Assembly: GCA_011773985.1 (NCBI GenBank)
Contig: WVWN01000078.1
Span: forward strand, 39,151-103,150
DNA from: Candidatus Zixiibacteriota bacterium
Lineage (GTDB): Bacteria; RBG-13-66-14; B26-G2; WVWN01
Length of the DNA: 64,000 nucleotides
Direction: 5' to 3'
Positions within the stretch are counted from its first letter, which is position 1, and each line of letters opens with the position of its first letter. The notes beneath the pieces are model-generated. The model made no database searches. It was given only the letters and a program-made list of their open reading frames with translations, and was not told the DNA's origin. This document shows, piece by piece, positions 1 to 64,000 of this stretch. The position numbers were made by a program, and so were the translations under genes.

Positions 1-459
1 GGCGCGCGTATACGTCCCGCAGTTTTTGGTACATGAAAAAGTGAGTCAGCTCGTGGTTTATGACTTGGCGGAACCGCGGGTAAGAACCGTCAAAAGGGAT
101 GACGACGCGGTGTTTGAGGAGCTCGGTGAAGCCGGCTACGCCCTCGGGTAAAATGTACGGGAGTACGTTCGTTTCCTGGAACTCGCTATGGGAACCGTAG
201 ATTATAAGGGGGACCCTTTTTTGGGGCATATAGGCCAGGCGTAGCGAGAGGCGGCCCCACGCCTCTTCCGCCAATACGACGGCGCGTTGGGCCAATTCGC
301 GCTCGGCCTCGTAAAAATATAAGTCGACGTGGTCGCCTTTGATGACGCGCCACTCGTGTTCGTAATACTGGACTTTGTTTTTACCGAAGTAAGTATAGGC
401 CCCGGCCGCGGAGGCGATTAACGTAAGCGCGGTTACTCTGATTAAAGTTTTACGCATTT
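1..459 (-). CDS. secreted zinc metallopeptidase-like protein, partial (runs off window start)
   Basis: Reverse-complement translation from ATG at 459: MRKTLIRVTALTLIASAAGA... (signal peptide), then ...FRQVINHELTHFFMYQ carrying an HExxH zinc-binding motif. The 3' end lies beyond coordinate 1. Not in the ORF track because it is truncated. Confidence 0.5.
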
Positions 460-475
460 CGGGTCACGGCCGTCG

Positions 476-1420
476 TTATGGGGTCCGGCGGCTCCCCGGT
501 GGTCCTGACGCCGGGCTTTTTCGCGCCAGCGCCGCGGCGCCTATCACGCCCGCTCGTTCGCCGAGGAGAGCGCCGCGTATCGCGAGGTGGGCGAGCGACG
601 CCGGCAGTGCCGACCGCTTCATCCGCTCGAGCGCGCGTTCGCTTAACGCCGGCCAGGCGCGCGCGACCCCTCCTCCGATGACCAACGTGCCCGGATTCAG
701 GAGGTTCACCGCGGCCGCGAGCGCTACGCCCAGGTACGCGGCCGCCTCCTCCAAAACGTCGGCGGACCCGCGGTCGCCCGCTTCGGCGGCCCGCACGACC
801 GCATCAACGTCGTCGAAGGTGGCCTTCCCGCGGCAACGCGCCGAGGCGCGCCGGACGATAGCCGGGCCTCCCGCGTAGGCCTCGACGCAACCCCGCTGGC
901 CGCAACCACAACGTTCGCCAGCTTGGGCGACGACCGGTACGTGGCCTATCTCCGCGGCGAAGCCGTCGGCGCCGTGGAAAATGTCGCCGTCAACAATCAA
1001 GCCGCCCCCCACGCCCGTCCCGACGAATACCGCGCATAGCGGCTCGCGTGCCATGGGGGTGGCCAAGTATTCGCCGAAGGCCGCGGCGTTGACGTCGTTC
1101 TCTACCACCGCGGGCACGCTAAATTCTTCCTGTAATATGGCTCCCAGCGGGACGTTTTCGAAGCCCAGGTTGGGAGAGGTTACTAGGATGCCCGTTCGCA
1201 AGTCGACGTGGGCCGCGACGGCTACGCCTATGGCGGCGCACGGGTAACGTTCTAAGGCCGGCGCGGCGGCTTCGATTATCCGCCGCAAAACGCCTTCGAA
1301 GCCGGCTTCGGGATTTGTGGGAAACCGTTTTTCCCGGGCGACGTGGTTTTGGGCATCGACTACTGCGAGCGAAGTGGTGGTCCCGCCGATGTCGATACCC
1401 AACGTATAACGCGCCGGCAT
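476..1420 (-). CDS. ROK family sugar kinase (glucokinase / N-acetylglucosamine kinase-like)
   Basis: N-terminal LGIDIGGTTTSLAVVD ATP-binding motif and a CGCGQRGCVEAY zinc-cysteine motif typical of the ROK family. 314 aa. Confidence 0.8.
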   Translation of the reverse strand: MPARYTLGIDIGGTTTSLAVVDAQNHVAREKRFPTNPEAGFEGVLRRIIEAAAPALERYPCAAIGVAVAAHVDLRTGILVTSPNLGFENVPLGAILQEEFSVPAVVENDVNAAAFGEYLATPMAREPLCAVFVGTGVGGGLIVDGDIFHGADGFAAEIGHVPVVAQAGERCGCGQRGCVEAYAGGPAIVRRASARCRGKATFDDVDAVVRAAEAGDRGSADVLEEAAAYLGVALAAAVNLLNPGTLVIGGGVARAWPALSERALERMKRSALPASLAHLAIRGALLGERAGVIGAAALARKSPASGPPGSRRTP

Positions 1421-1447
1421 GAATTAACCCTTACGCCCGGCGCGGCA

Positions 1448-1738
1448 TTAGAAACGCGATTCGTCGATCAACTTGATGATGCTCGACGTTTTCCGCTCGA
1501 CGCGTTCCTGTTCGCGTTTCCTTTGCTCGAGGTTCCGGAAGTAATCTTCGGCTATGTTCAAAGCGGTCAGTATCGCGACCTTCTCCGTGGAGATGAGGTT
1601 GTTGTTCTCCGATATTTCCCACATTTTATCGTCTACGAACTTCGCGATGCGTCGGACCTCGTCGGGGTTGCGGTCGCTCGTAATCGAATATTCGACGCCG
1701 AAGATGGTCACTTTGGTAGTTTGTTTGCCTTGAGCCAT
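1448..1738 (-). CDS. zapA: cell division protein ZapA
   Basis: 96 aa with a TIFGVEYSI...NPDEVRRIAKFVDDKM core typical of ZapA. Sits downstream of pheST, as in many bacteria. Confidence 0.7.
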   Translation of the reverse strand: MAQGKQTTKVTIFGVEYSITSDRNPDEVRRIAKFVDDKMWEISENNNLISTEKVAILTALNIAEDYFRNLEQRKREQERVERKTSSIIKLIDESRF

Positions 1739-1788
1739 ATCGACCCCCGATAGTTACGGCGGGCGCCCCGGCCGCTGAACCTATCGTC

Positions 1789-2100
1789 CTAGGACATAAG
1801 TTCGGCTTGGCCGCTTTCGCTTCTTCCCATCTCTTTTTCGAATGTTTCCAACTTGGCGAGTATTTGTTCCACGCGCGCGCGGGCCTCTTCCTGTTTTTTA
1901 CGCAGTGCTTCGTTTTCGGTCGCGAGCTGTCGATACTCGTTGATTTTCCTCACGAGTTTATCCTTCTCCTGCTCGGCGGCGTCCAATTCTTTTACTTTTT
2001 GCGCGATTTCCTCCTCCAAGCGGTCCTTCTCTTCCTTGTGCTTGCGGATTGTCTGGACCAGGAGCATCACTTTTTCTTCGAGGCTGGCAAGGTTGTCCAT
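1789..2100 (-). CDS. coiled-coil protein, ZapB-like
   Basis: 103 aa, almost entirely heptad-repeat E/K/L-rich coiled coil (LEEKVMLLVQTIRKHKEEKDRLEEEIAQK...). Lies immediately upstream of zapA on the same strand. Confidence 0.4.
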   Translation of the reverse strand: MDNLASLEEKVMLLVQTIRKHKEEKDRLEEEIAQKVKELDAAEQEKDKLVRKINEYRQLATENEALRKKQEEARARVEQILAKLETFEKEMGRSESGQAELMS

Positions 2101-2112
2101 GGCCCTCGCTCC

Positions 2113-4116
2113 TTAGTTTTGATGTTGACTGCGCAAAGTCGCGCCGAATTTTGCCGCGAGCATTTTTATCGTCTCTTCCCGGGCGTCGTTGACCTCTTCG
2201 TCGGTCAACGTCCGGTCGTCGGCCTGGTAGCGAATCCGAACGCCCAGGCTTTTTCGCCGCGCGGGGATGCTCTCGCCGGCGAAGACGTCGAAGACGGCGA
2301 CGTCGCGTACGAGGTCGTTCGATTCGCGGATGGCCGCGACGATGTCCGCGCCGGCCTTGTCCTCGTCGAGGACCAACGCCAGGTCGCGGACGACCGAGGG
2401 GAAGCGGGAAATAGGGCGGTAGCGGCGCGCGGTCGCGGTGAGCGCGCGTAGCGGGCTTACGTCGAGTTCGGTTACGTGGGCGGCGCCGAACGGCTCGACG
2501 GCGGCTTGGCGGTAGGCACCTGTCGCCGGGCCGACGCGGAAGTTCGTCCCTTCCCATTCCGTACTCGCGCCGAGGACTCGGCCGAGCGCTTCAAGGGTGC
2601 CCTTGACGAAGAAGAAATTTGCCTCCCCGGGCCGCCGCGACCAGTGGCGGGGTTCGGCTTCGCCCGCGGCGAGGAGGCCGAGGTGGAGATGCTCGGCTAC
2701 GGTACCGCCTTTGTCCGCCGTGAAGACGTTGCCGATTTCGAAAATCAGTACCGACGGCGCGCCGAGGCGGCCGTTGCGCATCGCCACGTCGGCCAGGTTG
2801 GGCCAGAGCGCCACGCGAAGGTGCGAAAACTGGCTTACGGTCGGGTTGGCGACGGCGACGGCTTCGCAGGGGTCCAGGCCGCAGGCGGCGAGTTGCTCCG
2901 GGTTCGTAAAGGTCGGCGTGTATACCTCGGTGAAGCCGGCCGCCGTGAGGACCTCGCGCATTTTCCGCTCGAGTTCCTCGCGCGGGGCGCGGGCGGGAGG
3001 CGGGAGGCGTCCGCCGGGTAGCGTAGCTTCGACGTTATCGTAGCCGTAGGCGCGGGCGATCTCTTCGACTACGTCAATCTCGGAATTTACGTCGCGCCGA
3101 TAGGGGGGCGCGGATATGACGAGGTTTTCCATACGGTCGAGGCCGACGTCGAAGTAGAGGCGCCTGAGAAGGACGGCCATATCCTCGCCTGTTAGGCTCG
3201 TGCCCATAAGCATATTGGCGCGCGCGGGCCTTAGGACAACCGCCGGCCGCGGCCATTCGGTTTGGCCCTTGTCCGCAGGCGGGGCCAGCACCGTTCCCCC
3301 GGCGAGCTCGGCTAAGAGGGCCGCGGCCCGGTTCGCCGCCTCCAGGGTTGCGGTCGGGTCCGTGCCCCGTTCGAACCTGTACGAGGATTCGGTAGATAGG
3401 CCGTAGCGCCGCGCCGTCCGGCGAACGTTGGCCGGGTCGAAGTAGGCACTCTCGATAACGACGGCTTGGGTGGAAGAAGACACCTCGCTGTCTCGGCCGC
3501 CCATGACGCCCGCGAGCGCTACCGGCCCCTCTGCGTCGGCTATGACGAGGTCTTCCGACGATAGCGTTAGTTCCTCGTCGTTAATGAGGACGAGCTTTTC
3601 TCCCGCTCCGGCGCGCCGAATGACGAGTTTGCGCCCCCGGAGTTTGGCCAGATCGAACGCGTGGAGCGGCTGGCCCATTTCCAAGTTGACGAAGTTCGTG
3701 ATGTCGACGACGTTATTTAGTGAGCGAACGCCGACCGCCTCCAGCCGTTGGGCGAGCCATGGCAGCGACGTTCCCACGTCTAGGTTGGTTACGATTCGCG
3801 CCGAGTAACGGGGGCACAAATCCTGGTCGACGAGGTCCACTTCGACGGAAAGTTCCTTGGGTATGTTTACTTCCTTTATGTAGACGGGCGGGAGCGTGAG
3901 CGGCGCAAGCGTGAGGGAAGAGATTTCGCGCGCAAGCCCTATCATGGATAAGCAGTCGCTGCGCACCGGGACCACGTCGACGTCGAAGATTACGTCGTCG
4001 TCGACGCGCGAGAGCAATTCCACCTCGAGGCCGACCATCGTCAGTTGCTCGGCCAACCTGTCGGCGGGGACGGTTGCGGGGCAATAATCGCGGAGCCATT
4101 TTAGGCTGTATTTCAT
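2113..4116 (-). CDS. pheT: phenylalanine--tRNA ligase beta subunit (short form without the N-terminal OB-fold tRNA-binding domain)
   Basis: B1 N-terminus (MKYSLKWLRDY...MVGLEVE), B3/B4 and B5 regions, and a C-terminal anticodon-binding-like domain. 667 aa versus roughly 790 aa typical. The B1 segment runs directly into the B3-like region. Immediately downstream of pheS. Confidence 0.85.
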   Translation of the reverse strand: MKYSLKWLRDYCPATVPADRLAEQLTMVGLEVELLSRVDDDVIFDVDVVPVRSDCLSMIGLAREISSLTLAPLTLPPVYIKEVNIPKELSVEVDLVDQDLCPRYSARIVTNLDVGTSLPWLAQRLEAVGVRSLNNVVDITNFVNLEMGQPLHAFDLAKLRGRKLVIRRAGAGEKLVLINDEELTLSSEDLVIADAEGPVALAGVMGGRDSEVSSSTQAVVIESAYFDPANVRRTARRYGLSTESSYRFERGTDPTATLEAANRAAALLAELAGGTVLAPPADKGQTEWPRPAVVLRPARANMLMGTSLTGEDMAVLLRRLYFDVGLDRMENLVISAPPYRRDVNSEIDVVEEIARAYGYDNVEATLPGGRLPPPARAPREELERKMREVLTAAGFTEVYTPTFTNPEQLAACGLDPCEAVAVANPTVSQFSHLRVALWPNLADVAMRNGRLGAPSVLIFEIGNVFTADKGGTVAEHLHLGLLAAGEAEPRHWSRRPGEANFFFVKGTLEALGRVLGASTEWEGTNFRVGPATGAYRQAAVEPFGAAHVTELDVSPLRALTATARRYRPISRFPSVVRDLALVLDEDKAGADIVAAIRESNDLVRDVAVFDVFAGESIPARRKSLGVRIRYQADDRTLTDEEVNDAREETIKMLAAKFGATLRSQHQN

Positions 4117-4120
4117 CGAT

Positions 4121-5155
4121 TTAAAATTGTTGTAGAAACGCGAAGTCGTTCTCGTAGAAAAGGCGGATGTCGTTGACGCCGTATTTCAGCATGGCGATTC
4201 GTTCGACGCCCATGCCGAACGCGTAGCCGACCCAACGTTCCGGGTCGTAGCCGACGTTGCGGAAGACGCTCGGATGGACCATGCCGGCGCCCGCGATTTC
4301 GAGCCAGCCTTTGCCGCCGCAGGTCGGGCACCCCACGCCGTCGCAGACGGCGCACGATACGTCGACCTCCGCGGAGGGCTCGGTAAAGGGGAAGAAGTGC
4401 GGGCGAAAGCGCATTTTCGTTCCCGGGCCGAAGACGTATTCGGCGAAGGCGGCGAGCGTTCCCTTGAGGTCGCCCAAGGATACGTTGTCGTCAACGAGCA
4501 GGCCCTCTACTTGGTGGAATACGGGGTAGTGGGAGGCGTCCACCGCGTCGGCTCGGTAGCAGCGGCCCGGGACGATTACGCGCAGGGGCGGTTCCTGCGA
4601 TAACATCACGCGTACCTGGACGGGCGACGTGTGGGTGCGAAGGAGCCACTCGTCGTTTATATATAACGTATCCTGAGCATCGCGGCTCGGGTGGTCGGGC
4701 GGGAAGTTTAGCGCGCCGAAGTTATGGAATTCATCTTCGACTTCCGGGCCGTCCGCTATAGAGAAGCCCAAGGCCGTGAAGAACGCGGCTATCTCGTAAT
4801 AGGTCTTGGTAATGGGGTGGAGCGAACCTATCGCCGGCGTGATACCCGGGAGCGTATAATCGATGCGGCCTTTGCCGGCCTCAGCCTTTTTTTCGGCGAA
4901 CTGCCGCTGTATTCGCCCGTAGCGGCCCTCGAGTTCAGCGCGTAACTCGTTGAGCGCTCGGCCCGCCGCGGGCTTTTCCGCTTCCGGGAGCGAGGAAAGG
5001 CTTTTGCTGAGCCGGCTCAGCGCCGATTTCCGGCCGAGGAATTTTACGCGCCACCGCTCCAGCTCTTTTTCGTCGGCGACGGACGCCGCGGCTTCTCCGG
5101 CGGCCTTTTTCAACGCCGTAGTTTCGGCCAACAGTTTTCGCGTCTCGTCCGTCAC
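4121..5155 (-). CDS. pheS: phenylalanine--tRNA ligase alpha subunit
   Basis: Class II aaRS motifs (FPPDHPSRDAQDTLY, HPVFHQVEGL, GYAFGMGVERIAML). The six-frame ORF (412 aa) begins with out-of-frame R-rich overlap. The likely true start is the GTG at 5155..5153, in the GTGA that overlaps the upstream S4 gene's stop, giving about 344 aa beginning (M)TDETRKLLAE. Confidence 0.85.
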   Translation of the reverse strand: MTDETRKLLAETTALKKAAGEAAASVADEKELERWRVKFLGRKSALSRLSKSLSSLPEAEKPAAGRALNELRAELEGRYGRIQRQFAEKKAEAGKGRIDYTLPGITPAIGSLHPITKTYYEIAAFFTALGFSIADGPEVEDEFHNFGALNFPPDHPSRDAQDTLYINDEWLLRTHTSPVQVRVMLSQEPPLRVIVPGRCYRADAVDASHYPVFHQVEGLLVDDNVSLGDLKGTLAAFAEYVFGPGTKMRFRPHFFPFTEPSAEVDVSCAVCDGVGCPTCGGKGWLEIAGAGMVHPSVFRNVGYDPERWVGYAFGMGVERIAMLKYGVNDIRLFYENDFAFLQQF

Positions 5156-5448
5156 TTTAATATATCCGTCCGTTCGTCCGCCAAGACTTCGTATAGCGCG
5201 GGGGCCTGGGCCTTGGGGACCGATTTGGCCGTCGGGACTTCTTCCACCCTTACGACGAGCCGCCGATTCGGTAACGTCACTTCGACGGTTTCGCCTATGC
5301 GGACGTCGTGGGCCGGTTTCACGCTTTTGCCGTCGACCTTGACGTGCCCTGCGTCGCAAATCTCTTTGGCTCGCGTGCGCTGTTTCACCAGCCGCGCGAC
5401 CACCAGGAATTTATCGAGCCGCATCGCCGACGGTTGCGAATATAACAT
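5152..5448 (-). CDS. S4-domain RNA-binding protein (Hsp15/HslR-like)
   Basis: MRLDKFLVVARLVKQRTRAKEICDAGHVKVDGKSVKPAHDVRIGETVEV is the classic S4 alpha-L RNA-binding fold of Hsp15-like proteins. 98 aa. Its stop overlaps the pheS GTG start. Confidence 0.7.
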   Translation of the reverse strand: MLYSQPSAMRLDKFLVVARLVKQRTRAKEICDAGHVKVDGKSVKPAHDVRIGETVEVTLPNRRLVVRVEEVPTAKSVPKAQAPALYEVLADERTDILK

Positions 5449-5532
5449 TATATATCGATATTTGTCAAAAGAAAACCGACGTTGTATTGCGAAACTACTT
5501 TAGGGGCGATTTTATCGCGGGGGGGCATAGCG

Positions 5533-5561
5533 GAATTTTTATTGCGGCCTTAAGCGTTGAA
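5533..5561 (+). promoter_or_regulatory. candidate sigma70-like promoter upstream of the sucC-like gene
   Basis: TTGCGG (5533-5538), 17-nt spacer, TATAAT (5556-5561), in the divergent intergenic region about 75 nt upstream of the GTG start at 5637. Confidence 0.35.
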
Positions 5562-5636
5562 ATCTTATAATGCCCGCCTAACGTCCCACCCCGGTGGGAA
5601 TGAAACGGCTCCAATCTTAAAAATACCCGACGAGCT

Positions 5637-7184
5637 GTGGCGCGACTTTACGAATACCAGGGCAAAGCGCTATTGCGACGGGCGGGCGTAAAGGTCCCGC
5701 GCGGGCGGCCGGCGTACTCCCCGGCCGAGGTCGCGGCCGTCGCCTACGAAATCGGCGCCCCGGTCGTGCTCAAGGCCCAGGTCTTCGTTACGGCGCGGGC
5801 CGCGGCCGGCGGCATCCAATTCGCCGATAACGCCATGGCTGCGGAGCGGGTCGCGGGCCGCGAGATGTTCGGCCGCACGATAAAGGGCCAACGTTGCGAC
5901 GTCGTCCTGGTGGAGGAGAGACTCGACATCGCGCGCGAGATGTACGTCGCGGTCGTCGTCGACAACGACGCTCGCAAACCGCTCGTCATCTTCTCTTCCG
6001 TCGGCGGCTCGGGCGTCGAAGAGATCGCCGCGGCGCACCCGGAGGCGTTGGTCAAAAGAGACGTCGAGTCGGCGCGCGGCCTGTACGGCTACGAGGCGCG
6101 CGAGCTGGCGCGGCGCGCGGGCCTTAAAGGCCGGGAGCTGGTCGGCGTCGCGGACGCGTTGACGAAACTTTGGCGGGTCGCCCGGGACGCCGAGGCACGT
6201 GCCGTGGAGATAAACCCGTTGGTAATTACGGCCGGGGGCGAGGTGGTGGCCGCGGACTGCCGTATAACGGCGGACGACTACGCCGTCTTCCGGCACCCGG
6301 AGCTGGCCGTCGCGGTCGCGCGCGAGTTCGACCGGCCGCCGACGGAGCTCGACCTCATCGCGTATAACGCCGAGAAGGACGACTACCGCGGCACGTTCTA
6401 TTTCGTGCAGCTCGAGGAAGGTTTTGGCCGCGAAGGCCGCTATATCGGCTTCCACGGCGCGGGCGGCGGCGGCTCGATGATGTCGATGGACGCGGCGCTC
6501 GCGGAAGGGTTCAATATCGCGAACTTCTGCGACACCTCCGGCAATCCGCCGGCGAGCAAGGTCTACCGCGCGGCGCGCATAATTCTCGCTCAAAAGGGCC
6601 TGGTGGGATACTTCGGCTCGGGCTCGGGCGTCGCGAGTCAGGAGCAGTTCCACTCCGCGCGCGGCCTGGTGAAGGCTTTCCGCGAAGTTTGGCTTAATGT
6701 CCCCTGCGTCGAGCGCCTGGGCGGCAACCGGGAAGAACGGGCGATTCAAATATTGACCGAATATACGAAGGACCTTCCGGCGCCGCTCGAGTGCTACGGC
6801 AAGGACACCTCGGCCCGATATTGCGCCCGGCGGCTGCGCGAGCTCGTGGACGGCTACGACTACGACGCTGCCCGCGAGAAGCCGCCAGAGACGCCGCGCG
6901 ATTCCTCCTATTCTTTTAAGACCGTTACCGGCGGTACCGTCTCCTACGATTACGCGAGGTGCGACGGTTGCCAAACCAAGGTGTGCGTTAATGAGTGCGT
7001 GCCGGGGATACTCGAGCTCGACGGCGGCCGGCCGGTCCTCAACGTCAGCGAGGAGGAGGCGGCGCGGGGGCGCTGCACCGAATGCCTGGCGTGCGAGGTC
7101 GAGTGCCACGCCCGCGGCAACGGCGGCGGCAAAATAACGCTACCCATCCCGGGTTTGGGGGAGTATTTGACTAAGACGGCGTGA
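5637..7184 (+). CDS. succinyl-CoA-synthetase-beta-like ATP-grasp subunit with a C-terminal 2x[4Fe-4S] ferredoxin domain (candidate citryl-CoA synthetase large subunit)
   Basis: N-terminal (M)ARLYEYQGKALLRRAGV and AVEINPLVIT match SucC. Ligase-CoA region GFHGAGGGGSMMSMDAALAEGFNIANFCDTSGN. An extra ~120-aa C-terminus carries CDGCQTKVCVNECVP and CTECLACEVEC cysteine clusters. GTG start. Confidence 0.7.
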   Translation: MARLYEYQGKALLRRAGVKVPRGRPAYSPAEVAAVAYEIGAPVVLKAQVFVTARAAAGGIQFADNAMAAERVAGREMFGRTIKGQRCDVVLVEERLDIAREMYVAVVVDNDARKPLVIFSSVGGSGVEEIAAAHPEALVKRDVESARGLYGYEARELARRAGLKGRELVGVADALTKLWRVARDAEARAVEINPLVITAGGEVVAADCRITADDYAVFRHPELAVAVAREFDRPPTELDLIAYNAEKDDYRGTFYFVQLEEGFGREGRYIGFHGAGGGGSMMSMDAALAEGFNIANFCDTSGNPPASKVYRAARIILAQKGLVGYFGSGSGVASQEQFHSARGLVKAFREVWLNVPCVERLGGNREERAIQILTEYTKDLPAPLECYGKDTSARYCARRLRELVDGYDYDAAREKPPETPRDSSYSFKTVTGGTVSYDYARCDGCQTKVCVNECVPGILELDGGRPVLNVSEEEAARGRCTECLACEVECHARGNGGGKITLPIPGLGEYLTKTA

Positions 7185-7185
7185 T

Positions 7186-8094
7186 ATGTCGATATTGATA
7201 AATTCCGGGGATAAAGTCATCGTCGCCGGCATCACCGGCCGCGAGGGGCGCGCGCGGACGCGCCTAATGAAGGGCTACGGCACCAACGTCGTCGCCGGCG
7301 TTTCGCCCGGCCACGGCGGCGAGGAGGTCGAGGGCGTCCCGGTCTTCGACACCGTGGGCGCCGCGGTCGAGGCGGTGGGCGAGATTTACGCGTCGGTTGT
7401 CTTCGTGCCGGGGCCCGCGGTGAAGGAGGCGGCGCTCGAGGCGTTCGACGCCGGCGTAAAGCTCGCGGTGCTCGTCCCGGACCGCGTGCCCATATGGGAC
7501 GTGCTCGCGATAGATGCCGCGGCGCGGGAGGCCGGCGCCCGATACGTCGGCCCGAACACGCTGGGGGTGTTGTCGGTCGGCGAGGCGGTACTGGGGATGG
7601 TCGGCGGGAGCGCGGAATCGGCGCGGGAATGGTTCAAACCCGGGCCGGTAGGGATATCTTCTCGCTCGGGCGGGATTACGGCGTCGCTGGCCTACTACCT
7701 CGGCCGGGCCGGCGTCGGTGCGACCACGCTCGTCCACGTCGGCGGCGACGCCGTCGTCGGCACGCCCCACCAGGACGTCGTTCGGTTATTCCAGGAGGAC
7801 GCCGATACCAAGGCCGTCGTGTTGTTCGGTGAGATAGGGAGCAGCCAGGAGGAAAAGGTGGCGGAGCTTGTCGCCGAAGGCGTAGTTACTAAGCCGGTGG
7901 TGGCGTTCATAGGCGGCAAGGCCGCGAGGGAGGGGACGCGTTTCTCGCACGCCGGCGCGATCGTCGAGGCCGGCCGCGGGACGTACGAGGGCAAAGTGAA
8001 GGCTTTGCGCGAGGCGGGCGCTGTCGTTGTAGACGATTACGATAAGGTCGCGGAACGTACGTTGGGAGTTTTAAAAGACTTGGGCGAGGTATGA
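7186..8094 (+). CDS. succinyl-CoA-synthetase-alpha-like CoA-binding subunit (candidate citryl-CoA synthetase small subunit)
   Basis: MSILINSGDKVIVAGITGREG CoA-binding N-terminus, GISSRSGGITAS, and a phosphohistidine loop FSHAGAIV. 302 aa. Starts 2 nt after the beta-like gene's stop. Confidence 0.8.
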   Translation: MSILINSGDKVIVAGITGREGRARTRLMKGYGTNVVAGVSPGHGGEEVEGVPVFDTVGAAVEAVGEIYASVVFVPGPAVKEAALEAFDAGVKLAVLVPDRVPIWDVLAIDAAAREAGARYVGPNTLGVLSVGEAVLGMVGGSAESAREWFKPGPVGISSRSGGITASLAYYLGRAGVGATTLVHVGGDAVVGTPHQDVVRLFQEDADTKAVVLFGEIGSSQEEKVAELVAEGVVTKPVVAFIGGKAAREGTRFSHAGAIVEAGRGTYEGKVKALREAGAVVVDDYDKVAERTLGVLKDLGEV

Positions 8095-9545
8095 GCGACG
8101 AAGAGCGAGGAGGCGGTTTGACCAGTAAGCCGGCGTCGCCGGCGTTCGCCAAACTACGGCCCCGTCCCGACATGCGGGCATCTGTGTGCGAGGGCCTCTT
8201 CGGCCAGATGTTCTTAAACCTCGCCGGGGCCTGGTCGGCGTTCGTCACGGCGCTGGCGTTGAGCCTGGGGGCCGGCAGCCGGTCTTTCGGCCTGATCTTC
8301 GCCGCGGGGCCGGTGGTGGCGTTTTCGCAAGCGCTGGGGCCGGTGCTGCTGCCCCTTTTCGGCGGCTCGCGGCGGCGGCTTGTCGTCGCGGCCAGCGCGG
8401 GCGCGCGCGGCATAATTTTCCTCATCCCGGCGGTAGTGCTTTGGCTCGAGCCGGATGCGGCGCTCGCCCTCTTTATCGCTTGTTTCCTGGCCTCGCAGGT
8501 TTTAACCGGCGCCATGATGAGCGTGTGGACGAGTTGGATCGGCGCCATCGTCCCGGAGCGCATCCGCGGCCGCTTTCTCGGTAAGCGGACGCAACTGATG
8601 ATGGCGCTTGGGCTCGTCGTCGCTTTCGCGGCCAGCGTTTTTAAGGACCTCTCCGTGCCGGGGCGTGAAACGGGCCTGACGGGGTTTTTTCGCCGCCTGT
8701 TCGGCATCGCTGGCGGCCTGTGGGGCGCGGGGGGAGAACGGTACGCCTACTTTATAATATTCGCCTTTGCCGGCGCCGCGGGCCTCGCATCCACTCTCCT
8801 GTTGTTGCGACAACGCGACCGGCCGGCCCCTGCCGTACGCTTTTCGCTCCGCTCGTTGGCCGAGCCGCTCCGCGACCGCCGCTTTCGTCACCTGATATAT
8901 TTCTTCGGATGGTGGTGGTTCGCGGCGTCATTCGGCGCGCCGTTTTGGCAACCGTTCTACCTCGAAGTGTTACGCATGTCCCTAACCGCGGTTCAGATCT
9001 ACAACTCGCTTTTGATAATCGCGATGGCGGCGACCGCGGCTTTGTGGGGCCGTCTGTTAGACCGCTTCGGCAACAAGCCGGTCTTCCGAGGGCTGATATT
9101 CTTGGCGACGGCGAACTCGTTCGTTTACGTTTTCATGCGGCCGGACCTTTACTGGTGGGTTTGGCTGGAGGCCGTCACGTCGGGCGCGATGTGGGGTGGG
9201 GCTATGGTCGCGACGATAAACTTTATCATCCGCCTAAGCCCGGAAGCCAAACGGGATAGCTATGTCGCCCTGTACGCCGTCGTTGCCGGCGCGTGCGGCC
9301 TAGTCGCGACCGTCGGCTCCGGTCAGTTCGTGGCGATGCTGCCGCGCTACGTCTCGCTCGCCGGGTGGCAGCTTCTGAATATGAAGGTAGCGTTCCTCAT
9401 AACCACGGCTTTTCGCCTCGTTTCGCACGTTCCTATGTATTTAGTAAAAGAACCTCGGGCGGTGCCCTTCCGTCACATGATGCGCGCGGTGGCGGCGGAC
9501 GTGCGGCTGTGGTTTTTGCGATTCCGACCCGGCCCCGGCAAATGA
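8091..9545 (+). CDS. MFS-type membrane transporter
   Basis: 484 aa with about 12 predicted hydrophobic helices. ATGA overlap with the preceding sucD-like gene suggests co-transcription. Confidence 0.55.
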   Translation: MSDEERGGGLTSKPASPAFAKLRPRPDMRASVCEGLFGQMFLNLAGAWSAFVTALALSLGAGSRSFGLIFAAGPVVAFSQALGPVLLPLFGGSRRRLVVAASAGARGIIFLIPAVVLWLEPDAALALFIACFLASQVLTGAMMSVWTSWIGAIVPERIRGRFLGKRTQLMMALGLVVAFAASVFKDLSVPGRETGLTGFFRRLFGIAGGLWGAGGERYAYFIIFAFAGAAGLASTLLLLRQRDRPAPAVRFSLRSLAEPLRDRRFRHLIYFFGWWWFAASFGAPFWQPFYLEVLRMSLTAVQIYNSLLIIAMAATAALWGRLLDRFGNKPVFRGLIFLATANSFVYVFMRPDLYWWVWLEAVTSGAMWGGAMVATINFIIRLSPEAKRDSYVALYAVVAGACGLVATVGSGQFVAMLPRYVSLAGWQLLNMKVAFLITTAFRLVSHVPMYLVKEPRAVPFRHMMRAVAADVRLWFLRFRPGPGK

Positions 9546-9549
9546 TGTT

Positions 9550-9969
9550 ATGAAAGAGGGAGAACGGAAGATAAAGGTCCTCTTCGTTTGCACCGGCAAC
9601 TCCTGCCGCTCGCAGATGGCCGAGGGTTGGGCGAACCACTTGGGCGCGGGCCTCGTCGAGGCATACTCGGCGGGCGTATACCCCGTCGGCGTCGCGCCCC
9701 TTACGGTGAAGGTCATGGCCGAAGCCGGCGTGGATATTTCGCATCAGCGCGCCAAGGCCGTCGACGAGTTCCTCGGCGAAGAGTTTGACTACGTAATTAC
9801 ACTATGCGATAATGTACGGGAGTTGTGTCCGTACTTCCCGGATGCGGCCAAACGTTTCCACTGGCCTGTAAAAGACGCGTTCGGCCTGGACCTCGACGCG
9901 TACCGCCGCGCCCGCGACGAAATCCGCGCCCGGGTGGAGGCCTTTTTAAACGAAATCAACGGCCCGTAA
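9550..9969 (+). CDS. arsC: arsenate reductase (thioredoxin-coupled, LMW-PTP family) / low-molecular-weight phosphotyrosine phosphatase
   Basis: VLFVCTGNSCRSQMAEG CX5R P-loop plus a downstream TLCDNVRELCPYFP cysteine pair typical of Bacillus-type ArsC. 139 aa. Confidence 0.65.
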   Translation: MKEGERKIKVLFVCTGNSCRSQMAEGWANHLGAGLVEAYSAGVYPVGVAPLTVKVMAEAGVDISHQRAKAVDEFLGEEFDYVITLCDNVRELCPYFPDAAKRFHWPVKDAFGLDLDAYRRARDEIRARVEAFLNEINGP

Positions 9970-9991
9970 GTAACCGCCGGGCAAGAGGTGG

Positions 9992-10339
9992 ATGACGGCC
10001 GAGGCGCCCAAGATAACGCGGCAGCGCGAGCTCGAGGCCGAAATCAACTTCCTTATTCCGCGCCTCGTGATGTTGGGGGCTAAGTTCGTCGTCGTGCACG
10101 GCGCCGTCGCCCGGGGGACGGCTCGAGCCAATTCGAAGTTAAATCTGATCGTCGTCGCCGCGAGCGATCTCCCCTTCAAAGAGCGCCAGAAGTATTTCCG
10201 CGAAAAGCTCAAGGGCCGCGAGCCCCTCGAGATAGTGGTATACACGCTCCCGGAGTTCAACCGCGCCAAGGAAGAGAGCACCCTCGTTAAGCACGCGATG
10301 CGCGAAGGCCGCGTCGTCTACTCGCCCGAGCGGGGGTGA
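9992..10339 (+). CDS. minimal nucleotidyltransferase-fold protein with a degenerate catalytic motif
   Basis: HGAVARGTARANSKLNLIVV aligns to the Pol-beta NTase G[SA]xxRG...hDhDh signature, but both catalytic Asp are replaced (S-K-L-N-L). No HEPN partner is adjacent. Confidence 0.4.
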   Translation: MTAEAPKITRQRELEAEINFLIPRLVMLGAKFVVVHGAVARGTARANSKLNLIVVAASDLPFKERQKYFREKLKGREPLEIVVYTLPEFNRAKEESTLVKHAMREGRVVYSPERG

Positions 10340-10374
10340 ATATTCGCCGGTTTCATATTACGTAGGAGCGGCGT

Positions 10375-11151
10375 ATGGCCGATAAGTGGTTCACAAGCAT
10401 AACGGACGTTGGGCCCAACAAAATACGCCTCAGCGGCTACCCCATCGGAGAGCTGATGGGCCGCAAGAGCTTCGCCGAGGTCGTGTGGCTCACGCTGCGC
10501 GGCGAGCTGCCGTCCGAGGCCGAGGGGAAGCTCCTCGATGCGGTCTTGGTGTCGTCGGTGGATCACGGCGTAACGCCGCCGTCCACGTTGGCCGCACGTA
10601 CGGCGGCCTCCACGGGCGCGCCGGTGAACGCGGCGCTCGCCTCGGGCGTCCTCGCCGTCAACCGCTTCCACGGCGGCGCGGTGGAGGGGTGTATGGCGGC
10701 TCTCGCCGAGGCAGTGGCCCATATGAAGGAGAAAGACGTCTCGCGTGAGGAGGCTGCGGCGGCGACAATCGGACGTTACGGCGAAGGTGGGCGTCGCGTA
10801 GAGGGTTTCGGCCACCGCCTCCACGACGACGACCCGCGGGCGGCGCGGCTATTCGCGTTGGCGGAGGAGCTGGGCCTAGCGGCCGAAGGTATCCCGATGG
10901 CCCGGGCTTTCGAAACCGCGCTTCGGAACCTTGCGGGTAAGGGGCTGCCATTGAACGTCGACGGCGCCATCGGCGCGTGCCTTTTCGACTTGGGTTTCGA
11001 GCCGCATACTGCCAACGCGTTTTTCATTCTGGCGCGAATGCCCGGGTGGCTTGCGCACGTCGTCGAGGAGCAGACGCGCGAGCGGCCCATGCGGCGCATT
11101 GAGCCGTCGGCGTGGGCGTACGACGGCCCGGGCGAGAGACATTTGACTTAG
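10375..11151 (+). CDS. citryl-CoA lyase-like protein (stand-alone C-terminal half of citrate synthase)
   Basis: 258 aa that align to the C-terminal catalytic half of citrate synthase: HGGAVEGCMAAL, GFGHRLHDDDPRAARLF, LPLNVDGAIGACLFDLGF...ARMPGWLAHVVEE. It lacks the N-terminal ~170 residues, as in Hydrogenobacter Ccl (~259 aa). Confidence 0.65.
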   Translation: MADKWFTSITDVGPNKIRLSGYPIGELMGRKSFAEVVWLTLRGELPSEAEGKLLDAVLVSSVDHGVTPPSTLAARTAASTGAPVNAALASGVLAVNRFHGGAVEGCMAALAEAVAHMKEKDVSREEAAAATIGRYGEGGRRVEGFGHRLHDDDPRAARLFALAEELGLAAEGIPMARAFETALRNLAGKGLPLNVDGAIGACLFDLGFEPHTANAFFILARMPGWLAHVVEEQTRERPMRRIEPSAWAYDGPGERHLT

Positions 11152-11164
11152 CTCGAGGTTCAAT

Positions 11165-11698
11165 ATGGAAGATAGAATTAAAGAGTTGTTGCCCGAGTTG
11201 GCAGATATCGAGGAGGGGGCGCTACGCGATAAAGTAGTCGCGGTGTACAAGGCAGCGCTCGAGCGCGGCGGCTGGCAACCGGAAGATATGGCACGCCTCC
11301 CGTCCACGCTTTTAATAGATCCGCCGCCCGCCACGTACGTCGAGCACACGCGCGCCGTCACGCGGTGTGCCGTCGCCGCGGCGGAGGCGATGGCGGCAGT
11401 ATACGGTTCCCGGGTGAATATAAACCGCGACCACCTGGTCGCCGCGGGCCTTCTTCACGACGTCGGCAAGCTCTTGGAGTATCGCGAGGAGGGCGGCAAA
11501 TTCGTCAAGTCGGAGCTGGGCCGGATGCTCCGGCACCCGTTGTCTGGTGCCGCGCTCTGCTACGGGTTCGGCCTTCCCCCGGAAGTAACCCACGTCGTCG
11601 CGACGCACGCCCGCGAGGGCGAGGGCGCCCGGGCGACGCCGGAGGCGATAATAATTCACCACGCCGACTTCATCAACTTTGAGCCGTTTAAATTGTGA
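11165..11698 (+). CDS. HD-domain phosphohydrolase
   Basis: HTRAVTRCAV...AGLLHDVGK conserved H...HD metal-binding residues. 177 aa. Confidence 0.6.
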   Translation: MEDRIKELLPELADIEEGALRDKVVAVYKAALERGGWQPEDMARLPSTLLIDPPPATYVEHTRAVTRCAVAAAEAMAAVYGSRVNINRDHLVAAGLLHDVGKLLEYREEGGKFVKSELGRMLRHPLSGAALCYGFGLPPEVTHVVATHAREGEGARATPEAIIIHHADFINFEPFKL

Positions 11699-12963
11699 AG
11701 AGTGGCAACGCGCAAACGTTCGCCGAAAAGATATTTTCGCGTAAGACGGGCCGGCCGGTGGCCGCCGGTGAAATAGTCGTGCTCGAGCCCGACCGTCTCC
11801 TCTCCCACGACAACGCCGCGGCCATCGCGAAGACCTTCGCGGAATTCGGCCTGAAACGGATTGTGGACCCGGCTAAGGCCGTCATCGTCTTGGACCACTG
11901 CGTCCCGGCGGCCTCGGAAAAATATGCCAAGAACCATCTAGAGATCCGTGAGTTTGTGGAAGAGAACGATATCGAGAACTTCTTCGACGTCGGCGAGGGG
12001 GTGTGCCACCAGGTCTTCGCAGAACAGGGGTTCGCGCTGCCGGGCGAACTTATTCTGGGCGCCGACAGCCACACGACGTCGTACGGCGCTTTCGGTGCGT
12101 TCGCCGCGGGCATAGGTCGGACCGAGATGGCGGCGCTCTACGCTACCGGTAAATTATGGCTTATGTGCCCGGCGTCGCTAAGGATTGAGGTAGCGGGCCA
12201 GTTCGGCGCGGACGTTTACCCTAAAGATTTGATTTTATACATAATAGGCGACCAGGGCGCCGACGGCGCGCTGTACAAGTCGGTGGAGTTCGCCGGGCCG
12301 ACGGTGGCGGCGGCGTCGCTGTCGGGGCGGATGACGCTCTGCAATATGGCCGCGGAGATAGGCGCCAAGAACGCGTACGCCGCCCCGGACGAAAAGACGC
12401 GGGCCTTCCTCGACGGCCGCGCGCGTCGTGAGTACGACGAGGTCTTCCCGGACGACGGCGCCGCGTACGAGCGAACGCTCTCGTACGACGTCGCCGGCCT
12501 CGAGCCCCAAGTAGCGGCCCCCCACCGCGTAGACAACGTCGTCCACGTAACGGAGTTGGTGGGTACGCGCGTGGACCAGGTCGTCGTCGGGACCTGCACC
12601 AACGGCCGCGTCGACGATTTAGTGGTGGGGGCGAATATCCTGCGGAACCGGCAGGTGGCACCGGGCGTGCGCGTCCTCGTCTTTCCGGCGAGCCGGGCGG
12701 TTTACCTCGAGGCCCTGGGGATCGGCGCGCTGGCGACGTTGGCCGAGGCGGGTTGCGTAATTATGAACCCGGGTTGCGGGCCGTGCCTCGGCGCCCACGA
12801 GGGAATCCTGGCCGCGGGCGAGGTTTGCCTCTCGACCGCGAACCGCAACTTCCGCGGCCGCATGGGCTCGACGGAAGCCGAGATTTATTTATGCTCGCCG
12901 GCGACCGCGGCGGCTTCGGCTTTATGCGGAAGGATTACCGACCCCCGGACGGTGAGGGCGTGA
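11695..12963 (+). CDS. aconitase-family large subunit (3-isopropylmalate dehydratase / homoaconitase LeuC-like, 420-aa type)
   Basis: ILGADSHTTSYGAFGAFAAGIG, VVGTCTNGRVDD and NPGCGPCLGAHEG Fe-S cysteine ligands. 422 aa. Confidence 0.8.
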   Translation: MKSGNAQTFAEKIFSRKTGRPVAAGEIVVLEPDRLLSHDNAAAIAKTFAEFGLKRIVDPAKAVIVLDHCVPAASEKYAKNHLEIREFVEENDIENFFDVGEGVCHQVFAEQGFALPGELILGADSHTTSYGAFGAFAAGIGRTEMAALYATGKLWLMCPASLRIEVAGQFGADVYPKDLILYIIGDQGADGALYKSVEFAGPTVAAASLSGRMTLCNMAAEIGAKNAYAAPDEKTRAFLDGRARREYDEVFPDDGAAYERTLSYDVAGLEPQVAAPHRVDNVVHVTELVGTRVDQVVVGTCTNGRVDDLVVGANILRNRQVAPGVRVLVFPASRAVYLEALGIGALATLAEAGCVIMNPGCGPCLGAHEGILAAGEVCLSTANRNFRGRMGSTEAEIYLCSPATAAASALCGRITDPRTVRA

Positions 12964-12967
12964 GCGT

Positions 12968-13096
12968 ATGGAGTCGTTAGTGTTTATAATCGTAATCATC
13001 TTGTTGGTCCTGGCTATTTTGCTCGTCGTCGCGCTCGCCGCCATAATGCTGGCGACGTGGCTATCGTCGCGGGGTAAGCGAGATGATAAGAGGTAA
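12968..13096 (+). CDS. tiny hydrophobic ORF between the aconitase-family subunit genes (possibly spurious)
   Basis: ATG at 12968 to TAA at 13094-13096, 42 codons: MESLVFIIVIILLVLAILLVVALAAIMLATWLSSRGKRDDKR. One predicted transmembrane helix plus a basic tail. It exactly fills the LeuC-LeuD-like gap and overlaps the LeuD-like start. Confidence 0.2.
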   Translation: MESLVFIIVIILLVLAILLVVALAAIMLATWLSSRGKRDDKR

Positions 13097-13577
13097 GGTT
13101 TGGAAGTACGGCGACGACGTCAACACCGACGTCATCTTCCCGGGGCGTTACACGTATACGATAACGGACCCGGGCGAAATCGCCTCCCACGCTCTCGAGG
13201 ACTTGGACCCGACGTTCGCGAAGAACGTTAGGCCAGGGGATATCGTCGTAGCCGGCAAAAACTTCGGCTGCGGCTCGAGCCGCGAGCAGGCCGCGCTGTG
13301 CCTGAAGTACGCGGGCGTGGCCGCGGTGGTCGCGGCATCGTTCGCGCGCATCTTCTTCCGCAACGCCATCAACGGCGGCCTGCCGACCGTAACCGCGCCC
13401 GAAGCCATAGCACGTATAAACGCCGGCGACGAGATAAGCATCGATTTCGAGGCGGGCGAATTGACGGCGGCGGACGGCTCGAGTTACGAGTTCGCGCGGC
13501 TACCGGCGGAGGTTGTCGGCATTCTCGAGGCGGGTGGCCTGGTGCCGTGGGTCAAAAAGGAGTTGGGAGCGAAATGA
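13083..13577 (+). CDS. aconitase-family small subunit (LeuD-like)
   Basis: MIRGKVWKYGDDVNTDVIFPGRY and GKNFGCGSSREQAA swivel-domain motifs. 164 aa. Confidence 0.8.
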   Translation: MIRGKVWKYGDDVNTDVIFPGRYTYTITDPGEIASHALEDLDPTFAKNVRPGDIVVAGKNFGCGSSREQAALCLKYAGVAAVVAASFARIFFRNAINGGLPTVTAPEAIARINAGDEISIDFEAGELTAADGSSYEFARLPAEVVGILEAGGLVPWVKKELGAK

Positions 13578-14035
13578 AGCGTTACGCGATCACACTCGCT
13601 GTGTGTGCCGTCGTAGCGGCGGCGTGCCAGAGGGTTGGGGACGCGGCCGGCGCCCCGGAGGCGGGCCGGCCCGTGCGGTTGATATTCCCGGAAGCGGCGC
13701 GCGCGGAGACGTTACTTAAATCGTCCGGCATCCGCATCGAGAACCGCAACGACCTCATACGCGAATTCCCGGAGGGATGTGTGTGGCACGCCGTCTACAG
13801 CAGTACCGGCGCCGAAGTCATCCTCGAGGCGTACGCATTCGCGGACGACGGCCGCGCGCGGGAGTACGGCGCCGAGCGCAACGGCGAACTGCTGGCGATG
13901 GATATCCTGCGGGAATTCGCCGTCGCGACCAACGGGCCGCTCGTCCTCGTGGCGTACTACGACCCGACGGAGGACGCCGCCGCCAAGAGGGATGCGTTGG
14001 AGAAGTTCGTCGAGGCGTTTTCGGGCGAGGGGTAA
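13574..14035 (+). CDS. putative lipoprotein / secreted hypothetical protein
   Basis: ATG at 13574 overlaps the LeuD-like stop (ATGA). MKRYAITLAVCAVVAAACQ signal peptide with a lipobox-like AAAC. The six-frame ORF extends upstream in-frame through leuD (an artefact). Confidence 0.45.
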   Translation: MKRYAITLAVCAVVAAACQRVGDAAGAPEAGRPVRLIFPEAARAETLLKSSGIRIENRNDLIREFPEGCVWHAVYSSTGAEVILEAYAFADDGRAREYGAERNGELLAMDILREFAVATNGPLVLVAYYDPTEDAAAKRDALEKFVEAFSGEG

Positions 14036-14203
14036 CTTTCCCCGAATGAAAGAATGGCCGTGACGTAAGGTATTTTATCGAATGCGGCTGGTGTTGCTTT
14101 TTTGGGTGGGGTATGGTATTATAATTAAAGAGAGCCAGTTTTAAATTCGCGTTACGATTAAACTCGCCCTAAAAGCAAAGTGATTTCGAAGAGAGGAGTG
14201 GTC

Positions 14204-14947
14204 GTGTTGAAAAAAGTGTTCTTAATCGCGATGGCGGTACTCGCGGCGTCCTCGTGGGCGGCGACGCGCGGCGTGCTCGTCGAGCACTTCGGTTGGACCG
14301 GTTGAGGTTCGTGTCCGGCCGCGGAAAGCGACTTTAGCCGGCTGATAGATAGTTATCCCCGCACGGTCTTATGCCCGATCCAGTGGATGTTCTACGTTTC
14401 CCCCCACGTGAGCCAACGCTTCTCCACTTACTACGGTCAAACGTACGTACCCAACCACTTCACAGACGGCGTCCTCAACCGCATCGGTTCCGGGAATTAC
14501 AGCAACTACGTTGCCGATTATAATACCCGGCGCGTCATCTCCGCGCCTTTGACGGTAACGATTCCGGAGCGTAAGCTGGGGTCCAGTACTGCGTACGCCA
14601 AAGTTCGCGTGGCGCTCGAGGAGAACCTCCCCGCCGGCCATACCATCTACGTCGGCCTGTGGGAGGATAAAGTCGTAGTGGGTGGTACGTACGGGACCAC
14701 GCCGGTCCGCGTCATGGAACGCGACCTAGCGACGACCAGCCTCACCATCGCCAGCAAAGGCCAGACGCAGAATTTCGAGCATACGTTTACGCTTCAAGGT
14801 TCGTGGAAGCGCGCCGACCTCGGCTTGACCGCCTGGGTGCAAGGTCCCAACACCGGACGCGAAGTACACAACGCCGCAACGGTAAAGTTATCCGGCTCCA
14901 GCGTTTCGCCTTCGTCGTTGGGGCGGGTCAAGGCGCTCTTCAATTAA
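14204..14947 (+). CDS. secreted protein of the SLG[RK]V[KR]ALF C-terminal-tail family, interrupted by an in-frame TGA (pseudogene or recoding site)
   Basis: Strong RBS GAGAGGAG (14191-14198), then a GTG at 14204 opening a 33-codon signal peptide (V)LKKVFLIAMAVLAASSWAATRGVLVEHFGWTG. In-frame TGA at 14303-14305. The same frame continues through ORF 14387..14947, ending ...SPSSLGRVKALFN. Hairpin terminator follows. Confidence 0.5.
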
Positions 14948-14972
14948 GTAACTCCCACCCTAACGACTATTA

Positions 14973-14997
14973 AGCCCGCCGTAACGGCGGGCTTTTT
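14973..14997 (+). terminator. rho-independent terminator
   Basis: AGCCCGCCGTAACGGCGGGCT hairpin followed by TTTTT, 25 nt after the stop at 14947. Confidence 0.6.
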
Positions 14998-15014
14998 GCC
15001 TTAAGCGAGAAGAC

Positions 15015-15815
15015 TTAAGCGTGCGCGTCAACGGCAGCTTCACCGCGTACGGTTACGATAACGTCCTCGAAAGGTATGTCCTTGCCGGACGCCTTGAGCG
15101 CGTCTTTCGCCACCTGCACTAAGCCGAAGCAACAGGGCACTTCCATATGTAAAACCGTGACTTTGCGTACGTCGTTCGTACGTAGGATCGCCGCTAGCTT
15201 GTCGCGGTATAACGCGGCGTCGTCGAATTTGGGACAACCGATGACCACAGCTTTGCCGCGGAGGAAGTCGGGGTGGAAGGCGGCGTAGGCCAAAGGCGCG
15301 CAATCGGCGGCGATCAACAACTCGGCGTCGGCGAAGTACGGGGCGTTGGGGCTTGCGAGGTATAGCTTAACGGGCCACTGGCGGAGTTCCGATTTCAACT
15401 TCCCGTCGAAGGTTGCCTCGGCCTCGACGCATTCTTCGTCGTCCCCCGCCCTAAAATCCATAGTCCGCGCGCCCGGGCAGCTGAGGGTGTGGCTGCCGGC
15501 GCCATGGCTTGCGGCCGGCGTTCGCTCGGCGGCGTGCCCGTGGCGGTGCACGCCCCCTTCACGGCCGAGTTCTTTCAGGTGTTCTTCCACCGCGCCGGCG
15601 TCGAACTCTTCCGCGGAGCGCTCCTCGATGGTTATGGCGTCTTGCGGGCACTCCCCCAGGCAGGCGCCCAAGCCGTCGCAATAAGTTTCGCTTACAAGGC
15701 GCGCCTTGCCGTCGACGATTCGAATGGCCCCTTCGGCGCACGACGGGACGCACAAGCCACAGCCGTCGCACAGTCCTTCGTCGATCTTAACGATTTTGCG
15801 CGTAACCTTAGCCAT
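15015..15815 (-). CDS. 4Fe-4S dicluster ferredoxin-domain protein with a Cys-rich C-terminal domain
   Basis: N-terminal CDGCGLCVPSC and CDGLGACLGECP cluster motifs. C-terminal ADCAPLAYAAF...VIGCPKFDD...MEVPCCFG. Downstream of crp/fnr on the same strand. Confidence 0.55.
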   Translation of the reverse strand: MAKVTRKIVKIDEGLCDGCGLCVPSCAEGAIRIVDGKARLVSETYCDGLGACLGECPQDAITIEERSAEEFDAGAVEEHLKELGREGGVHRHGHAAERTPAASHGAGSHTLSCPGARTMDFRAGDDEECVEAEATFDGKLKSELRQWPVKLYLASPNAPYFADAELLIAADCAPLAYAAFHPDFLRGKAVVIGCPKFDDAALYRDKLAAILRTNDVRKVTVLHMEVPCCFGLVQVAKDALKASGKDIPFEDVIVTVRGEAAVDAHA

Positions 15816-15934
15816 TTCGGGCCTCCTATTTAGCGTTAGATTATTCTTTTTTCTTCAAGCTAAGTATAATAATTTGCGGACAAAAAAACCTTGACTTACG
15901 TCAAGGCTCTTAGTTTTTTTGGCGGGGCCCCCGG

Positions 15935-16627
15935 CTAGTCGTCTTGGCTACCGGCTATAAGGCGGAGCGAGGGTTTGTCCAAGATAATTAGCCGCTGGCC
16001 CTCGGATGCGACTAGGCCCGCGTCGGCGAAGCGACGCAGCGCGCGGCTCAGCGTCTCGGGGATGGTCCCCAACGCCGCGGCGAGCGACGTTTTGGTCACG
16101 TCCAAAGCGACGTATTCGCCTCCTTCCGCGTCGGCCCGCGCGTGTTCCAGAAGGTAGGAGGCGAGCCGCGCCGGCACGTCTTTAAGGGTAAGCTTCTCGA
16201 GGACCGCGCTAATCTGGTTAAGACGTACCGACAGGGCGGCTACAATGTTCAGCGCCAAGTTCGGTTCGTTTTTTACGAGCGCGACGAACTCGCGGCGCGG
16301 CACCTCGACCGCGGCGGCGTCGTCGAGGGCCTGCGCGGTGGCGGGGTACGGGACGCCCGCCAGCGCCGCGGCCTCGCCGACCAGGTCCCCTTCCCTCATG
16401 ATTTTTATAATTAACTCGCGGCCGTCGATCGATTCTTTGAAGACCTTAACCTGCCCCGACGCGATGACGTAGAAAGCCGCGGCGTCGTCGCCCTCGCGGA
16501 AAAGCGCCTCTCCCTTCTCGAGCTCGCGGAAGACGCAGCGTTCGGCGACGCGGCCCACGTCGGCGGAGGCGAAATCTTTGAAGAGCGGCGACGCACGCAA
16601 TGCGGCGATCATGGCGGCTTCGGCCAT
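15935..16627 (-). CDS. Crp/Fnr family transcriptional regulator
   Basis: cNMP-binding beta-roll (FREGDDAAAFYVIASGQVKVF) plus a C-terminal HTH (TKTSLAAALGTIPETLSRALRRF). 230 aa. Confidence 0.8.
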   Translation of the reverse strand: MAEAAMIAALRASPLFKDFASADVGRVAERCVFRELEKGEALFREGDDAAAFYVIASGQVKVFKESIDGRELIIKIMREGDLVGEAAALAGVPYPATAQALDDAAAVEVPRREFVALVKNEPNLALNIVAALSVRLNQISAVLEKLTLKDVPARLASYLLEHARADAEGGEYVALDVTKTSLAAALGTIPETLSRALRRFADAGLVASEGQRLIILDKPSLRLIAGSQDD

Positions 16628-16723
16628 ATCGATAACCTCGCCGGATTTGAAAATTATTGAGAACCGGCCTATTTTAGTTTAATATATAATTATAATTTAA
16701 GGCAAGTCGCGAAGCGAGGTCCT

Positions 16724-17842
16724 ATAAACAAATATCGCATAGCGTGGCTGCCGGGCGACGGCATAGGCCGCGACGTTACAGAGGGGGCGCGCTTAGTCCT
16801 GGAGCGCCTCGCGCTCGACGCCGAATACGTCCCCGGCGACGTCGGTTGGGAGTTCTGGTGCCGGGAGGGCAACCCGCTGCCCGAGCGCACGAAGGACCTT
16901 ATGCGCAGGACCGATTGCGCGCTCTTCGGCGCCATCACCTCCAAACCCAAGGACGAGGCCGCACGCGAGCTCACGCCCGAGCTCCAGGGCAAGGGTTTCG
17001 TCTATTACTCGCCCATCGTCCGCCTGCGGCAAGAGTTTGACCTTTACGTAAATATGCGGCCGTGCAAGGCTTACGCCGGCAACCCCCTCAACTACCGCGA
17101 CGACGTCGACCTCGTCGTCTTCCGCGAGAACACCGAGGGCCTTTACGCGGGCGTGGAGTGGTCTCCCGTGCCGGCGGCGGTGTACGATTGCCTAATGGCC
17201 AACCACAAGAAGATGGCCGCGTTCGCGGGCGTCCCCCTTGGCGAGCTCGCCATCTCGACGCGCATAATGACGAAGCGCGCGTGCGAGCGTATAGTCCGCG
17301 CCGCGTTCGAGTACGCGGGAAAGAAGGGGCGTAAGTCCGTAACGGTGGTGGAGAAGCCTAACGTACTGCGCGAGACCGGCGGCCTTATGGTCCGCACCGC
17401 CCGCGAGGTCGCCCAGGACTACCCGGGCGTCGAGCTGTGGGAGACCAATATAGACGCGATGGCGATGTGGCTTGTCAAGAACCCGCAGGACTACGACATC
17501 CTGGTGGCGGAGAACATGTTCGGCGACATCATCTCGGACGAGGCGGCGCAGCTCGTCGGCGGCCTGGGCTTCGCTTGCGCCGGTAACATCGGCGACGACT
17601 ACGCCGTCTTCGAGCCCACGCACGGCTCGGCGCCCAAGTACGCGGGCCAATACAAAGTCAACCCGACGGCGATGCTGCTCGCAACGAGGATGATGCTCGA
17701 GTACCTGGGCGAGGAGGATAAGGCTGCGGCTTTGGAAAACGCCGTCGCCGCCGTCATCGCGGAAGGGAAGGTCCGCACGTACGATATGGGCGGCAAAAAC
17801 TCCACGCTCGAGATGGCGGAGGCAGTCGCCGCGCGGGTTTGA
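16724..17842 (+). CDS. icd: isocitrate dehydrogenase (NADP), prokaryotic homodimeric type; 5' end uncertain
   Basis: IAWLPGDGIGRDV N-terminus, LVVFRENTEGLYAGVEW and HGSAPKYAGQYKVNPTAMLLATRMMLEYLG match Icd rather than LeuB. There is no ATG/GTG/TTG in frame between the upstream stop (16658-16660) and the conserved N-terminus at 16739. SD-like GAGGT at 16715-16719. The first in-frame ATG (16901) lies inside the Rossmann domain. Confidence 0.75.
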   Translation: MNKYRIAWLPGDGIGRDVTEGARLVLERLALDAEYVPGDVGWEFWCREGNPLPERTKDLMRRTDCALFGAITSKPKDEAARELTPELQGKGFVYYSPIVRLRQEFDLYVNMRPCKAYAGNPLNYRDDVDLVVFRENTEGLYAGVEWSPVPAAVYDCLMANHKKMAAFAGVPLGELAISTRIMTKRACERIVRAAFEYAGKKGRKSVTVVEKPNVLRETGGLMVRTAREVAQDYPGVELWETNIDAMAMWLVKNPQDYDILVAENMFGDIISDEAAQLVGGLGFACAGNIGDDYAVFEPTHGSAPKYAGQYKVNPTAMLLATRMMLEYLGEEDKAAALENAVAAVIAEGKVRTYDMGGKNSTLEMAEAVAARV

Positions 17843-17910
17843 AATTTAACCCGTCAGGTGCTTCGTCGTAATTTAATCCCGTTCTTTAATGATATCTTTA
17901 GGCTAGAATT

Positions 17911-18810
17911 ATGAAACCAAAGAACCTCCCGGCGCTCGGGCCGCCGGCCATCCAGGTCGACAAGGCCAAGTGTACCGCGTGCAACGTCTGTGTCGAGGCG
18001 TGCCCGCAGGACGTCTACGAGCTGGACGAGTTCGCCGTCGCGGCGTACCCGGAGCGGTGCATAAGCTGCGGCCACTGCGTCGCGCTCTGCCCGGAGGACG
18101 CCGTCGAGCACGAGGCGTACCCGGAGGGCAGGGTAAAGGCCCTCGGCGCGCGCAAGGTGCCTACCGCGGCGGCGCTGGAGACGCTCTTGCGCGCGCGTCG
18201 CTCGGTGCGCGTATTCAAAGATAAGGCCGTTCCGCGCGAGGTGGTGGAGGAGCTTGTCTGCCGGGCGCTCTCGTCGTACCCCAGCGCTCATAACCTCCGG
18301 CCGGTCCGCGTGCTGGCGCTCGTGAACGAGAAGGTTATCAAAAAGGTACGCGACGCGACCGTAGAGTGGTACCGGGCGTCGGCCCGCCGCCTCGAGAACC
18401 CCATCCTCCGCACGATCTACGGCGCGTTGGCGGTAAAGGAGGATAGGTTGGGGGCGTACGCGTTGGTGGATGATATGAAGCGGCTGGTCGAGGCGCACGA
18501 CGCTGGCCGCGACGACCTCTTCCACGACGCGCCGGCGGTCCTCGTCCTCCACGCGCCGGTGGCGACGGTCATGCCGCGGGAGACGGCTTACTACGCCGCG
18601 GCCCAGCTCGTGATGATGGCGGCGGCGATGGGCCTCGGGACGTGCTTCGTCGGTTGGCTCACCGCGGCCGCGGCCCGCAACGAGGAAATCCGGGAGGCGT
18701 TGGGTTTGCCGGAGGAAAGCGGCGTCTTCGCTTCGTTGGCCCTCGGTTATCCGAAATATAAATACCGCCGCGCTATAGGCCGGGACGCCCCCGAGGTCGA
18801 GTGGCGTTGA
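17911..18810 (+). CDS. ferredoxin (2x[4Fe-4S]) - nitroreductase fusion protein
   Basis: N-terminal CTACNVCVEACP and CISCGHCVALCP. C-terminal nitroreductase-family fold (RRSVRVFKDKAVPRE...). 299 aa. Confidence 0.6.
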   Translation: MKPKNLPALGPPAIQVDKAKCTACNVCVEACPQDVYELDEFAVAAYPERCISCGHCVALCPEDAVEHEAYPEGRVKALGARKVPTAAALETLLRARRSVRVFKDKAVPREVVEELVCRALSSYPSAHNLRPVRVLALVNEKVIKKVRDATVEWYRASARRLENPILRTIYGALAVKEDRLGAYALVDDMKRLVEAHDAGRDDLFHDAPAVLVLHAPVATVMPRETAYYAAAQLVMMAAAMGLGTCFVGWLTAAAARNEEIREALGLPEESGVFASLALGYPKYKYRRAIGRDAPEVEWR

Positions 18811-18852
18811 GGTCATCCTTTATAATGGAGGATCAATAGAGCGAGGTACGCG

Positions 18853-19206
18853 ATGAGAACTGTGGTACTTCTGGTTTCAACGTGCGCCCTCGCCGCGGCG
18901 GCCTTCGGCGACGTCGTCGGCGAGTACCAGGGTAGTGGTACCAACCCGGGCGGCCAGGGCTCGTACACCTGCGACGTTGCGATAACGAAGTCGGGCGACG
19001 TCTACGCGGTCCAATGGTTCTTCGACGGCGAGCTCGGCTACGAGGGCGTCGGCATCGTGAAGGACGACCTCTTCTGCGTCGGCTACACCTCCTCCGGTTC
19101 CTACGGCGTCGTCGTTTACGAGGTCAAGGCGGACGGCTCGCTCGACGGGACGTGGACCGGCGCCGGGGCCACTAACGTGGGCACGGAGAAACTTAAGAGG
19201 AAATAA
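18853..19206 (+). CDS. small secreted hypothetical protein
   Basis: MRTVVLLVSTCALAAAAFG signal peptide. Gly/Tyr-rich beta-type body. 117 aa. Confidence 0.4.
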   Translation: MRTVVLLVSTCALAAAAFGDVVGEYQGSGTNPGGQGSYTCDVAITKSGDVYAVQWFFDGELGYEGVGIVKDDLFCVGYTSSGSYGVVVYEVKADGSLDGTWTGAGATNVGTEKLKRK

Positions 19207-19229
19207 AGGAACCTTTCCGGCGGTGAACC

Positions 19230-20477
19230 GTGGCCACGATCGTAGAAAAGATAATCGCGGCCCACTCCGCGGACGACGTCTACGCCGGCGCGACGGTCTG
19301 GCTCGAGCTTGACGTCCGCGCGGCGCGGGACTTCGGCGGCGCGAGCGTCGTGAAAAATTTCGAGAAGCACTACCCAGGCCAAAAGGTGGCCGAAGCCGGC
19401 AAGACGTTCTTCACCTTCGACTGCGTCGTCCCCGCGAACAACATCCCCTACGCCAATAACCAGCAGCTGTGCCGCGAGTTCGCGGCGCGACAGGGCGTCA
19501 AAGTTTTCGACGTCGACGCCGGCATCGGCTCGCACGTCTTGATGGAGGAAGGGCTCGCCCGCCCGGGCCAGACCGTCGTCAACACCGACAGCCATATGAA
19601 TGTGGTCGGCGCGATCGGCTGCCTCGGCCAGGGCATGGGCGACGCAGATGTTGCTTTTGCCTTCCGCGCAGGCTGGACCTGGCTCGAAGTTCCGCCGTCG
19701 GTCAAAGTAGTATTAAACGGTAAATTCAAATGGCCCACGACGGCGAAGGACCTGGCGCTCGCGCTGTTGCGCGAGTTCGGCTCGAGCCGGTTGCTGGGCA
19801 AGGCGGTGGAATTGTACGGCCCGGCCGCCGAACGCCTTTCTCTCGAGGAAAGGATTACGGTGGCGTCAATGGCGACGGAGATGGGCGCGGTCGGAATCTT
19901 TATGCCGCCGAGCGACGAGGTACTCGAGTGGTGCGGCGGCGCCGCCGGCGCCGAGGTGGAAGGGGTTTACGCCGACGAGGACGCGTCGTACGAGGCGACG
20001 TACGAGCTCGACGTCGACGGCCTCGAGCCGCTGGTGGCGTGTCCGCCGTCCCCGGCTAACGTGAAAAGCGCCAGCGATGTCGCAGGGAGGGAGATCGGCT
20101 CGGCCTTCTTCGGCTCGTGTACCAACGGCCGCCTGGAAGATTTCCGGGCCACGGCGCGCGTGATGTCTGGGCGGCCGGCGGCGGACGGCGTCGTGGCGTA
20201 CGCCGTCCCGGCGACGCGCCGCGTATACGGCGCGATGTTGGCTGAGGGCCTGGCCGCGGAGCTCTTCAGCGCCGGGTTCGTAGTATCCAACGCCGGCTGC
20301 GGCGGCTGCGCTCAGGGCCAGATAGGTATGACTGGCAAAGGTGAAGTCCAGGTCTCGACCTCCAATCGCAACTTCCCCGGCAAACAGGGCGCCGGCGAAA
20401 CGTACTTATGTTCGCCCGCGACGGCCGCGGCGTCGGCTATTATGGGACGCATTACGGACCCGCGGGAGGTAGCCTGA
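19230..20477 (+). CDS. aconitase-family large subunit, second paralog (LeuC/homoaconitase/small aconitase-like)
   Basis: VVNTDSHMNVVGAIG, FGSCTNGRLED and SNAGCGGCAQG cluster ligands. 415 aa. Clearly diverged from the 11695 paralog. Confidence 0.75.
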   Translation: MATIVEKIIAAHSADDVYAGATVWLELDVRAARDFGGASVVKNFEKHYPGQKVAEAGKTFFTFDCVVPANNIPYANNQQLCREFAARQGVKVFDVDAGIGSHVLMEEGLARPGQTVVNTDSHMNVVGAIGCLGQGMGDADVAFAFRAGWTWLEVPPSVKVVLNGKFKWPTTAKDLALALLREFGSSRLLGKAVELYGPAAERLSLEERITVASMATEMGAVGIFMPPSDEVLEWCGGAAGAEVEGVYADEDASYEATYELDVDGLEPLVACPPSPANVKSASDVAGREIGSAFFGSCTNGRLEDFRATARVMSGRPAADGVVAYAVPATRRVYGAMLAEGLAAELFSAGFVVSNAGCGGCAQGQIGMTGKGEVQVSTSNRNFPGKQGAGETYLCSPATAAASAIMGRITDPREVA

Positions 20478-21013
20478 TGGCGGCGAGGCCTTTTGTACTC
20501 GAAGGCCCGGTTTGGCCCATTGTAGGAGCGTTAGGGACTTTTCTGAACGACGTAGACACGGACCAAATCTATCACAACGCCCACCTCGCCGTTACCGACG
20601 TTGACGAGATGGGCCAATACGCTTTCGGCAACCTCGCGGGCTGGGAGGATTTCCCGAAGAAAGCGAAGCCGGGCGACATACTCGCGGTGGGCGCGAACTT
20701 CGGCGCGGGCTCGAGCCGTCAGCATGCGGTGGATTGCTTCCGCGCGCTGGGCGTCGCCGGCGTCGTCGGCTTATCCTTCGGCGCTATCTACAAGCGGAAC
20801 GCGACCAATGCCGGCTGGCCGCTTATGGAATGCCCGCGACTGGCCGAGCTCGAGCTGGCGCCGGGCGACGTTTTGAGGATGAACCTGGAGACGGGCAAGG
20901 TGGCGAACGTAACGAAGGGCAAAGCGGTACCGGCGCGGCCGTTCTCGCGCGTCCAAAAGGATATTTACTCTGCGGGGGGCCTACTCGCGTACGGCGCGAA
21001 ACTCGCCAGCTGA
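20477..21013 (+). CDS. aconitase-family small subunit, second paralog (LeuD-like)
   Basis: ATG at 20477 overlaps the large-subunit stop (TGATG). MAARPFVLEGPVWPIVGALGTFLNDVDTDQIYH and GANFGAGSSRQHAV. About 178 aa. The six-frame ORF begins upstream (20408), out of context. Confidence 0.75.
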   Translation: MAARPFVLEGPVWPIVGALGTFLNDVDTDQIYHNAHLAVTDVDEMGQYAFGNLAGWEDFPKKAKPGDILAVGANFGAGSSRQHAVDCFRALGVAGVVGLSFGAIYKRNATNAGWPLMECPRLAELELAPGDVLRMNLETGKVANVTKGKAVPARPFSRVQKDIYSAGGLLAYGAKLAS

Positions 21014-21023
21014 GGCGAAGTGC

Positions 21024-22166
21024 TCACGAAACCGCTTTCGTGAATTTAAGGCCCCTGGCCTCCAACGCCGCGACGAATGGCTCCGGCTCGAGCGCTACTT
21101 CTGGCGGGTAAGCGCCGGCTTTTTTTATTACCCCTTGAGCCAACATAGCCGCGGCGACGGCGACCGGGAAGCCGGTCGTCCGTTGCATCGCCGTTAAGGC
21201 GCTCGCGGCGTCGGCGTAGTCGACGAGCTCGTACGTGGCGACCCTATTCTCGCCGCGGGCCTTTCCTGCGGCCCGGCAAAGGACGAGGACGACGTCGTCG
21301 TTGCCCTCGGGCAGGGCGGAGGCGAGCCGTTCGGCGAGCACCTCGTGGGGTCTGCGTCGCACGCCGCCCGCCGAGATTGCTTCGCCGCTCGCGAGGCCGA
21401 GGTCGAAGAGGAGTTTCACTGCGGCGCAGTGGCCCGGGTACCTGATGGTTTTGTAATCCAATTCCCGCACGCGCCCGCGGTACGTATACGGGAGGGTGGA
21501 GGCGCCGCCGGAGGTATGGAACGCTTCTACGCGCCCTACGGGCGGGAAATCGAACTCCTCGACGCCGGTGAGCGGCGGTACGGTCGCGACGTCGCCGTCT
21601 TTCAATATGAGGCACGGCTCGGCGTATTCGTTAATCAAACCTTGTACCGAAAATAGGAGGGCGTAGTTGAGTGGCGGCTGCGGCTCGCGCGGCAGGCCGC
21701 CGATGCGTATGTGTACTTCCCAAACCTCGTCGAAGGATGATATCAACCTTGCCGCAAGAACGTTCGTAATCCCCGGCGCAAGGCCCATATCGGGAATTAT
21801 CGTTACGCCCGCCGCCCGGGCCTCGTCGTCGAGCGCGAGCTCCGCGCGAACGACGTCGGTATTGCCGCCCATGTCGACGAAATGGGAGCCGGCAGCTACG
21901 GCGGCGCGCGCGAGCGTAGGATTATGTCGGTACGGCGTCGCGGCGACGCATACGTCGTGTCCGGCGATGAGTTCTCGGGTGGCCGCTTCGTCGACGGCGT
22001 CGATGGCCGCGGCTCGAGCTAAGCGGCCGCCACGCTTAGCGCAAAGTCTCTGGGCTCGCGCGACGCGTTCGTCGGCGACGGTTATCGCGTCGAAAGTTCG
22101 GTGGGTGACGAAGTCGTATAGAACGGCCTCGGCCATGCGGCCGGCGCCGATTATTACGGCCTTCAT
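21024..22166 (-). CDS. saccharopine dehydrogenase NAD(P)-binding family protein
   Basis: MKAVIIGAGRMAEAV Rossmann start, preceded by AGGAGG 6 nt upstream. Sacchrp_dh-like C-terminal domain. The six-frame ORF includes 21 extra upstream codons. Confidence 0.6.
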   Translation of the reverse strand: MKAVIIGAGRMAEAVLYDFVTHRTFDAITVADERVARAQRLCAKRGGRLARAAAIDAVDEAATRELIAGHDVCVAATPYRHNPTLARAAVAAGSHFVDMGGNTDVVRAELALDDEARAAGVTIIPDMGLAPGITNVLAARLISSFDEVWEVHIRIGGLPREPQPPLNYALLFSVQGLINEYAEPCLILKDGDVATVPPLTGVEEFDFPPVGRVEAFHTSGGASTLPYTYRGRVRELDYKTIRYPGHCAAVKLLFDLGLASGEAISAGGVRRRPHEVLAERLASALPEGNDDVVLVLCRAAGKARGENRVATYELVDYADAASALTAMQRTTGFPVAVAAAMLAQGVIKKAGAYPPEVALEPEPFVAALEARGLKFTKAVS

Positions 22167-22464
22167 TCCTGGCCTCCTGTTAACACCGCAATAATTATCC
22201 GAGTTAAATTTACCAAGCGGCGCTGTCAAGGGTTTGCTTTGTTAATTAAGCCGCCAAGGGCGCTGGAGTTGTAGTCGCTATCGAATCCTCGGGCCGAGGC
22301 CGAGAACAACGATTTTGAGGTCGGCCGAGTACTTACGGGAAAAGCGCCACGGCCGGAGGGCTTATCGCCGCCGCTATGGCCGATCGGGGGACGTGAGTTG
22401 TCGATGTTTTAAATGTGAAGGGGGGCTGGCTCCGAGCCGGCTTTCGACGGGAGGAAATGGGGTA

Positions 22465-23907
22465 TCACTTCCAGTGGCCGCTGATGAACTCCTCGACCTC
22501 TGGAAGGCCCCCTTGGAGGATTAGGTAGCCGTTGGTGGGCTCGCGGTCGGTAATCTCGCCGGCGACGGGGGTGAGCATTATCCTCCTGACCTCGTCAAGG
22601 TCGTCGGTCCGACCGAGGGCCCAACAAAGCTTAACGTACGCGACCTCCGGCAGCATGTTCTGGGCGGGGATGACGCCGAGGCGTTGCATGTCGCGGCCGG
22701 TCTCGTAGACATCCATGTGGACGTAACCCCATAGCGTTTGGACCGTCATATACACAGCGACGCGGGCCTCCTGGGCGCGCTTGAGTGCCGGGTAGCACGG
22801 CTTGTTGACGTGGCCGAGGCCCGTCCCGGCAATGACGATGCCGCGATAGCCCAGGTCGACGAGCGCGTCGAGGATGTCCGGATACATATTCGGGTAATAA
22901 TATATCAACGCCACGCGCTCCTCGAAGGCGGTGTTGAGTACGCATTTGCGGTCGCCGGGGCGGCGCCGGGCGTAATCGTCGCGCAGGGGCGCGATACGCT
23001 CGCGGTTTACGGTCGCGAGCGGGACGTCGCCGATTGTGCGGAACGTTGAGCGGTAGGAGGAGTGCATCTTGCGGACGCGGGTGCCGCGGTGGAGGAGGCC
23101 GTACAGGTCCGAGGTGGGCCCGAACATACACACCATAACCTCGGCTATATCCGATTCCGCCGCGGCTTTAGCGGCGTGGATGAGGTTGAGCGCGGCGTCG
23201 GAGGAGGGGCGGTCGCTGGAGCGCTGGCTCCCGACGAGGACGACGGGGACGGGCGATTTCTGGACCATAAACGAGAGGACCGCGGCGGTGTGGTGCATGG
23301 TATCGGTGCCGTGGCCCACGACGATGCCGTCGACGCCCTTTTCGATCTCGCGGGCGATGGCCTTCGCGAGCACTACGTACTCTTGGGCCCCCATATTTTC
23401 AGAGAAGACGCCAAAGAGCTTCTCGGTTTCTAGATTACAGATGTCGGCGAGTTCCGGGACCGCGCCGTACAACTCGCCGGGCGTGAAGGCCGGAATGACG
23501 GCGCCGGTGCGGTAGTCGAGGCGGGAGGCGATGGTGCCGCCGGTTCCCAGGAGTTTGACGAACGGCCGGCCTTCCTTGAAGGGGAATTCCTTTTCCGGTA
23601 TCTTGTAGTGGGCGACGGCGTACCCGGTCTCTTTTATATCGGTTATAGCGTCGACGGCCACGCCGACATTATAACCGGAGGCGATCTTGATGACTATGTG
23701 CTGGTCGTCGCCGGACTCGGCGCGGGGGAGAACCCGTCCCTCGAAGCGGCCCCGGCTCGAGTCGATGAGGACATCGCTCCAGACTTTGACGCCGAATTTT
23801 TTTAGGCATTCGAGGGCGGCACCGCGGTAACCTTTGTGGAGATCTTGTGCCGGGGCCTTTGGAGCCTTTTTCCGTACCGTATTTTTATTTCGGGGCGGGC
23901 GAGCCAT
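22465..23907 (-). CDS. gatD: glutamyl-tRNA(Gln) amidotransferase subunit D, archaeal-type (asparaginase family)
   Basis: GatD-specific N-terminal domain (EGRVLPRAESGDDQHIVIKIASGYNVGVAVDAITDI), followed by the asparaginase fold LLGTGGTIAS...GIVVGHGTDTM. 480 aa. Confidence 0.65.
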   Translation of the reverse strand: MARPPRNKNTVRKKAPKAPAQDLHKGYRGAALECLKKFGVKVWSDVLIDSSRGRFEGRVLPRAESGDDQHIVIKIASGYNVGVAVDAITDIKETGYAVAHYKIPEKEFPFKEGRPFVKLLGTGGTIASRLDYRTGAVIPAFTPGELYGAVPELADICNLETEKLFGVFSENMGAQEYVVLAKAIAREIEKGVDGIVVGHGTDTMHHTAAVLSFMVQKSPVPVVLVGSQRSSDRPSSDAALNLIHAAKAAAESDIAEVMVCMFGPTSDLYGLLHRGTRVRKMHSSYRSTFRTIGDVPLATVNRERIAPLRDDYARRRPGDRKCVLNTAFEERVALIYYYPNMYPDILDALVDLGYRGIVIAGTGLGHVNKPCYPALKRAQEARVAVYMTVQTLWGYVHMDVYETGRDMQRLGVIPAQNMLPEVAYVKLCWALGRTDDLDEVRRIMLTPVAGEITDREPTNGYLILQGGLPEVEEFISGHWK

Positions 23908-24000
23908 CGCGGAATTATAAATTAATATTGAGCTGTAATGTTAATTTTTTTATAATATCGGAGAGGCTGAAGGTTTTGCGAAGCGGCGAGGTGTATCGTA

Positions 24001-25428
24001 TTGTCGGTACTCCGTAGATTTTACGAGCGGGAATCGTTCTGCGACCTCTTCCGAGCTTTCGTAATGAACCGGCGGGTCCGCGCCGCGGCGGTCCCGTTCA
24101 TCGAGAAGTTGTTGTATAAGAAGGTGGTGGAGGAAGATACTATCGGCCGGTCCCCGGGAATCCAACGCGATAAATACTATATGATGGTGGCCATCCTCCA
24201 TAGCGTAGACCGCGGCTTGAGGCGGGGAGCGTTTTCCAAACACGTAGTAAACCGCCTGTTCAAGGTTTTCGTCGAGAACGTTCTTTTAAACGAAAGTCCT
24301 CGCCGCGTAAAGGAGAAGACCGGCCGGTGGCCGCCGTTCTTCGTAACTATAAGCCCGACGCAACGTTGTAATTTGAATTGCCAGGGTTGTTATGCGGCGT
24401 CGCGCCCGGGCGCAGTGGCGCAGCTCGAGTACGACGTCGTGGCCGAGGTGCTCTCGCAAAAGCGCCGCTTGTGGGGTTCCTTCTTCACGGTGATTTCCGG
24501 GGGCGAGCCTTTTTTATGGAACGATGGCGGGAAGGGCATATTCGACCTCGCCGCGGATTTCCCGGACGAGTTCTTTATTCTGTTCACCAACGGCACCTTA
24601 ATCGGGGCCGACGTTGCGCGGCGGCTTGAGGAGCTCGGGAATATAACGCCTGCCATTTCACTCGAGGGGTTCGCAGCCGAAACGGACCGCCGCCGCGGCC
24701 GGGGCGTTTTCGATAAAATTTTGGCGGCCTTCGAGGAGCTGCGCGGCGCCGGCGTGCCTTTCGGAATTTCGGTTACGGTCATCCGCGACAACGCGGAAGT
24801 CGTTATGGGGCGTGAGTTCTCCGATTTCTTTTTCCGGGAGCAGGGGGCGATATACGGTTGGATTTTCCAGTATATGCCGATCGGCCGGGCGCCTGCGCTG
24901 GAGTTGATGGTGACGCCGGAACAACGGCTGAGGATGTACCGCCGCTTGGTTGAGATGATAAGGGACGAACGGTTGCTCGCGGTCGATTTCTGGAACTCCG
25001 GGCCGGTTACGAACGGTTGCATGGCCGCCGGGCGGCCGTTCGGATACCTCCATATAGACTGGCACGGCAACGCCACGCCCTGCGTGTTCGTGCCGTACAC
25101 GGCCGGGAACGTGCGCGATATATTCGCGCGGGGCGGCGACCTCAACGAGGTTCTCGAGTCGGGTTTGTTCGCGGATATCCGGCGATGGCAGAACGAATAC
25201 GGGTACGACCACGGCTGCGGGAGGAGCGGCGATTGGATCGCGCCGTGCGTGAACCGCGACCACTACCGAGTCCTGAGGGAGGCTATCGAGCTTAGCGGGG
25301 CGAAGCCCATCGACGATTCGGCCGCCGCGGCGCTCGCGGACGAAGAATACGCGCGGGGCCTCGCCGCTTACGGCGACGACTTCCGCACCCTCGCCGACGA
25401 CGTCTGGGAGCGGGAGTATCTAAGTTAA
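24001..25428 (+). CDS. radical SAM enzyme with an N-terminal helical extension and a Cys-rich C-terminal (SPASM-like) region
   Basis: ISPTQRCNLNCQGCYAAS (CX3CX2C) about 115 aa from the N-terminus, ISGGEPFL, and C-terminal Cys residues (NGCMAAGRPF...GNATPCVF...HGCGRSGDWIAPC). Paralog at 41133..42563. Confidence 0.7.
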   Translation: MSVLRRFYERESFCDLFRAFVMNRRVRAAAVPFIEKLLYKKVVEEDTIGRSPGIQRDKYYMMVAILHSVDRGLRRGAFSKHVVNRLFKVFVENVLLNESPRRVKEKTGRWPPFFVTISPTQRCNLNCQGCYAASRPGAVAQLEYDVVAEVLSQKRRLWGSFFTVISGGEPFLWNDGGKGIFDLAADFPDEFFILFTNGTLIGADVARRLEELGNITPAISLEGFAAETDRRRGRGVFDKILAAFEELRGAGVPFGISVTVIRDNAEVVMGREFSDFFFREQGAIYGWIFQYMPIGRAPALELMVTPEQRLRMYRRLVEMIRDERLLAVDFWNSGPVTNGCMAAGRPFGYLHIDWHGNATPCVFVPYTAGNVRDIFARGGDLNEVLESGLFADIRRWQNEYGYDHGCGRSGDWIAPCVNRDHYRVLREAIELSGAKPIDDSAAAALADEEYARGLAAYGDDFRTLADDVWEREYLS

Positions 25429-25446
25429 CGCGGCTGGTACGGGGTT

Positions 25447-26286
25447 CTAAGGCGGGGGCGATAACCGATATTTCGTGAGTAGGACGAAGAGCGCCGTCGT
25501 GGGGTCGGGGTGCGATTCGTCGCGGGCGACGTAAGGCCAGCCGCCGTCGTCGTTTTGTGTTTCCGCTAAGAGTTTAAGGCATTCTTGAACGTCGGCGTCG
25601 GGCGCGCGCCGGCCGAGGGCGAGGAGGGCCGGCAGCGGGTTTTCGACGGGATTACGCCACCGGCCTTTCTGCCGTGCGAATGCCCCCGGCAGGCCGGCGA
25701 AGACGTCGTGATTGGGAGCTACGCCCGCGGCGAGTAGGCCTGAGACCACGGCGGGAATCGCCCACAAATCGGTTCGGTCGGGGTAGTCTTTGGCAATTTG
25801 GCCCGGCCAGCCCCCGTCCTTGTTCCGCGTGCGCAATAGAAGGGAGCGCGCGCGATTTGTATTTTCGTTGAAGCCGCCCACCGCCGAAAGCGCCACTATC
25901 GCGTCGCCCGTTATCCACGTTACCGAATTTCGCGCGGAAAACCATTCCCACTCGGGTTTGAGGTTGGCGGCTAACGCGGGATTCTCGGAGAAGCCGCCGT
26001 CGGGTCGCTGCATCGCGGCAAGCCAGCTCGCCCCTTTCTTCGCGGCTTCCGCCGCCTCCGCCCGCGCGAGCAATTCCACGCGCCGGGCCGTTACCGGGAC
26101 GCTGCCTAGTTCGCTTTTAGCGCCGGTGCCTACGAACGAACCGTCGTCATTTTGGACCGCGGTTACTTCGGCGGCGAGGTCGGCCTTCGCTCGCGGTACT
26201 GCGCCGCCGGCTAAGCTGAGCTCGAGGTAATGATGGGCCTTCCCGGCCGCGACGACGTACGCCGCCGCCCTCGCAAGCGATTCCAT
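25447..26286 (-). CDS. prenyltransferase/squalene-oxidase repeat (terpene-cyclase-like alpha/alpha toroid) mini-protein
   Basis: Four QW-like repeats (QNDDGSF, QRPDGGF, RNKDGGWPGQ, QNDDGGWPY) in 279 aa. Starts 18 nt downstream of the gatE stop on the same strand. Confidence 0.55.
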   Translation of the reverse strand: MESLARAAAYVVAAGKAHHYLELSLAGGAVPRAKADLAAEVTAVQNDDGSFVGTGAKSELGSVPVTARRVELLARAEAAEAAKKGASWLAAMQRPDGGFSENPALAANLKPEWEWFSARNSVTWITGDAIVALSAVGGFNENTNRARSLLLRTRNKDGGWPGQIAKDYPDRTDLWAIPAVVSGLLAAGVAPNHDVFAGLPGAFARQKGRWRNPVENPLPALLALGRRAPDADVQECLKLLAETQNDDGGWPYVARDESHPDPTTALFVLLTKYRLSPPP

Positions 26287-26304
26287 CTTCCCTTCCTCTC
26301 CAGG

Positions 26305-28254
26305 TTATCGTTCTTTCGCCTTGGGCAGGAATTTCTCGGTGACGATTTCGGCGAGTTCGGCGCCGGGGACGAGCCCCCGCAACTCGGCCATGAGCTCGCC
26401 CATGGCGTAGCGTTTCATCGCCGCGGGGCCGTTGGGGAACCGGCGCACCTTGATCTTACGTTCCACTTTCTTCGCTATTTCGGGAAGCCGTGCTGTTACC
26501 TTGCCGCGGTGCGTCAGGTCGTTGAGGATGCTGCGCAGCGGCGCGCCGTGGGACAGATACGCCTCGAGCGCCGCGGTTAAGGCCTCCCGCGAAATCTTTC
26601 CCCGGCCGTAAAGGCTGAACGTCCTTTCGACGTCGCTTGGGGCGAGGTCGTCTACCGCCCAGCCGCGGCGGCGCCATCCTTTCATCTTGTGCGTTAACGT
26701 CGTCGCTGCGAACTTCGGCTCGACGCCGTGTTCTTCGACGACTTTTTCGAACGTTTCGGCCCAGCGGGACGCGGCGAGGGGCGCGACGCAATCCTCCGGG
26801 ACACCCCACTCGCGGTAGCGGCCTTCGCGGGTCCATATAGGCTCGGGGAGTTCGCTCGCCAACGCCGCGACCCGCTCTTCGGGAATTTTAATCGGCGGCC
26901 GGTCCGTATCGGGGTACATGCGGTCCGGCCCGGGCAGGATTCGTTCGAAGCCCGTCGTGCCGTCGGCTAGGGCCTGGCGCGTCTCCGACGGTACTCCTAT
27001 CGTCGCCTCGTGGGCGCGGAGGACGATCTCGTCGGCGCCCAGGCGCGCGTCCTCGGCCGGGCCCCAAACCAGGACGACGACGTCGCGGTCCCGCGCCTTG
27101 AGTTTACGGCGGAGGCGGCGCCACGTCTCGTCGCCGAGTTGGCGCGAGGAGGTTTCGTCGTCGAAGACGTTTGGCAGGCGATCGAGGCACGCGACTACGC
27201 GTACGCGATCCGAAATTTCGTCGACGAAGCTTTTGGTCTCCTGGGTACGCGCGCCGAGGATGCCGCGAAAACCGCGGAGCGCCACCGCGTACGCGTGGCC
27301 GCCTTCTTTCGCGGCCGCGGCGGGCAGATTTTGCCTGTCGCCCGTTGCCGCCGCGGATACGTCTACCACGACGGCGCGAAACGAGCTCTCCGTTATCCCC
27401 CGGCGTTTGAGTTCCGCGTGAATGTCGAGGAGCGCTCGTTGGCGCATGGCCTCGTTGTGGACGAGGCGGGGTATGGCTTTTAAGCGGGGGACGCCCTTGA
27501 TCTCCGCGCGGGTACCGCCCGCGACGGATACGTTTACGTCCTCGCGCGCGGCGCCGATGCCGGTGCGGACGAGGCCGGTGGAACGGGTGAGCCGCCGTAA
27601 GAGCTGCCCGACCTCGGCGATTTCGGCCGGCGTCTCCATATCCGGGTGCGTTACCGTCTCGACGAGCGGCATCCCCAGGCGGTCGGTAAGATATATCCGG
27701 TAGTGCCCTTCGTCGCCCACCTCGCGGCAGGAATCCTCCTCGACGGCGAGCTGTTTTATGCCGATGCGCCTTCCCCGGAAGGGGACATAACCCTCGACGC
27801 CGACGATCGCGGTCCGTTGGAACCCGGTGGGGATGGACCCGTCCAAGTATTGTTTGCGGATGATGTGCATCTCGGAGACGATGTTGCAATTCAACAACAG
27901 CGCGATTTTCAAGCCAATGTCGATCGATTCCTCGTCCATATCGAAGGGCGGCGTATCGTCCATCTCGTACGTGCAGCACGTCTCCTGCTTGGTCCGGTAG
28001 ATGATGTTTTTACGGGTCTTAAACTCCATGAGGGCGGTGCCGTCGTACTCGCCCATTTCGGACAAAGTGGGCCGCATGTGGCGAAGTATTTCGGCGTCGT
28101 AATCGTAGGAATAAATGCCCGCCGGGCAACGGCAGAAGAGCTTCGAAGTGGTCAGGAGTTGTTGGTGGATTTCGAGGCCGCCGCGGAAACCCATCGCGCG
28201 GTAATCGTCGTCCGTAAGGGAACCGAAGGGTCGTACGTTGGTTATGGTGGGCAT
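26305..28254 (-). CDS. gatE: glutamyl-tRNA(Gln) amidotransferase subunit E, archaeal-type (GatB/GatE family)
   Basis: GLEIHQQLLTTSKLFCRCP signature. 649 aa, the GatE size with an AspRS-like insertion (GatB is about 480 aa). C-terminal GatB/YqeY-like helical tail. Confidence 0.65.
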   Translation of the reverse strand: MPTITNVRPFGSLTDDDYRAMGFRGGLEIHQQLLTTSKLFCRCPAGIYSYDYDAEILRHMRPTLSEMGEYDGTALMEFKTRKNIIYRTKQETCCTYEMDDTPPFDMDEESIDIGLKIALLLNCNIVSEMHIIRKQYLDGSIPTGFQRTAIVGVEGYVPFRGRRIGIKQLAVEEDSCREVGDEGHYRIYLTDRLGMPLVETVTHPDMETPAEIAEVGQLLRRLTRSTGLVRTGIGAAREDVNVSVAGGTRAEIKGVPRLKAIPRLVHNEAMRQRALLDIHAELKRRGITESSFRAVVVDVSAAATGDRQNLPAAAAKEGGHAYAVALRGFRGILGARTQETKSFVDEISDRVRVVACLDRLPNVFDDETSSRQLGDETWRRLRRKLKARDRDVVVLVWGPAEDARLGADEIVLRAHEATIGVPSETRQALADGTTGFERILPGPDRMYPDTDRPPIKIPEERVAALASELPEPIWTREGRYREWGVPEDCVAPLAASRWAETFEKVVEEHGVEPKFAATTLTHKMKGWRRRGWAVDDLAPSDVERTFSLYGRGKISREALTAALEAYLSHGAPLRSILNDLTHRGKVTARLPEIAKKVERKIKVRRFPNGPAAMKRYAMGELMAELRGLVPGAELAEIVTEKFLPKAKER

Positions 28255-28345
28255 GGTTTTTATAGGCTGGGGGACCCAAAATGCCCTATTAGAAATTTAT
28301 ATCATAACGGCCCCACGCGATAAAGGTTTTTCCGTTAGTAGGCGG

Positions 28346-28373
28346 TTTCAAAAATCCGGCCGCCGAGGGCCGG
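28346..28373 (-). terminator. rho-independent terminator (minus strand) after the 28406..28999 gene
   Basis: On the minus strand, CCGGCCCTCGGCGGCCGG hairpin followed by ATTTTTGAAA. Confidence 0.45.
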
Positions 28374-28405
28374 GCGAGAGTACGGACGTCCGGTTTGTGT
28401 CGCAT

Positions 28406-28999
28406 TTAGGGACGGCCGCGTTGGCGAAAATCTTGGAAGTAATATTCCCGCGAAGGCGTTAATTCTTCTGGCTTAAGGCGATACTTTTTGGGGGCGTTCA
28501 AGATTCGGCGGTGGACTTCGGCTATGAGGTCGTTGCGTATTTCTTTTTGTTCGGTGAGCACGTCGACGATGGGCGCTTTCGACTCGGCCTTTCCCTCCAA
28601 TACGTCGACGATGTGGGCATCCGCGGCGAGGGAGCTTACGGTGGCGTCGATAATTTCGAGCCGGAGTTGCTCGCCCCACTTCGTATCGGGAACGTAGGCT
28701 GTACAGAAGTCGACCGTGGCTTTGGCCGCGGGTACGGTTTGCCGGTTGATGGCGTTTTCCAACCCCGCGGGGTCGGCGGCAAAGCCCCCCGCTTCGACCA
28801 GCTCGTCCAGATCTTGGCGCGCTTTTACGAATTCTTCGAAGAGAGTTGCGCACTCCGCGAGCCACACCGCGGTGGGCACGGTCCCGTCCTTTTTAGGTTT
28901 TATGACGCCCTTGGGCAGGGGGCCGCTTTCGCCCAGGGCGAGGCCGCTTAGGGCGGCGAGGATCGAAACCGTTGCTAAACCGTGAACTAACCTACTCAT
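28406..28999 (-). CDS. secreted hypothetical protein
   Basis: MSRLVHGLATVSILAALSGLALG signal peptide. 197 aa, helical. No recognisable motif. Confidence 0.4.
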   Translation of the reverse strand: MSRLVHGLATVSILAALSGLALGESGPLPKGVIKPKKDGTVPTAVWLAECATLFEEFVKARQDLDELVEAGGFAADPAGLENAINRQTVPAAKATVDFCTAYVPDTKWGEQLRLEIIDATVSSLAADAHIVDVLEGKAESKAPIVDVLTEQKEIRNDLIAEVHRRILNAPKKYRLKPEELTPSREYYFQDFRQRGRP

Positions 29000-29007
29000 C
29001 GCCGAGA

Positions 29008-30234
29008 CTACCCTCCCGACGGGCCGCCTTGTCGCGCCGCTTCCTCCGCGGCTTTGTTGAGAATCGCTTTTGCGGTCGGGTTACCCGGGTCGAGCATCAG
29101 TATGTCCGCGCAGTGTTTGGTGGCGGCTTTGAAATCGCCGGCTTCGAGCAGGTACCGCGCGAGGTGCAGGCGCGCCGGTATATTTTGGCGGTCGATCTTA
29201 CTTAAGGTGGTATTGAAAATCTTCCTCGCGAAGATCTCGTCGGACTCCAGCCCGCGGGCGGTGTAAGCGAGCGCGACCATGTTGTTGACCGACGAAAGGT
29301 AGTCGCGCAGGTAGTTTTGTTCCGGTTTACTGAATTGCAGGGCGAAGTTCATGATGGCGGACCCCAAACGGATTATCCGATCCGCGGCGTCGCGCGATTC
29401 GTCCTTACCCGTTACGTCCATCAACCAGAACCTCATGACCAGCAAGTATAGCCAAAAAAGGTCGCGCCGTAGGTGCGCGGTTTGGACGAGTTCCAGCACG
29501 CGGTCGATGGTTCGTTTTTTAAGCGCTTCCGGGAGGAAGACGAAGACTTCGTGGTCGAGGAACGACACAACTTCGAAAATAGCTATGGTTATTGCCGAGT
29601 CCTTCAGCTTTTGTTGCCTATCGGAGGAGAACTTGATCGCGAAGTTCTTGTGCTGCTCGAGTATCGAACGCACGTTCCCGCTTAAGAACAACTTGTAGAT
29701 CTGTCCCGCCCGCGAGAAACCCTCGACTTTTTTGCCGATATTTATGGCGAAACCGTCGATACGGGGGATGGTGTCGCGGCTGCGTAAGCGCCAGTCTTTG
29801 GTTTCGCGAATTACTTTGCCCGTGTGTATACCTATGCCGACATCGAAGACCAGGCCCTTGTCCTCGAACGCGGCGTGGTTGAAGTCCGACGTGAGCCAGA
29901 CCAGTTTCATCTTTAGGGCGAGTTGCAACGCCGAGCGGACGTCGTAGTCCGTATTTTCGCAGTAGAAAAATACCCGGACTTCGTCGCCCTCGATATCCCA
30001 TTCGTAGTTTTCGCCCGTCCGGATGTCTACGCCGCGGCCGGACATGCTTTCGCGCGGGGTGTAGCGATATCGCAGGACGTGGTCTACGATGACGTCGAAC
30101 ATCAGCGACTGGTATTCGGTAAGCATCCGGTTATAGGTAGCGGCGTCCTGCACCCCCGAGATCCCGGTGGAGTTTATGATGTCCACGAAGAGGACCGTGG
30201 CCCGGATTTCGTCGCTTTTCGCTTCTTCCGCCAT
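29008..30234 (-). CDS. class III adenylate/guanylate cyclase domain protein with a C-terminal helical repeat (TPR-like) region
   Basis: ATVLFVDIINSTGIS (FxDIxxFT-type metal-binding Asp) and GDEVRVFFY second Asp. About 200 aa of alpha-helical repeat follow, with a TPR-like end (ARYLLEAGDFKAATKHCADILMLDPGNPTA). Confidence 0.6.
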   Translation of the reverse strand: MAEEAKSDEIRATVLFVDIINSTGISGVQDAATYNRMLTEYQSLMFDVIVDHVLRYRYTPRESMSGRGVDIRTGENYEWDIEGDEVRVFFYCENTDYDVRSALQLALKMKLVWLTSDFNHAAFEDKGLVFDVGIGIHTGKVIRETKDWRLRSRDTIPRIDGFAINIGKKVEGFSRAGQIYKLFLSGNVRSILEQHKNFAIKFSSDRQQKLKDSAITIAIFEVVSFLDHEVFVFLPEALKKRTIDRVLELVQTAHLRRDLFWLYLLVMRFWLMDVTGKDESRDAADRIIRLGSAIMNFALQFSKPEQNYLRDYLSSVNNMVALAYTARGLESDEIFARKIFNTTLSKIDRQNIPARLHLARYLLEAGDFKAATKHCADILMLDPGNPTAKAILNKAAEEAARQGGPSGG

Positions 30235-30240
30235 CCCTCT

Positions 30241-30879
30241 TTAAATTTGAAGGCTTTTACGTTTCTCGCGGATGAAGTCTTCCAAGTAGGACACACGCTC
30301 CGCGAGGCTGGCGTCTATGACTTCGCGGAAGTGTTGCTCGTCGGAGACGAACGCGTCGAACTCCTCTTTTAGGTGCCGCAGTAACTTTTCGATCTCTTCG
30401 CGGCTGTTCTCCAAGACCTTCACTCGCTCGTGAAGCACGGCCGCCTTTTTATCGAATACCTGTTTAGACTCGTTCAGTGTAGCCGCCATCGTCTCGAGTT
30501 GCGCGTTGAATTTGGATATAACGCTGTTAACGTTTTCTCGCAACGCCTCGTTTTCGCGGGAGCTCTTTTTGTTGGCCGCGGTTACCTGCTCGCGCATGGT
30601 GCGGGTTAAACGTTCTATGTCCGCGAACGATTTATCCAAGGCCCCGCGGTGTTTTACCGCCTGTTCCTCCTGGGCGGCCAGCCGCCGCTCCACCGTTGCC
30701 ACGATGCCGCCTAGCTTGACGCGGACCGTCAAGTATAAAAACGCCGTGGCACCCGCGGCGAACGCGGCCACTATTAGCACCGGGTAAGGTTCGACGAGGT
30801 AAAACGCCGCTAGCGCTACGACGGCCGCCAAGAGGAGGACCACGACGAAGAGCGCGTCAAAAATACGAAAAGCCATCAC
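30241..30879 (-). CDS. membrane-anchored coiled-coil protein
   Basis: Two N-terminal transmembrane helices (FDALFVVVLLLAAVVALAAFYLV..., LIVAAFAAGATAFLYL) followed by about 150 aa of coiled coil. Ends 6 nt before the cyclase gene's start on the same strand. Confidence 0.45.
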   Translation of the reverse strand: MMAFRIFDALFVVVLLLAAVVALAAFYLVEPYPVLIVAAFAAGATAFLYLTVRVKLGGIVATVERRLAAQEEQAVKHRGALDKSFADIERLTRTMREQVTAANKKSSRENEALRENVNSVISKFNAQLETMAATLNESKQVFDKKAAVLHERVKVLENSREEIEKLLRHLKEEFDAFVSDEQHFREVIDASLAERVSYLEDFIREKRKSLQI

Positions 30880-31049
30880 TTCCGTCCCGCGTTAAATTCG
30901 CGTAGCATTATTTTCCTTCTCATTAAATTTTATCACAACCCGATTATTTGGTCAACAAGGCTTTATTTGGCTATCTTAAATTCATAGCCTCGACACGGCG
31001 TATCTCGTCAATTCCCCGCTTGGGGCGGGTTTCGGTTGATATAGCCGGT

Positions 31050-31790
31050 TTAACGGCGTTCGCGGTTCCGCCACTCCTCCCACCAGAACCGGCTCATCTC
31101 GGCCAATATTTTTAGGATGATGCCCGGCTTGGCGAGCGTCGAGCGGCCCGCGCGCCGGGGGAAGTAGCGGACCGCCATCTCCACTACCCGCATCCCGGCC
31201 AGCTTCGCCCGCGCCAAGAGCTCGGCGTCGATGAAGGACCCCTCGGACGTTAGGTTGAACTTCCGGATAGCCTTTTTCGTGAATAACTTATAGGAAAAGT
31301 TTACGTCGCGGACGGCGAGGCCGAACACGGCGTTTACGAGTCGATTGTACACAACGGAGTAGATCGTGCGCCACCAACTTTCGCCCCGGTCCGTCCGGTA
31401 GCCGGTTACGCCGTCGGCGCCGTCGCGCACCATTAATTCCACGCCGCGGGGGATGTCGCGGAAGTCGATGGGCAGGTCCGCGTCGGTGTAGAAGACTAGC
31501 TCTTTGGTCGCGGCGTCGAAACCGGTACGGAGGGTTATCCCGAGTTTGTAATTGCGGTCGTGGTGGATCACGCTCACCTCAGCGTATTTCACCGCCAATT
31601 CATCGGCAAGCTCGGGGGTTCGGTCGCTCGAGCCGTCGTCCACGATGACGATCTCGAAATCGTCGAAGTGCCTACGCAATACTTCCCGCGCGCGTTCCAC
31701 CGACGTCGCGATGTTCGCTTCTTCGTTGAACGTGGGAAATATTAAGCTGAGGGTTGGCTTGTAGTTTTCGAGCCGGTTTGGCGTTATCAT
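31050..31790 (-). CDS. family 2 glycosyltransferase (dolichyl/polyprenyl-phosphate sugar synthase-like)
   Basis: LSLIFPTFNEEANI, VIVDDGSSDRT and YTDADL GT-A DxD-type motifs. 246 aa. Confidence 0.7.
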   Translation of the reverse strand: MITPNRLENYKPTLSLIFPTFNEEANIATSVERAREVLRRHFDDFEIVIVDDGSSDRTPELADELAVKYAEVSVIHHDRNYKLGITLRTGFDAATKELVFYTDADLPIDFRDIPRGVELMVRDGADGVTGYRTDRGESWWRTIYSVVYNRLVNAVFGLAVRDVNFSYKLFTKKAIRKFNLTSEGSFIDAELLARAKLAGMRVVEMAVRYFPRRAGRSTLAKPGIILKILAEMSRFWWEEWRNRERR

Positions 31791-31834
31791 TTTGAAGTAG
31801 ATTCGGCGCGAGTTCGGCCGAGCGGCCCCCGGCC

Positions 31835-32932
31835 TTACGTCATACTTCGGGCCAGGTGGTGTATTTGCGGTAAGAGTTCGGCCGCGGCGCGAATTGGTAC
31901 GGGTTCGATGATGACCCGTCCTATGCCGCGCGGCAAGGCCACGTAGATTTCGGCGCCGGGCGCCTTTTTGTCCGCGACCAGCGCCTCGAGGGTTTTGGTC
32001 AAATTCATGGCGGGAAGAAACGTGGGGAGGTTGAACCGCCTGAGGAGGGCCGCCAAGCGTATCACCGTCTCGGTATCGATTTCCCCCCGCAGCTCGGCGA
32101 GGAGGGCGGTGTACACCATCCCGATAGCCAACGCCTCCCCCCTGTTGAGGGCGAAGCGGCTCGCGCTTTCGAAGGCGCGCCCGAAGGTATGCCCGAATTT
32201 TAGGAGGTATCTTTCGCCGCGGTCCCCTCCGTCCGCGCTTAGGACCGCGGCTTTATAAGACAGGCCGCGTTCGATGACGTCGTCGAGCGCGGGCGCCGCC
32301 CGGAGTAGGCCCGCCGCGTTATTCTCCAGGAACGAGAAGAGCTCCTCGCCCTCGAGCACGGCGTACTTGACCGCTTCCGCAAGGCCGGCGGCGAGGTACT
32401 TGGCGGGTAAGGTTGTCAACAGCTCGCCGTCGACAATTACGGCGGCCGGTTGGTAGATGGTCCCGACCTGGTTTTTAACGCCGTCGAAATCCACTCCCAC
32501 TTCGCCGCCCAGGCAAGATTCGATTTGGGCGAGGAGCGTCGTTGGTACGACACCCCAGCGCACGCCGCGTTTGAAAGTGGCCGCGGCGAAGCCGGCGACC
32601 TCGCTCACGCTTCGGCCGCCAAAAGCGACTACGAGGTCCGAGCGGGTAAAGGCCGCGGCCGCGAATTCGCCGTAGAGGCCTGCGAGGTACTCGACGCGTT
32701 TCGCTTCGTCCCCCGGGGCTACCGTCGCCGATCTCACGTCGAAGTCGGCTTCGGCGAGAGCCGGTGCGAGTGCCTTGAGGTAGAGCGGTCGGATATGCTC
32801 GTCCGTCACGATCAAAGCCCGGCCCGCGTCGGGGGCCGCGCGGCGGAAGATTTTGCCAGCGCGCGCGAGGGCGCCGCGCTCGCCGTGAACGCGATACGTG
32901 CCGCCCCTATGTTTAACTTCTATTTCGAACAC
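31835..32932 (-). CDS. 3-dehydroquinate synthase family protein (AroB-like; the second metal-binding His is replaced)
   Basis: VAFGGRSVSEVAGFAAATFKRGVRWGVVPTTLLAQIESCLGGEVGV and KNQVGTIYQP match AroB. The HTFGHA motif reads HTFGRA here. 365 aa. Confidence 0.6.
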   Translation of the reverse strand: MFEIEVKHRGGTYRVHGERGALARAGKIFRRAAPDAGRALIVTDEHIRPLYLKALAPALAEADFDVRSATVAPGDEAKRVEYLAGLYGEFAAAAFTRSDLVVAFGGRSVSEVAGFAAATFKRGVRWGVVPTTLLAQIESCLGGEVGVDFDGVKNQVGTIYQPAAVIVDGELLTTLPAKYLAAGLAEAVKYAVLEGEELFSFLENNAAGLLRAAPALDDVIERGLSYKAAVLSADGGDRGERYLLKFGHTFGRAFESASRFALNRGEALAIGMVYTALLAELRGEIDTETVIRLAALLRRFNLPTFLPAMNLTKTLEALVADKKAPGAEIYVALPRGIGRVIIEPVPIRAAAELLPQIHHLARSMT

Positions 32933-33024
32933 CGTCGACGCCTCTTAGGTTAAAAATACCACAACCGGCGGTTATACGGCAAGATATTCTTGACGTAACA
33001 AAAACGAAGGCTTATAATCGGGGC

Positions 33025-34623
33025 GTGAAAGTGCTAACGCCGGAGCAGATGAGAGAAGTAGACCGCCGCGCCATCCGGGAGTTGGGCGTACCGTCGTCGG
33101 TCTTGATGGACCGGGCGGGGGCCGCGGTGGCCAAAGTCGCCGCAGAGCTAACGGAAGGCGAACTGGTTGTGGTCGCGGCCGGTACCGGGAACAACGGCGG
33201 CGACGGCTTCGTAGCCGCGAGGTATTTGAGGGATGGCGGCCTCGACGTCGCCGTGCACTTGCTCGCGCCGCCGGAGCGACTAAAGGGAGACGCCCTTTTA
33301 AATTACGAGCTGTTCGTGAAGTGCGGCGGCCGGGTAGAGGGGTACGGACGCCGGAGGTTCGTCCGGGATGTTGCGCAAGCGGGCGCCGTCCTCGACGCCA
33401 TGTTGGGGACCGGCGGCCGCGGCGGCCTCTCGGGCGCTTTCCGGGAGGCGGCGGAAATACTGGGCGGCGCCGGCTCGCCGGTTGTCGCGGTGGACGTACC
33501 CTCGGGCGTTGACGCCGCGACGGGCGCCGTCCCGGACGTGGCCGTGGCCGCGGACGCCACGGTAACGTTCGGTTTGCCCAAATTGGGAATCCTGCATTAC
33601 CCGGCGCGCGCGTACGCCGGCGAAATACACGTCGCTGATATCGGGTTTCCGAGGTGCGCCCTCGAAGAGTTATCGTTCGAGCCCTCGGGCGAGAAGCCGG
33701 GCTACGTGGCGCGGGTGCCCGCCGTAGGCGAGGTGGCGGCGCTGCTGCCGCCCCGCCCCCGAAATTTGCACAAGGGCGCCGCGGGCCGGGTTTACATCCT
33801 CGCCGGCTCGCGCGGCATGGGCGGCGCCGCGGTTCTCGCGGGCCAGGCGTGTATGCGCTCGGGAGCGGGGCTGGTGGAAGTGGGCCTGCCGGCCGAGCTC
33901 GACGTTATATTCAGCGCCGCGGCGTTGGAATCCTTATCGCATCCCCTGCCGCAAACGGACGACGGCGCGCTCGCGGCCGACGGCGCGGCGGCGGTCGTCG
34001 GGAAATTCGCCGCGGCGGACGCCGTCGCAATAGGCCCGGGGCTCGGCCGTGCGGCCGCTACCGGGGCCTTGCTCGCGGAAGTGGCGGAACGCGTAAAATT
34101 GCCCGTCGTCGTGGACGCGGACGGTTTATATCTCTTCGGCCTGAAGGGCTTTACGCGGCGGCGGCTGAAGGGCGTACTGACGCCTCACCCCGGCGAGATG
34201 GCCACGCTGTTCGGCGTAAGCGTCGACGACGTGCAACGGGACCGGCTCCGGTGGGCGCGGGAACTGGCCGAGCGGGCCGGGATGGCGGTCGTCTTGAAAG
34301 GTTACCTGAGCGTAGTCGCGGCGCCGGGCGAGGAGACGTGGTTGAATCCCACGGGCAACCCGGGCCTGGCCAGCGGCGGCACGGGCGACGTCCTGACGGG
34401 CGCCGTCGCCGCGCTGCTCGCGGGCGGTTGTTCGCCGGCGGCCGCGGCGCGGGCGGGCGCGTACGTTCACGGCTTAGCCGCGGACGTCGCCGCGGAGGCG
34501 TCGGGCGAGCGGTCGCTCGTGGCGAGCGACGTCCTCGAGGCGCTGCCGGCGGCGTTTAAATTAATAGAAGAGGGCGCGGACGAAGGCGACCCGGGCCTGG
34601 ACAATTTATTCGCGTCGTATTAG
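33025..34623 (+). CDS. nnr: bifunctional NAD(P)H-hydrate repair enzyme Nnr (epimerase + ADP-dependent dehydratase)
   Basis: YjeF N-terminal domain (VVVAAGTGNNGGDGFVAARYL) plus a C-terminal carbohydrate-kinase-like domain (GPGLG, GGTGDVLTG). 532 aa. Confidence 0.8.
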   Translation: MKVLTPEQMREVDRRAIRELGVPSSVLMDRAGAAVAKVAAELTEGELVVVAAGTGNNGGDGFVAARYLRDGGLDVAVHLLAPPERLKGDALLNYELFVKCGGRVEGYGRRRFVRDVAQAGAVLDAMLGTGGRGGLSGAFREAAEILGGAGSPVVAVDVPSGVDAATGAVPDVAVAADATVTFGLPKLGILHYPARAYAGEIHVADIGFPRCALEELSFEPSGEKPGYVARVPAVGEVAALLPPRPRNLHKGAAGRVYILAGSRGMGGAAVLAGQACMRSGAGLVEVGLPAELDVIFSAAALESLSHPLPQTDDGALAADGAAAVVGKFAAADAVAIGPGLGRAAATGALLAEVAERVKLPVVVDADGLYLFGLKGFTRRRLKGVLTPHPGEMATLFGVSVDDVQRDRLRWARELAERAGMAVVLKGYLSVVAAPGEETWLNPTGNPGLASGGTGDVLTGAVAALLAGGCSPAAAARAGAYVHGLAADVAAEASGERSLVASDVLEALPAAFKLIEEGADEGDPGLDNLFASY

Positions 34624-34674
34624 CGGACGGCCCTCCCGGCGCCGTTGACGTTGCAAAACGTAGGAGGAAACGTA

Positions 34675-35181
34675 ATGACGAGAGTTATTTTTCTAATTTT
34701 ACTTTGCGCGGCGGTCGCGTCGGCGGCTTGGGCCGGGCGCTTGGGTATAGGTCTCGGCGTGGCGTTGTACAAGCCGCCGGAGGAAGGTTCGTCGTACACG
34801 CCGTTGTTCTCGGCGCACGGTTATTACTGGGTGAACAAACACGTCGTGCCCTCGCTCGAGGTCGGCTACTCGCGTTATAAGATTAGCGGTACGACCTACA
34901 ATTACGTGCCGGTTATCCCGCGCGTCACGTACCACTTCGTGCTGTCGAAAATTTTCGACCCCTACGCGGGCTTAGGCGTTGTGTACGCCCGGAAATGGTG
35001 GGACGGCGTACTTAGCGGGGAATCCGATACGTGGGGCTTCGCGGCCTCGACCGGCTTCAACCTGGCGGCATCCGAGAAATTCGGCATAGGCCTTGGCGTC
35101 GAATATGTCGTACCCGACATCGGCGATTTCAAATCGGCCTATCCCGCGTTCAAGTTCGGCCTGGGCGCGGGCGGTTTCTGA
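34675..35181 (+). CDS. small outer-membrane beta-barrel protein (OmpW/OmpA-beta-barrel-like)
   Basis: MTRVIFLILLCAAVASAAWA signal peptide, alternating hydrophobic beta-strands, C-terminal ...GLGAGGF ending in Phe. The six-frame ORF starts 10 codons upstream. Confidence 0.55.
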   Translation: MTRVIFLILLCAAVASAAWAGRLGIGLGVALYKPPEEGSSYTPLFSAHGYYWVNKHVVPSLEVGYSRYKISGTTYNYVPVIPRVTYHFVLSKIFDPYAGLGVVYARKWWDGVLSGESDTWGFAASTGFNLAASEKFGIGLGVEYVVPDIGDFKSAYPAFKFGLGAGGF

Positions 35182-35187
35182 CGGCGC

Positions 35188-35490
35188 GTGGCTTTCATAC
35201 GCTTTAAAGGGCCGTACGCGTATCTGGTCGAGAACGAACGCTGCAAGGCCGGCGATAAAAGTTACGTGCGGCAGCGCGTCCTCTATTACTTGGGTCGCGA
35301 GCCGACGATCGACGATGGCGTCATCGCGGAAGTCGAGCGGCGTTTTCCGGAAATAGCGATAGATTGGCAGGCGCTCAGGGAAGAAGTCCCGGCGGCGCGT
35401 CCCGGCGGGAGAACGTTGCGCAGGCGGCTGAAGGACCGCGAGAAACGTAAGCGCGAAAAGCGCGAGGACGATTGGCTCGATTGGGACTGA
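35188..35490 (+). CDS. hypothetical protein with a basic/acidic tail
   Basis: 100-aa ORF 7 nt after the OMP stop. C-terminal RRRLKDREKRKREKREDDWLDWD. No known motif. Confidence 0.3.
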   Translation: MAFIRFKGPYAYLVENERCKAGDKSYVRQRVLYYLGREPTIDDGVIAEVERRFPEIAIDWQALREEVPAARPGGRTLRRRLKDREKRKREKREDDWLDWD

Positions 35491-35709
35491 ACGGCAAGGG
35501 CGCGGCGTCAAGGAGGGGGAGCGTGCCGTGGTAAATAGTCGAGGTTCTCGGTTGTGACGCCGGCCTCGCGGCCGGCATTCTCACGCGGGGGCGTGTCGGG
35601 AAGCGGCGGGCGGGCGAATTATATACGACGTTTATGCTTATGTACGGCTATGTTATAATTAACCCGGCGGCGTTAAGCCGTAACGATTGCATATTAAGGC
35701 AGGGGTGAT

Positions 35710-36231
35710 ATGGGCGAAAACAAGAAGATGGCGTTGGTATTGTGCGCGGGGGAATTGGACCGCGCGTTAGCGTGTATGAATATCGCCGTGGGCGGCGCGT
35801 CGATGGGGATGGCCGTGACCGTCTTCTGTACGTTCTTCGGTCTGAACGCGATCAGGAGAGACGGCGTCGCGCCGCGGCCCAAGCCGGAAGAGGAGCCGAA
35901 GCGCGTGGGCCTTTTCGGCGCGCGGGCGCTACGTCGGGCTTTCGCGCGCCTCAACCCGGGCGGCGGCAAGTACATGAACCCGAGCCGTTTCTCGTTTGGG
36001 GGGCTCGGGCGGCGTTTTATGGCGCACCTCATGCGCGACGCGCGCATGGCGAACCTCGACGAGCTTATCGAGCTCGGCTCGGGCTTGGGCGTCAAGTTCG
36101 TCGCGTGCACGACGTCGTTGGACGCGCTGGGCATCCCGAGAGATAACCTCAGGCCCGAGGTAAAGGAATTCGCCGGCGTCGCGTCTTTTTTGGCCGAGGC
36201 GTTGGAGAGCGACGTACAGCTCTTCATATAG
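35710..36231 (+). CDS. DsrE/DsrF-like sulfur-relay family protein
   Basis: MALVLCAGELDRALACMNIAVGGASMGMAVTVFCTFFGLNA and C-terminal KFVACTTSLDALG match the DsrE/DsrF/DsrH-like fold with conserved Cys. 173 aa. Confidence 0.55.
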   Translation: MGENKKMALVLCAGELDRALACMNIAVGGASMGMAVTVFCTFFGLNAIRRDGVAPRPKPEEEPKRVGLFGARALRRAFARLNPGGGKYMNPSRFSFGGLGRRFMAHLMRDARMANLDELIELGSGLGVKFVACTTSLDALGIPRDNLRPEVKEFAGVASFLAEALESDVQLFI

Positions 36232-36275
36232 GCCGGGGTTACGGCGGGACATTCGGCCGCGAAAGGGGGTCGTTT

Positions 36276-36512
36276 ATGGGGAACAAAATAGTGGATTGTA
36301 TCGGCCTTTACTGCCCCGTGCCTATCGCCCGGGCCGCGGAGGAGGTAAGGAAGGTTGCCGAGGGCGAGACGGTTACGGTTTTGGCGGACGACCCGGGCGT
36401 GGAGAACGATTTTCCGAACTGGTGCCGCGTTACGGGTCACGAGTTGGTCTCGTTGGAGAAAGTCGAGGAGGGGTACAGAATAGTTATAAGAAAGAGGTCA
36501 CCGGGAACGTAA
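36276..36512 (+). CDS. tusA: TusA-like sulfurtransferase
   Basis: 78 aa. DCIGLYCPVPIARAAEEV carries the TusA/SirA CPxP active-site motif. Confidence 0.75.
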   Translation: MGNKIVDCIGLYCPVPIARAAEEVRKVAEGETVTVLADDPGVENDFPNWCRVTGHELVSLEKVEEGYRIVIRKRSPGT

Positions 36513-36569
36513 GTTGCGCGGGGCGAACGCCGTGCGGGCGGCGAAGCGTCACAGGGATTAAACGCTGCG

Positions 36570-37310
36570 CTATTTAAGTTCCGGCGACGCGTCCGGGTCG
36601 AAGGGGTTGGTCCGGAGGGCGAGCGAGAAGAGGTATGGGTAGGTGCGTTGGAGGTGCTCCATGTATTTGAGCCATTCGGCGATGGTTCGGACGTACGCTC
36701 TTTGGACGTCGCCCGCGAGATGTTCGTAATCGGCGGCCGCTAAACCGTACACCGTGTCGCGTTGGGCTAGCTCTTCGGTGAGGTGGGTAACGGCCCACAG
36801 GAGGTTCGTAAAGGACTCGTGCTCGAGTAGGTTGGGGTTTTCCAGGAGACGGAGGAGGAATTCCCTTTTGGCCAGGAGGAAGTCGCGAAGGTCGTCGAGT
36901 GCTTCGGGTTTGACCTCTATGCTGTAATCGTATTCGGCCATACGTTTACCCGCGTGGAGGAAGTCGCGGCGCGTCCATTCGTTGTTTAGGAGCAGGTTTT
37001 GGCGAACTTCGTCGAAGTCTTCGTCGAGGGCGATAAAGCTTTTCAAGAGGTCGGTACCTACTTCGCTGAAGAAGGCGCCGATGACCATGTTCAGTTTATT
37101 TAGAAGGGAGCGTTTCTCGCGAAGGCTCAGCAGGCGGTGGATGATCAACGTAACGAGCAAGACCTCTATCGGTACGAATGCGACGTCGCCCACGAGGTAG
37201 ATAAAAATATGGTGCACGTCCCGGAAAACCAAGAAGTGAACCGCGTAAATCAAGGCCGATAAAGCGACCAAGGCGAACGCCAAATAAGCTAGCCAGTTTG
37301 CGCGCTTCAT
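36570..37310 (-). CDS. hypothetical membrane protein
   Basis: Two N-terminal transmembrane helices, then a soluble helical domain. 246 aa. No motif recognised. Confidence 0.4.
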   Translation of the reverse strand: MKRANWLAYLAFALVALSALIYAVHFLVFRDVHHIFIYLVGDVAFVPIEVLLVTLIIHRLLSLREKRSLLNKLNMVIGAFFSEVGTDLLKSFIALDEDFDEVRQNLLLNNEWTRRDFLHAGKRMAEYDYSIEVKPEALDDLRDFLLAKREFLLRLLENPNLLEHESFTNLLWAVTHLTEELAQRDTVYGLAAADYEHLAGDVQRAYVRTIAEWLKYMEHLQRTYPYLFSLALRTNPFDPDASPELK

Positions 37311-37486
37311 AATAATCGAACCTCGTTTTTAGTGGTTTTTAGATGGGAACTATAATATAATATTTTGGGTTGGAATGGTTCAAGATAAAGAGGGGGGGGA
37401 GTAAGCGGGCCAGGAAGATACGGTTGTTACCTGGTCTTTTCGTTTAGCCGGCCGACGCAGTTTCGGCCGAGGCCGGTGAGATTTAT

Positions 37487-38233
37487 ATGAGGAGATTCTT
37501 CGCATACTGGTTGGTGGCTACGGCGGCCGCGGCCGGGGCGACGCAGACCACGCCCGAGGCCGCGGCTTTTTTCAACGACGGCGTCGAGAAGGCAAACGCC
37601 GGCGAATATAAGGCGGCCTTGAACGCGTTCGAAGAGAGCCTCGCAGAAGACCCCAACCTCGTCGAAGCCCACGAGTGGATCGCGCACATACTTATCCTAC
37701 AAGGGGATTACGAGGGGGCGATCGCGCGGTACCAGCGCATCGTCGCGCGCAACCCCTCGACAGATTCCAAAGTGAGCCTCGGCCTCGCGTACCTGCGCGT
37801 GGGCGACGTGGATATGGCCGTCAAGACGCTGTCGAACGCGGTGGCGGCGGACCCGAATCATTACAAAGGGTGGAATAACCTTTCCATGGCTTACCTGCGG
37901 TTGGGCAAGCTTGCCGACGCGCGAAGGGCGGCACAGAAAGCGCTGGCGCTTAACCCGAACTTCGCGTCGGCTTACGTCAACCTCGGCAACGTCCAACTCC
38001 GCGAGGGTGACGCGGGAGGTGCGGTAGCGTCTTACGAGAAGGCGTTCGAGTTGGACGCGGACCAGGTCGACGCTTATTACGGTTTGGCGGAAGCCTATAA
38101 TTACCTGGGTGAGGAGAAAACGGCGGGCGATTATTATCTGAAGTACCTCAAGCGCGGGGGCGACCCGGCGCGGCGGGCGGCCGCGGTGGAATGGCTCTGG
38201 GAGCACGGCCGCGGGGCGGAGGTGCCGAGGTAG
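37487..38233 (+). CDS. secreted TPR-repeat protein
   Basis: Signal peptide MRRFFAYWLVATAAAAGA. Six TPR-like repeats (A..YN.G.AY...G....A...Y..AL.L.P). Confidence 0.6.
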   Translation: MRRFFAYWLVATAAAAGATQTTPEAAAFFNDGVEKANAGEYKAALNAFEESLAEDPNLVEAHEWIAHILILQGDYEGAIARYQRIVARNPSTDSKVSLGLAYLRVGDVDMAVKTLSNAVAADPNHYKGWNNLSMAYLRLGKLADARRAAQKALALNPNFASAYVNLGNVQLREGDAGGAVASYEKAFELDADQVDAYYGLAEAYNYLGEEKTAGDYYLKYLKRGGDPARRAAAVEWLWEHGRGAEVPR

Positions 38234-39015
38234 TGCCTCGCCCGGGCCGCCGGGGAAGGCTGCCCTTCGAGATTATCGCCGGGCGCAACAGCGTGAGGGC
38301 GGCGCTCGAGGCAAGGAGGCGTGAGGTGGCAACGGTCGTTTTGGACCGGAGTGCCGGGGGCGTGCCCGTCGACGAAATCCGGCGGCTCGCGGGCGAGGCG
38401 GGCGCGAGGTTGAACGTGGCCTCGAGCCGGGACTTGACGAAGTTAGTGGGGGGAGATTTCCACCAGGGCGTCGCGGCTTACGTCGCGAGGATACCGACGC
38501 CTACGTGGGAAGAGCTTGCGGCCGCGGCGCGCGCGGGGCGGCCGCTAGTCGTGCTCGACCACGTGGAGGATCCCCGCAACCTGGGCGCCGTGGTGCGGGC
38601 GGCTGCGGCGTTGGGGGCGGGCGGCGTTTTCTTCCCGCCCCGTCGCCAGGTGGGGATTACGCCCGCGGTGGCGAAGGTGGCGGAGGGCGGTTTGGAATAC
38701 GTACCGACGCTACCCGTTAGCAACGTCGGCGGATTTCTGGGGCAAGTGAAGGACGCCGGTATCTGGCGTTACGGTTTGGAAGCGGACGGCGAAGCGCAGA
38801 TGGGAGAGCTCGACTTCGACGAAGGCGCGGCATTCGTCTTCGGCGGCGAGGGCACCGGTCTGAGCCTTGCCGCGCGGCGCGAGTGTGACGCGGTCGTGGC
38901 CATCACGCTCGCGAGTGACGTATCTTCGCTAAACGTGGCCGCCGCGGCGGCCGTAACCCTTTACGAGTTTCGGCGGCAACACCCGCTCGCCGAAGCCGTA
39001 GACCGAAGGGGGTAA
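38191..39015 (+). CDS. rlmB: 23S rRNA (guanosine-2'-O-)-methyltransferase RlmB (SpoU/TrmH family)
   Basis: N-terminal substrate-binding domain (IAGRNSVRAALEA), SPOUT motifs LVVLDHVEDPRNLGAVVRAAAALGA and FVFGGEGTGLS. The start is either ATG 38191 (overlapping the TPR gene) or in-frame GTG 38233. Confidence 0.75.
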   Translation: MALGARPRGGGAEVVPRPGRRGRLPFEIIAGRNSVRAALEARRREVATVVLDRSAGGVPVDEIRRLAGEAGARLNVASSRDLTKLVGGDFHQGVAAYVARIPTPTWEELAAAARAGRPLVVLDHVEDPRNLGAVVRAAAALGAGGVFFPPRRQVGITPAVAKVAEGGLEYVPTLPVSNVGGFLGQVKDAGIWRYGLEADGEAQMGELDFDEGAAFVFGGEGTGLSLAARRECDAVVAITLASDVSSLNVAAAAAVTLYEFRRQHPLAEAVDRRG

Positions 39016-39019
39016 AGAT

Positions 39020-39403
39020 TTGAAGAGGAGAGCGTTTTTGGTCGGCTTGTCGTTAATCGGCGCCGCCGTCGCCCTCGTGGCGTTGAGTTGCGGCCCTTCA
39101 GGAAAGTTCGGGAAGCCGATGACCACTGGGGAGAAAACAGCCATCGACGAAATACGTGACGACCCGGGGCTCTTCGACGGTAAGACGGTTGCGGTAGAGG
39201 GCCAGGTAGCTACCGTCGACGACGACGGCCGCGGCTTCCAATTGGATAATGGTTACGGCGTTTTACTCTACGTGAAGGTGGTCGGCGATTTCAAAGTAGC
39301 GCGAGGCGCCAAATACCACCTCGCGACGGCCGAAGGTAAGGTCGCGGTCGATAAAAAGACCGAGGAACCACGGCTGATGGCTACCGGCGTCGAGGTTAAA
39401 TAG
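39020..39403 (+). CDS. lipoprotein, hypothetical
   Basis: MKRRAFLVGLSLIGAAVALVALSCG signal peptide with lipobox L-S-C. 127 aa. Terminator-like hairpin follows. Confidence 0.5.
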   Translation: MKRRAFLVGLSLIGAAVALVALSCGPSGKFGKPMTTGEKTAIDEIRDDPGLFDGKTVAVEGQVATVDDDGRGFQLDNGYGVLLYVKVVGDFKVARGAKYHLATAEGKVAVDKKTEEPRLMATGVEVK

Positions 39404-39492
39404 GTTACTTTTACCGCGGAGCCGGCAGCGGCCCCGAGCCGTGCGCCGGCTTTTTCATTTGCGGGGCAATGGCGTTGTGATAATATCGTACA

Positions 39493-40131
39493 GTGCGCCT
39501 TCTATCGGAAATCATCCGCAATAAATACCTTTTGGCGCTGGCGGTATTCCTGGGCGCGCTCTTCGGCGCGAGCTTCCTCTTGCCGCCGACGGCGCGGGCC
39601 CTCGCCCGTTTCTTCGCGTATATGTCCTTGGCCTCGAACACCATACCGCTGCCGGCGACGCCCGTGATTATATACGCAGGGCGGGAATACCCCTGGCTTG
39701 CGGTGGCCCTTTTGGGCGCCGCGGCGACGTCCCTCGCCAACCTCCTCGACTACGAAATCTTCTCGAGCGTCTTCAAGACTAAGCTACTGCGTAAGATTAA
39801 GGAGAGCGAACATTCTCAGGCCAGCATCAGAGCCTTTTCGCGGGTCGCGTTTTTGGCGCTCGTAGCCGTTAACGTCGTGCTGTTTACGTGGGACCTGGTG
39901 CGGTTGGTCGCGATCGCGGCTAAGTACCCGCGCGTAAAATACGTCGCGGCGACGTTTACCGGCCGAACCGTACGATACGCGGTTCTGGCCGCGGCGGGCG
40001 AGTTCTTCGAGCCGCCGCTGTGGGCGATATTGGTAGTCGCGGTGTTATTGGCCGTGCCGGCATTGGTCTCGTGGCTCCGCGATAGAACGCGGAGAAAGGG
40101 CGAGGCGCAGAAAGAAGGACCCCGGGGTTAA
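39493..40131 (+). CDS. DedA/VTT(TVP38)-family membrane protein
   Basis: SNTIPLPATPVIIYAG resembles the DedA-family re-entrant loop motif. Four or five transmembrane segments. 212 aa. Confidence 0.45.
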   Translation: MRLLSEIIRNKYLLALAVFLGALFGASFLLPPTARALARFFAYMSLASNTIPLPATPVIIYAGREYPWLAVALLGAAATSLANLLDYEIFSSVFKTKLLRKIKESEHSQASIRAFSRVAFLALVAVNVVLFTWDLVRLVAIAAKYPRVKYVAATFTGRTVRYAVLAAAGEFFEPPLWAILVVAVLLAVPALVSWLRDRTRRKGEAQKEGPRG

Positions 40132-40168
40132 ATGCCGGCTTTCCATTTTCCGGCGAAGAGAACCCTCG

Positions 40169-40870
40169 TTATTCGAAAAGGGCTTTCACCTTTCCTAACG
40201 AGGCAGGTGTAACGGCCGTTTCACCGAACGCCAGTTTGTATACGTGTTCGGTTCGGCCGGATACCACCCGGATATACCCGCCGCCGCAGGCGCAACCGGA
40301 TAGCCCGGGCGAGGGCGCCGAAGCGACGATCGAACCCCGCTTCGTCATCTTGTGCAAGTAGCCCGTACCGTACCCGCCCGCGTAAAGGTAGCCGGCGTCG
40401 TAGCCGAGGCAGGTTATCATGAAAGGGACCCGGAAGGAGGCGACCGAGTCCCCGTAAATATCATACTTGTAAAGTAGATAGGGGTACTCGAAGCCGTTTT
40501 CGCAACCCAGAAGTATTGGCCGTCCCAGGTCAACGCCCAAAAATAGTCGGCGGGGGTGACCATGGTTACGTAACTGCCCGTCGTCGTCCGGGTATAAAAA
40601 GCGTTAGGCATGTGTCGCCTGAGACGACGTACGCGTCTCGACAAGTCAGGCCCGCGGGCTCGTAATAAGGAGGGTATTTGCCGATAGTGAAAGAGAATAC
40701 GACGCTTCCGTTGCGCGGCTCGAGCCGGTATAGGGTGTCGGGTTCGTAGTTAAGGCACCATAAGTACGCGCCGTCCCAGCCCAAACCTGTGGGGCCGGTG
40801 CAAGGCGCCGGGAAGGAGGATATTATGCTGCCGAAGGTCCCCCACGTTGCGGCTGCGGTCACAAGGAAGC
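40169..40870 (-). pseudogene. frameshifted gene for a secreted beta-propeller-repeat protein of the SLG[RK]V[KR]ALF tail family
   Basis: Three consecutive overlapping minus-strand ORFs in different frames (40566..40862, 40417..40644, 40169..40540). They carry a repeated G-x-[WY]DG-x-Y-[LF]-[WY] unit (GLGWDGAYLWCL, ALTWDGQYFWVA, LGYDAGYLYAGG) and end ...TPASLGKVKALFE. GGAGG RBS and GTG at about 40881-40898 open a 14-codon signal-like peptide that stops out of frame. Confidence 0.5.
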
Positions 40871-41132
40871 GGCTAGTACCTGTAGGGTAAATGTCCTAAC
40901 CACCTTTTAAACCTCCTCGTTTTTTCCCCTTACGTTGTATATTATAACGGTGTTTTTACCGTAACGCAAATTATCCACTCTAGCCATAGTGGTCGGCGGG
41001 CTTTTATTTTAATACCCCCTTAAGGCGTTTGTCGTTGATTTCGGCAGGAGATTTATATATACTAACCCCGTAAACGACTAATACGGCGCGCCTGCGCGCG
41101 CACGGAAGGTTTTATACGTTTCAGGAGGAACC

Positions 41133-42563
41133 ATGGGCTTTAAAGAAAAAGTCCGGGAGTTCGCGCTCGAGCAGACGATTAACCGGATGGCGAATCTTGT
41201 GTCCAAGGGCGACCCGGACAAAAATTTAAAGCGGATTATAAAGCTCGGCGAGAAGATAACCAGCGATCCACTGTGGGTGGACGCCATCCAGGGTTTCAAG
41301 TACCGCCTCGAAATCAACCACCCGTTGATGGAGATCGCGCGGCGTTTCATGAAGGAGTTTAACCCCAACGTGCGCCGGCGCCTTCTCACCAACCTCGTCG
41401 TCAAGGAAGCCCTCGTCGGCGCCGACAAACGCCATAAGATCGAAGAGAAGATCGGTTTCTACCCGCCGACGCTGCTCGTCATCTCGCCGACGATGCGTTG
41501 CAATATAACCTGCACCGGCTGCTACGCGGCGCAGTACCCCAAGAAGTACGAAATGGAGGCCGAGCTAATCGACCGCATCTTCACCGAGGCCAAAGAAATC
41601 GGCATCTACTTCATCGTCATCTCCGGCGGCGAGCCGCTCTTCCACCCCGACATGATGGACCTCATCGAGAAACATTCGGACGCAGCGTTCTTGATGTACA
41701 CCAACGGCACGCTGATAGACGAGAGGATGGCGAAGCGCATCGCCGAGGCCGGGAATCTGGTGCCTTGCATAAGCCTCGAGGGCCTTAAAGAGGAAACGGA
41801 TAAAAGGCGCGGCGAGGGCGTCTTCGAGAAGTGTTCCGAGGCGTTCGATCACATGAGGAAGGAAGGCGTTTGCTTCGGCTTCAGCGCCACCTGCACCCGC
41901 TACAACCTCGACGCCATAACGAGCCCGGAGTTCGTAGATTTCGTGGAACGGAAAGGGTGCACGCTGGGATGGTACTTCATATATATTCCCATAGGCCGCG
42001 AACCGGATACGTCGCTCATACCGACGCCGGCGCAGCGGTACACGCTGGGGGCGCGCATCCGCCGCATCCGCGAGACGCGTAACGTTTTCGCCGCGGACTT
42101 CTGGAACGACGGCCCTCACGTCGACGGCTGCATCATGGGCGGGAAACGCTACTTCCACGTCAACGTCCACGGCGACGTCGAGCCGTGCGTCTTCGCCCAA
42201 TTCACGGTGGACAACGTACGCGACAAGCCGTTAGTGGAGTGCCTCCGCAGCGACTTTTTCCGCCAGTTTAGAAACCGCCAACCGTTTAGCAAGGACCTGC
42301 GGCGGCCTTGCGCCATCATCGACAACCCGTCGGTGCTCCGCGATTGCGTCAAATTGGGCCACGCCCGGCCCTCGTATCCCGAAAACGTTGGGCTCGTCAC
42401 GGAGCTTGCGGAAGACCTGGACGCCTACGCCGCGAAGTTCGAGGCGGAAGTGGACGAATACGGCAAGAAGTACGACGGCGACCCGTATTGCGAGTTCGGC
42501 CAGCTCGAGCAGACGGGATGGGTACCGCCGTCCAAGGATACGGAGAGGATAAAGGCGACGTAA
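41133..42563 (+). CDS. radical SAM enzyme, paralog of 24001..25428
   Basis: LVISPTMRCNITCTGCYAAQ (CX3CX2C), ISGGEPLF, and a C-terminal Cys-rich region (DGCIMGGKRY...GDVEPCVF...RRPCAIIDNP). Same domain order and N-terminal helical extension as the 24001 gene. AGGAGG RBS. Confidence 0.7.
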   Translation: MGFKEKVREFALEQTINRMANLVSKGDPDKNLKRIIKLGEKITSDPLWVDAIQGFKYRLEINHPLMEIARRFMKEFNPNVRRRLLTNLVVKEALVGADKRHKIEEKIGFYPPTLLVISPTMRCNITCTGCYAAQYPKKYEMEAELIDRIFTEAKEIGIYFIVISGGEPLFHPDMMDLIEKHSDAAFLMYTNGTLIDERMAKRIAEAGNLVPCISLEGLKEETDKRRGEGVFEKCSEAFDHMRKEGVCFGFSATCTRYNLDAITSPEFVDFVERKGCTLGWYFIYIPIGREPDTSLIPTPAQRYTLGARIRRIRETRNVFAADFWNDGPHVDGCIMGGKRYFHVNVHGDVEPCVFAQFTVDNVRDKPLVECLRSDFFRQFRNRQPFSKDLRRPCAIIDNPSVLRDCVKLGHARPSYPENVGLVTELAEDLDAYAAKFEAEVDEYGKKYDGDPYCEFGQLEQTGWVPPSKDTERIKAT

Positions 42564-42705
42564 CCCCCGGTATTATGACGGGCGATGGGCGGACCCCGAC
42601 TTCGGTCGGGGCGGTTTTATTTTTGGGAAACCTTGATTTTAGGGAGGTGTTTGTTATACTTTCCGAGGGGCGGTCAACGCGGGATACGGCGACGCAGGAG
42701 GAAAG

Positions 42706-44388
42706 ATGCGTACGATTAATATGATGTTGGTTATCCTTTTCGTCGGGGCGGCATATGCTGCGGCCCAGGAAGGGTCGGAGTTGGCCCGGCCGGCGGTGAC
42801 CTTTATACCTTTCGCGGACGATTCGCCTGTCGGGGAGGAACTCCCACCGCTCCCCGGTGCCCCGTTCGACGTAGAGGCGCCGATGCCGTGGCTCGCCGAC
42901 GGTATTCCCGGCCTATTGGAGCTCGCGCTTGAGCGCGGGGCCGCGGCAAATCTCGTGTCCCGGACGGACCTCGCGCTATCGCTCAAGAAGCGCCGCAACG
43001 TGGGACTCGCGGCGGATACGCCGTTCGAGGTTGTCGCGGAGGTTGCCGAGCGCGAAGGCGCGAGGTACGTCGTGGGCGGTTCTTTTACCAAGGAAAAAAA
43101 GGACCTCTCCTTAACGGTGAAGGTCTGGGAAATAGGCGCCGAAGTGGCGGCGGTCCCGGAGGTCGAGGGCCCGGAGGAATATAAGGCCGAGATGGACCGG
43201 CTCGAGGCGGAGCTGGAAAAAATGGTCGGGGAGCTGAGGGAAGTCGTGGGCGCCCCCGGCCTAAGCGCGGAGGAGAAAGAGGTCCGTGCGGCGGCGATCG
43301 AAGCCGAGTTGACGGAAAAGGCTTTACGCATGGCGGAACTTGCCAAAGAGCAGTTTAAAATCCGACCTCCGAAAACCATAGAGATAGATCCCAGGCTCGA
43401 GGAAGGATTCCATGCTCTCGTCGAGGAACTGGAGGTTGTTTTAGCGGATGCGGCGCTAAGCTGGGATGAGAAGGAAGCCCGCGCGGCGGAAATCCGCTTC
43501 GCGATGGACGAGATGGTTGGTCAGATAATGGAACGCTTGGCCGTTATCCCTAAAGGGGAGTACGAGGAATTTAGCGGCGGGACCGGCGATGTATTTTCTC
43601 TCGTGAACGAGGCGGCGAAGTTCGTACTCGAGGCGACGGGCGCGGGCGAAGAAGCGATTCTTATCCCGCGACCGCCGATTGCGAATATGGAGGCGTTCAA
43701 GTGGTTCGCCAAGGGCGCGGCCAGTCCCTATACCGGCGAACAGATCAGCTTTTTCTTAAGCGCGACGGAAAAGGACGCGAATTTCGCGGGGGCCCATTTG
43801 CGTTTGGCTAAAGCGTACCGCGGGGAGAAAAATTACGAAGACGCGAAAGCCTCGTACGAGAAAGTTCGTGAGTTGGCGGACTATTATCCGTCGGCCCCTT
43901 ACGGCTTGGCTTTAATATCGCGCGCGCTCGAGCCGGAGAACGCCGACGCGGCAGTAGCTTTGCTCGACGAGGCGCTGGCCATAGACCCTTCGTACGCGCC
44001 GGTATACGAAGCGCGGGGCGCCGTGTACTTCGCGGCCCAAGATTACGAGAAAGCGCGCGAGGCTTACGAGACGTTTATCGCGATCTGGCCTACGAGTAAA
44101 GACGGCTATTACGCGCTGGGAAACACGCTTTGGCTCATAGGTAAGGATAGCCCGCAGTGGAAATCCCTTCTCCGCGCCGCTATCCAATCCTACGAGAAAT
44201 CGTTGTCCGTAGACCCCGACTTCGCAGCCTGCCACTATAACCTGGCGTCGGTTTATAAAATCTTCGAAGACGTCGAGAAGGCTATTTACCACTACCGTCG
44301 TTACGTCGAGCTCGAGCCGGATTCCCCCCGGCGCGCCGAGATCGAGGAAACGATCGCCGATTGGGAGGAAAAGTACAGGTTGAAGTAA
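42706..44388 (+). CDS. secreted protein with C-terminal TPR repeats
   Basis: Signal peptide MRTINMMLVILFVGAAYAAAQ. C-terminal third is TPR (AHLRLAKAYRGEKNYEDA..., HYNLASVYKIFEDVEKA). 560 aa. Confidence 0.55.
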   Translation: MRTINMMLVILFVGAAYAAAQEGSELARPAVTFIPFADDSPVGEELPPLPGAPFDVEAPMPWLADGIPGLLELALERGAAANLVSRTDLALSLKKRRNVGLAADTPFEVVAEVAEREGARYVVGGSFTKEKKDLSLTVKVWEIGAEVAAVPEVEGPEEYKAEMDRLEAELEKMVGELREVVGAPGLSAEEKEVRAAAIEAELTEKALRMAELAKEQFKIRPPKTIEIDPRLEEGFHALVEELEVVLADAALSWDEKEARAAEIRFAMDEMVGQIMERLAVIPKGEYEEFSGGTGDVFSLVNEAAKFVLEATGAGEEAILIPRPPIANMEAFKWFAKGAASPYTGEQISFFLSATEKDANFAGAHLRLAKAYRGEKNYEDAKASYEKVRELADYYPSAPYGLALISRALEPENADAAVALLDEALAIDPSYAPVYEARGAVYFAAQDYEKAREAYETFIAIWPTSKDGYYALGNTLWLIGKDSPQWKSLLRAAIQSYEKSLSVDPDFAACHYNLASVYKIFEDVEKAIYHYRRYVELEPDSPRRAEIEETIADWEEKYRLK

Positions 44389-44408
44389 CGGCCGTGTGCT
44401 TGAGTCGT

Positions 44409-44442
44409 AAAAAATCGGGGCCCTGGCGGGCCCCTTTCATTT
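44409..44442. terminator. bidirectional rho-independent terminator between convergent genes
   Basis: AAAAAT-GGGGCCCTGGCGGGCCCC-TTTCATTT: a perfect 7-bp GC stem with U-tracts on both strands, between the stops at 44388 (+) and 44460 (-). Confidence 0.6.
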
Positions 44443-44459
44443 ACCTGTTCCGAACAGCT

Positions 44460-46379
44460 TCAGCGCACAAGGACTACGGTCCTCGTTGACGGGGGGGCGG
44501 TTTTGCCGACGCGAAGGCACGCGACGTATACGCCGCTCGCTACCGGCGCGCCCCCGGCGTCGGTTCCGTCCCACTCCGCGACGTATTTTCCGGGCGTTTT
44601 GGCCTCGTTGACGAGGTAGCGGATTAGTTTGCCCGATATATCGTAAACGGCGATCGAGGTCGCGGGCGCGTCGCCGTTAACGGGCGCCACTTCGTACGCG
44701 ATATTGACTTGGGTTACGAACGGGTTGGGGTAGCACCGGGTTATGGCACTCCTGGGTTTGGCCGCGCCGCCCACAGCCCGGACCGCTTTCGGGCCGTAGG
44801 TCCGGACGCGCCCCGAGGAAAGGCGCTCCTCGAGTTTGTAATAGTAGATCGTGCCGTCGTTTACCTTATCGTCGCGGTAGCTGTAGGAGGCCGTCGGTTG
44901 TTCTTCGACGTACGCTATTTCGTAATAGATGGTACTTCCGCTCACGTGATCCCTTATTCCTTTAAAGATAGCCCAGCCCGATCGCTCCGGGGTAGGTTCG
45001 GCTTTCCACCGGATAATAATGGCGCCGCCCTGTACGGCCAGGGTGAAAGGTTGGCGGTCGGCGGCCGGCGCCAGGTATTTACCCGTACGCCAGTGGTTGC
45101 CGCCGAACATGGGCCAGGGGTTGGCGGACGGCTCGTACGCCGCCTCGGTGCGGATCGCCTCGAGGCATCCATTTTGGGCGCCCACGACGACATCCAGGAA
45201 GCCGTCTTCGTCCACGTCCGTTGCCGCGGGCGTGGAGGTAATGCCGGTGCCCGACAGTTTGACGGGGAACCCGCCGGTCGGAGCCCCGTTTTTTTCATAG
45301 GATAAAAGCGTACCGTCGTACGTCACGAGTAATATTTCGGGGAGGCCGTCGCCGTCTGCGTCGACCATCAGGGGGGCCGCGGCTACGGTTTGCCTTAATT
45401 GTTTCGGGAAACCTGGCCTTGATATGCCATCGGCGTCGAAGACGCCGATCGTCGCCCCTTCGATATATCTGGCCCCGCCCACGAAAACCAACGCCAGTTT
45501 GCCCCGGCCGTCTACGTCGCCCACGGCCGCGGGAACGGTTATGGGTTTAGCCCCAAATGATTGCGGCCACCCCGGGCGGAAGGTGCCGTCGGCGTCGACT
45601 ACGTAAGCCAGGCCCGTGGTAGTACCCGCCAGGACCTCGGTTCGCCCGTCGCCGTCTACGTCGGCCAGTACGGGCGCCCCGGCGACCTGTCCGTCGAGCG
45701 CGACGGGCCAACCGGTGGCTTCCGCCCCCGACGTATTGAAGGCGTAAATTTTACGATCTGAGGCTACCACGACTTCCGGCTGTTGGTCGCCGTCGAGGTC
45801 GCCCACCGCGGGGAAGCCGTGTGAAGGCTCTTCGAGCGTAGCGGGCCAACCGCCGATGGCCGTTCCGTTACCGTGGAAGCCGTAGAGGGCGGCGCCAGCG
45901 GTGGCGAATACTTCCAGGCCGCGGTAGTTCGTAAAGTCCTGGACCGCGACCCCGCCCGAGCCCGCGGCGCCGAGTTCCTTCGGCCACCCCGGCACGGGTA
46001 TCCCGTCGTGGCCGAAGGCGTAAAGTTTGCCGTCGCCGGAGGCGAATAGCACCTCCAATTTTCTATCGCCGTCGAGGTCCGCGAGGGCGGGCGAGGAACA
46101 CTCGCCGTGCTGTGCGCCAGTCGAGGCGGGAAAGCCCGAAAGCGGCCTCCCGTTGGCGTCGAGCAAGTAGAGTTTTCCGTCCCAAGTGGCGATCGCGATT
46201 TCGCGACGGCCGTCGCCGTCAACGTCGGCGACCGCGGGCGACGAGTCGTGGCACGGGCCGACGTTGACGGGCCAGCCCTGGATGTATTGCGGCTCGGCGG
46301 CCGTGGCGAATGGCGCGGCGACCGCCAAGCCCACCGCGCTTAAAATTGTCATATTTGTTATATGTTTAGATCTTCCCAC
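44460..46379 (-). CDS. FG-GAP/VCBS repeat beta-propeller protein with a T9SS C-terminal sorting domain (Por_Secre_tail type)
   Basis: Signal peptide. At least 7 FG-GAP repeats (ADVDGDGRREIAIATWDGKLYLLDANG, GDLDGDQQPEVVVASDRKIYAF...). C-terminus CYPNPFVTQVNIAYEV...IAVYDISGKLIRYLVNE...GKYVAEWDGTDAGGAPVASGVYVACLRVG...VVLVR matches the T9SS CTD consensus. Confidence 0.75.
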   Translation of the reverse strand: MGRSKHITNMTILSAVGLAVAAPFATAAEPQYIQGWPVNVGPCHDSSPAVADVDGDGRREIAIATWDGKLYLLDANGRPLSGFPASTGAQHGECSSPALADLDGDRKLEVLFASGDGKLYAFGHDGIPVPGWPKELGAAGSGGVAVQDFTNYRGLEVFATAGAALYGFHGNGTAIGGWPATLEEPSHGFPAVGDLDGDQQPEVVVASDRKIYAFNTSGAEATGWPVALDGQVAGAPVLADVDGDGRTEVLAGTTTGLAYVVDADGTFRPGWPQSFGAKPITVPAAVGDVDGRGKLALVFVGGARYIEGATIGVFDADGISRPGFPKQLRQTVAAAPLMVDADGDGLPEILLVTYDGTLLSYEKNGAPTGGFPVKLSGTGITSTPAATDVDEDGFLDVVVGAQNGCLEAIRTEAAYEPSANPWPMFGGNHWRTGKYLAPAADRQPFTLAVQGGAIIIRWKAEPTPERSGWAIFKGIRDHVSGSTIYYEIAYVEEQPTASYSYRDDKVNDGTIYYYKLEERLSSGRVRTYGPKAVRAVGGAAKPRSAITRCYPNPFVTQVNIAYEVAPVNGDAPATSIAVYDISGKLIRYLVNEAKTPGKYVAEWDGTDAGGAPVASGVYVACLRVGKTAPPSTRTVVLVR

Positions 46380-46396
46380 GTATAAGCCAGATTATA

Positions 46397-47755
46397 CTAA
46401 AAGGACGCCTCGATTTCCAGCTTTAATTCGTTCGCGCGATGCTCCTCGAATTCCGTCGTGCGCAGGTCGTAGCTTGGGTCCCACAACCCCCGCGTATAAG
46501 TAATGTCTATTTTGACGCCTTCCTTCGGAGCGTAGGATAGGTGGGGGAGGGCCGCGACGCTCAAGGATTTGTTCTCCCGGACCCTGGTGACCGGGTCGTC
46601 GGGGACCCGGCGGCCGGGGTTGATGTAGCGGCCTCCTACGCCGAAGAACAGTTTTTCCGTAAAGAAAAATTCGGGCTCGCCGAAGAGGAGGAGGTAGTCG
46701 TTAGTGTCTACGTCGTCGCCGAACGTACTCTCGTAGTTGGCGCGCCACACTTCGTACAGGACGGCGCCGCGGAACCACAAGCGCGGCCCGATCAAACGTA
46801 AGCCGAAGTCGGGGTAAACCTGGAAGAGCATGCCGCCCGTAGGATTTCGCAAGCTTTCGTCGTCTGCGAACCGATGATACGCTACTACGCCGTAGAAGTC
46901 CATAATCGAGAATTCCCGGGAGGTTTCTACGCCCGCGTGTATCGAATCCCCAAGGTTGCCCAAAGTGCCTCGCGGTTCCGGCGCGAGCGTCTTCTCGCGC
47001 CAATATAAATTTCGCCAGAACTTGGGAAGCGCCGGCGCGTAGTGCGTATCCCACAACGATTTCAGGTCGTACTTCATCCCTTCCGACGCGAAGAATAACC
47101 CGAAACCGCCGGCCCGGCAGCTCGCCGCGGCTATGGCCTGGTGCTCGAGGCCGGCGCCAACGTCGAGCGAAGCGGTAACCGACCCGAATTCGCGGCCGGC
47201 GCGTATGCCGAAGGGGTCGAGGTAGGCCACGAAAGAAACCGGGTCGATGCGGTTGACGAGATTGTTGTAGTACCCGCCGTGGCCGTAGCGGATGTCGAAG
47301 CCGCCGAGCGTGACGTCGGTACCGCGCCAGAGGTCCTTCAATTCGACGTTCACTTGCTCGAGGGAGCCGTAGACATATTTGGTTTCCGCGTGTTCGGCTA
47401 GGTGATATACGCCTGCCTCGCTCTCAAAGAGCGCGTAGCGATAGAACTTCGACTGTTTTCGGTCGTCGAAGGTGAAGAGGAGGTTCGCGGCCACGTTGTC
47501 GTCGAAGGTCGCGCGTATGCCTACGTCGGCCTCGAGACGGAAGTCGTAAACGGGGTCGCCATCCCTAACGATAGTACTCGAGGGACTCTCGGTCGGAGGG
47601 GGCTCCGGCGTCAACTCCGGCCCTACGGAACCGTCTCCGAAGTCGTCCGTGATTGCGCCGTAGATGCGGCCGTATACGTCGACGTCTGCGGCGGAACCGG
47701 CCGTTGCGGCCGCGAGGATCAAAACCGCGGTGGTTGCGCTTCGAGCGTCCATCAT
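46397..47755 (-). CDS. predicted outer-membrane beta-barrel protein, hypothetical
   Basis: Signal peptide MMDARSATTAVLILAAATAGSAA. 452 aa of amphipathic beta-strands rich in Y/F/G/D, ending in ...LEIEASF (C-terminal Phe, beta-signal-like). Confidence 0.45.
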   Translation of the reverse strand: MMDARSATTAVLILAAATAGSAADVDVYGRIYGAITDDFGDGSVGPELTPEPPPTESPSSTIVRDGDPVYDFRLEADVGIRATFDDNVAANLLFTFDDRKQSKFYRYALFESEAGVYHLAEHAETKYVYGSLEQVNVELKDLWRGTDVTLGGFDIRYGHGGYYNNLVNRIDPVSFVAYLDPFGIRAGREFGSVTASLDVGAGLEHQAIAAASCRAGGFGLFFASEGMKYDLKSLWDTHYAPALPKFWRNLYWREKTLAPEPRGTLGNLGDSIHAGVETSREFSIMDFYGVVAYHRFADDESLRNPTGGMLFQVYPDFGLRLIGPRLWFRGAVLYEVWRANYESTFGDDVDTNDYLLLFGEPEFFFTEKLFFGVGGRYINPGRRVPDDPVTRVRENKSLSVAALPHLSYAPKEGVKIDITYTRGLWDPSYDLRTTEFEEHRANELKLEIEASF

Positions 47756-47766
47756 ACGTTACTCCT

Positions 47767-48312
47767 TTATGATTTTTCCTGGAACGATTCCAATGCGCTG
47801 CGGAAACTTTCGAAAGCATCGTCGTCGTACAATACGAAAACGACGCGTTTGAGCCGTGCCTTTTCGCGCTCGCTAAGGTGCTCGAGCGTCGCCCGAAGCA
47901 TAGCTTCGGCCGCCACGCCGTAGGGTACCCGGCCAACGCCGGTCCCCAGCGCCGGAAATGCGATGGATTTCAGGCCGACGGACTCGGCGTTCGCCAGCGC
48001 GGCCTTCGTCGCCCGCCCTATAACCCCGGCGTCGGTCTTGCGGTCTTCTGCCATTACGGCGGCGTGGATGACGAACTTTGCCGGCAATAGGCCCGCCCGG
48101 GTGCGCGCAACTTTCCCCAGGCCGACGGGCGCTTTCTCGAGCGCCTCGCGCTGAACCGTCGTTCCGGCTCGCTTTGCTATGGCCCCGGCGACGCCCGCGC
48201 CCATAACGAGCGAGGTGTTGGCGGCGTTCACGATCGCGTCGCCCTGCCAGCGGGTAATGTCACCTTTTTCGATTTCGATAATTACGTCGCCGACAAGCAG
48301 CTCGTCGCCCAT
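47767..48312 (-). CDS. macro domain (ADP-ribose-binding / O-acetyl-ADP-ribose deacetylase-like) protein
   Basis: IVNAANTSLVMGAGVAGAI and SIAFPALGTGVG macro-domain motifs. 181 aa. Confidence 0.75.
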   Translation of the reverse strand: MGDELLVGDVIIEIEKGDITRWQGDAIVNAANTSLVMGAGVAGAIAKRAGTTVQREALEKAPVGLGKVARTRAGLLPAKFVIHAAVMAEDRKTDAGVIGRATKAALANAESVGLKSIAFPALGTGVGRVPYGVAAEAMLRATLEHLSEREKARLKRVVFVLYDDDAFESFRSALESFQEKS

Positions 48313-48354
48313 TGTTTTACCCCTGATTAGTCGCGCCGTTGGCGGCCACGTTAC

Positions 48355-49650
48355 TCAGAAACAGGCGGTCACGAAAGCGTACGCCTTATCGTAAATTAAG
48401 TACTGCCCCCAGTCGCGGCTATCCAGGTCGACGCCCGAGGCCATTTTAAAAGCGTAGTTCTCGCCGAATTTGTATTCCAACGAAATTGGTATGCGGTTCT
48501 GCGTTTTTTCCCGGTCCAAAGTTTCGCGGGAGCCGGTATCGAGATTAATTTTTTCGATGTTTATAAATTCGCCCATGTAGCCGGTCTCGAGGTAGAGCTC
48601 GCGCCAAGTCCGGAGGCGCCAAAGGAGGTGATAGATCAATTCCGTTTTTTCGTAAAGATAACTTTCCCGCGGCTGATAGGTAAAGTTGAAGCGCCGGGTT
48701 TGGCGGCGGCGCTCGAGGCCGCCGCGGAAGCGGTGCCGTCCCGGCCGTTGGTAGTACGCGCCGCAGCCGTGGGAGCCGAGCGTCAGGCGTCCGTCGTAAT
48801 CTTCCTCCAGGGGAACCGCGCCCAGGGGCGGTTCCGTAAGTCGCCGTGTCTCTTCCCATTCGCTGGCCGCGCCGCGGTAGTACGCCTCCAGGTTAGCGGG
48901 CAGCTTCTTGATTAACGTAGCGGCGCCGTACCGTTCCGCGTAGCGCCGCGCCCAGTTGGGCCGTTGGCCGTAAAAATAGGTGTAGTATTTCGTCGACGGC
49001 GTTCTCCAAAAACCCTCGCCCGTGACGCTGAAACCGAGGGGGAAGGACCAGGCTGCGGCCACTTCGTAGCGCCGGGGGCTTTGCGCGAACATCTCTTCGT
49101 AACCCTCGTCGTACTTGGAACGTCTGAAGGAGTAGTTGTTGTCGAAGTCGATGGCCGTGTACCCGACTTCGAGGAAACGGTCGCGGCCGTAGTCGAATTT
49201 GACGGTTGCGCCGGCGTCGCTGTAACGCTTCCAGAACGTCGGCTGCGTACGCAAGCCCAACTTGAACCAACGCCAAAGGCGAAACTCGAGCTCGAATTCA
49301 TTTAGTTGACGCTCTTCCCACAACGGCTCGAGGCCGTCGTAGCGGTCGTAGCGGTAGAGGAAGCGAAACCAGTCCGTGAAGGGCGCGGCGAACTTGACGT
49401 CTTGGCTAAGGAACCATTGCCGTACGTTAAGGCTGCCCATGGCGAGGCGGACGCCGATGTCGTTTTCGGCCCAGACGCGCTCCCAATCGCGGTCGTACGA
49501 GAGCTGGACCAAGTCCATTGCGTATTCGGCGTCGAACTCCTCTTCGGTGTCGTACGGCCCCGGTATGTATAGGCCCGCGGCGGAACCGGCGCCGCAGGTT
49601 ACGGCAAGCGCCCCCGTCACGCATTTCAAGTATTTCGGTAATTCGGGCAT
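48355..49650 (-). CDS. predicted outer-membrane beta-barrel protein, hypothetical (second one)
   Basis: N-terminal signal-like segment. 431 aa, W/Y/F/R-rich amphipathic strands, C-terminal ...AYAFVTACF ending in Phe. Confidence 0.4.
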   Translation of the reverse strand: MPELPKYLKCVTGALAVTCGAGSAAGLYIPGPYDTEEEFDAEYAMDLVQLSYDRDWERVWAENDIGVRLAMGSLNVRQWFLSQDVKFAAPFTDWFRFLYRYDRYDGLEPLWEERQLNEFELEFRLWRWFKLGLRTQPTFWKRYSDAGATVKFDYGRDRFLEVGYTAIDFDNNYSFRRSKYDEGYEEMFAQSPRRYEVAAAWSFPLGFSVTGEGFWRTPSTKYYTYFYGQRPNWARRYAERYGAATLIKKLPANLEAYYRGAASEWEETRRLTEPPLGAVPLEEDYDGRLTLGSHGCGAYYQRPGRHRFRGGLERRRQTRRFNFTYQPRESYLYEKTELIYHLLWRLRTWRELYLETGYMGEFINIEKINLDTGSRETLDREKTQNRIPISLEYKFGENYAFKMASGVDLDSRDWGQYLIYDKAYAFVTACF

Positions 49651-49725
49651 ATGCCAGAAAGCCCCCTGCTCCGGGGGCGCGTAATAGTAGCCGATACCCG
49701 CGCCGCTGTCAACCTAAATTCTCGA

Positions 49726-50532
49726 CTATAAGCGTCCGGGCAAAACGGCGCCGTGGCCGCTTAATCTTAGGCCCAAGGCTGCGGCCGCGCACGCTATCAA
49801 CGCCGCCGGTACGGCCCAATCCCACCGCGTCGGCGGTTCCGTGCCATAAGGCGTGGGCCGGCGCGTTGCCCGATACCCCCTGAGCTCGAGCGAGGTCGCG
49901 AGCTGGTCGGCCGAGCGCAGGCTATAGAGAAAAACCGGCACGACCAGCGGCAACGCGCGCCGTGCTTGCGACAGGAAGTTCGAGCCGAACTCGAGGCCGC
50001 GGGCGCGTTGAGCCTCGAGCGCCCGGGCGCTCGTCTCGAACATCACGGGGAGAAGGCGGAAGGCCAGCGTGAGCGTGACGGTGGCGCCGGGCGGGAGACG
50101 GAACGATTGTAGCGCGCGGCCGAACTCCTCGGGCGTGGTCACGGCGAGGAACGCGAGCCCCGCGAAGAGCATCCCGACAATGCGTAAACCTACGGCCAGG
50201 CCGTACAGGACGCCGAGGTCCGTTGCGCGATAAATGGAGAATCGCGCTACAACCCGCCCTGCGTCGATGAAGGGCGGCCACATCACGACGCTTAGGAGGA
50301 CGAACGCCGCGGCGAGGGGCGCCATACGGCGAAGGGCCCTTCCCGCGCGGCAGAAGAATACCACGGCAAAGGTGACGGCTGCGGCCAAGGCGGCCACGTA
50401 CGCGGGATGGTTGAACGTCGTCAGTAACGCCAATACGACCGCGAGCAGCGTTAAACGCGCCGCGGGGTGTAGGTTTTTCAGGAGCGGTTCTTTCATGGCC
50501 GATTTTGAACGCCGTCGTTCTGCAACGCGCAC
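49726..50532 (-). CDS. ECF-type ABC transporter transmembrane (T) component / CbiQ-like permease
   Basis: 268 aa with five or six transmembrane segments (LHPAARLTLLAVVLALL...). Overlaps the downstream duplicated ATPase gene by 40 nt. Confidence 0.6.
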   Translation of the reverse strand: MRVAERRRSKSAMKEPLLKNLHPAARLTLLAVVLALLTTFNHPAYVAALAAAVTFAVVFFCRAGRALRRMAPLAAAFVLLSVVMWPPFIDAGRVVARFSIYRATDLGVLYGLAVGLRIVGMLFAGLAFLAVTTPEEFGRALQSFRLPPGATVTLTLAFRLLPVMFETSARALEAQRARGLEFGSNFLSQARRALPLVVPVFLYSLRSADQLATSLELRGYRATRRPTPYGTEPPTRWDWAVPAALIACAAAALGLRLSGHGAVLPGRL

Positions 50533-52151
50533 GCAAGTTCTTCGCCCGTAACGGCGTCGAGGCCCAGTTCGCGCGCGAGGCGTGCGGCCAGGGGCGGCTC
50601 GAGCCCGGCGCGGGACAGGAGTTCGGCGTCGGCGAGTATACGCCGGGGCTTGCCCTCCGCGAGAACGCGGCCGCCGGCCACGACGGCGACGCGGCGCGCG
50701 TAGCGCGCGGCGACGTCCATAGCGTGGGTTATAAAAATTACCGTGGTGCCGCGACGGTTGAGCGCTACCACCGCCTCCATTAGCGAGGCGACTTCGGCCC
50801 GGTCTAGGCCGGTGGTGGGTTCGTCCATCACGAGGAGTTCGGGTTCCATCGCGAGGACCGAGGCCAGCGCGACGCGCTGGCGGTCCCCCTTGGGCATGGC
50901 GAACGGGTCCTCTTCTTCGAGGCCTATAAGGCCTACGGCGGCCATCGCCCCGGCGACGCGGCGGCCTATCTCTTCCGCGGGCAGGCCGAGCTGTCGCGGG
51001 CCGAAGGCGATTTCCTCGCGAACGGTGGCGCGAAATATCTGATGGTCCGGGTTCTGGAACAGGTAGCCGACGGTTTGCGCGCGGCGTTTCGCCGGCAGAG
51101 AGCGCGGCGCGCGTCCCCGGATGCGCACCGTGCCCGCCGAGGGCTCGAGGAGGCCCGCGACGGCCTTGGCGAACGTCGTTTTGCCGCCGCCGTTCTCGCC
51201 GACAAGCGCGATAAAGTCGCCCTCGTATATAGTGAGGTCGAAGTCGGCGAGCGCGGTTACGCCGCCAGGGTACGTAAAAGTTAGTGCGTCGGCCACGACG
51301 GTTGGCGGGCCCGGGACGGCGTATGCGGCCTCATTTTCGTACGCCCGTTTTTTTATTTTAACTGAGGGGCGCAAGCGATAATCGGAGCCGCGTCGTTCGA
51401 AGAAGTCCAAGTAGGGTAACGGCGCGACGCCCGCACGCGCGGTGAGCTCCGCGTCAGCCAGTGTTTCGTGGGGTGCGCCGTATGCGACGAGTTCGCCTTG
51501 GCCGAGCAGCGCCACTTCGTCCAGCCCGAGCGCCTGCGTGGCGTCGTTGTCGGCCGCGACCGCGGTCCGGCCACGCTCCCCGAGCTCGCCTACGATCCTT
51601 TTTAGGGCGGCTTTGCCAGCCGGGTCGAGGTCGGTCGTGGCCTCGTCGAACAATAGAAGTTGGGCGTCGGCCGCGAGCGCTGCCGCGACGGCGAGCCGTT
51701 GTTTTTGGCCGCCGGAAAGGCTCTCGACGCGCCGGCCGCGAAGGGCGTCGAGGCCGCAGGCGGCGAGCGCGCCTTCTACGCGGGCGGGTATTTCGGGCGC
51801 GGGTACGCCCAAATACCGCGGCCCGAAGGCGACTTCGTCTTCGACCGTCGTCGCAACGAGCGCGGCGTCGAAGTCCTCGAAGACGAAGGCCACCGTCCCG
51901 GCGACGTCGCGCGGTTTTAAGCCGGCGAGCGATTCGCCGAGTACGCGGACGGCGCCGCTCAGCGTACCCCTCTTTACCGCGGGCACGACTGCTGCGAGCG
52001 CCGCGAGTAGCGTGGATTTCCCGGCGCCGGAGTGGCCCAAGACGCCCAGCGTACGGCCTTCGTCGAGCACGAGGTTGAAGTGGGAAAGAGCCGGCCGGGG
52101 CCGGCCTTGATAGGTGAATGTTAAGTTGGCTACCTCGAAAGCTTCAGCCAC
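50493..52151 (-). CDS. ECF/ABC transporter ATP-binding protein with duplicated ATPase domains (EcfA1-EcfA2 fusion, CbiO-like)
   Basis: Two Walker A motifs (GHSGAGKSTLL, GENGGGKTTFA), two LSGGQ signatures (LSGGQKQRLAVA and a degenerate LALA) and two Walker B motifs (LLLFDEAT, LLVMDEPT). 552 aa. Confidence 0.8.
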   Translation of the reverse strand: MAEAFEVANLTFTYQGRPRPALSHFNLVLDEGRTLGVLGHSGAGKSTLLAALAAVVPAVKRGTLSGAVRVLGESLAGLKPRDVAGTVAFVFEDFDAALVATTVEDEVAFGPRYLGVPAPEIPARVEGALAACGLDALRGRRVESLSGGQKQRLAVAAALAADAQLLLFDEATTDLDPAGKAALKRIVGELGERGRTAVAADNDATQALGLDEVALLGQGELVAYGAPHETLADAELTARAGVAPLPYLDFFERRGSDYRLRPSVKIKKRAYENEAAYAVPGPPTVVADALTFTYPGGVTALADFDLTIYEGDFIALVGENGGGKTTFAKAVAGLLEPSAGTVRIRGRAPRSLPAKRRAQTVGYLFQNPDHQIFRATVREEIAFGPRQLGLPAEEIGRRVAGAMAAVGLIGLEEEDPFAMPKGDRQRVALASVLAMEPELLVMDEPTTGLDRAEVASLMEAVVALNRRGTTVIFITHAMDVAARYARRVAVVAGGRVLAEGKPRRILADAELLSRAGLEPPLAARLARELGLDAVTGEELACALQNDGVQNRP

Positions 52152-52189
52152 GGGCGGGTGACAGTTATGGCGGACGGTTTTTCGGCCCG

Positions 52190-52648
52190 TTAGATATTTG
52201 CCGCCACCGCCTCGAGCGCGTCGGCGTATTTGGAAACAGCTTGTTCGTAGAGGTCGAGGGCTCGCGTTACTTTATCTTTGTGGGTAAATTCCGCGTCGAA
52301 GTGGGAGGCCAGCTCGAGCGCGGCCTGGGCGCCGAATTCCGCGCTGGCCATAAGGTCTTTTTGGGCGTTTATGGCCTCCGCCGGCGGCACCCGTTGCTCC
52401 AGGAAGTGATAGGCGTCGGCGAGCTCCGCGGCGCGATCTTCGCAATCGCGCGAGTAATCTTTGCCCGACGACGCTTTGGCGAACAAGTCGCCCAGCTTGT
52501 CGAGCTGTTTACCGATTCTTTTGGCCGCGCCGCCGAAGTCGGCGTAATATTGCGCGTCCGCCTCCGATATCTCGGCGGCAGCCGACGCCGCTAATACCGC
52601 GAGAGCGGCCACGGCGATGATACATTTTAATTTAAGAATAATTCCCAC
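52190..52648 (-). CDS. secreted helical hypothetical protein
   Basis: Signal peptide MGIILKLKCIIAVAALAVLAASAAA. 152 aa. Confidence 0.4.
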   Translation of the reverse strand: MGIILKLKCIIAVAALAVLAASAAAEISEADAQYYADFGGAAKRIGKQLDKLGDLFAKASSGKDYSRDCEDRAAELADAYHFLEQRVPPAEAINAQKDLMASAEFGAQAALELASHFDAEFTHKDKVTRALDLYEQAVSKYADALEAVAANI

Positions 52649-53276
52649 CCCCCTTTTCTTCGACTTGGGTTATTGTTTGTTCCGCCTCGTTTATCTCGAG
52701 ATCTGCAAAGGTCGCGGGCGCTTTTTTCTTGAGTTCTTTCAAAATTGCGATGGCGAGCTGGCGTATCTCCCACTGGGCGGCGGCGTGCCCGCGGAGCGCG
52801 ATGATGTGGCGCCACTCGCGGAAGTTGGCGGTCACGACGACCTCGGTGGCGGTGGCGTTCGGCAGGACGAAGCGCGCGTCCTCGGGGGCGACGCCGGCCT
52901 CGAGAAGTTTGTCGTACGCTCCGCGGGCTTCTTCTAAGGCTTTGCGAAAGACGTCCAGCACTTCCGTGTTGGCCGCTATCGCCGGGGGCGTGACGTACGC
53001 GAGGCCGTCTTCCTTCACGTACCGTTGGCTACGCTGCGAGTAGGAGGCGAGGCGGTGGCGTACGAGCTGGTGGGTGAGGGCGCGCGAGACGCCCTTGACG
53101 CGGAAGGTCGCGGAGGCGTGCTCGAGGACCGAGAGGTGGCCGCGGCGTATTAGCATGCGGATGAACTTGGCCGCGGAGTCGGCGGCGGCGCGGCCGCCGG
53201 TGTCGTAGCAGGTGCGCCCCGCGGCCTCGATTAGCCGCTCGGCGTCCGGCGTGACCGTAAGTAATTCGACTTCCAG
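52632..53276 (-). CDS. thyX: FAD-dependent thymidylate synthase ThyX (apparent CTG start)
   Basis: ThyX signature RHRLASYSQRSQRY. The frame stays open upstream of the first ATG (53156) through conserved N-terminal residues LEVELLTVTPDAERLIEAAGRTCYD. AAGGAG RBS 6 nt upstream of an in-frame CTG (53276-53274). No ATG/GTG/TTG is available. About 214 aa. Confidence 0.7.
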   Translation of the reverse strand: MEVELLTVTPDAERLIEAAGRTCYDTGGRAAADSAAKFIRMLIRRGHLSVLEHASATFRVKGVSRALTHQLVRHRLASYSQRSQRYVKEDGLAYVTPPAIAANTEVLDVFRKALEEARGAYDKLLEAGVAPEDARFVLPNATATEVVVTANFREWRHIIALRGHAAAQWEIRQLAIAILKELKKKAPATFADLEINEAEQTITQVEEKGGGNYS

Positions 53277-53331
53277 CGTTGACTCCTTGACAGGCGAGGG
53301 GTTTTCGCTTATAATTAATTAAAAATTAATC

Positions 53332-53404
53332 GGGGCAGTAGCTCAGCTGGAAGAGCGCATCCCTCGCACGGATGAGGTCGTCGGTTCGAATCCGATCTGC
53401 TCCA
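53332..53404 (+). tRNA. tRNA-Ala (anticodon CGC)
   Basis: 73-nt cloverleaf: acceptor GGGGCAG/CTGCTCC with the G3:U70 Ala identity pair, D-arm GCTC-AGCTGGAA-GAGC, anticodon arm CATCC-CTCGCAC-GGATG (anticodon CGC, A37), T-arm GTCGG-TTCGAAT-CCGAT, discriminator A. CCA is not encoded. Confidence 0.85.
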
Positions 53405-53407
53405 AGC

Positions 53408-53439
53408 GCCGGGCCGTAAGGTCCGGCATTTTTCTTTTT
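53408..53439 (+). terminator. rho-independent terminator after the tRNA
   Basis: GCCGGGCCGTAAGGTCCGGC hairpin followed by ATTTTTCTTTTT. Confidence 0.6.
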
Positions 53440-53554
53440 AAATTTTAACACTTTTTCCGGGTTCCGGCAACGGCGATTGCGCCGGGCGGTTACGGCCGAG
53501 GCGTTTGGGGTTTTTTGGAGAGGAGGCGAAGTGGCAGGCCTTACACGTCTCCTT

Positions 53555-54727
53555 TTAGGTTAATACCGCGCCCACCAGCCGGTGCAGCAGCGAGCGGCGC
53601 AGCTCGACGGCGTCGTAGGCGCAGGCCTCGTGGCAGCAGTAGCACCGGATGCAGAGCTTCTCGTCGACGTACGATTTGTCGTTTATAACGCTTATCGCGC
53701 CGACGGGGCAGCTCTCGCGGCACAGCGCGCAGCCGGTGCAGCGCTCGCGTCGCACGCGCGGCTGGACCGAGAGGCCGTCGCGAAGGAGGTTCGTCATAAA
53801 ACGTTGGAAGGGCCCGGCGTTCGCGAAGCCGCCTTCCTCGATAATCGTCGGCGGCCACTTCCAATCTTTAATTAAAAGAGTCTCGAGAGTCGGCCCGACG
53901 ACGTTCAAGTCTTCCGGACGATTGGGTTTTTCGTCTCGGCGCGCGGCCACCCGTACCACCGGGTGCCGTTCCGGCGCGAGGCCCGTTATCGCGCCCGCGG
54001 CGACGTCCAACGCGAGGGCGGAGGGGCTGGCCATTATAAGGCCCACCTTTCTCGCGTCGCCAAGGCCGGGGCCGTTGCCCTCCATTGCCAACACCGCCTC
54101 CATAACGTTGAGAACCGGTTTAACGAAGAAAGCGACGTCGAGGAGGACGTCGGCGAAGTTGTCCACCGTCCGCATCCGCGCGTGGTAACCGGGTTTGTCG
54201 AAACCCGGGAGGACGCCGAACAGGTTTTTGACCGCCCCGGTCAAAATAGTGAAGGCGTGGGTTTTGAGTTTACACAGATTAATTACCGCGTCCGCCTCGA
54301 GGACCGGCGTTATCACGTTAAACCTTTTCGCTACCCGCGCGTCCTCGACGCGTACCGTTTGCGACGACGTGTCGTAATTCAGCTCGAGGCCTACTTCGTC
54401 CGCGAGGTTGAGGTAGCCGGACCGGCGGTAACACTTCTCAAGGGTCCTTTTGGTATAGGGGAGGCCCGAGCCCGGGCTGTCGGCTAGGAGGGGAGTTGCG
54501 CCCGCGGCCCGGGTCGCTCGCGCCACGGCCTTGACGACCGAGGGATGAGTAGTCACGGTTTGTTCCGGCCGGGCGCCCCTGAGCAGGTTTACCTTGAGGA
54601 CGACGCGCCGGCCGGGTTCGAGTAGTTTGCGGAAGCCCCCGAGCTGGCGGAAGGCTTCCTCGAGCGCGACGGCGACGTCCGCGTCGTCGTACGAAGGGCA
54701 ACGTGCGATAACGACCTTATTGTTCAT
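53555..54727 (-). CDS. DUF362-domain protein with a C-terminal 2x[4Fe-4S] ferredoxin domain
   Basis: DUF362-like core (VVLKVNLL...THPSVVKAVA...). C-terminal CTGCALCRESCP and CIRCYCCHEAC. 390 aa. Confidence 0.6.
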   Translation of the reverse strand: MNNKVVIARCPSYDDADVAVALEEAFRQLGGFRKLLEPGRRVVLKVNLLRGARPEQTVTTHPSVVKAVARATRAAGATPLLADSPGSGLPYTKRTLEKCYRRSGYLNLADEVGLELNYDTSSQTVRVEDARVAKRFNVITPVLEADAVINLCKLKTHAFTILTGAVKNLFGVLPGFDKPGYHARMRTVDNFADVLLDVAFFVKPVLNVMEAVLAMEGNGPGLGDARKVGLIMASPSALALDVAAGAITGLAPERHPVVRVAARRDEKPNRPEDLNVVGPTLETLLIKDWKWPPTIIEEGGFANAGPFQRFMTNLLRDGLSVQPRVRRERCTGCALCRESCPVGAISVINDKSYVDEKLCIRCYCCHEACAYDAVELRRSLLHRLVGAVLT

Positions 54728-55280
54728 CGCCCGCGGGTTTTACTATTTCGTCAAATCGGAGGGAGGCGAGAGAGGCACGCGGCCGCGCCGCCGGATCTTC
54801 CGCGGGATAACCCAGCGTCATCAGGCATACCAGGGCGTAGCCGTCGGGGACCGACAGCACGGCGCGGACCGCCTCCTCGTCGTAGTTGTTTATCCAGCAA
54901 GTCCCGAGGCCTTCGGCGGTGGCGGCGAGCGTGACATAGGCTGCGGCGATGGCGACATTGTAACGAACGTACATGTCCCAGGTCCAACTGCCGCGGGTCC
55001 GCGCGTCTGGCGCGGGCGCGCCCTCGAACGCGAGGTAACCGAGGAAAGCGAGGGTAACCGGTGCCTGGGCTATGAAGTGGTTGTGGGGTGCCGCGGCCGC
55101 GGCCAATGCCCGCCGGCGGCTGCCGTCGCGGACGACGACGAAGCGCCAGGGTTGGCGGTTGTGCCCCGAGGGAGCGAGCCGTCCCGCGTTTAGGATCCGT
55201 TGCAGGGCGTCTTCGGGTACTGTATCTGGGCGGTATTTCCGAACAGAACGGCGCCCGGTAATCGCGTCGTAAACGTCCAC
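54717..55280 (-). CDS. nitroreductase family protein
   Basis: ITGRRSVRKYRPDTVPEDALQRILNAGRLAPSGHNRQPW is the nitroreductase FMN-binding N-terminus. 187 aa. Confidence 0.7.
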   Translation of the reverse strand: MDVYDAITGRRSVRKYRPDTVPEDALQRILNAGRLAPSGHNRQPWRFVVVRDGSRRRALAAAAAPHNHFIAQAPVTLAFLGYLAFEGAPAPDARTRGSWTWDMYVRYNVAIAAAYVTLAATAEGLGTCWINNYDEEAVRAVLSVPDGYALVCLMTLGYPAEDPAARPRASLASLRFDEIVKPAGDEQ

Positions 55281-55449
55281 GGTGGGTTTACCTCGTTTAT
55301 TTTTCGCTATTATAGGGTTAAAATGGCCTTAAGTAAAGGCCGCGGGCCGTTAAGATTTAGCTTGATATTTTTCGTACGATAATATATAAAGAAGGTAGTT
55401 GGCGTCACGCCCTCGACATTCGCAGGGGTTAAGATAAGGAGGTATCACG

Positions 55450-56100
55450 ATGAGAAACGTGCTGATGTTGTTGTCGGCGCTCGTCATAACCGCGGCGGCG
55501 GTCGCGGTCGCGACGGGGAACGAACACGAGGTAGGCGGCCCGCCTGCTAAGGGGCACAAAATCCCATTCTGGTCGGAGAAGCCGGCGATGCGATTTCAAT
55601 GTATGTGGCTACAATCTGAGATAGGCGAAAAGGGTCGCGTCGTCAAGATCGAGTTCAGTTTTAAACAGTACGTGGGGACGCCGCCGTCCACGTTTACGGG
55701 CTGCAAGATACGCTTGTGCCATACCACGGTCAATAAAATCGCGGCCAATTTTAAAAGTAATTACGGCGGAAAGTCGCCGGTCGAAGTCTTCAGCGGCAAG
55801 TTTGTGGTACCCGCGGGCCTTAAGGAGAACGACTGGGTCATGGTGGTTGCGCCGAAGGCTTTCACTTTCAACAATACGAACAATTTGTTGATGGAGGTGG
55901 TCTGGACCGGCGCGAGCGGTGCCGCGGAGGACCGCTTCTGGATAGCAGATGCGGACCAACCCGGACGGGTTAGGGCGTTCAGCGCTACGGCCGTAACCGG
56001 TACGGTTTTGGCGAACCAGGGCCAGGTGGCCAGGATCACGATCGGTAGCCCGGCGGTCGAGCCTAATAGTCTGGGCAGGGTCAGGGCTCTTTTCAGATAA
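55450..56100 (+). CDS. secreted protein of the SLG[RK]V[KR]ALF C-terminal-tail family (intact member)
   Basis: Signal peptide MRNVLMLLSALVITAAAVAVATG. Beta-rich body. C-terminus ...AVEPNSLGRVRALFR. Followed by a strong terminator. Confidence 0.55.
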   Translation: MRNVLMLLSALVITAAAVAVATGNEHEVGGPPAKGHKIPFWSEKPAMRFQCMWLQSEIGEKGRVVKIEFSFKQYVGTPPSTFTGCKIRLCHTTVNKIAANFKSNYGGKSPVEVFSGKFVVPAGLKENDWVMVVAPKAFTFNNTNNLLMEVVWTGASGAAEDRFWIADADQPGRVRAFSATAVTGTVLANQGQVARITIGSPAVEPNSLGRVRALFR

Positions 56101-56123
56101 TGACGCGCCCTAAGAAACTCAAA

Positions 56124-56158
56124 ACGCCCCTCGGCCGAGGGGCGTTTTCCGTTTTATT
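56124..56158 (+). terminator. rho-independent terminator
   Basis: ACGCCCCTCGGCCGAGGGGCGT perfect hairpin followed by TTTCCGTTTTATTT. Confidence 0.7.
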
Positions 56159-56195
56159 TCACGGCCGAGCGGTTACCTTCGCCTTGGGTTCGGTT

Positions 56196-57165
56196 TTACC
56201 GTCGGCCCGAGTTCGGTCGACGTCCCCGGCCCAATAATAGGCGCCCGCGCCGTTCGCGCGGGCCTGCGGCTATGAGGCCCCACGCTAGGCTGACGGGAAC
56301 GAGGGTCATACCGGCGAAAGGTGAATAATGGGTTAAGCCGCCGAAACGCCGGATGACGGCGCTAAAACGGCTCACGAGGTCCGAGATTGGCCAACCCGCT
56401 TCCGGCGGGTTCCGTACGTAAGGTACTGCCACCGCGCTCACCTGGACGGCAGTGCCGAATTCGACTAAGTTCCAAATTAACCACGGCGCCGCCAGTACTA
56501 CGCCCGTTATAACGAACGGTGCGAAGAGTCGTATTTTGCGTCGCCGGTATAAATAGTAGAAGGCTACTATGCCGACGGCGAGCGTATAGTAGATCGTGTC
56601 GCTCCGCGCGAGATTCGTTAAAGCACGTAGAGCTCCCAGCAGCGCGATATCGCCGAGACGCCAACGGTCCTGTTCTAATACGCGAGTGAGTTGCCAGGTC
56701 ACGAGTGCGACCAGCGTTAGGCCCAAGGCTACCTCGAGGCCGCACACGGCGCGCGCGATGACCGTGGGCGCGGCGGCGTAACAAGCCGCGCCGAGTAACG
56801 CGCCGCCCCGCGAGTCCGAAAGTAAAAGGCCGACGCGATAGATAATATGGGTGGTTACCACGTCGAGCAGACCGTTAGATATTATGACTATCCTTATCGG
56901 AAGGTCGGGGTCCACCCCTTTGAGCCAGAACACCGGCGTAGTCAGGTACGCCTATAACGGGTGGAAGCCGTTGGTCAGGTTAATTCCGTCCAACGTAGGG
57001 CCGAGGCCGGGGCCTATGTTCGTCGCGATCTGGAAATAGTAATACGAATCGTCGGGGATAATATGTTGGATGAGGATTTTTTAGGACAGGAACGCGACCG
57101 CTAGGCGAGGCAGCGCGCCTAAAGCCAAAATCGCGGTTAAGACGGCTTTGCCGGATTTCGTTCCC
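56196..57165 (-). pseudogene. membrane glycosyltransferase-like gene (DDSYYY...NGFHPL motif) interrupted by three in-frame stop codons
   Basis: One continuous minus-strand frame reads ...KAVLTAILALGALPRLAVAFLS-TAA-KILIQHIIPDDSYYYFQIATNIGPGLGPTLDGINLTNGFHPL-TAG-AYLTTPVFWLKGVD..., continuing as listed ORF 56196..56933 (multi-transmembrane). A further in-frame TAG lies upstream at about 57164. Confidence 0.5.
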
Positions 57166-57244
57166 TGGTTCGTCTAGCCGGCCCAGGGCGCGGTCCCAGG
57201 TTCCGGTGCCGCTCTCGGCGCGGGCGAACCCGCCGTTAACCGGC

Positions 57245-57775
57245 CTAAAACGCCACCAAGTCCTGGAACCATTCTTTTCCCCGGACCGAGGCGAAATCGG
57301 CGTCAGTCGCGGCTTTCGGTTTGGCTTTGGGGTCGAGCTCGAGCGCGCGGCGGAGATGCGCCTCGCACTCTTTTTCGTTACCTTCCAACGCCCAGTAGCA
57401 GGCGAAATTGTAGTGGGTCAAGTGCTCCTCGGGCGCGAGTTCGACACCGCGTCGGTGATTTTCGAGCGCCTCCCCGGAGCGGCCCGCGCGGTGGAGGGCC
57501 GAGCCTTTCGCGGTGTAGGCCAACGCGAAGTCAGGTTTTTTTCTTATGACCTCTTCGCAGACGGCGACGGCTTCCTCGGCGCGGCCGAGCATCGTTAGGG
57601 CGTTCGCCTTCGCGGTATGAATGCGCGGGTATTCTGGGTCCGCGGCGATGGCCTCCTCAAAAGCAGCCAAGGCTTCTTCGAAACGGTTGGCGTTGAATAG
57701 TTGGCGGCCGCGCTGGAAGTGGACCTGGGCGCGAAGGTGGGCCGTGTCTTTGGGTTTTTCCGCTTCCCCTTTCAT
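57245..57775 (-). CDS. small TPR-like protein (tandem paralog 1)
   Basis: Likely start MKGEAEKPKD at ATG 57775 (ATGA overlap with the upstream paralog's stop). TPR-like repeats. Shared motif YNFACYWALEGNEKECEAHLRRALELDP...WFQDLVAF. Confidence 0.5.
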   Translation of the reverse strand: MKGEAEKPKDTAHLRAQVHFQRGRQLFNANRFEEALAAFEEAIAADPEYPRIHTAKANALTMLGRAEEAVAVCEEVIRKKPDFALAYTAKGSALHRAGRSGEALENHRRGVELAPEEHLTHYNFACYWALEGNEKECEAHLRRALELDPKAKPKAATDADFASVRGKEWFQDLVAF

Positions 57776-58305
57776 TTGAGAGCCACCAATTTTTGGAACC
57801 ACGGTTTTTCGCGAAAGGGAACGAAGTCCTCGTCGACGGTGGCCGTGGCCTTGGATTGAGGGTCGAGCTCGAGCGCGCGGCTTAGGTATCGGCGGCACTT
57901 CTCTTCGTCGCCCTCGACGGCCCAGAAGCAGGCGAAGTTATAGTAGATGCGCGGTTCGTCCGGCGAGAGAGCGATCGCCCGGCCGAAGTCGGCTTCGGCC
58001 TCCGCCCGCCGTCCCAGGTCTTGAAATATCGAGGCGCGGGCCGCGTAGGCGAGCCCGGCATGCGCGTCGCCCGCGATGGCGCGCGCCGCGGAGGCTAAGG
58101 CTTCGTTGGGGCGTCCTAGCCGTTTCAACGCGTACGCGCGAGCGATTTCCGCACGTAGGAAACTCTCGTCTTGGCGGAGGGATTCGTCGAATGCGGCGAG
58201 CGCTTCGGCGAACTTGCGGTTTCGGAAGAGCGCCCGGCCGCGTTCGAAATGCACTTCGGCGCGGAAGCGTTTTAGCTCCTCCCGTTCGGCGTTAGAACGT
58301 CCCAA
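57772..58305 (-). CDS. small TPR-like protein (tandem paralog 2)
   Basis: 177 aa. Same architecture and motifs as 57245..57775 (YYNFACFWAVEGDEEKCRRYLSRALELDP...WFQKLVALK). Confidence 0.5.
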   Translation of the reverse strand: MGRSNAEREELKRFRAEVHFERGRALFRNRKFAEALAAFDESLRQDESFLRAEIARAYALKRLGRPNEALASAARAIAGDAHAGLAYAARASIFQDLGRRAEAEADFGRAIALSPDEPRIYYNFACFWAVEGDEEKCRRYLSRALELDPQSKATATVDEDFVPFREKPWFQKLVALK

Positions 58306-58948
58306 GCGCCTCCCTTTCGCCCGATGGTAAGGTCACTACGCTGGGATGTTTACGTACTTAACCGCGGCGGCTCCGGCCGTGTTAACGTCATTCGCACCCG
58401 GCGCCCAGTTCGCGCTATGACGGCACGTCCCACCACGGGCCCGGTCCGAAGGGGACTTCGGCGTCGTGTCCGGACGTTTGGCCGGGTCGGCGGCAAGGGC
58501 ACCGGCGAGATTCCGGGCGACGATGACGCCGTCCTCGGACTGCGCGGCTAAGGCGCCGCACGCCGCGTCGCCCGTCTTGCCCCGGAGCGGGCCCGCTTCG
58601 GCCGAGATTTTTGTGAATTGGTGGGCTATTTCGCCGACCGCCTGTTGCAGCTCGTCGCGGGCCGAATTTCCCGCCGAGTTTTTTAAAGGTAGCCGTTAAT
58701 ATTTTCCGTAACTGCGAACGGGTCGGCGCGGTAGCCCACGGCCGGGCTGACCGCGGGCGGCCCTTTAGGGCCGCCGTCAGCGACTATCGCGGTATAGGCA
58801 CAAAGCCCTAATAGCGCAAGAGGAGCGCATTGGACGGCCGTCGCGCCGCCGCGTAACCCTTGATCATATCTTATAATAACCTATAATTTGCCGCGTTCGC
58901 AACTAAAAAGGCGAACTCTATCCGGGTTCTTGTTTTCGCGGATAATTT

Positions 58949-59962
58949 TTGTTAGCATTAATTTTGAGTTTCGGATGGCCTACTTTGAAGGTTTTGGTGA
59001 CAGGGGCAAACGGTTTTATCGGCAGCCATCTCGTCGAGGCGCTTCTCGAGCGGGGCGATGAGGTACGCTGTCTATTACGACCGACGAGTAACCGCCGTTG
59101 GCTCGAGGGCCTGGATTACGAAGAGGTCGCAGGGGCCCTCGACGATGGGGGGTCTTTGGCCCGCGCCGTGGCGGGCGTGGACGTGGTCTATCATAGCGCG
59201 GGCGTGACCAAGGCGCGCAAGGCCGATATGTTATACAGGGTCAACGCGGAAGGGACCGCGAACCTTGCGGACGCCTGCCTCGGGCGGGAGACGCCGCCGC
59301 TCTTCGTATACGTCTCAAGCCAGGCCGCCGCGGGCCCCTGTCGCGCGGGGGACGCGCTTCGCGAAACGGAGGCGTGCGACCCCGTTAGCCATTACGGCCG
59401 AAGCAAACTCGAGGGCGAGCGCGCTTTGGGAAAACGCGCCGCCCAGATACCTTTCGTGATCCTTCGGCCTTCGGCCATCTACGGCCCGCGCGATACGGAG
59501 ATGTATTTGTTTTTCAAATTTATAAAAAGAGGTATCGAGCCGACGTTAGGGTGGGACGAGCGGTACGTGAGCCTTTGCTACATAAGCGACCTGGTGGACG
59601 CGTTGCTCCTGGCGGGCCGAGTGGAGAAGGCCCGGGGCGAAGTATACTTCATAGCTCACGACGAGGTATGGGATTGGCGCGGGATATCGAGGCAGGCCGC
59701 GGCGGCTTTGGGGGTTAGAACCTTCCCGGTCCGCATACCCAAGGTGGTACTCTTCGGCGCGGCGACGGTGGCGGAACTGGCCGCGACGTTGTCGGGGAAG
59801 GTTGCCACCCTTAACCGCGAGCGTGCCCGCATTATGTGCGAGGAGCTCTGGGTGTGCGACGTAAGCAAGGCGAGAGACGAGTTAAATTTTGCGCCCCGCG
59901 TGGGATTCGCCGAGGGCGCGAAGTTGACGACGGCGTGGTACCGCGAACAAGGGTGGTTGTGA
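58949..59962 (+). CDS. NAD-dependent epimerase/dehydratase (SDR) family protein; candidate ceramide/3-ketosphinganine reductase (CerR-like)
   Basis: KVLVTGANGFIGSHLVEAL Rossmann motif. Extended-SDR layout, about 325 aa. Start uncertain: TTG at 58949, TTG at 58985 (giving LKVLVTG) or GTG at 58997. Ends 4 nt before the spt-like gene. Confidence 0.6.
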   Translation: MLALILSFGWPTLKVLVTGANGFIGSHLVEALLERGDEVRCLLRPTSNRRWLEGLDYEEVAGALDDGGSLARAVAGVDVVYHSAGVTKARKADMLYRVNAEGTANLADACLGRETPPLFVYVSSQAAAGPCRAGDALRETEACDPVSHYGRSKLEGERALGKRAAQIPFVILRPSAIYGPRDTEMYLFFKFIKRGIEPTLGWDERYVSLCYISDLVDALLLAGRVEKARGEVYFIAHDEVWDWRGISRQAAAALGVRTFPVRIPKVVLFGAATVAELAATLSGKVATLNRERARIMCEELWVCDVSKARDELNFAPRVGFAEGAKLTTAWYREQGWL

Positions 59963-59966
59963 GAAT

Positions 59967-61190
59967 ATGACCGAGTTACGATCTGGTCGGCCCGATATTT
60001 TCGAGAAGTGCGAGAAATTTACGGCGGCGAAAGCCGCGATGGCCGCCGGGGTCTATCCTTACTTTCACGTCATCGAGTCGGGGCAGGACCCCGAGGTTAT
60101 GGTCGAGGGGCGCCGGATGATCATGGTGGGGTCGAACAATTATCTGGGTTTGACCTCCCACCCCAAGCTTAAAGAGGCGGCGATCAAAGCGACGCAGGAG
60201 TTCGGCGTCGGTTGCGTTGGCTCGAGGTTCTTGAACGGTACGCTCACCGTACATATCGAGCTGGAGCGCCGGCTAGCGAAGTTCTGTCGTAAGGAAGCGG
60301 CGCTCGTCTTTTCCACCGGTATGCAAACGAACTTGGGCGCGATATCCGCCTTGGCCGGTAAACGCGACGTCATCGTGACCGACAAGTACGACCACGCCAG
60401 CATCATCGACGGTTGCCGGTTGAGCTTCGGCCATATGAAGCGTTTCCGCCATAACGACATGCACGACCTGGAGCGCGTTCTCCAGTCCCCCGCCGACGGC
60501 GGCGGCGCCATTATCGCCGTGGACGGCGTTTTCAGCATGGAGGGCGACGTTTGCAATTTGCCCGCCATCGTCGAGCTGGCGAAGAAGTACGGGGCCCGCG
60601 TCCTGGTAGACGACGCCCACGGCATCGGCGTACTCGGCTCGCGCGGCGCGGGCGTAGCCGACCATTTCGGCCTTGAGGATGCCGTAGACATAATCATCGG
60701 CACGTTCAGCAAGTCCTTCGCCTGCGTCGGCGGCTTCGTCGCTTCCTCCGAGACCGTGTGTCACTATCTCAAACATTTCGCGCGTTCGATGATATTCTCC
60801 GCCAGCCTGCCGCCGGCCAACGTGGCCTCCGTCACCGCGGCGCTGGACATCATCGAGAACGAGCCCGAGCGGCGCGAGCGCCTGAAAGAGGTAGCCGAGA
60901 AGATGCGCCGCGGCCTGCAGGGCCTCGGCTACGATACCGGCGAGAGCACGACGCCCATTATCCCGGTCATCGTAGGCGACGACCTCACGGCGCGGACGAT
61001 GTGGCGGAAGCTCTTCGACGCCGGGATATTCACGACGCCCATAATGACGCCCGCGGTCCCGGAGAACCGCGCGCTCATCCGCCTTAGTTGTATGGCGACC
61101 CATACCGACGAGCACGTCGAGAGGGTTGTCGAGGCGTTCGAGAAGGCCGGCCGCGAGATGGGCATCATCGGGGGGTGGTCCCTGGCGTGA
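59967..61190 (+). CDS. serine palmitoyltransferase-like alpha-oxoamine synthase (PLP-dependent)
   Basis: GSNNYLGL, HASIIDG, and PLP-lysine motif GTFSKSFACVGGF (the Spt-type GTFSKS, distinct from BioF GTLSKA and Kbl GTLGKA). 407 aa. Confidence 0.75.
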   Translation: MTELRSGRPDIFEKCEKFTAAKAAMAAGVYPYFHVIESGQDPEVMVEGRRMIMVGSNNYLGLTSHPKLKEAAIKATQEFGVGCVGSRFLNGTLTVHIELERRLAKFCRKEAALVFSTGMQTNLGAISALAGKRDVIVTDKYDHASIIDGCRLSFGHMKRFRHNDMHDLERVLQSPADGGGAIIAVDGVFSMEGDVCNLPAIVELAKKYGARVLVDDAHGIGVLGSRGAGVADHFGLEDAVDIIIGTFSKSFACVGGFVASSETVCHYLKHFARSMIFSASLPPANVASVTAALDIIENEPERRERLKEVAEKMRRGLQGLGYDTGESTTPIIPVIVGDDLTARTMWRKLFDAGIFTTPIMTPAVPENRALIRLSCMATHTDEHVERVVEAFEKAGREMGIIGGWSLA

Positions 61191-62299
61191 TCACGGTCGA
61201 CGAGGTTACGTCGAAAAGGGCCCTGGCGGATTTTGTAGATTTCCCGTACCGTTTATATCGCGACGACGCCAATTGGGTCCCGCCGCTCAAGCGCGACGTG
61301 CGGTTTACCTTCGGCCGCCGGAATCCGTTCTGGCACCACGCCGAGCGGGCGCTTTTTATCGCCCGGCGGGAAGGCGGCGTCGTGGGTCGCGTGGCCGCGA
61401 TAAAGGACTACGAGTACGTAGAATTCGCGGGCGAGCCGTGCGGTTACTTCGGCTTCTTCGAGGCCGAGAACGACGGGGACGTCGCGGCCGCGCTCTGGGA
61501 TGCCGCGGGGGCCTGGCTCCGTTCCAAAGAATTAACGGCCATGCGTGGCCCGATGAACCCGTCGACCAACGAGGAGTGCGCGTTCCTGGTGGAGGGGTTC
61601 GACCGGCCCCCCTTCATTATGATGACCCACAACCCGCCGTACTACGCGGCGCTCGCGGAGGGGTACGGCTTTCGGAAGGCGCGGGACTTGTTTGCGTTTT
61701 TGGCGTCGGTATCGCCCGCGCGGCTCGAGCGCCTCGAGCGCCTCGCGGCCCGCACGCAGGCGCGCAACCCCGGCCTCGCCGTCCGCCACGTCAACGTCGC
61801 CGATTTCGCGCGCGAGGTCCAGCTCGTCCGCGAGATTTACAATCGGGCCTGGGAGGACAACTGGGGCTTCGTGCCGGCGACGCGTGAGGAGTTCGAGAGT
61901 ACGGCGAAGCGGCTCAAGTCGCTCGTAGTCCCGGAGCTGGTTCCCATAGTTACGGTCGACGGCGACCCTGCGGGTTTCATCTTTACGGTCCCCAATTACA
62001 ACGAGGTCCTGATAAAGATGGGCGGGAGCTTGGGTCCGGTGAGCCTCTTCAAATTCTTAAAGGGTAAGCGCAAGATAAGGAGCTGCCGTCTTATGTTGTT
62101 CGGCATCTGCCCGGAGTACCGCAAGCGCGGCGTCGACGCGGTGCTCATAACGTCAAACCTCCGGGCCACGCTCGCGTTGGGCTACGAGAAAGCCGAATGC
62201 TCGTGGGTGCTCGAGGACAACGAGCTCACGAAGCGCGCCGCGGCGATGATGGGTGCGCGGCCGTACAAGAGGTATAGGATTTACGAGAAGAAGATTTAG
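61186..62299 (+). CDS. GNAT-fold N-acyltransferase, candidate bacterial ceramide synthase (bCerS-like)
   Basis: Likely GTG start at 61186 inside the GTGA that overlaps the spt-like stop. About 370 aa. C-terminal GNAT acyl-CoA motif LFGICPEYRKRGVDAVL. The six-frame ORF starts 33 codons upstream with R-rich out-of-context residues. Confidence 0.5.
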
Positions 62300-62352
62300 C
62301 CTCGGCAGGGCGGTTTCGCCGGATAGGAGACGGCGGCCGGGGGCCGCCGATT

Positions 62353-63327
62353 TTATTCTAAACCGTACTCGCCGAATTTTCGTTTCCAAAACTCCGCCCA
62401 CTCCTCTACGATTTCCCATTCAATAGGCAACCGGTAATCGTCTATATTCGCGTCTACTTCGTCGCGCGTCACGATATCTTCCGGATAAATTATACCGGAC
62501 CGCCAGTACATCGGGACTATTATATTTCTGCGGCCGTCAGTGAATTCGTAGCCTTGCTTTTTCGAGCAAAATATGAACCCTACGTACTCGAAGTCGTCAG
62601 ACCCCTCGTTATTGGACGCTACGTGTACCCCCGTAGGCCCCGAGAACTCGCAAGGCCCCGGCCCCTTGCGGCCGAACTTCCCTAAAAAACTCCCGGCCCG
62701 CGTAAAATATTGGACGTCGCACCTCATATAGTCTATGACGTAGACGTTTCCGCTCGGCGCGGTTGCGACGCCTTCCGGGAACCTGAATTGGCCGTCGCCG
62801 CCGCCGTACGTTCCCCATTTATTGAGAAAGCTGCCGTCCTTCGAGAATCGCTGGATACGATAATTAAAAGAATCGGCTACGTAAACGCCGTAATCGGGCG
62901 ATATTGCGATACTGAACGGATATTTGAACTCGCCGTCGCCGGCCCCACTCTTTCCCCATTTCCCCAAAAACGAGCCGTCGGCCGTAAAGTACTGTACGCG
63001 GTTATTCACCTTTTCGGTGACGTATATCGTCGAGTCGGGCCCGGCGGCAATTCCTACCGGCTCGTTGAACTGGCCGTCGCCGCTCCCCAGCGTGCCCCAC
63101 TGGCCTAAGTATTCGCCGGTCAACGCAAAGTACTGGACGCGGTTATTCCCCCAGTCCACTACGTAAACCCTGCCGTTCGGCGCCACGGTAACATCGTAAG
63201 GACCTTCGAATTGGCCGTTACCCGGCCCCCGCGTTCCCCACTTATACCAATAAACGTACGTATCACCGTACGCGGCGGAGAAAACAAAAACCCCCACGCC
63301 GGCCCACCGGGCCAACCTGGGTAGCAT
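62353..63327 (-). CDS. secreted NHL-repeat beta-propeller protein
   Basis: Signal peptide MLPRLARWAGVGVFVFSAAYG (start at internal ATG 63327). Five or more NHL repeats with a recurring NNRVQYF / NYRIQRF motif. Unknown about 90-aa C-terminal domain. Confidence 0.65.
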   Translation of the reverse strand: MLPRLARWAGVGVFVFSAAYGDTYVYWYKWGTRGPGNGQFEGPYDVTVAPNGRVYVVDWGNNRVQYFALTGEYLGQWGTLGSGDGQFNEPVGIAAGPDSTIYVTEKVNNRVQYFTADGSFLGKWGKSGAGDGEFKYPFSIAISPDYGVYVADSFNYRIQRFSKDGSFLNKWGTYGGGDGQFRFPEGVATAPSGNVYVIDYMRCDVQYFTRAGSFLGKFGRKGPGPCEFSGPTGVHVASNNEGSDDFEYVGFIFCSKKQGYEFTDGRRNIIVPMYWRSGIIYPEDIVTRDEVDANIDDYRLPIEWEIVEEWAEFWKRKFGEYGLE

Positions 63328-63385
63328 ACTGGTGCGCCGGCGGCTCGAGCCGCCGCGGCCTTCGCTCCCTTTACCCCTTTTCACA

Positions 63386-63514
63386 CTAAGCCGAGTTATT
63401 CCCTCGCCCCGGGTTGACGCCGTAGTTGCGGTAGAATTCGTACATGAAGTCGTGGACTTCCGCCGGCTTCGGGAACGTCGTGGAGGCGTTGTCGAGATAA
63501 ACTATTTCGGTCAC
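63386..63514 (-). pseudogene. remnant of a cysteine desulfurase (IscS/NifS/SufS-type) N-terminus
   Basis: GTG at 63514 opens (M)TEIVYLDNASTTFPKPAEVHDFMYEFYRNYGVNPGRGNNSA, then stops after 42 codons. YLDNA[AS]TT...P..V is the conserved aminotransferase class V N-terminus. No continuation in any frame. Confidence 0.4.
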
Positions 63515-63699
63515 GTAATTATCCTACGGCGATTATTTTGGGGAAACGGATAGCGGTCCGGCCGCGGCTCCGTATCGACCGCGGAGGCGCGTTCTTAGTC
63601 TATTTATCCATATACTTTTACGGGGGCCCTAAAAGGCGACGTTGTCATCGCGGCGGCGTTCGGTATCCCGTATCTCCTAATGGAATACGCCGCCCTTAA

Positions 63700-64000
63700 T
63701 TATATACAGAACGCCATCCTGTAAAGCTCCGTGGAGAAGTACCTCTCGCCGCGGTCGGGCAAGACCGTGACGACCCTCTTGCCCGGGCCGAGCCGTTTGG
63801 CCTCCCTTTGTGCGGCGATGACGTTCGCCCCGGAGGAGATCCCGACGAGGAGGCCCAGGCGGGCCGTCAGCTCGCGGGCCATTTCGAGGGCGTCGTCCGA
63901 GGTCGTGGTCTCAATGGCGTCGATGAGGGCCGTGTTTATGAGGTTGGGGACAAAGCCGTCGCCCAAACCCTGGATTTTGTGTTTGCCGGGTTCGCCGCCC
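63700..64000 (-). CDS. cysK: cysteine synthase (O-acetylserine sulfhydrylase) family, C-terminal part; the gene continues beyond the window
   Basis: ...LVGISSGANVIAAQREAKRLGPGKRVVTVLPDRGERYFSTELY matches the CysK/CysM C-terminal PLP-domain end. The ORF is open to the window edge. Confidence 0.6.
   Translation of the reverse strand, partial: GGEPGKHKIQGLGDGFVPNLINTALIDAIETTTSDDALEMARELTARLGLLVGISSGANVIAAQREAKRLGPGKRVVTVLPDRGERYFSTELYRMAFCI

Follow-up and report, generated by a model that had tools for sequence, protein, structure and literature searches.

ATP-citrate lyase genes and citryl-CoA synthetase/citryl-CoA lyase (CCS/CCL) genes serve to mark the reductive TCA cycle; the enzymes they encode are viewed as simple, cofactor-free and non-redox. 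The locus described here raises the question of why a subunit of the succinyl-CoA synthetase (SCS) beta type should end in a cysteine-rich, ferredoxin-like tail: is the fusion real, to which enzyme does the subunit belong, and what might the tail do? The gene lies in a 64,000-nt stretch of DNA (“the window”) from Candidatus Zixiibacteriota bacterium (assembly GCA_011773985.1, contig WVWN01000078.1, positions 39,151 to 103,150 of the forward strand). An earlier note, made from the sequence alone, had described the product as a “SucC-like” protein with an unusual two-cluster ferredoxin tail. The gene and its parts are as follows, in window coordinates.

5637–7184, plus strand: whole gene, a 515-aa large (beta-type) subunit with a C-terminal Fe-S module (single ORF; colinear homologues; AF2 model)
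5643–6227, plus strand: ATP-grasp nucleotide-binding domain, residues 3–197 (Pfam ATP-grasp_2, 2.4e-52; Foldseek 3ufx)
6330–6392, plus strand: insertion DRPPTELD...DDYRG, residues 232–252 (common to CcsA and AclB, absent from SucC)
6441–6812, plus strand: C-terminal Rossmann-type (acid-binding) domain with a GNPPASKVY motif (weak Citrate_bind match)
6609–6665, plus strand: family-specific loop YFGSGSGVASQEQFHSARG, residues 325–343, at the position of the succinate/citrate-binding loop
6849–6908, plus strand: variable Pro/charge-rich linker, residues 405–424 (alignments A1 and A2 show no conserved column here)
6909–7181, plus strand: ferredoxin-like, 2x[4Fe-4S]-type domain, residues 425–515 (sub-threshold Fer4_9 matches, AF2, Foldseek, 8ys5_D)
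6960–6998, plus strand: Cys motif 1, C442-x2-C445-x4-C450-x3-C454-x-P (invariant in A1 and A2; 80/80 loci)
7074–7106, plus strand: Cys motif 2, C480-x-E-C483-L-x-C486-E-x-x-C490 (invariant in A1 and A2; 80/80 loci)

The gene encodes a real, single fused protein, i.e., an SCS-beta-type ATP-grasp subunit joined to a two-motif ferredoxin-like domain. The ORF at 5637–7184 (plus strand) has a GTG start, 515 codons and no internal stops, and its N-terminus, MARLYEYQGK, agrees with the homologue consensus MARLHEYQGK in alignment A1. Homologues are 496–607 aa long and colinear over 95–100% of the query in 120/120 cases among the matches listed, and the eight tail cysteines are kept in all 120 of these. 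At each of 80 independent genome loci (80/80), the full eight-cysteine pattern occurs in an uninterrupted protein. The AF2 model of the whole protein has a mean pLDDT of 91.8 and a pTM of 0.81. The earlier note had asked whether the cysteine-rich tail might belong to a separate downstream gene through an unnoticed frameshift or stop; we reject this reading because the ORF is uninterrupted, the homologues are colinear and the same protein is found intact at all 80 loci. The cysteines stand exactly in the two motifs that the note had quoted (442/445/450/454 and 480/483/486/490), and its canonical lengths of ~390–430 aa agree with the solved structures (SucC 385–397 aa, AclB 398 aa, CcsA 429 aa). 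The note had suggested a search for long SucC-family proteins; at least 120 homologues were found, and relatives occur in at least 547 species genomes.

Both four-cysteine motifs of the tail are of the CxxCxxCxxxC(P) type, with motif 1 having four residues before its third cysteine. Alignments A1 and A2 comprise 67 and 32 sequences, respectively, and with invariance in about 200 sequences a chance cysteine pattern can be dismissed. Comparison with Fer4 families, also suggested earlier, gave a divided answer: 31 of 32 family tails match Pfam Fer4_9 at E up to 1 (best 3.5e-5), but every score lies under the gathering threshold, and the tail of the window protein reaches none of the Fer4 gathering thresholds in Pfam (top Fer4_9, 21.2 bits versus 27). 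The AF2 model of the tail (pLDDT 86.8) runs strand-helix-strand-strand-helix-strand, the order of the ferredoxin core. The leading Foldseek matches of the tail are mostly 2x[4Fe-4S]-type domains, all under the significance threshold, and the best sequence match of the tail profile in the PDB is the delta subunit of 2-oxoglutarate:acceptor oxidoreductase (OGOR; 8ys5_D, E 0.018). We have good confidence that the C-terminal ~90 residues, which probably adopt a bacterial-type ferredoxin fold, bind clusters, most likely two of the [4Fe-4S] type. The original description of a ferredoxin-type tail with two cysteine motifs on an SCS-beta-type subunit is borne out by eight invariant cysteines, likeness to Fer4_9 and a ferredoxin-like strand/helix order.

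Residues 1 to ~404 form an SCS-beta-type body, the best Foldseek match of which is the SCS beta structure 3ufx (1.4e-37). Against the NCBIfam SucC model NF001913, residues 3–377 align to profile positions 2–365 of 388. “SucC-like” describes this fold better than it does the protein's family: the SucC cut-offs are missed (NF001913, 242.1 bits versus 370; TIGR01016, 234.6 versus 375.55, whole-protein score), a Pfam search gave a match to ATP-grasp_2 but none to Ligase_CoA (PF00549) in the beta subunit, CcsA/AclB indels are present, and a citryl-CoA lyase (CCL) gene lies downstream in 56 of 65 loci. We aligned the body with reference sequences, namely CcsA of Hydrogenobacter thermophilus, AclB of C. 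limicola and the SucC proteins of Thermus and E. coli; those of CcsA, AclB and Thermus SucC were transcribed from HMMER output. In this alignment, the RPPTE..D[YH]RG insertion and the GNPPAxKxY motif are common to the window protein, CcsA and AclB only, and not to SucC; the more specific form GNPPA[SE]K[VM]Y is common to the window protein and CcsA. The match of residues 274–392 to Pfam Citrate_bind (PF16114; 1.9e-5, 24.7 bits) falls under the gathering score of 26.8.

The loop at residues 325–343 is invariant across the 67 sequences of A1 and is unlike its counterparts in the alignment, i.e., SucC FGGI(V/T)R, CcsA GGTANNTRIDV and AclB GGAIANFTDV. The SucC succinate loop, (N)IFGGI(V/T)R, is not present in the window protein, where YFGSGSGVASQEQFH stands in its place; nor is the AclB citrate loop, GGxIANFT, with GSGVASQEQF there instead. 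The AF2 pLDDT is <50 at loop residues 331–334. By PDB search, the body matches Thermus SCS beta (1e-59) better than CcsA (8e-37), and it does not group with the characterised H. thermophilus CcsA (8e-37 to 6hxq_B, versus 4e-86 for the CcsA-like protein P0160). A rough, unbootstrapped NJ tree, with a hand-entered E. coli SucC outgroup sequence, places the family as sister to the bona fide CcsA clade and apart from the canonical SucC clade. By its scores, indels and gene context, the body fits the CcsA/AclB super-clade (citryl-CoA synthetase/ATP-citrate lyase beta) better than it fits SucC. We set plain SucC aside as the main reading on its sub-cut-off score, the lack of a Ligase_CoA match in Pfam, the separate clade and the CcsA/AclB indels.

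The genes that follow in the window include the following.

7186–8094, plus strand: SucD-like alpha subunit of 302 aa; SHAGAIV is its phosphohistidine motif (Pfam CoA_binding and Ligase_CoA)
10375–11151, plus strand: citryl-CoA lyase, 258 aa, short and citrate-synthase-like (NCBIfam NF004866, NF004869; PDB 6hxp_A)
11165–11698, plus strand: HD/HDIG-domain protein, 177 aa (Pfam HD, 3.4e-13; TIGR00277 HDIG)
11695–12963, plus strand: aconitase/homoaconitase-type dehydratase, large subunit (NCBIfam NF001614, 551.6 bits)
13083–13577, plus strand: aconitase/homoaconitase-type dehydratase, small subunit (TIGR02087, 203 bits)
16901–17842, plus strand: Iso_dh-family (isocitrate/homoisocitrate-type) dehydrogenase (Pfam Iso_dh, 1.3e-80)

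The stop codon of the beta gene (TGA, 7182–7184) is separated by a single base from the ATG of the SucD-like gene at 7186, and the stop codon of the SucD-like gene overlaps the ATG of an MFS transporter gene as ATGA (8091–8094). Both neighbors had been proposed as coupled partners. The SucD-like gene is indeed tightly coupled and comes after beta in 73 of 75 loci, but the MFS gene is a lineage-specific insertion, found in only 3 of 62 loci, all of them close relatives of the window. The MFS transporter, an ArsC-like phosphatase and a nucleotidyltransferase were dropped as parts of the system. The best PDB match of the alpha subunit is the SCS alpha 2yv2 (2e-75), with CcsB (6hxq_A) at 6e-48. 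The lyase exceeds both NCBIfam cut-offs (NF004866, 246.7 versus 245; NF004869, 239.9 versus 212), and its best PDB match is the H. thermophilus CCL, 6hxp_A (4.8e-48). As is characteristic of CcsA, genes for a CcsB-like alpha subunit and for a CCL accompany that of the beta subunit (window genes 7186–8094 and 10375–11151); the alpha-CCL fusion that partners AclB is not found in the window, where alpha and CCL are separate genes.

Further members of the cluster recur as well: the HD protein in 35 of 57 loci, the large subunit of the aconitase-type dehydratase in 25 of 50, and the Iso_dh gene in 25 of 42, with PrpD also frequent (13/39). The order beta, alpha, CCL, HD, Acn, Iso_dh is found in >10 phylum-level groups. 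The Pfam match of the Iso_dh protein begins at profile position 62 and an in-frame WLPGDGIG lies upstream; the true start is probably upstream of 16901, near 16700. A survey of genome loci with about 10 kb of flank per locus found no ferredoxin-dependent enzyme or oxidoreductase conserved in the cluster.

Relatives of the family vary the module in several ways. In P0124 and P0128, Cys1–3 of motif 1 and Cys4 of motif 2 are lost, while Cys4 of motif 1 and Cys1–3 of motif 2 are kept; the four that are kept are the exact ligand set of one cluster in the ferredoxin fold. These two proteins point, indirectly, to cross-wise ligation, in which each cluster would take three ligands (Cys1–3) from one motif and its fourth (Cys4) from the second motif. 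The Planctomycetota form retains the domain with six of eight cysteines gone, and is encoded next to an alpha-CCL fusion gene; in the Planctomycetota relative P0127, alpha and CCL are fused as in AclA (L087, 566 aa). In related clusters, the Fe-S module is a stand-alone gene of 92–111 aa (hhalign probabilities 99.8–99.9%), and the lyase in these clusters is of the HpcH type, the HMGL type or a CCL. Such split forms extend to Bathyarchaeia. Searching for further stand-alone modules with a 92-aa Bathyarchaeia protein retrieved no more than 3 proteins, as a word-index search has little sensitivity with so short a query. A natural series of predicted cluster loss (two, one, none) is already available for study.

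Which enzyme do these genes encode? We consider it highly probable that the gene product is the large ATP-grasp (beta-type) subunit of a citryl-CoA-synthetase/ATP-citrate-lyase-like enzyme. Its partners, as judged from protein families and gene order, would be the SucD-like alpha subunit, in which the phosphohistidine is kept, and the citryl-CoA lyase encoded downstream. Together, beta, alpha and CCL would turn citrate, CoA and ATP reversibly into acetyl-CoA, oxaloacetate, ADP and Pi. With the aconitase-type dehydratase and Iso_dh, this reaction would form part of a citrate/isocitrate/2-oxoglutarate module. The overall citrate-cleavage reaction is close to equilibrium. The enzyme could run in either direction, as the citrate-cleaving step of the reductive TCA cycle or as an ATP-conserving citrate synthase. 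Features that speak for a CCS/ACL-like enzyme are the insertion and motif found only in CcsA and AclB, the CCL context, the recurrent gene order and the alpha-CCL fusion in Planctomycetota.

Two other identities have to be weighed. The protein could simply be the organism's SCS beta subunit, its extra domain being decorative or specific to the lineage, and the CCL and aconitase genes reflecting general clustering of TCA genes; this would fit the best PDB and NCBIfam matches, which by name are SCS beta, and an alpha subunit nearest to SCS alpha (2e-75). We regard it as very unlikely, given a score of 242 bits where the SucC equivalog model requires 370, no Ligase_CoA match, CcsA/AclB-specific indels, a replaced FGGI succinate loop, a clade separate from canonical SucC in the NJ tree, the alpha-CCL fusion among relatives, and split relatives that are paired with acyl-CoA lyases (HpcH, HMGL) rather than TCA genes. 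As for the substrate, it is solely the gene context that points to citrate, because the acid-binding loop GSGVASQEQFH resembles neither that of CcsA nor that of AclB. Were the substrate a citrate analogue (homocitrate, 2-methylcitrate, citramalate or similar), the cluster would serve 2-oxoacid chain elongation or degradation, and not be a TCA segment. The lyase argues otherwise, passing two NCBIfam citryl-CoA lyase cut-offs and having the H. thermophilus CCL as its nearest characterised relative, and nothing was found that matched homocitrate or methylcitrate enzymes at equivalog level. An analogue is quite unlikely in our judgment, even with a dehydratase and a dehydrogenase that score best, below cut-off, against HacA/AksF (homoaconitase/homoisocitrate dehydrogenase) models, PrpD in 13 of 39 loci, the divergent acid-binding loop, and the other lyase types beside split relatives.

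What, then, is the tail for? One answer is that it is a working electron-transfer or redox-gating module, whose two clusters would pass electrons to and from the ferredoxin pool or a docked oxidoreductase, for instance PFOR or OGOR. Redox state would then switch, or be coupled to, the cleavage or formation of citrate, and so decide which way a bidirectional TCA cycle runs. Synthetase/lyase chemistry requires no electrons, no oxidoreductase or ferredoxin-dependent enzyme is conserved beside the genes, and otherwise identical clusters carry a Cys-poor (Planctomycetota) or one-cluster (P0124, P0128) domain. We therefore think this answer possible, if somewhat unlikely; in its favor are the eight cysteines invariant in fused forms, the ferredoxin (delta) subunit of OGOR as the closest solved sequence, leading Foldseek neighbors that are mostly electron-transfer ferredoxin domains, hosts that, going by record titles, are apparently mostly uncultured lineages of sediment or anoxic settings, and the placing of the enzyme at the step that decides TCA-cycle direction. 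A broader form of the idea, in which the di-cluster ferredoxin module, whether fused or separately encoded, gives a whole clade of ADP-forming acyl-CoA synthetases from bacteria and Bathyarchaeia a redox/O2 switch or wires them to a ferredoxin-dependent partner such as PFOR or OGOR, seems to us doubtful. If such a switch were real, the citrate-cleaving or citrate-forming step of the citrate-specific branch would follow how reduced the ferredoxin pool is, and many uncultured anaerobes would possess a built-in selector of oxidative versus reductive TCA flux.

A catalytic role of the tail, including one as catalytic electron carrier, appears unlikely. We propose instead, tentatively and with slightly less than even weight, that the tail forms an integral third part of the synthetase, serving its structure or assembly, because the chemistry is non-redox and the module also occurs as a separate gene and in one-cluster and Cys-less variants. 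Ferredoxin-like domains are found in non-redox proteins such as ABCE1 and archaeal RNA polymerase subunit D, which offer analogues for such a role. Through the clusters, Fe-S supply, O2 or redox state could govern assembly, stability or activity. The whole reading we prefer, i.e., a CCS/ACL-like citrate enzyme with the Fe-S module as an integral, structural/regulatory and non-catalytic third component, has in our estimate an even chance of being right. Observations that favor an integral, non-catalytic module are the stand-alone genes, the loss of cysteines in Planctomycetota, and the lack of a conserved ferredoxin-dependent enzyme in the cluster. Strict conservation of both predicted clusters in all of about 200 fused sequences speaks against a mere scaffold.

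The family is found in Chloroflexota, Acidobacteriota/Aminicenantes, Calditrichota, Marinimicrobia, Zixibacteria, KSB1, Planctomycetota and others. The fusion is therefore “unusual”, as first described, only by comparison with characterised enzymes, since such a tail is known from none of the characterised SucC, CcsA and AclB proteins; among uncultured bacteria, it is widespread. These genes are labelled “succinyl-CoA synthetase beta”, “acetate--CoA ligase family” or “ATP-grasp protein” because the module is unrecognised by Pfam and there is no family-specific NCBIfam model, and they are probably misassigned in metabolic reconstructions of many MAGs. Our data indicate a large unrecognised branch of the ATP-citrate lyase/CCS enzyme family, with a dedicated Fe-S module (predicted to hold two clusters, with most cysteines lost in the Planctomycetota form) across branches of the family. 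Should activity be gated by the clusters, redox, oxygen or iron status would act directly on carbon flux at the citrate node. The family would also be a clear added case of a nucleotide-dependent, non-redox enzyme that has recruited a ferredoxin domain. The searchable literature, with subscription-only papers outside its coverage, yielded no description of an Fe-S tail on such enzymes. Within the same literature, only Thiel et al. 2017 (PMC5459899) was found to note related gene sets: in the section consulted, Planctomycetes sets of “SCS alpha/beta + citrate synthase” are already read as citrate-cleaving, putative CCS/CCL, with no mention there of a ferredoxin-like tail on the CCS/CCL-like genes.

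Of the known systems, H. thermophilus CcsA/CcsB with CCL (6HXQ, 6HXP) resembles the window in having a two-subunit, SCS-like synthetase beside a short, citrate-synthase-like lyase, and CcsA shares the RPPTE..D[YH]RG insertion and GNPPAxKxY with the window protein. Unlike the window protein, CcsA (429 aa) has no Cys-rich tail. The two are 26% identical (Foldseek) and match at 8e-37, compared with 4e-86 for true CcsA-like proteins; the window family is a sister clade with a different acid-binding loop, and its cluster adds HD, aconitase-type and Iso_dh genes to the H. thermophilus arrangement. For AclB/AclA (Chlorobium limicola 6HXJ, counting with it the “type II ACL” that has been proposed and the Planctomycetes genes of Thiel et al.), the predicted overall reaction is the same, and the fusion of alpha and CCL in AclA is mirrored by the Planctomycetota relative P0127. 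AclB (398 aa), however, has no Fe-S domain, and in the window alpha and CCL are separate and the Citrate_bind match is sub-threshold. SucC (Thermus aquaticus 3UFX, E. coli 2SCU) has the same ATP-grasp and Rossmann-type fold (target-normalised TM-score 0.88–0.89), and SCS likewise carries its phosphohistidine on the partner alpha subunit. The window protein differs from SucC in its sub-cut-off score, extra insertions, acid loop and additional 110-aa linker and Fe-S tail, and its context of CCL and aconitase genes is unlike the classical sucCD setting.

The tail itself has its best sequence and fold neighbors in domains of the type seen in 2-oxoacid:ferredoxin oxidoreductase delta (8YS5_D), clostridial ferredoxin (1FDN) and RNA polymerase subunit D (2WAQ_D), with which it has two Cys motifs and a ferredoxin-like strand/helix order in common. 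Archaeal RNA polymerase subunit D parallels the window family in a further respect: some lineages retain the domain yet have lost cluster ligands. Unlike known ferredoxin domains, the tail has CxxCx4CxxxC spacing in motif 1, an extra N-terminal strand (YSFxTVTG), an extra inter-motif helix and a conserved C-terminal LPIPGLxEY, and its partner, whether in the same polypeptide or encoded by a neighboring gene, is an ADP-forming acyl-CoA synthetase.

The fused beta–ferredoxin (beta-Fd) form of the gene is widespread, conserved and, in the literature searched, previously undescribed. In the window, it is a single ORF of 515 aa (5637–7184, +) with a GTG start, and its cysteines at residues 442, 445, 450 and 454 and at 480, 483, 486 and 490 form the two motifs quoted in the earlier note (442–454 and 480–490). 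The best 120 database homologues (496–607 aa, 55–92% identity) are colinear with 95–100% of the query and all have both motifs, and an uninterrupted protein with the pattern CxxCx4CxxxC...CxxCxxCxxxC is encoded at 80 of 80 independent genome loci. These homologues and intact loci rule out a frameshift or mis-joined gene, the alternative named in the earlier note, and the single-gene fusion stands. In a genome-collection scan, at least 547 species genomes encoded a relative. The best 80 loci are nearly all from MAGs, and include Anaerolineae/Chloroflexota, Aminicenantes/Acidobacteriota, Calditrichia, Marinimicrobia, Zixibacteria, KSB1, Gemmatimonadota, Hydrothermota, Sumerlaeota, Coatesbacteria and others. 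Among the matches listed, the window's closest relatives are from an unclassified MAG (92%) and Zixibacteria (82%). In the full-text literature searched, no paper was found that describes subunits of citryl-CoA synthetase (CCS), ATP-citrate lyase (ACL) or succinyl-CoA synthetase (SCS) with an Fe-S or ferredoxin domain. Pfam gives no above-threshold recognition of the tail, no family-specific NCBIfam model scores the fused protein above its cut-off, and source annotations of homologues read “succinyl-CoA synthetase beta”, “acetate--CoA ligase family” or “ATP-grasp domain-containing”.

A search of the tail against Fer4 families, as the earlier note suggested, gives a divided answer: the window tail alone has sub-threshold matches (Fer4_9, 21.2 bits vs 27), but among 32 diverse family tails Fer4_9 is matched by 31, Fer4_7 by 27 and Fer4_6 by 24. 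The best match of the tail profile among PDB sequences (E = 0.018) is 8ys5_D, the ferredoxin (delta) subunit of 2-oxoglutarate:acceptor oxidoreductase, whose aligned motif 1 differs from that of the tail solely by a two-residue insertion. An AlphaFold2 model of residues 405–515 alone (pLDDT 86.8) has the strand-helix-strand-strand-helix-strand order of the ferredoxin core, with an extra N-terminal strand, inter-motif helix and C-terminal helix; its top Foldseek match, below the significance threshold, is archaeal RNAP subunit D. Two relatives, P0124 and P0128, are the most telling evidence on the nature of the tail. In both, motif 1 has lost precisely Cys1–3 and motif 2 precisely Cys4, with the other four cysteines intact. 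The 2x[4Fe-4S] ferredoxin fold binds each cluster through Cys1–3 of one motif plus the other motif's Cys4, so exactly one cluster's ligand set has been lost, a pattern that fits canonical cluster binding by the tail domain and would be hard to explain otherwise.

The earlier note's description of the body as SucC-like holds for its fold; by sequence, the body is better assigned to the CcsA/AclB super-clade than to SucC. Pfam identifies ATP-grasp_2 at residues 3–197 (2.4e-52), and the NCBIfam SucC model aligns residues 3–377 with profile positions 2–365 of 388. In the AlphaFold2 model of the fused protein (mean pLDDT 91.8, pTM 0.81, tail blocks 92–96), the first ~400 residues superpose on SCS beta subunits; the best structure match of the body is Thermus SCS beta (3ufx; E = 1.4e-37, target-normalised TM 0.89), with Hydrogenobacter-type CcsA (H. 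thermophilus, 6hxq_B) at 6.6e-31 and ATP-citrate lyases at ~1e-20. However, the SucC model gives 242 bits, short of its curated 370-bit cut-off, and Pfam finds no Ligase_CoA match, with a sub-threshold Citrate_bind there instead. By sequence, the body is not a canonical SucC. When aligned with CcsA of H. thermophilus, AclB of C. limicola and SucC of Thermus (these three PDB sequences transcribed from HMMER printouts) and of E. coli, the fused protein shows an insertion, RPPTE..D[YH]RG, and a motif, GNPPA[SE]K[VM]Y, that it has in common with CcsA and AclB and that SucC lacks. At the position of the succinate/citrate-binding loop the family has its own GSGSGVASQEQFHSARG, unlike FGGIxR in SucC, GGTANNTRIDV in CcsA or GGAIANFTDV in AclB. 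A rough neighbour-joining tree without support values (relatives drawn from 1.84 billion cluster representatives, with E. coli SucC as outgroup) places the fused family in a super-clade apart from canonical SucC that adjoins a clade with bona fide CcsA-like proteins; P0160, a member of the latter, matches 6hxq_B at 4e-86. Two positions of the body do not vary among tail-bearing proteins but differ in CcsA, AclB and SucC: Cys208, which directly follows the conserved AADxK Asp and is Ala or Gly elsewhere, and His273 (FHGAGGGGS). The split-module relatives P0136 and P0138 have both residues as well.

The fused gene's TGA (7182–7184) is followed one base later by the ATG of the SucD-like (alpha subunit) gene, whose stop codon shares the sequence ATGA (8091–8094) with the start codon of an MFS gene. 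Gene calls and Pfam for the best 80 loci, with only loci having sufficient DNA as denominators, gave the following.

Genes downstream of the fused gene (loci)
SucD-like alpha subunit, 73/75
short citrate-synthase-like gene (citryl-CoA lyase, CCL), 56/65
HD-domain gene, 35/57
aconitase/homoaconitase-type large subunit, 25/50
Iso_dh dehydrogenase, 25/42
PrpD, 13/39

Of the two genes that the earlier note called coupled, the sucD-like one thus recurs across loci; the MFS gene is present in 3 of 62. Between the sucD-like gene and CCL, the window has an insertion of MFS, ArsC/LMW-phosphatase-like and small nucleotidyltransferase genes (8091–10339, +) that is otherwise confined to its closest relatives (L007–L010, 79–92% identity), and these genes were for that reason rejected as parts of the system; in other phyla, CCL lies directly 3' of the sucD-like gene. 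The window lyase (10375–11151) exceeds two NCBIfam citryl-CoA lyase cut-offs, and among solved structures it is closest to H. thermophilus CCL, a characterised enzyme (4.8e-48; citrate synthases, ~1e-20). The window alpha subunit keeps the phosphohistidine motif SHAGAIV. A Planctomycetota relative has alpha and CCL joined in a single AclA-like gene of 566 aa, with the cluster otherwise the same; this is independent evidence for joint action of the proteins as an ATP-citrate-lyase-type enzyme. Thiel et al. 2017 (PMC5459899) had already taken gene sets of this kind in Planctomycetes (“SCS alpha/beta + citrate synthase”) to be CCS/CCL-like, placing them between Aquificae CCS/CCL and “type II ACL”.

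An HD/HDIG-domain protein of ~177 aa (11165–11698, +) is encoded between the citryl-CoA lyase and aconitase-type genes, its stop overlapping the start of the aconitase large subunit. It has an equivalent position in L003, L005, L015, L087, L088 and other loci, and is absent from split-module clusters with HpcH or HMGL lyases.

Of the five unfused relatives (403–424 aa, same super-clade) whose gene neighbourhoods were inspected, four are accompanied by a small gene of its own that shows clear homology to the tail. At the fifth, L093 (Acidoferrales; Iso_dh, beta, alpha, CCL), there is no tail-like gene within the neighbourhood inspected.

Gene order at loci with a stand-alone module
L089: beta, 92-aa ORF, alpha, HpcH-type lyase, PrpD
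L091 (Bathyarchaeia): beta, 92-aa ORF with eight Cys, alpha, HpcH-type lyase
L092: beta, 108-aa ORF with eight Cys, alpha, HMGL-type lyase
L094: CCL-like, 111-aa ORF with eight Cys, HMGL/HCS-like, alpha, beta

Stand-alone modules match the tail profile with hhalign probabilities of 99.8–99.9% (E = 7e-30 and 1e-32). Since these genes sit beside the synthetase while the lyase type varies, the Fe-S module travels with the synthetase, and its function is tied to the alpha/beta synthetase rather than to CCL or downstream enzymes. This comparative evidence points to the module as an autonomous, recurrent third component of the synthetase. Conversely, P0127 (a 51-member Planctomycetota cluster), P0151 and P0174 keep the domain (hhalign 95.4%, E = 1.8e-8) with six to eight cysteines lost; hence the domain can be retained without clusters.

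In the L089 module (3239–3517), Asp replaces the first Cys of motif 2 (RRDNECLACEFHC), an indication that the second cluster may be of a 3-Cys+Asp or [3Fe-4S] kind. L090 (6748–9159) encodes P0239, a deep-branching fused beta-Fd of 504 aa with eight Cys, beside radical-SAM/SPASM, PqqD and peptidase genes; the alpha-like protein that follows it has no GHAGA-type phosphohistidine motif that we could see. Here the same beta+Fd scaffold may have diverged towards a use in peptide modification.

Other genes of the window include Fe-S or anaerobic-lifestyle indicators and a second aconitase pair (candidate LeuCD or homoaconitase), which mirrors the “second AcnL/AcnS” after Iso_dh in many related loci.

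Further features of the window
15015–15815 (-), 266-aa protein with N-terminal di-cluster ferredoxin domain
15935–16627 (-), CRP/FNR-family regulator adjoining it, within the extended citrate cluster
19230–20477 (+), second aconitase-family large subunit
20408–21013 (+), probable aconitase-family small subunit following it
21024–22229 (-), saccharopine-dehydrogenase-family gene adjoining that pair
24001–25428 and 41133–42563, two radical-SAM genes
53555–54727 (-), DUF362+Fer4 protein

The Iso_dh gene (16640–17842, +) is called from ATG 16901 (313 aa), with a Pfam match from profile position 62. Its N-terminal motif (…YRIAWLPGDGIGRDV…) lies upstream in the same frame, where there is no ATG, GTG or TTG between the preceding stop (~16658) and 16901, suggesting a rare start codon or a sequence error. 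GatD (22465–23907, -) and GatE (26305–28254, -), the archaeal-type Glu-tRNA(Gln) amidotransferase, exceed NCBIfam equivalog cut-offs (510 vs 324, 520 vs 456), in the same window as a bacterial-type PheT (TIGR00472, 542 vs 403). GatDE is generally seen as an archaeal hallmark.

Domain architecture, conservation, gene partnership and membership pattern are direct observations. From family knowledge, the alpha/beta enzyme would activate a carboxylate via acyl-phosphate and phosphohistidine chemistry and, with CCL, would interconvert citrate, CoA and ATP with acetyl-CoA, oxaloacetate, ADP and Pi. Values for CCS plus CCL tabulated in PMC13147460 sum to about -8 kJ/mol, close to equilibrium, so the enzymes could cleave citrate in the rTCA cycle or, equally, carry out ATP-conserving citrate synthesis feeding aconitase and Iso_dh towards 2-oxoglutarate. 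Because the acid-binding loop is novel, it is gene context alone that points to citrate as the acid substrate. The acid could instead be a citrate analogue, with the cluster serving a citrate-analogue pathway, but we consider this improbable.

The predicted synthetase/lyase chemistry requires no electrons, and the neighbourhoods of fused-gene loci contain no conserved ferredoxin-dependent enzyme. Given this, and given the split, one-cluster and Cys-less forms, the most economical reading of the tail is a structural or assembly role. Fe-S dependence could then let O2, redox state or Fe-S supply regulate the enzyme; comparable proteins are ABCE1 and subunit D of archaeal RNAP. An electron-transfer or redox-gating module, akin to that of the earlier note, is a possibility we doubt but take seriously: the ligands of both clusters show no variation across about 200 fused sequences and the tail resembles OFOR delta subunits, which argues against a purely passive scaffold.

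Follow-up and report, generated by a model that had tools for sequence, protein, structure and literature searches.

The window, the whole stretch of 64,000 nucleotides analysed here, contains an ORF that we assign to a genuine citryl-CoA lyase (Ccl). Together with the SucC/SucD-like pair upstream of it, which bears an iron-sulphur (Fe-S) domain, this gene probably specifies a citryl-CoA lyase working with a distinct kind of citryl-CoA synthetase. The synthetase/lyase reading of the module is well supported because the large synthetase subunit has CcsA-like motifs and groups with CcsA, because the operon is conserved and because the small subunit is fused to Ccl in several relatives. Citrate cleavage in two steps, by a synthetase and a lyase, is known from Aquificaceae and Leptospirillum and is regarded as a rare sign of the reductive TCA cycle (PMC13147460), and genome surveys take its genes as evidence of autotrophy (PMC9802188). 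The Fe-S version is related but distinct, common in uncultured phyla and embedded in a conserved operon spanning the steps from citrate to 2-oxoglutarate. The features of the window on which the analysis rests are given in Table 1.

Table 1. Features of the candidate synthetase/lyase module and its neighbours, with positions in the window
Feature	Position	Strand	Length	Basis
Large (beta, CcsA-like) subunit, predicted ADP-forming acyl-CoA synthetase	5637..7184	+	515 aa	Pfam, NCBIfam, motifs, tree
Linker motifs of large subunit	RPPTE 6333-6347; DYRG 6381-6392	+
Carboxylate-binding-domain motifs of large subunit	GGGGS 6462-6476; GNPPA 6540-6554	+
Two cysteine motifs, C-terminal ferredoxin-like domain of large subunit	6960..7106	+		Invariant cysteines, weak Pfam, AF2 model
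Small (alpha, CcsB-like) subunit	7186..8094	+	302 aa	CoA-binding and CoA-ligase domains
MFS transporter, unassigned substrate	8091..9545	+	484 aa	Pfam MFS_1, 55.7 bits
Low-molecular-weight phosphatase / ArsC-like protein	9550..9969	+	139 aa	Pfam LMWPc, 82.7 bits
Small ORF, weak nucleotidyltransferase-like match	9992..10339	+	115 aa	Pfam Polbeta, 20.5 bits, below cut-off
Citryl-CoA lyase (Ccl)	10375..11151	+	258 aa	Pfam, NCBIfam, solved-structure match, catalytic residues
HD-domain metal-dependent phosphohydrolase-like protein	11165..11698	+	177 aa	Pfam HD, 50.3 bits
Aconitase-family large subunit 1 (LeuC/HacA type)	11695..12963	+	422 aa	NCBIfam NF001614, 551.6 (cut-off 385)
Aconitase-family small subunit 1 (LeuD/HacB type)	13083..13577	+	164 aa	TIGR02087, 203 (cut-off 109)
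Beta-decarboxylating dehydrogenase (isocitrate/homoisocitrate-like)	16724..17842	+	372 aa if started at ATA 16724	Pfam Iso_dh, 271.7 bits
Aconitase-family large subunit 2	19230..20477	+	415 aa	NF001614, 407.6 (cut-off 385)
Aconitase-family small subunit 2	20408..21013	+		TIGR02087, 115.8 (cut-off 109)

The lyase and the synthetase subunits

The Pfam model Citrate_synt matches Ccl with 137.9 bits over profile positions 164-355 of 357 only; by this coverage the protein corresponds to the C-terminal part of citrate synthase and lacks the N-terminal region. Ccl reaches the cut-offs of two NCBIfam citryl-CoA lyase models (NF004866, 246.7 against 245; NF004869, 239.9 against 212) and falls below that of the equivalog NF004864 (231.6 against 261). 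The top solved structure is the Ccl of H. thermophilus (6hxp_A, E = 4.8e-48), and alignment with the Hydrogenobacter protein gives about 40% identity. The motifs FHGGA (aa 98-102), GFGHR (144-148), DPR (153-155) and NVDG (194-197) are present. The alignment with Hydrogenobacter Ccl and the operon homologues shows no variation at the catalytic residues His99, His147 and Asp196 or at the oxaloacetate-binding residues Arg155 and Arg221. An identical protein from a Zixibacteria MAG is already named 'citryl-CoA lyase [candidate division Zixibacteria bacterium]' at NCBI.

The large synthetase subunit consists of an N-terminal ATP-grasp domain, a linker, a carboxylate-binding domain and a fused C-terminal Fe-S domain (approximately 6900-7181). 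It is matched by the Pfam models ATP-grasp_2 (177.9 bits) and, weakly, Citrate_bind (24.7 bits), and there is no match to Ligase_CoA (PF00549). The same pattern is found among its 120 listed homologues, most of which have Citrate_bind and none of which has Ligase_CoA; among 120 listed Thermus-type SucC sequences, Ligase_CoA was found in all and Citrate_bind in none. The latter sequences are all at least 74% identical and essentially all from Deinococcota, and add little depth to the tree. The small subunit is matched by the Pfam models CoA_binding, Ligase_CoA and Succ_CoA_lig. The pair has the EINPL motif and the His of SHAGA (7945-7959), which is the putative phosphohistidine, His255, of the small subunit.

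With both subunits below the respective NCBIfam cut-offs (SucC NF001913, 242.1 against 370; SucD NF004230, 270 against 336), we judge that the pair is not an orthodox succinyl-CoA synthetase (SCS). The large subunit shares with Hydrogenobacter CcsA the motifs RPPTE...D-x-[YH]-RG, GGGGS and GNPPAxKxY, and when its substrate domain alone was used as the query the best match was CcsA (6hxq_B, 49.6 bits, against 37.3 for Thermus SucC). In a neighbour-joining tree the large subunit and Hydrogenobacter CcsA formed a clade against 4, and then 11, SucC references in 100 of 100 bootstraps; this is a distance method, the SucC references were four solved structures and seven Deinococcota, and AclB and MtkA were left out. 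When the C-terminal half was compared with 1.84 billion representatives, only 410 clusters were found at E <= 1e-3, and the full-length proteins among the best 150 of these 410 fall into Fe-S-fused forms of about 470-540 aa and unfused forms of about 395-450 aa. P0386, the one protein of these that was tested, gave 292 bits with CcsA and 209 with Thermus SucC. On these sequence criteria the large subunit of the window is classed as CcsA-like and not as an orthodox SucC.

It has to be considered whether the SucC/SucD-like pair is simply the succinyl-CoA synthetase of the organism, encoded in a general TCA cycle operon, with the short citrate synthase homologue acting as a stand-alone minimal citrate synthase. 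Over its full length the large subunit is closer to Thermus SucC (205.7 bits as a single sequence, 291 as a profile) than to Hydrogenobacter CcsA (130.2 and 171), and a Foldseek search with its AF2 model placed Thermus SCS first and CcsA 11th. The small subunit ranks likewise, with 257 bits against archaeal SCS alpha, 240 against Thermus SCS alpha and 167 against CcsB (6hxq_A). Homologues are often publicly annotated as 'succinyl-CoA synthetase subunit beta', and there is no other sucCD within the window; tblastn with SucC references as queries turned up no orthodox sucC either there or in 85 loci. Set against this are the cut-offs missed by both subunits, the absence of Ligase_CoA together with CcsA-type substrate-domain motifs, the clade with CcsA and the fact that in relatives this type of synthetase is paired with a second family of acyl-CoA lyases. 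The SucD-like protein and Ccl are, moreover, fused into one AclA-like polypeptide in six loci (L015, L027, L028, L041, L044 and L075); the L075 fusion was confirmed as a single ORF of 590 aa with CoA_binding, Ligase_CoA and Citrate_synt. Such a fusion makes sense only if the two activities share an intermediate, which argues against a plain succinyl-CoA synthetase, and we consider that explanation very unlikely. Neither whole-protein sequence searches of the PDB nor Foldseek could tell Ccs from SCS, and the search at the domain level was the only informative one.

These results agree with several points of a preliminary description of this DNA. It had proposed a stand-alone C-terminal half of citrate synthase retaining the catalytic His/Asp region, as found, and had pointed to an alignment with Hydrogenobacter Ccl and a phylogeny of the SucC/SucD-like pair; the former shows the invariant catalytic residues and the latter, for the large subunit and within the limits of the tree given above, places it with CcsA. 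The citryl-CoA synthetase/lyase module that it put forward as a candidate is favoured by the grouping with CcsA, the failed SucC and SucD cut-offs, the six fusions and the position of Ccl in related operons described below.

Gene order in the window and among relatives

The synthetase genes lie on the same strand as Ccl, 2.3 kb upstream of it in the case of the small subunit, and the start of the MFS transporter gene overlaps the stop of the small-subunit gene (ccsB) by 4 nt, in line with the coupling to a transporter that had been claimed. The transporter has no NCBIfam or PDB match, and its insertion in the operon was seen only in loci of the Zixibacteria type (L001, L006, L008 and L009). 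The LMWPc protein scores 123 against a cut-off of 215 with the NCBIfam model for thioredoxin-dependent arsenate reductase. Its gene is a lineage-specific accessory, which lies between the small subunit and Ccl in a Coatesbacteria locus (L003) too. The ORF of 115 aa is another Zixibacteria-type insertion, kept in L002, L007, L008 and L009. Directly 3' of Ccl is the HD gene, as in 33 of 51 informative loci; a PDB search with the HD protein found no relative. The first aconitase-like large subunit overlaps the HD stop by 4 nt at its start and its operon position is conserved, as is that of its small subunit after it. The dehydrogenase gene is part of the conserved operon in relatives and is displaced in the window. 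Its start lies near 16724, where an ATA aligns with the ATG of homologues, and the first ATG, at 16901, is not the real start. The second aconitase-like large subunit follows the dehydrogenase in many relatives (for example L014, L040, L064, L068 and L070), and its small subunit probably starts downstream of 20408, since the match begins at residue 44. The two aconitase pairs and the isocitrate dehydrogenase that had been reported downstream are thus present, as two pairs of the LeuCD/HacAB type and an Iso_dh gene with a corrected start. Overall, the operon of the window is broken up by inserted genes and its dehydrogenase has no canonical start codon. A promoter and terminator scan of the operon region gave results close to shuffle expectations and was not used. 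Genes for GatD and GatE at first hinted at an archaeon, but an archaeal source was rejected because the identical Ccl is deposited as Zixibacteria and because the contig also has PheST of the bacterial kind, ZapA/ZapB and a sorting domain of type IX secretion.

Among relatives the order is nearly always large subunit, small subunit, Ccl, HD, aconitase-like pair, dehydrogenase-like gene and second aconitase-like pair. In counts restricted to the informative ones among 80 species-representative loci, 69 of 71 have a SucD-like gene behind that of the large subunit and 51 of 57 continue with Ccl; the dehydrogenase is present in 25 of the 42 loci that have at least 8 kb downstream. Besides the aconitase-like pairs and the Iso_dh gene, a co-oriented gene of the PrpD family, which acts on tricarboxylates, lies downstream in 15 loci. 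The synthetase family has at least 545 confirmed matches in a collection with one genome per species, from hundreds of species genomes in more than ten mostly uncultured phyla, and the route can no longer be called rare and phylogenetically restricted, as it had been.

The downstream enzymes raise the question of whether the module acts on another hydroxy acid (homocitrate, citramalate, 2-methylcitrate or malate) and serves an ATP-conserving elongation of 2-oxoacid chains instead of the TCA cycle. Variants of such elongation include 2-oxoglutarate to 2-oxoadipate (lysine) and pyruvate to 2-oxobutyrate (isoleucine). The aconitase-like proteins are of the LeuCD/HacAB type, and the dehydrogenase ranks Thermus homoisocitrate dehydrogenase first in the PDB (243 bits), followed by NAD-isocitrate dehydrogenases (about 230); it reads S-P-I-V-R-L-R and lacks the Asn equivalent to Asn115 of E. 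coli IDH. A gene of the saccharopine dehydrogenase family (21024-22229) adjoins the second aconitase-like pair, and the TCA cycle locus of Caldithrix abyssi holds homologues of enzymes of the alpha-aminoadipate lysine pathway (PMC5317091). In the wider clade, a Ccl-like/CcsA-like pair adjoins glutamate mutase genes in L090, and other relatives (L086 and L087) are paired with HpcH-family lyases, so that citrate is not the only substrate there. A residue comparison of Ccl with the Ccl-like protein of L090 gave no substrate discrimination because the catalytic and Arg residues are kept in both. Against chain elongation, Ccl reaches citryl-CoA lyase cut-offs and keeps both oxaloacetate-binding Arg residues, the tricarboxylate-acting PrpD family is found in the 15 operons, and the loci examined have no linked genes for LysW/X/Y/Z or an aminotransferase. 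In addition, Miyazaki et al. are said to have found in 2003 that the Thermus homoisocitrate dehydrogenase is itself efficient with isocitrate, which we count on the same side. We regard chain elongation as an unlikely role, and citrate as the probable substrate.

The Fe-S domain and the direction of the pathway

The ferredoxin-like domain of the large subunit has two cysteine motifs, CDGCQTKVCVNEC (6960-6998, aa 442-454), which reads CX2CX4CX3C and has a non-canonical spacing, and CTECLACEVEC (7074-7106, aa 480-490), which reads CX2CX2CX3C. Two [4Fe-4S] clusters are predicted to be held by these cysteines, all eight of which are kept without exception in 16 homologues of different phyla. The Pfam matches are below cut-off (Fer4_9, 21.7 against 27, E = 2e-4; Fer4_6, 19.3 against 25), and in the AF2 model the mean pLDDT per block of 10 residues is mostly 82-93, with one block at 71. 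In more distant relatives a homologous module is encoded as a separate ORF of 84-92 aa between the two synthetase genes. Fused or split, it is an integral part of a whole synthetase clade, and it also occurs with HpcH-type lyases in contexts outside the TCA cycle. The ferredoxin-like fusion had been described correctly, both four-cysteine motifs being present, but the module belongs to the synthetase itself and does not point to ferredoxin-dependent carbon fixation. As the reaction has no redox step, we infer that the module is a structural or a redox- or O2-sensing element and not an electron carrier in catalysis. A literature search returned nothing specific on an Fe-S or ferredoxin domain in citryl-CoA synthetase, or on these enzymes in the phyla concerned; one preprint reports homologues of the synthetase from Acidobacteria, Deltaproteobacteria and Caldithrix and says nothing of the domain (10.1101/2022.10.25.513756). 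Neither the synthetase with its Fe-S domain nor the conserved operon seems to have been described so far.

In the mechanism that we propose, the large (ATP-grasp) and small (CoA-binding) subunits, the latter with His255 as phosphohistidine, would catalyse citrate + ATP + CoA <-> citryl-CoA + ADP + Pi, and Ccl, with His99, His147 and Asp196, would catalyse citryl-CoA <-> acetyl-CoA + oxaloacetate, so that jointly they would amount to a split ATP-citrate lyase. The operon of relatives, in which the module and HD are joined by one or two aconitase-like heterodimers (or a PrpD-family dehydratase) and an isocitrate/homoisocitrate-dehydrogenase-like enzyme, would then be a self-contained route between acetyl-CoA + oxaloacetate and 2-oxoglutarate. 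As standard transformed free energies, Table 1 of PMC13147460 lists -5.9 kJ/mol for the synthetase reaction, -2.1 for that of the lyase and -8.0 for that of ATP-citrate lyase. Because the overall reaction is close to equilibrium, the direction of flux would be set by metabolite ratios.

A reading along the lines of the preliminary description has the module cleaving citrate in a Hydrogenobacter-type reductive TCA cycle for autotrophic CO2 fixation, with the ferredoxin domain reflecting a ferredoxin-dependent reductive metabolism. Enzymes of the same kinds do so in Aquificaceae and Leptospirillum (PMC13147460; PMC9802188), the similarity of Ccl to Hydrogenobacter Ccl and its top structure 6hxp fit such a role, aconitase-like and dehydrogenase genes are linked to Ccl, and Zixibacteria RBG-1 encodes a 2-oxoglutarate:ferredoxin oxidoreductase (PMC3903129). 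Yet none of the marker genes of the cycle (for 2-oxoglutarate:ferredoxin oxidoreductase, pyruvate:ferredoxin oxidoreductase, fumarate reductase and 2-oxoglutarate carboxylase) lies within the 64 kb of the window. The operon is shared by hundreds of species, their phyla being mostly of heterotroph type, and genes for Lpd, LipB, 2-oxoacid dehydrogenase E1 and NuoCD lie beside it in some Calditrichia, KSB1, Marinimicrobia and unclassified relatives, neighbours of an oxidative kind. The occurrence of the Fe-S module with HpcH-type lyases also argues against this reading, and the genome reconstruction of RBG-1 inferred a heterotroph whose TCA cycle is oxidative and judged it non-autotrophic (PMC3903129). 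We therefore find the reductive cycle improbable here, and the module is not evidence of autotrophy or CO2 fixation. In this heterotroph-like Zixibacterium the citryl-CoA synthetase and lyase most likely stand in for citrate synthase, with conservation of ATP, on the oxidative or biosynthetic branch, or else work in both directions.

A more far-reaching version, possible but on balance doubtful, would be a reversible, ATP-coupled citrate synthase/lyase, gated by redox state or oxygen, that replaces citrate synthase in hundreds of uncultured and mostly heterotrophic species. One ATP would be gained by substrate-level phosphorylation when citrate is formed, direction would be switched by the redox state of the cell, and the Fe-S module, whether fused or separate as a third subunit, would mark out a so far unrecognised class of three-component, ADP-forming hydroxyacyl-CoA synthetases. 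The lineages that this version would embrace are Zixibacteria, Anaerolineae, Aminicenantes, Calditrichia, Marinimicrobia, Acidobacteriota and others.

If our reading of the synthetase and lyase is true, annotation pipelines misread central carbon metabolism in these lineages when they label one of the subunits 'succinyl-CoA synthetase', 'acetate--CoA ligase family' or 'ATP-grasp protein', and the genes of the module are unusable as a marker of autotrophy. ATP may be conserved at the citrate-forming step in many anaerobes, and a non-redox ligase with a conserved double-cluster module would be a new case of Fe-S regulation or architecture. Intermediates (split, partly fused and with different lyases) are also added to the evolutionary series that leads from succinyl-CoA synthetase by way of citryl-CoA synthetase to ATP-citrate lyase.

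Comparison with known systems

The closest known counterpart is the citryl-CoA synthetase CcsAB and citryl-CoA lyase Ccl of Hydrogenobacter thermophilus, reportedly described by Aoshima et al. in 2004, whose structures 6hxq (CcsAB) and 6hxp (Ccl) were matched here. Both systems consist of three separate polypeptides with the same folds and the same catalytic His/His/Asp, and the large subunit has the linker, GGGGS and GNPPAxKxY motifs of CcsA and groups with it against SucC. In contrast with the window protein, the CcsA chain has 429 residues and lacks the eight-cysteine domain of about 95 aa. The ATP-grasp half and the small subunit of the window are closer to Thermus and archaeal SCS than to CcsAB, and the window type, unlike the Hydrogenobacter system, belongs to a conserved operon with HD, aconitase-like and dehydrogenase genes. 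The distribution also differs, Hydrogenobacter-type Ccs/Ccl being found in autotrophs of the Aquificaceae and Leptospirillum (PMC13147460) and the Fe-S type in hundreds of species, mostly of heterotroph type.

ATP-citrate lyase AclAB (Chlorobium limicola, 6hxj) is expected to share the overall chemistry; six related loci have the AclA-like fusion, and the large subunit has weak matches to Pfam Citrate_bind and Citrate_synth_N. In the window the small subunit and Ccl are unfused, unlike AclA, and similarity to AclB (65.7 bits) and AclA (125 bits) is far below that to SCS or Ccs. None of the solved ACL and Ccs chains that were matched has an Fe-S domain.

With SucCD of the Thermus/archaeal type (3ufx, 2yv2) the pair shares the two-subunit architecture, the catalytic His in (S/G)HAGA, EINPL and the top whole-protein matches. 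It differs in failing the SucC and SucD equivalog cut-offs, in the large subunit without Ligase_CoA, in having GGGGS for GNGAG and GNPPA for GGGA, and in the extra Fe-S domain and the linkage to an acyl-CoA lyase (Ccl in 51 of 57).

In the serine cycle, a SucCD homologue, malate thiokinase MtkAB, makes the CoA ester of a hydroxy acid that malyl-CoA lyase then cleaves. The logic of activating and then cleaving is the same, and the relatives with a split Fe-S module use a lyase of the HpcH/HpaI family, to which malyl-CoA lyase belongs. The lyase of the window, however, is of the citrate synthase family and not HpcH, and the large synthetase subunit scores only 190 against the cut-off of 604 of the NCBIfam malate--CoA ligase beta model.

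The lyase and synthetase subunits

The preliminary description took the 258-aa protein to be of the citryl-CoA lyase (Ccl) type without the N-terminal half of citrate synthase. This is borne out: the ORF covers only positions 164-355 of the 357 in the citrate synthase profile, i.e. the C-terminal part, it reaches two curated NCBIfam citryl-CoA lyase cut-offs (246.7 against 245 and 239.9 against 212) and its top relative of solved structure is Ccl of Hydrogenobacter thermophilus (6hxp, E = 4.8e-48). Full-length citrate synthases (~77 bits) and the lyase module of ATP-citrate lyase (~65 bits) match it much more weakly. A comparison with Hydrogenobacter Ccl had also been proposed, and alignment with this protein and homologues shows conservation of His99, His147, Asp196, Arg155 and Arg221. 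The window belongs to a bacterial metagenome-assembled genome. Public data already carry an annotation for Ccl: the product is identical to the NCBI entry 'MAG: citryl-CoA lyase [candidate division Zixibacteria bacterium]'. The gene order around it recurs on two independent assemblies.

The neighbours named previously are all present (a 515-aa SucC-like large subunit, a 302-aa SucD-like small subunit, an MFS gene that overlaps the small-subunit gene by 4 nt, two aconitase-family pairs and an Iso_dh-family dehydrogenase). By curated NCBIfam thresholds, the SucCD-like pair is not an orthodox succinyl-CoA synthetase (SCS): the large subunit misses the SucC cut-off (242 against 370 bits) and the small subunit that of SucD (270 against 336). 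Compared over their whole length with proteins of solved structure, the two are nearest to SCS subunits of Thermus and archaea, with Hydrogenobacter CcsA and CcsB scoring below those. When the large subunit is searched with its carboxylate-binding half alone (aa 250-415), CcsA (6hxq_B) is the top match at 49.6 bits, against 37.3 bits for Thermus SucC and ~31 for the remaining SucC. The large subunit and CcsA have in common an RPPTE...D-x-[YH]-RG linker that is absent from SucC, GGGGS where SucC has GNGAG, and GNPPAxKxY where SucC has GGGA. Pfam Ligase_CoA is found in none of the 120 closest listed homologues of the large subunit, most of which carry the ATP-citrate-lyase domain Citrate_bind; all 120 listed Thermus-type SucC have the opposite pattern, with Ligase_CoA present and Citrate_bind absent.

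The C-terminal half of the large subunit was searched against 1.84 billion representative proteins, giving only 410 clusters at E <= 1e-3. Full-length proteins from the best 150 of these 410 clusters were either fused to the Fe-S module (~470-540 aa) or unfused (~395-450 aa), and one of the unfused ones, P0386, scores 292 bits against CcsA and 209 against Thermus SucC. Neighbour-joining trees (405-409 columns, 100 bootstraps) unite the large subunit and its relatives with Hydrogenobacter CcsA in a clade that, with 100% support, excludes the SucC references, of which there were 4 and later 11; the nearest outgroup is Thermus-type SucC. Since these are distance trees in which SucC is sparsely sampled, they are taken as supportive of the grouping with CcsA, not as final. 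Public names for the large subunit's homologues disagree ('succinyl-CoA synthetase beta', 'acetate--CoA ligase family protein' and 'ATP-grasp domain-containing protein').

The Fe-S module, fused and split

The last ~95 residues of the large subunit contain CX2CX4CX3C and CX2CX2CX3C motifs, and all eight cysteines are invariant across 16 homologues from Coatesbacteria, Eremiobacterota, Planctomycetota, Gemmatimonadota, Calditrichia, Acidobacteriota, Cloacimonetes, Marinimicrobia and Anaerolineae. Pfam Fer4 models stay below threshold here (21.7 against 27 bits), and the AF2 model has high confidence over most of the domain. In distant relatives of the large subunit (~410-425 aa) there is an ORF of 84-92 aa immediately 3' of the gene; at L086 and L087, the only two such loci of sufficient length, it sits between the two synthetase genes. 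Homology between these split ORFs and the fused domain is clear: they are 36-40% identical, seven of the eight cysteines are invariant and only L086 lacks the eighth. From the fused and the homologous split forms we conclude that the Fe-S module is an ancient third component, integral to a whole synthetase clade.

A soluble ferredoxin fused by chance was considered and rejected, because a homologous module is found, fused or separate, across the clade. The earlier 'ferredoxin-dependent' reading is also set aside, since the module is integral. The reaction itself has no redox step, and we infer from this that the most plausible role of the module is a structural one or the sensing of redox state or oxygen.

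The operon and its surroundings

The route had been described as rare, which does not hold: a scan of one genome per species gave at least 545 confirmed matches. Two closed genomes, CP070755.1 (Coatesbacteria) and OZ245730.1 (Calditrichia), are among those with the operon. We compared 80 loci by tblastn, counting only loci informative for each gene. Relative to the large subunit, the small subunit was found at 69 of 71 informative loci, Ccl at 51 of 57, the dehydrogenase at 25 of 42 and the aconitase-like subunits at 24 of 42. The HD-domain protein follows Ccl at 33 of 51, and there is a PrpD-family gene at 15 loci. Typically, the large-subunit gene is followed by those for the small subunit, Ccl and the HD protein, then by a first aconitase-like pair (large subunit first), the dehydrogenase and a second aconitase-like pair. 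The operon is loosened in the window, where MFS, LMW-phosphatase-like and nucleotidyltransferase-like genes intervene between the small subunit and Ccl and the dehydrogenase and second aconitase-like pair are shifted downstream. These insertions are seen in Zixibacteria-type loci, the phosphatase-like gene occurring in Coatesbacteria too; this LMW phosphatase/ArsC-like gene falls under the arsenate reductase cut-offs.

At six loci (L015, L027, L028, L041, L044 and L075), mostly from Anaerolineae genomes, the small subunit and Ccl are in one ORF of ~590 aa, the same architecture as the ATP-citrate lyase alpha subunit. The fusions are strong evidence that the two proteins have a common intermediate. 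Taken together, the CcsA-like substrate domain and tree position, the coupling to Ccl in the operon and these fusions uphold the synthetase/lyase module first suggested.

The HD protein (~177 aa, directly 3' of Ccl) had no solved relative in a PDB search; it is a conserved operon member beside a predicted phosphohistidine enzyme. In the first aconitase-like pair the large- and small-subunit genes are 119 nt apart, and a small, very hydrophobic ORF (MESLVFIIVIILLVLAILLVVALAAIMLATWLSSRGKR...) lies between them; it may encode a membrane micropeptide or have arisen by chance. Elsewhere in the window, archaeal-type GatD and GatE look like a horizontal transfer from archaea to the Zixibacterium; the rest of the contig is bacterial (bacterial-type PheS/PheT, ZapA/ZapB and a type IX secretion sorting domain).

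Features of the window and of relatives' loci (L handles)
Feature	Sequence	Positions	Strand	Remarks
Large subunit	window	5637-7184	+
Small subunit	window	7186-8094	+
LMW phosphatase/ArsC-like	window	9550-9969		small subunit-Ccl gap
LMW phosphatase/ArsC-like	L003	13566-14030		small subunit-Ccl gap
Ccl	window	10375-11151	+
HD-domain protein	window	11165-11698	+
Hydrophobic ORF	window	12968-13082
Saccharopine-dehydrogenase family	window	21024-22229	-
GatD, Glu-tRNA(Gln) amidotransferase	window	22465-23907	-	NCBIfam equivalog, 510.5 against 324 bits
Radical SAM/SPASM, ~475 aa	window	24001-25428	+	between gatD and gatE; adjoins prenyltransferase/cyclase-like gene
GatE, Glu-tRNA(Gln) amidotransferase	window	26305-28254	-	NCBIfam equivalog, 520.3 against 456 bits
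Radical SAM/SPASM, ~475 aa	window	41133-42563	+	paralogous-looking to 24001-25428
Small subunit-Ccl fusion	L075	11464-13236
Split Fe-S module	L086	3239-3517		directly after large-subunit gene
Split Fe-S module	L087	4979-5257		directly after large-subunit gene
Split Fe-S module	L088	2299-2556		directly after large-subunit gene
Split Fe-S module	L089	1444-1698		directly after large-subunit gene
Glutamate mutase genes, then Ccl-like gene	L090	247-6397

Substrate, direction and comparison with known systems

Judged by their homologues, the two synthetase subunits would convert a carboxylate to its acyl-CoA at the expense of ATP, by way of a phosphohistidine (putative His255). Ccl would then cleave citryl-CoA to acetyl-CoA and oxaloacetate, and the operon as a whole would connect citrate with 2-oxoglutarate. 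Citrate is the favoured substrate for the window's subfamily: the Ccl family scores, the retained arginines predicted to bind oxaloacetate and the frequent PrpD partner, from a family that acts on tricarboxylates, all point to it. Homocitrate or a broad specificity is less likely but conceivable for this module, as the dehydrogenase has its best match in Thermus homoisocitrate dehydrogenase and is missing the Asn with which E. coli IDH binds the isocitrate gamma-carboxylate, and both aconitase-like pairs belong to the LeuCD/HacAB type. Homologues of the dehydrogenase begin MAKYKIAW, and the aligned start codon in the window is ATA (16724); the first ATG (16901) would drop ~59 N-terminal residues including the GDGIG motif. 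Possible explanations of the ATA are a non-canonical start, an assembly error and inactivation of the gene. The second aconitase-like pair is convergent with the adjoining saccharopine-dehydrogenase-family gene, which may be relevant to a lysine (alpha-aminoadipate) or polyamine connection.

At the relative's locus L090, glutamate mutase genes (B12-binding subunit, Met_asp_mut_E and MutL) immediately precede the genes for a Ccl-like protein of 261 aa, a CcsA-like protein of 400 aa that lacks the Fe-S module and a SucD-like protein. This linkage suggests citramalyl-CoA chemistry, perhaps as a branch of the methylaspartate pathway that conserves ATP. At L086 and L087 the downstream lyase is not a Ccl but a member of the HpcH/HpaI family, which includes malyl-CoA, citramalyl-CoA and CitE lyases. 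The three contexts suggest that hydroxy-acids besides citrate are used somewhere in the wider clade.

ATP-citrate lyase of Desulfobacter postgatei reportedly operates in the citrate-forming, ATP-yielding direction (work attributed to Möller et al. 1987). Free energies of -5.9 kJ/mol for the synthetase and -2.1 for the lyase (sum -8.0; PMC13147460, Table 1) are small, so the pair should be reversible. The reductive TCA cycle proposed in the preliminary description is disfavoured. Genes for 2-oxoglutarate:ferredoxin oxidoreductase, pyruvate:ferredoxin oxidoreductase and fumarate reductase were not found within the 64-kb window; dihydrolipoamide dehydrogenase, LipB, 2-oxoacid dehydrogenase E1 and NuoCD genes flank the operon in some Calditrichia, KSB1, Marinimicrobia and unclassified loci; and a metabolic reconstruction of Zixibacteria RBG-1 gave a heterotroph whose TCA cycle is oxidative (PMC3903129). 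On these grounds we consider it more likely that the role is oxidative/biosynthetic or bidirectional than that citrate is cleaved autotrophically.

Among autotrophs, a 2026 survey still gives the two-step system for Aquificaceae and Leptospirillum only (PMC13147460). A preprint reports synthetase homologues in Acidobacteria, Deltaproteobacteria and Caldithrix, with the Fe-S domain unmentioned (10.1101/2022.10.25.513756), and a description of such a domain in citryl-CoA synthetase was not found in the literature searched, the coverage of which is incomplete. Four aspects appear to be new: a synthetase family with a conserved module of two predicted clusters in fused and split forms; its near-invariant operon with Ccl, HD, aconitase-like and dehydrogenase genes; the partial fusions in the direction of ATP-citrate lyase; and the spread of the family through heterotroph-type candidate phyla. 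The large subunit in the window differs from Hydrogenobacter CcsA, whose chain stops before any such Fe-S domain.

Follow-up and report, generated by a model that had tools for sequence, protein, structure and literature searches.

A conserved in-frame UGA in a thioredoxin-like gene of a Zixibacteria-type bacterium probably encodes selenocysteine in the redox motif of a secreted protein

Selenocysteine (Sec) is very probably what the in-frame TGA at 14303–14305 encodes in a gene from a metagenome-assembled genome (MAG) of a Candidatus Zixiibacteriota bacterium, where the codon falls in the redox motif of a secreted thioredoxin-like protein. The gene lies in a 64-kb stretch of DNA, which we refer to as the window. 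We propose that positions 14204–14947 form a single gene that would encode a secreted 247-residue selenoprotein and whose UGA would be decoded by the bacterial SelB/tRNA-Sec pathway under the direction of an RNA element within the first roughly 40 nt after the codon; the most conserved part of this putative element is a CGC/RGAA(A)/GCG mini-hairpin with its loop 17–18 nt after the UGA. The mature protein is predicted to combine a thioredoxin fold, carrying the active site U34-G-S-C37, with an Omp28-like β-sandwich and a short C-terminal tail. A previous sequence-only reading had listed Sec as one of several explanations for the TGA. The conservation of the codon, the existence of Cys counterparts and a best match to a selenoprotein family now favour this option.

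The GTG at 14204, the TGA and the TAA at 14945–14947 share one reading frame, as is evident directly from the sequence (Table 1). The ribosome-binding site that had been proposed upstream of the GTG is present as GAGAGGAG, and in one orthologue (L004) an ATG is aligned to the GTG. Between the GTG and the TGA lie 33 sense codons (MLKKVFLIAMAVLAASSWAATRGVLVEHFGWTG). Beyond the TGA the same frame stays open to the C terminus SLGRVKALFN, as described earlier, although over 213 sense codons, the earlier figure of 214 having counted the stop. With the UGA translated as Sec, the residues around codon 34 read HFGWTG-U-GSCPAAESDFSR. Residues 1–247 are matched by tblastn in a single frame in most related loci. 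The gene has its own ribosome-binding site and a strong terminator, and apart from the TGA it has accumulated no extra stops or frameshifts. That TGA is a genuine stop codon in this genome, as had been argued, is borne out by the many long open reading frames (ORFs) of the window that end in it. A scan for in-frame TGA codons flanked on both sides by coding-like sequence identified 14204–14947 as the sole convincing case in the 64 kb.

Table 1 Features of the predicted selenoprotein gene and occurrences of its C-terminal tail in the window
Feature	Position	Strand	Basis
Ribosome-binding site GAGAGGAG	14191–14198	+	Read from the sequence; 5 nt before the GTG start
Predicted complete selenoprotein coding sequence, 247 residues, Sec as residue 34, TAA stop	14204–14947	+	One frame except for the TGA
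Predicted signal peptide MLKKVFLIAMAVLAASSWA, type I, no lipobox Cys	14204–14260	+	Basic N terminus, hydrophobic core, S-W-A
Predicted thioredoxin-fold domain, residues ~24–112	14273–14539	+	AF2 model of P0082, alignment, PDB profile matches
SECIS candidate region, 44-nt hairpin spanning the UGA	14298–14341	+	Predicted minimum free energy fold, codon anomalies, covariation in sister subfamilies
UGA as probable Sec codon, first position of the U-G-S-C redox motif	14303–14305	+	TGA column conserved; Cys in homologues
Family-conserved core, CGC / loop GGAAA / GCG	14320–14322 / 14323–14327 / 14328–14330	+	Family comparison
Predicted Omp28-like β-sandwich domain, residues ~115–228	14546–14887	+	Pfam Omp28; Foldseek 5y1a, 2r2c
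C-terminal tail SPSSLGRVKALFN, putative sorting tag	14906–14944	+	Common to unrelated secreted proteins of the lineage
Intrinsic terminator, 10-bp stem with 8 GC pairs, then a T run	14972–14994	+	Sequence
Tail occurrences in the window	14906–14944, 56056–56097	+	
Tail occurrence in the window	40172–40213	−	

The sequence-only reading had assigned all 33 codons before the TGA to a signal peptide. The length of this piece stands, but the assignment holds only in part. Cleavage is predicted after SWA, which would make ATRGVLVEH the mature N terminus and leave about 19 of the 33 codons to the signal peptide; the equivalent stretch has a low pLDDT in the AF2 model of a Cys-containing homologue (P0082). 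The remaining 14 codons (ATRGVLVEHFGWTG) are the first of the mature protein, and strand β1 of the thioredoxin fold is encoded among them; alignment to the modelled homologue locates this strand at window residues VLVEHF. Because strand β1 sits before the TGA, the stub upstream of this codon is an integral part of the thioredoxin domain. The pN/pS ratio is 0.19 for the 12 mature codons before the TGA and 0.32 for the first 12 codons after it, values which show that purifying selection acts on both sides of the UGA. Orthologues with unrelated upstream sequence and a start of their own had been named as the observation that would speak against a joined gene; the opposite was seen, the upstream segment being in frame and constrained.

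To place the TGA among its relatives, we used the joined window protein, with U replaced by C, as the query of a database search. All 42 of the clusters returned were N-terminally truncated proteins of 136–202 residues with starts beyond the TGA position, and the N terminus was covered in none of the 42. From collections of genomes and metagenomes we retrieved the DNA of 31 related loci and examined 27 homologous loci. More than 30 related copies of the gene, from about 27 loci in other assemblies and at 36–86% identity, have their TGA in one and the same column of the alignment. In the 27 loci examined, at identities from 85% down to 36%, the frame runs from the signal peptide through a strand-like V-[LV]-x-E-x-F segment and across the TGA at that column. 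This column corresponds to the first Cys of a CxxC motif. Window orthologues read GWT[GS]-U-GSCP at the redox motif, and a wider scan that included tandem paralogues yielded TATW-U-GYCP, SGIP-U-PYC[PH], T-U-PSCP and DT-U-TYCP. Chance cannot account for a TGA that recurs at an identical alignment position in more than 30 homologues. A syntenic orthologue is found in nine other genomes, with the TGA in all of them, and two more TGA-bearing paralogues lie on another contig of the same MAG (L024, JABAOH010009201); the homologue P0063 has the same GTN49 locus-tag prefix as the source MAG. The closed chromosome of Candidatus Coatesbacteria bin961 (CP070633) carries two copies of the Sec form, near 1.667 Mb and 0.362 Mb. 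Neither the window nor the fetched loci yielded further selenoprotein candidates.

These comparisons bear on several other explanations of the TGA. A recent nonsense mutation would leave a pseudogene that yields no more than the signal-peptide stub, if any product at all. The gene does contain one in-frame stop, and the annotation in GenBank, like that of all gene callers, is limited to the 186-amino-acid piece downstream. The same TGA, however, persists in the more than 30 homologues, down to 36% identity and including the nine syntenic orthologues and both paralogues of the same MAG, while purifying selection acts on both sides of it without further stops or frameshifts; we consider decay of this kind exceedingly improbable. 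An assembly or sequencing artefact at 14303–14305, for which a metagenome bin offers an a priori possibility and nothing more, has a negligible probability, as the gene with its TGA is identical in the NCBI MAG and in independent Logan assemblies of runs ERR2564001 and ERR2564004, and the TGA is present in relatives. The locus could also give two products, a small peptide ending at the TGA and a separate protein initiated at ATG 14387 or another internal start. ATG 14387 (Met62) opens the 186-amino-acid ORF that databases hold (P0001), but this internal start is not conserved, the starts called in homologues being scattered over roughly 30 codons, and the 186-amino-acid form would have neither signal peptide nor redox motif, and neither strand β1 nor helix 1 of the thioredoxin fold. 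The region from the TGA to 14387 is, moreover, conserved as protein, and the Cys homologues are continuous across it, making two products very improbable. Taken together, the conserved TGA, synteny, independent assembly and pN/pS therefore leave no room for a pseudogene, an assembly artefact or a pair of independent genes.

The case for Sec itself comes from exchange with Cys. A second search, with a distant paralogue as query, recovered full-length homologues that have Cys at the TGA column: P0045, P0047 and P0082 read FTATW-C-GYCP, and P0050 reads GTN-C-GYCP. These Cys forms agree with the earlier proposal that a U at this position would give a UxxC pair. At one locus (L034, 3870–6992), two Cys paralogues (CGYCP) and one Sec paralogue lie in tandem. 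Two further copies (L022:2288 and L028:3115) read W-C-P-Y-U-P, with the TGA at the second Cys, 9 nt downstream. W-C-x-Y-C-P is by far the predominant motif of the wider superfamily, which comprises 10,692 cluster representatives at E ≤ 0.001. The UGA occurs only at one or other cysteine of CxxC and alternates with Cys in close relatives, which is the classical signature of a selenoprotein. From these sequence patterns we infer that Sec is actually inserted at the UGA of the window gene.

The UGA might instead be read through without selenium, by near-cognate insertion of Trp or Cys or by a lineage-wide reassignment of the codon (codes 4 or 25). Of the Sec machinery, selA, selB and selD were not seen in the 20 largest ORFs of the window, and neither the window nor the 31 fetched loci yielded a tRNA-Sec; a hairpin after a stop codon can, besides, stimulate readthrough. 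Against this, UGA ends many ordinary window genes and has one credible in-frame occurrence in 64 kb; it falls only at the catalytic Cys of CxxC, with the second Cys taking its place in two copies; and the closest family so far described consists of selenoproteins. Confinement of the UGA to the CxxC cysteines is a mark of Sec/Cys exchange and not of reassignment or leaky termination, and we regard selenium-free decoding as unlikely. Of the options that the sequence-only reading had kept beside Sec, pseudogene, artefact and generic readthrough are accordingly rejected by the conservation of the TGA, by selection and by the Sec/Cys exchange.

Decoding of the UGA as Sec would involve the RNA that follows the codon. 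In the window, the minimum free energy (MFE) fold is a 44-nt hairpin (−26.9 kcal/mol, z = −2.5) that holds the UGA in its lower stem and whose loop follows this codon at a distance of just 12 nt. The feature conserved throughout the family is a CGC/RGAA(N)/GCG mini-hairpin with the loop 17–18 nt past the UGA. This distance falls inside the 16–37 nt that the bSECISearch model allows between the UGA and the apical loop, and it is similar to that of the fdhF SECIS. Codon choice over the same stretch is anomalous. The Glu codon at +7 is GAA in 23 of 23 genes, as compared with 42% elsewhere in the same genes, and for the Ala at +6, 22 of 23 genes use GCA or GCG and none uses GCC (elsewhere, GCA makes up 5% and GCC 51%). 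Codon +5 invariably ends in C, while the encoded residue varies among A, S, G, Y, R and F, and the Ser codon at +8 is always AGC.

Sister subfamilies (16 genes) carry a SECIS-like hairpin at the same place, with a loop that starts 18 nt after the UGA. Its helix is 94.8% paired, against 74.5% in shuffles (none of 500 reaches the observed value) and 20–44% when the 3′ partner is slid, and compensatory changes occur in three of its six pairs (CG/GC/AU at 27:45, AU/GC/UA at 29:43 and CG/GC at 30:42). The CxxU copies have an unrelated 8-bp hairpin, CGGCGAUC-AGGAA-GAUCGCCG, whose loop lies 21 nt after the shifted UGA. The codon anomalies at +5 to +9, the covariation in the sister subfamilies and the movement of the hairpin with the UGA show that the RNA, and not the protein alone, is under selection.

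Within the orthologue group of the window gene, the helices of a hand-specified structure are 80% paired; this group shows no covariation of the proposed helices, and RNAalifold gives it a consensus of only −1.5 kcal/mol. When forced in the window RNA, the 3-bp consensus mini-hairpin lies 8.6 kcal/mol above the MFE fold and has an ensemble probability of approximately zero, and because of this cost we claim no definite SECIS structure for the window RNA. We place the putative SECIS within 14298–14341, with the pairing in the window sequence as a candidate. Since one Cys form (P0050, locus L036) keeps the hairpin, it is not a clean separator of Sec from Cys forms. Rfam returned no match to a SECIS family, either at the gathering threshold or at a permissive E-value. 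A CCGGC/GCCGG stem had been put forward earlier as a weak SECIS candidate. It is present (14315–14319 and 14337–14341) and starts 9 nt after the TGA, but it is kept in 4 of 17 orthologues and was rejected as a conserved SECIS, conservation being found in the CGC-RGAA(A)-GCG core inside it. Like the Escherichia coli fdhF-type SECIS, the window-family element is a hairpin located directly downstream of the UGA inside the coding region; in contrast to it, the loop is RGAA(N) instead of GGUC, there is no bulged U and the upper stem in the window sequence comprises only 3 bp, with a putative role in SelB binding.

To view the protein in three dimensions, we relied on the AF2 model of P0082, a Cys homologue that is 34% identical to the window protein and shares its length and tail, together with the family alignment. 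The model (pLDDT 90.3, pTM 0.85) comprises a thioredoxin fold (residues 26–118), in which the CxxC motif opens helix 1, followed by a β-sandwich (residues 124–231), whereas the last roughly 20 residues, including the tail, are disordered. The thioredoxin fold consists, in order, of a strand (26–32), Cys36 and Cys39 at the start of a helix (39–53), a strand (58–64), a helix (74–83), two strands (90–93 and 97–100) and a helix (106–118). In the corresponding domain of the window protein, UxxC stands at the start of helix 1 and YVPN forms the cis-Pro loop. Both hallmarks of the fold, a CxxC motif at the N terminus of helix 1 and a cis-Pro loop, are thus found as far as the model can tell. A Foldseek search with the P0082 model had HBP35 as its top PDB match (5y1a, E = 1.2e-12, TM 0.69) and also returned an Omp28 domain (2r2c), and a family sequence profile matched HBP35 (motif VVLEVFTAEWCGYCP) and many thioredoxins in the PDB. 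In the window protein, Pfam Omp28 matches residues 72–231 (E = 5e-4) and DUF1223 weakly matches residues 25–52. By analogy with HBP35, a Cys homologue, the window protein is most likely an exported thiol:disulfide oxidoreductase that would work outside the cytoplasm, where Sec34 would attack as the nucleophile and Cys37 would resolve; both its cellular location and its substrate are presumed.

Among known families, the best match is NCBIfam NF045500, ‘Omp28-related selenoprotein’ (E = 9.8e-13, 48.2 bits, residues 20–229). The curated cutoff of this family is 200 bits, and the clade members tested, whether Sec or Cys forms, score 39–87 bits; with 48 bits against 200, the window protein is therefore an unannotated relative and not a member. 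Table 1 of a 2026 review (PMC13188914) equates NF045500 with the UxxC-containing ‘hypothetical protein GOS_C’. Zhang and Gladyshev first predicted GOS_C in 2008, from ocean metagenomes, as a protein of Trx-like fold represented by 74 sequences with Sec and 312 with Cys (PMC2398784). Both groups combine a UxxC-bearing Trx-like fold with an Omp28-like region after it, and in both Cys homologues outnumber Sec forms. However, the NF045500 model spans 377 positions, of which the last roughly 110 have no counterpart in the window protein. The window clade ends in the short SLGRVKALF tail instead, includes CxxU variants and comes from Zixibacteria/Coatesbacteria-type MAGs, not from ocean-surface reads.

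HBP35, the 35-kDa hemin-binding protein of Porphyromonas gingivalis (PDB 5Y1A), likewise has a thioredoxin fold followed by a β-sandwich, and its motif VVLEVFTAEWCGYCP matches that of the window family. HBP35 is a surface protein whose in vitro thioredoxin activity needs two Cys residues and which complements an E. coli dsbA mutant (PMC2907840). It differs from the window protein, with which it shares roughly 16% identity, in having Cys and not Sec and in carrying a T9SS C-terminal domain of about 80 residues in place of a tail of only 13; searching the window protein for the T9SS sorting domain (TIGR04183/PF18962) gave no match. The Omp28 outer-membrane lipoproteins (PF11551, NF033782, PDB 2R2C) share the β-sandwich body, but the window signal peptide contains no Cys and no lipobox, and the window protein stays below both family cutoffs (20.3 versus 34.9 bits for PF11551 and 16.2 versus 150 bits for NF033782). 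Sec-containing thioredoxin-like and thiol:disulfide interchange proteins are similar in having Sec in place of the N-terminal Cys of CxxC. The UGSC-containing protein family (NF041046) has the identical tetrapeptide U-G-S-C; membership was rejected on finding no match at E ≤ 1, and because the model gives no match we take the shared tetrapeptide as a coincidence of redox sites and not as homology. The window protein is thus a divergent Trx-fold UxxC selenoprotein, so read, of the Omp28/HBP35 superfamily, in a clade that current family models miss. In the literature we found nothing specific on Omp28-type selenoproteins or on selenocysteine in Zixibacteria. Elsewhere in the superfamily, P0231 (622 amino acids, beginning VYCPWAEAAIDQL) and other large multidomain members start right after the redox-site position, which suggests, from these starts, further unannotated Sec forms outside the window clade.

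The joined gene corrects a systematic annotation error, in that the public copies (42 database clusters) are recorded as truncated hypothetical proteins without signal peptide or active site. It would also add extracytoplasmic selenoproteins to candidate phyla in which selenium use has barely been described, and the UxxC, CxxU and CxxC variants with their relocated hairpin provide a compact data set on how a bacterial SECIS co-evolves with the position of the Sec codon. More tentatively, and with some doubt on our part, these Zixibacteria/Coatesbacteria-like bacteria may possess a separate unannotated selenoprotein clade whose tandem paralogues switch between UxxC, CxxU and CxxC and are exported to the envelope by an undescribed C-terminal tag (...P-x-S-L-G-R-V-K-A-L-F-x-stop) borne by many unrelated secreted proteins. 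Were this so, a single fold would offer a natural series in which to follow how Sec and Cys replace each other and how the SECIS relocates, and a new sorting system would be indicated. Most worth pursuing are the series of Sec, Cys and CxxU forms and the common tail.

The tail follows the consensus [AV]-x-P-x-S-L-G-[RK]-[VI]-K-A-L-[FY]-x-stop on three otherwise unrelated ORFs of the window and is also present on dozens of unrelated ORFs in related loci (L008, L010, L012, L022, L024, L026, L031 and L034). The tail-bearing proteins have no NCBIfam match. The tail is a different element from the T9SS sorting domain that another window ORF carries (44460–46379, − strand), and it may be an undescribed, lineage-specific tag for sorting or processing.

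At nine syntenic loci, genes for an aconitase-family small subunit, a small lipoprotein and the selenoprotein follow one another in this order; downstream are ferredoxin-like and Crp regulator genes on the other strand and then an isocitrate/isopropylmalate dehydrogenase gene. In the window, the convergent neighbour (15015–15815, − strand) encodes a 266-amino-acid ferredoxin-like protein with 4Fe-4S motifs and an AF_0155 domain. A Crp/Fnr regulator gene (15935–16627, − strand) adjoins it, and both lie beside the selenoprotein gene in all syntenic loci. The locus is flanked by two pairs of aconitase-family large and small subunit genes (11695–13577 and 19230–21013, both on the + strand) that are 38% identical. 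Distant paralogues form tandem arrays of two or three genes in which Sec and Cys forms are mixed (L034, L010, L022, L024, L026 and L027), and a tRNA-Thr/Tyr/Gly cluster is located at most about 1.3 kb upstream of the array in L009, L022, L023, L024, L026, L027 and L028. The window also contains a GatD-like ORF (22465–23907, − strand), with GatD_N and asparaginase domains, and a GatE-like ORF (26305–28254, − strand), in which a GatB_N catalytic domain with a large insertion is combined with a GatB_Yqey domain. The pair resembles the archaeal-type GatDE amidotransferase and is unusual in a bacterial bin.
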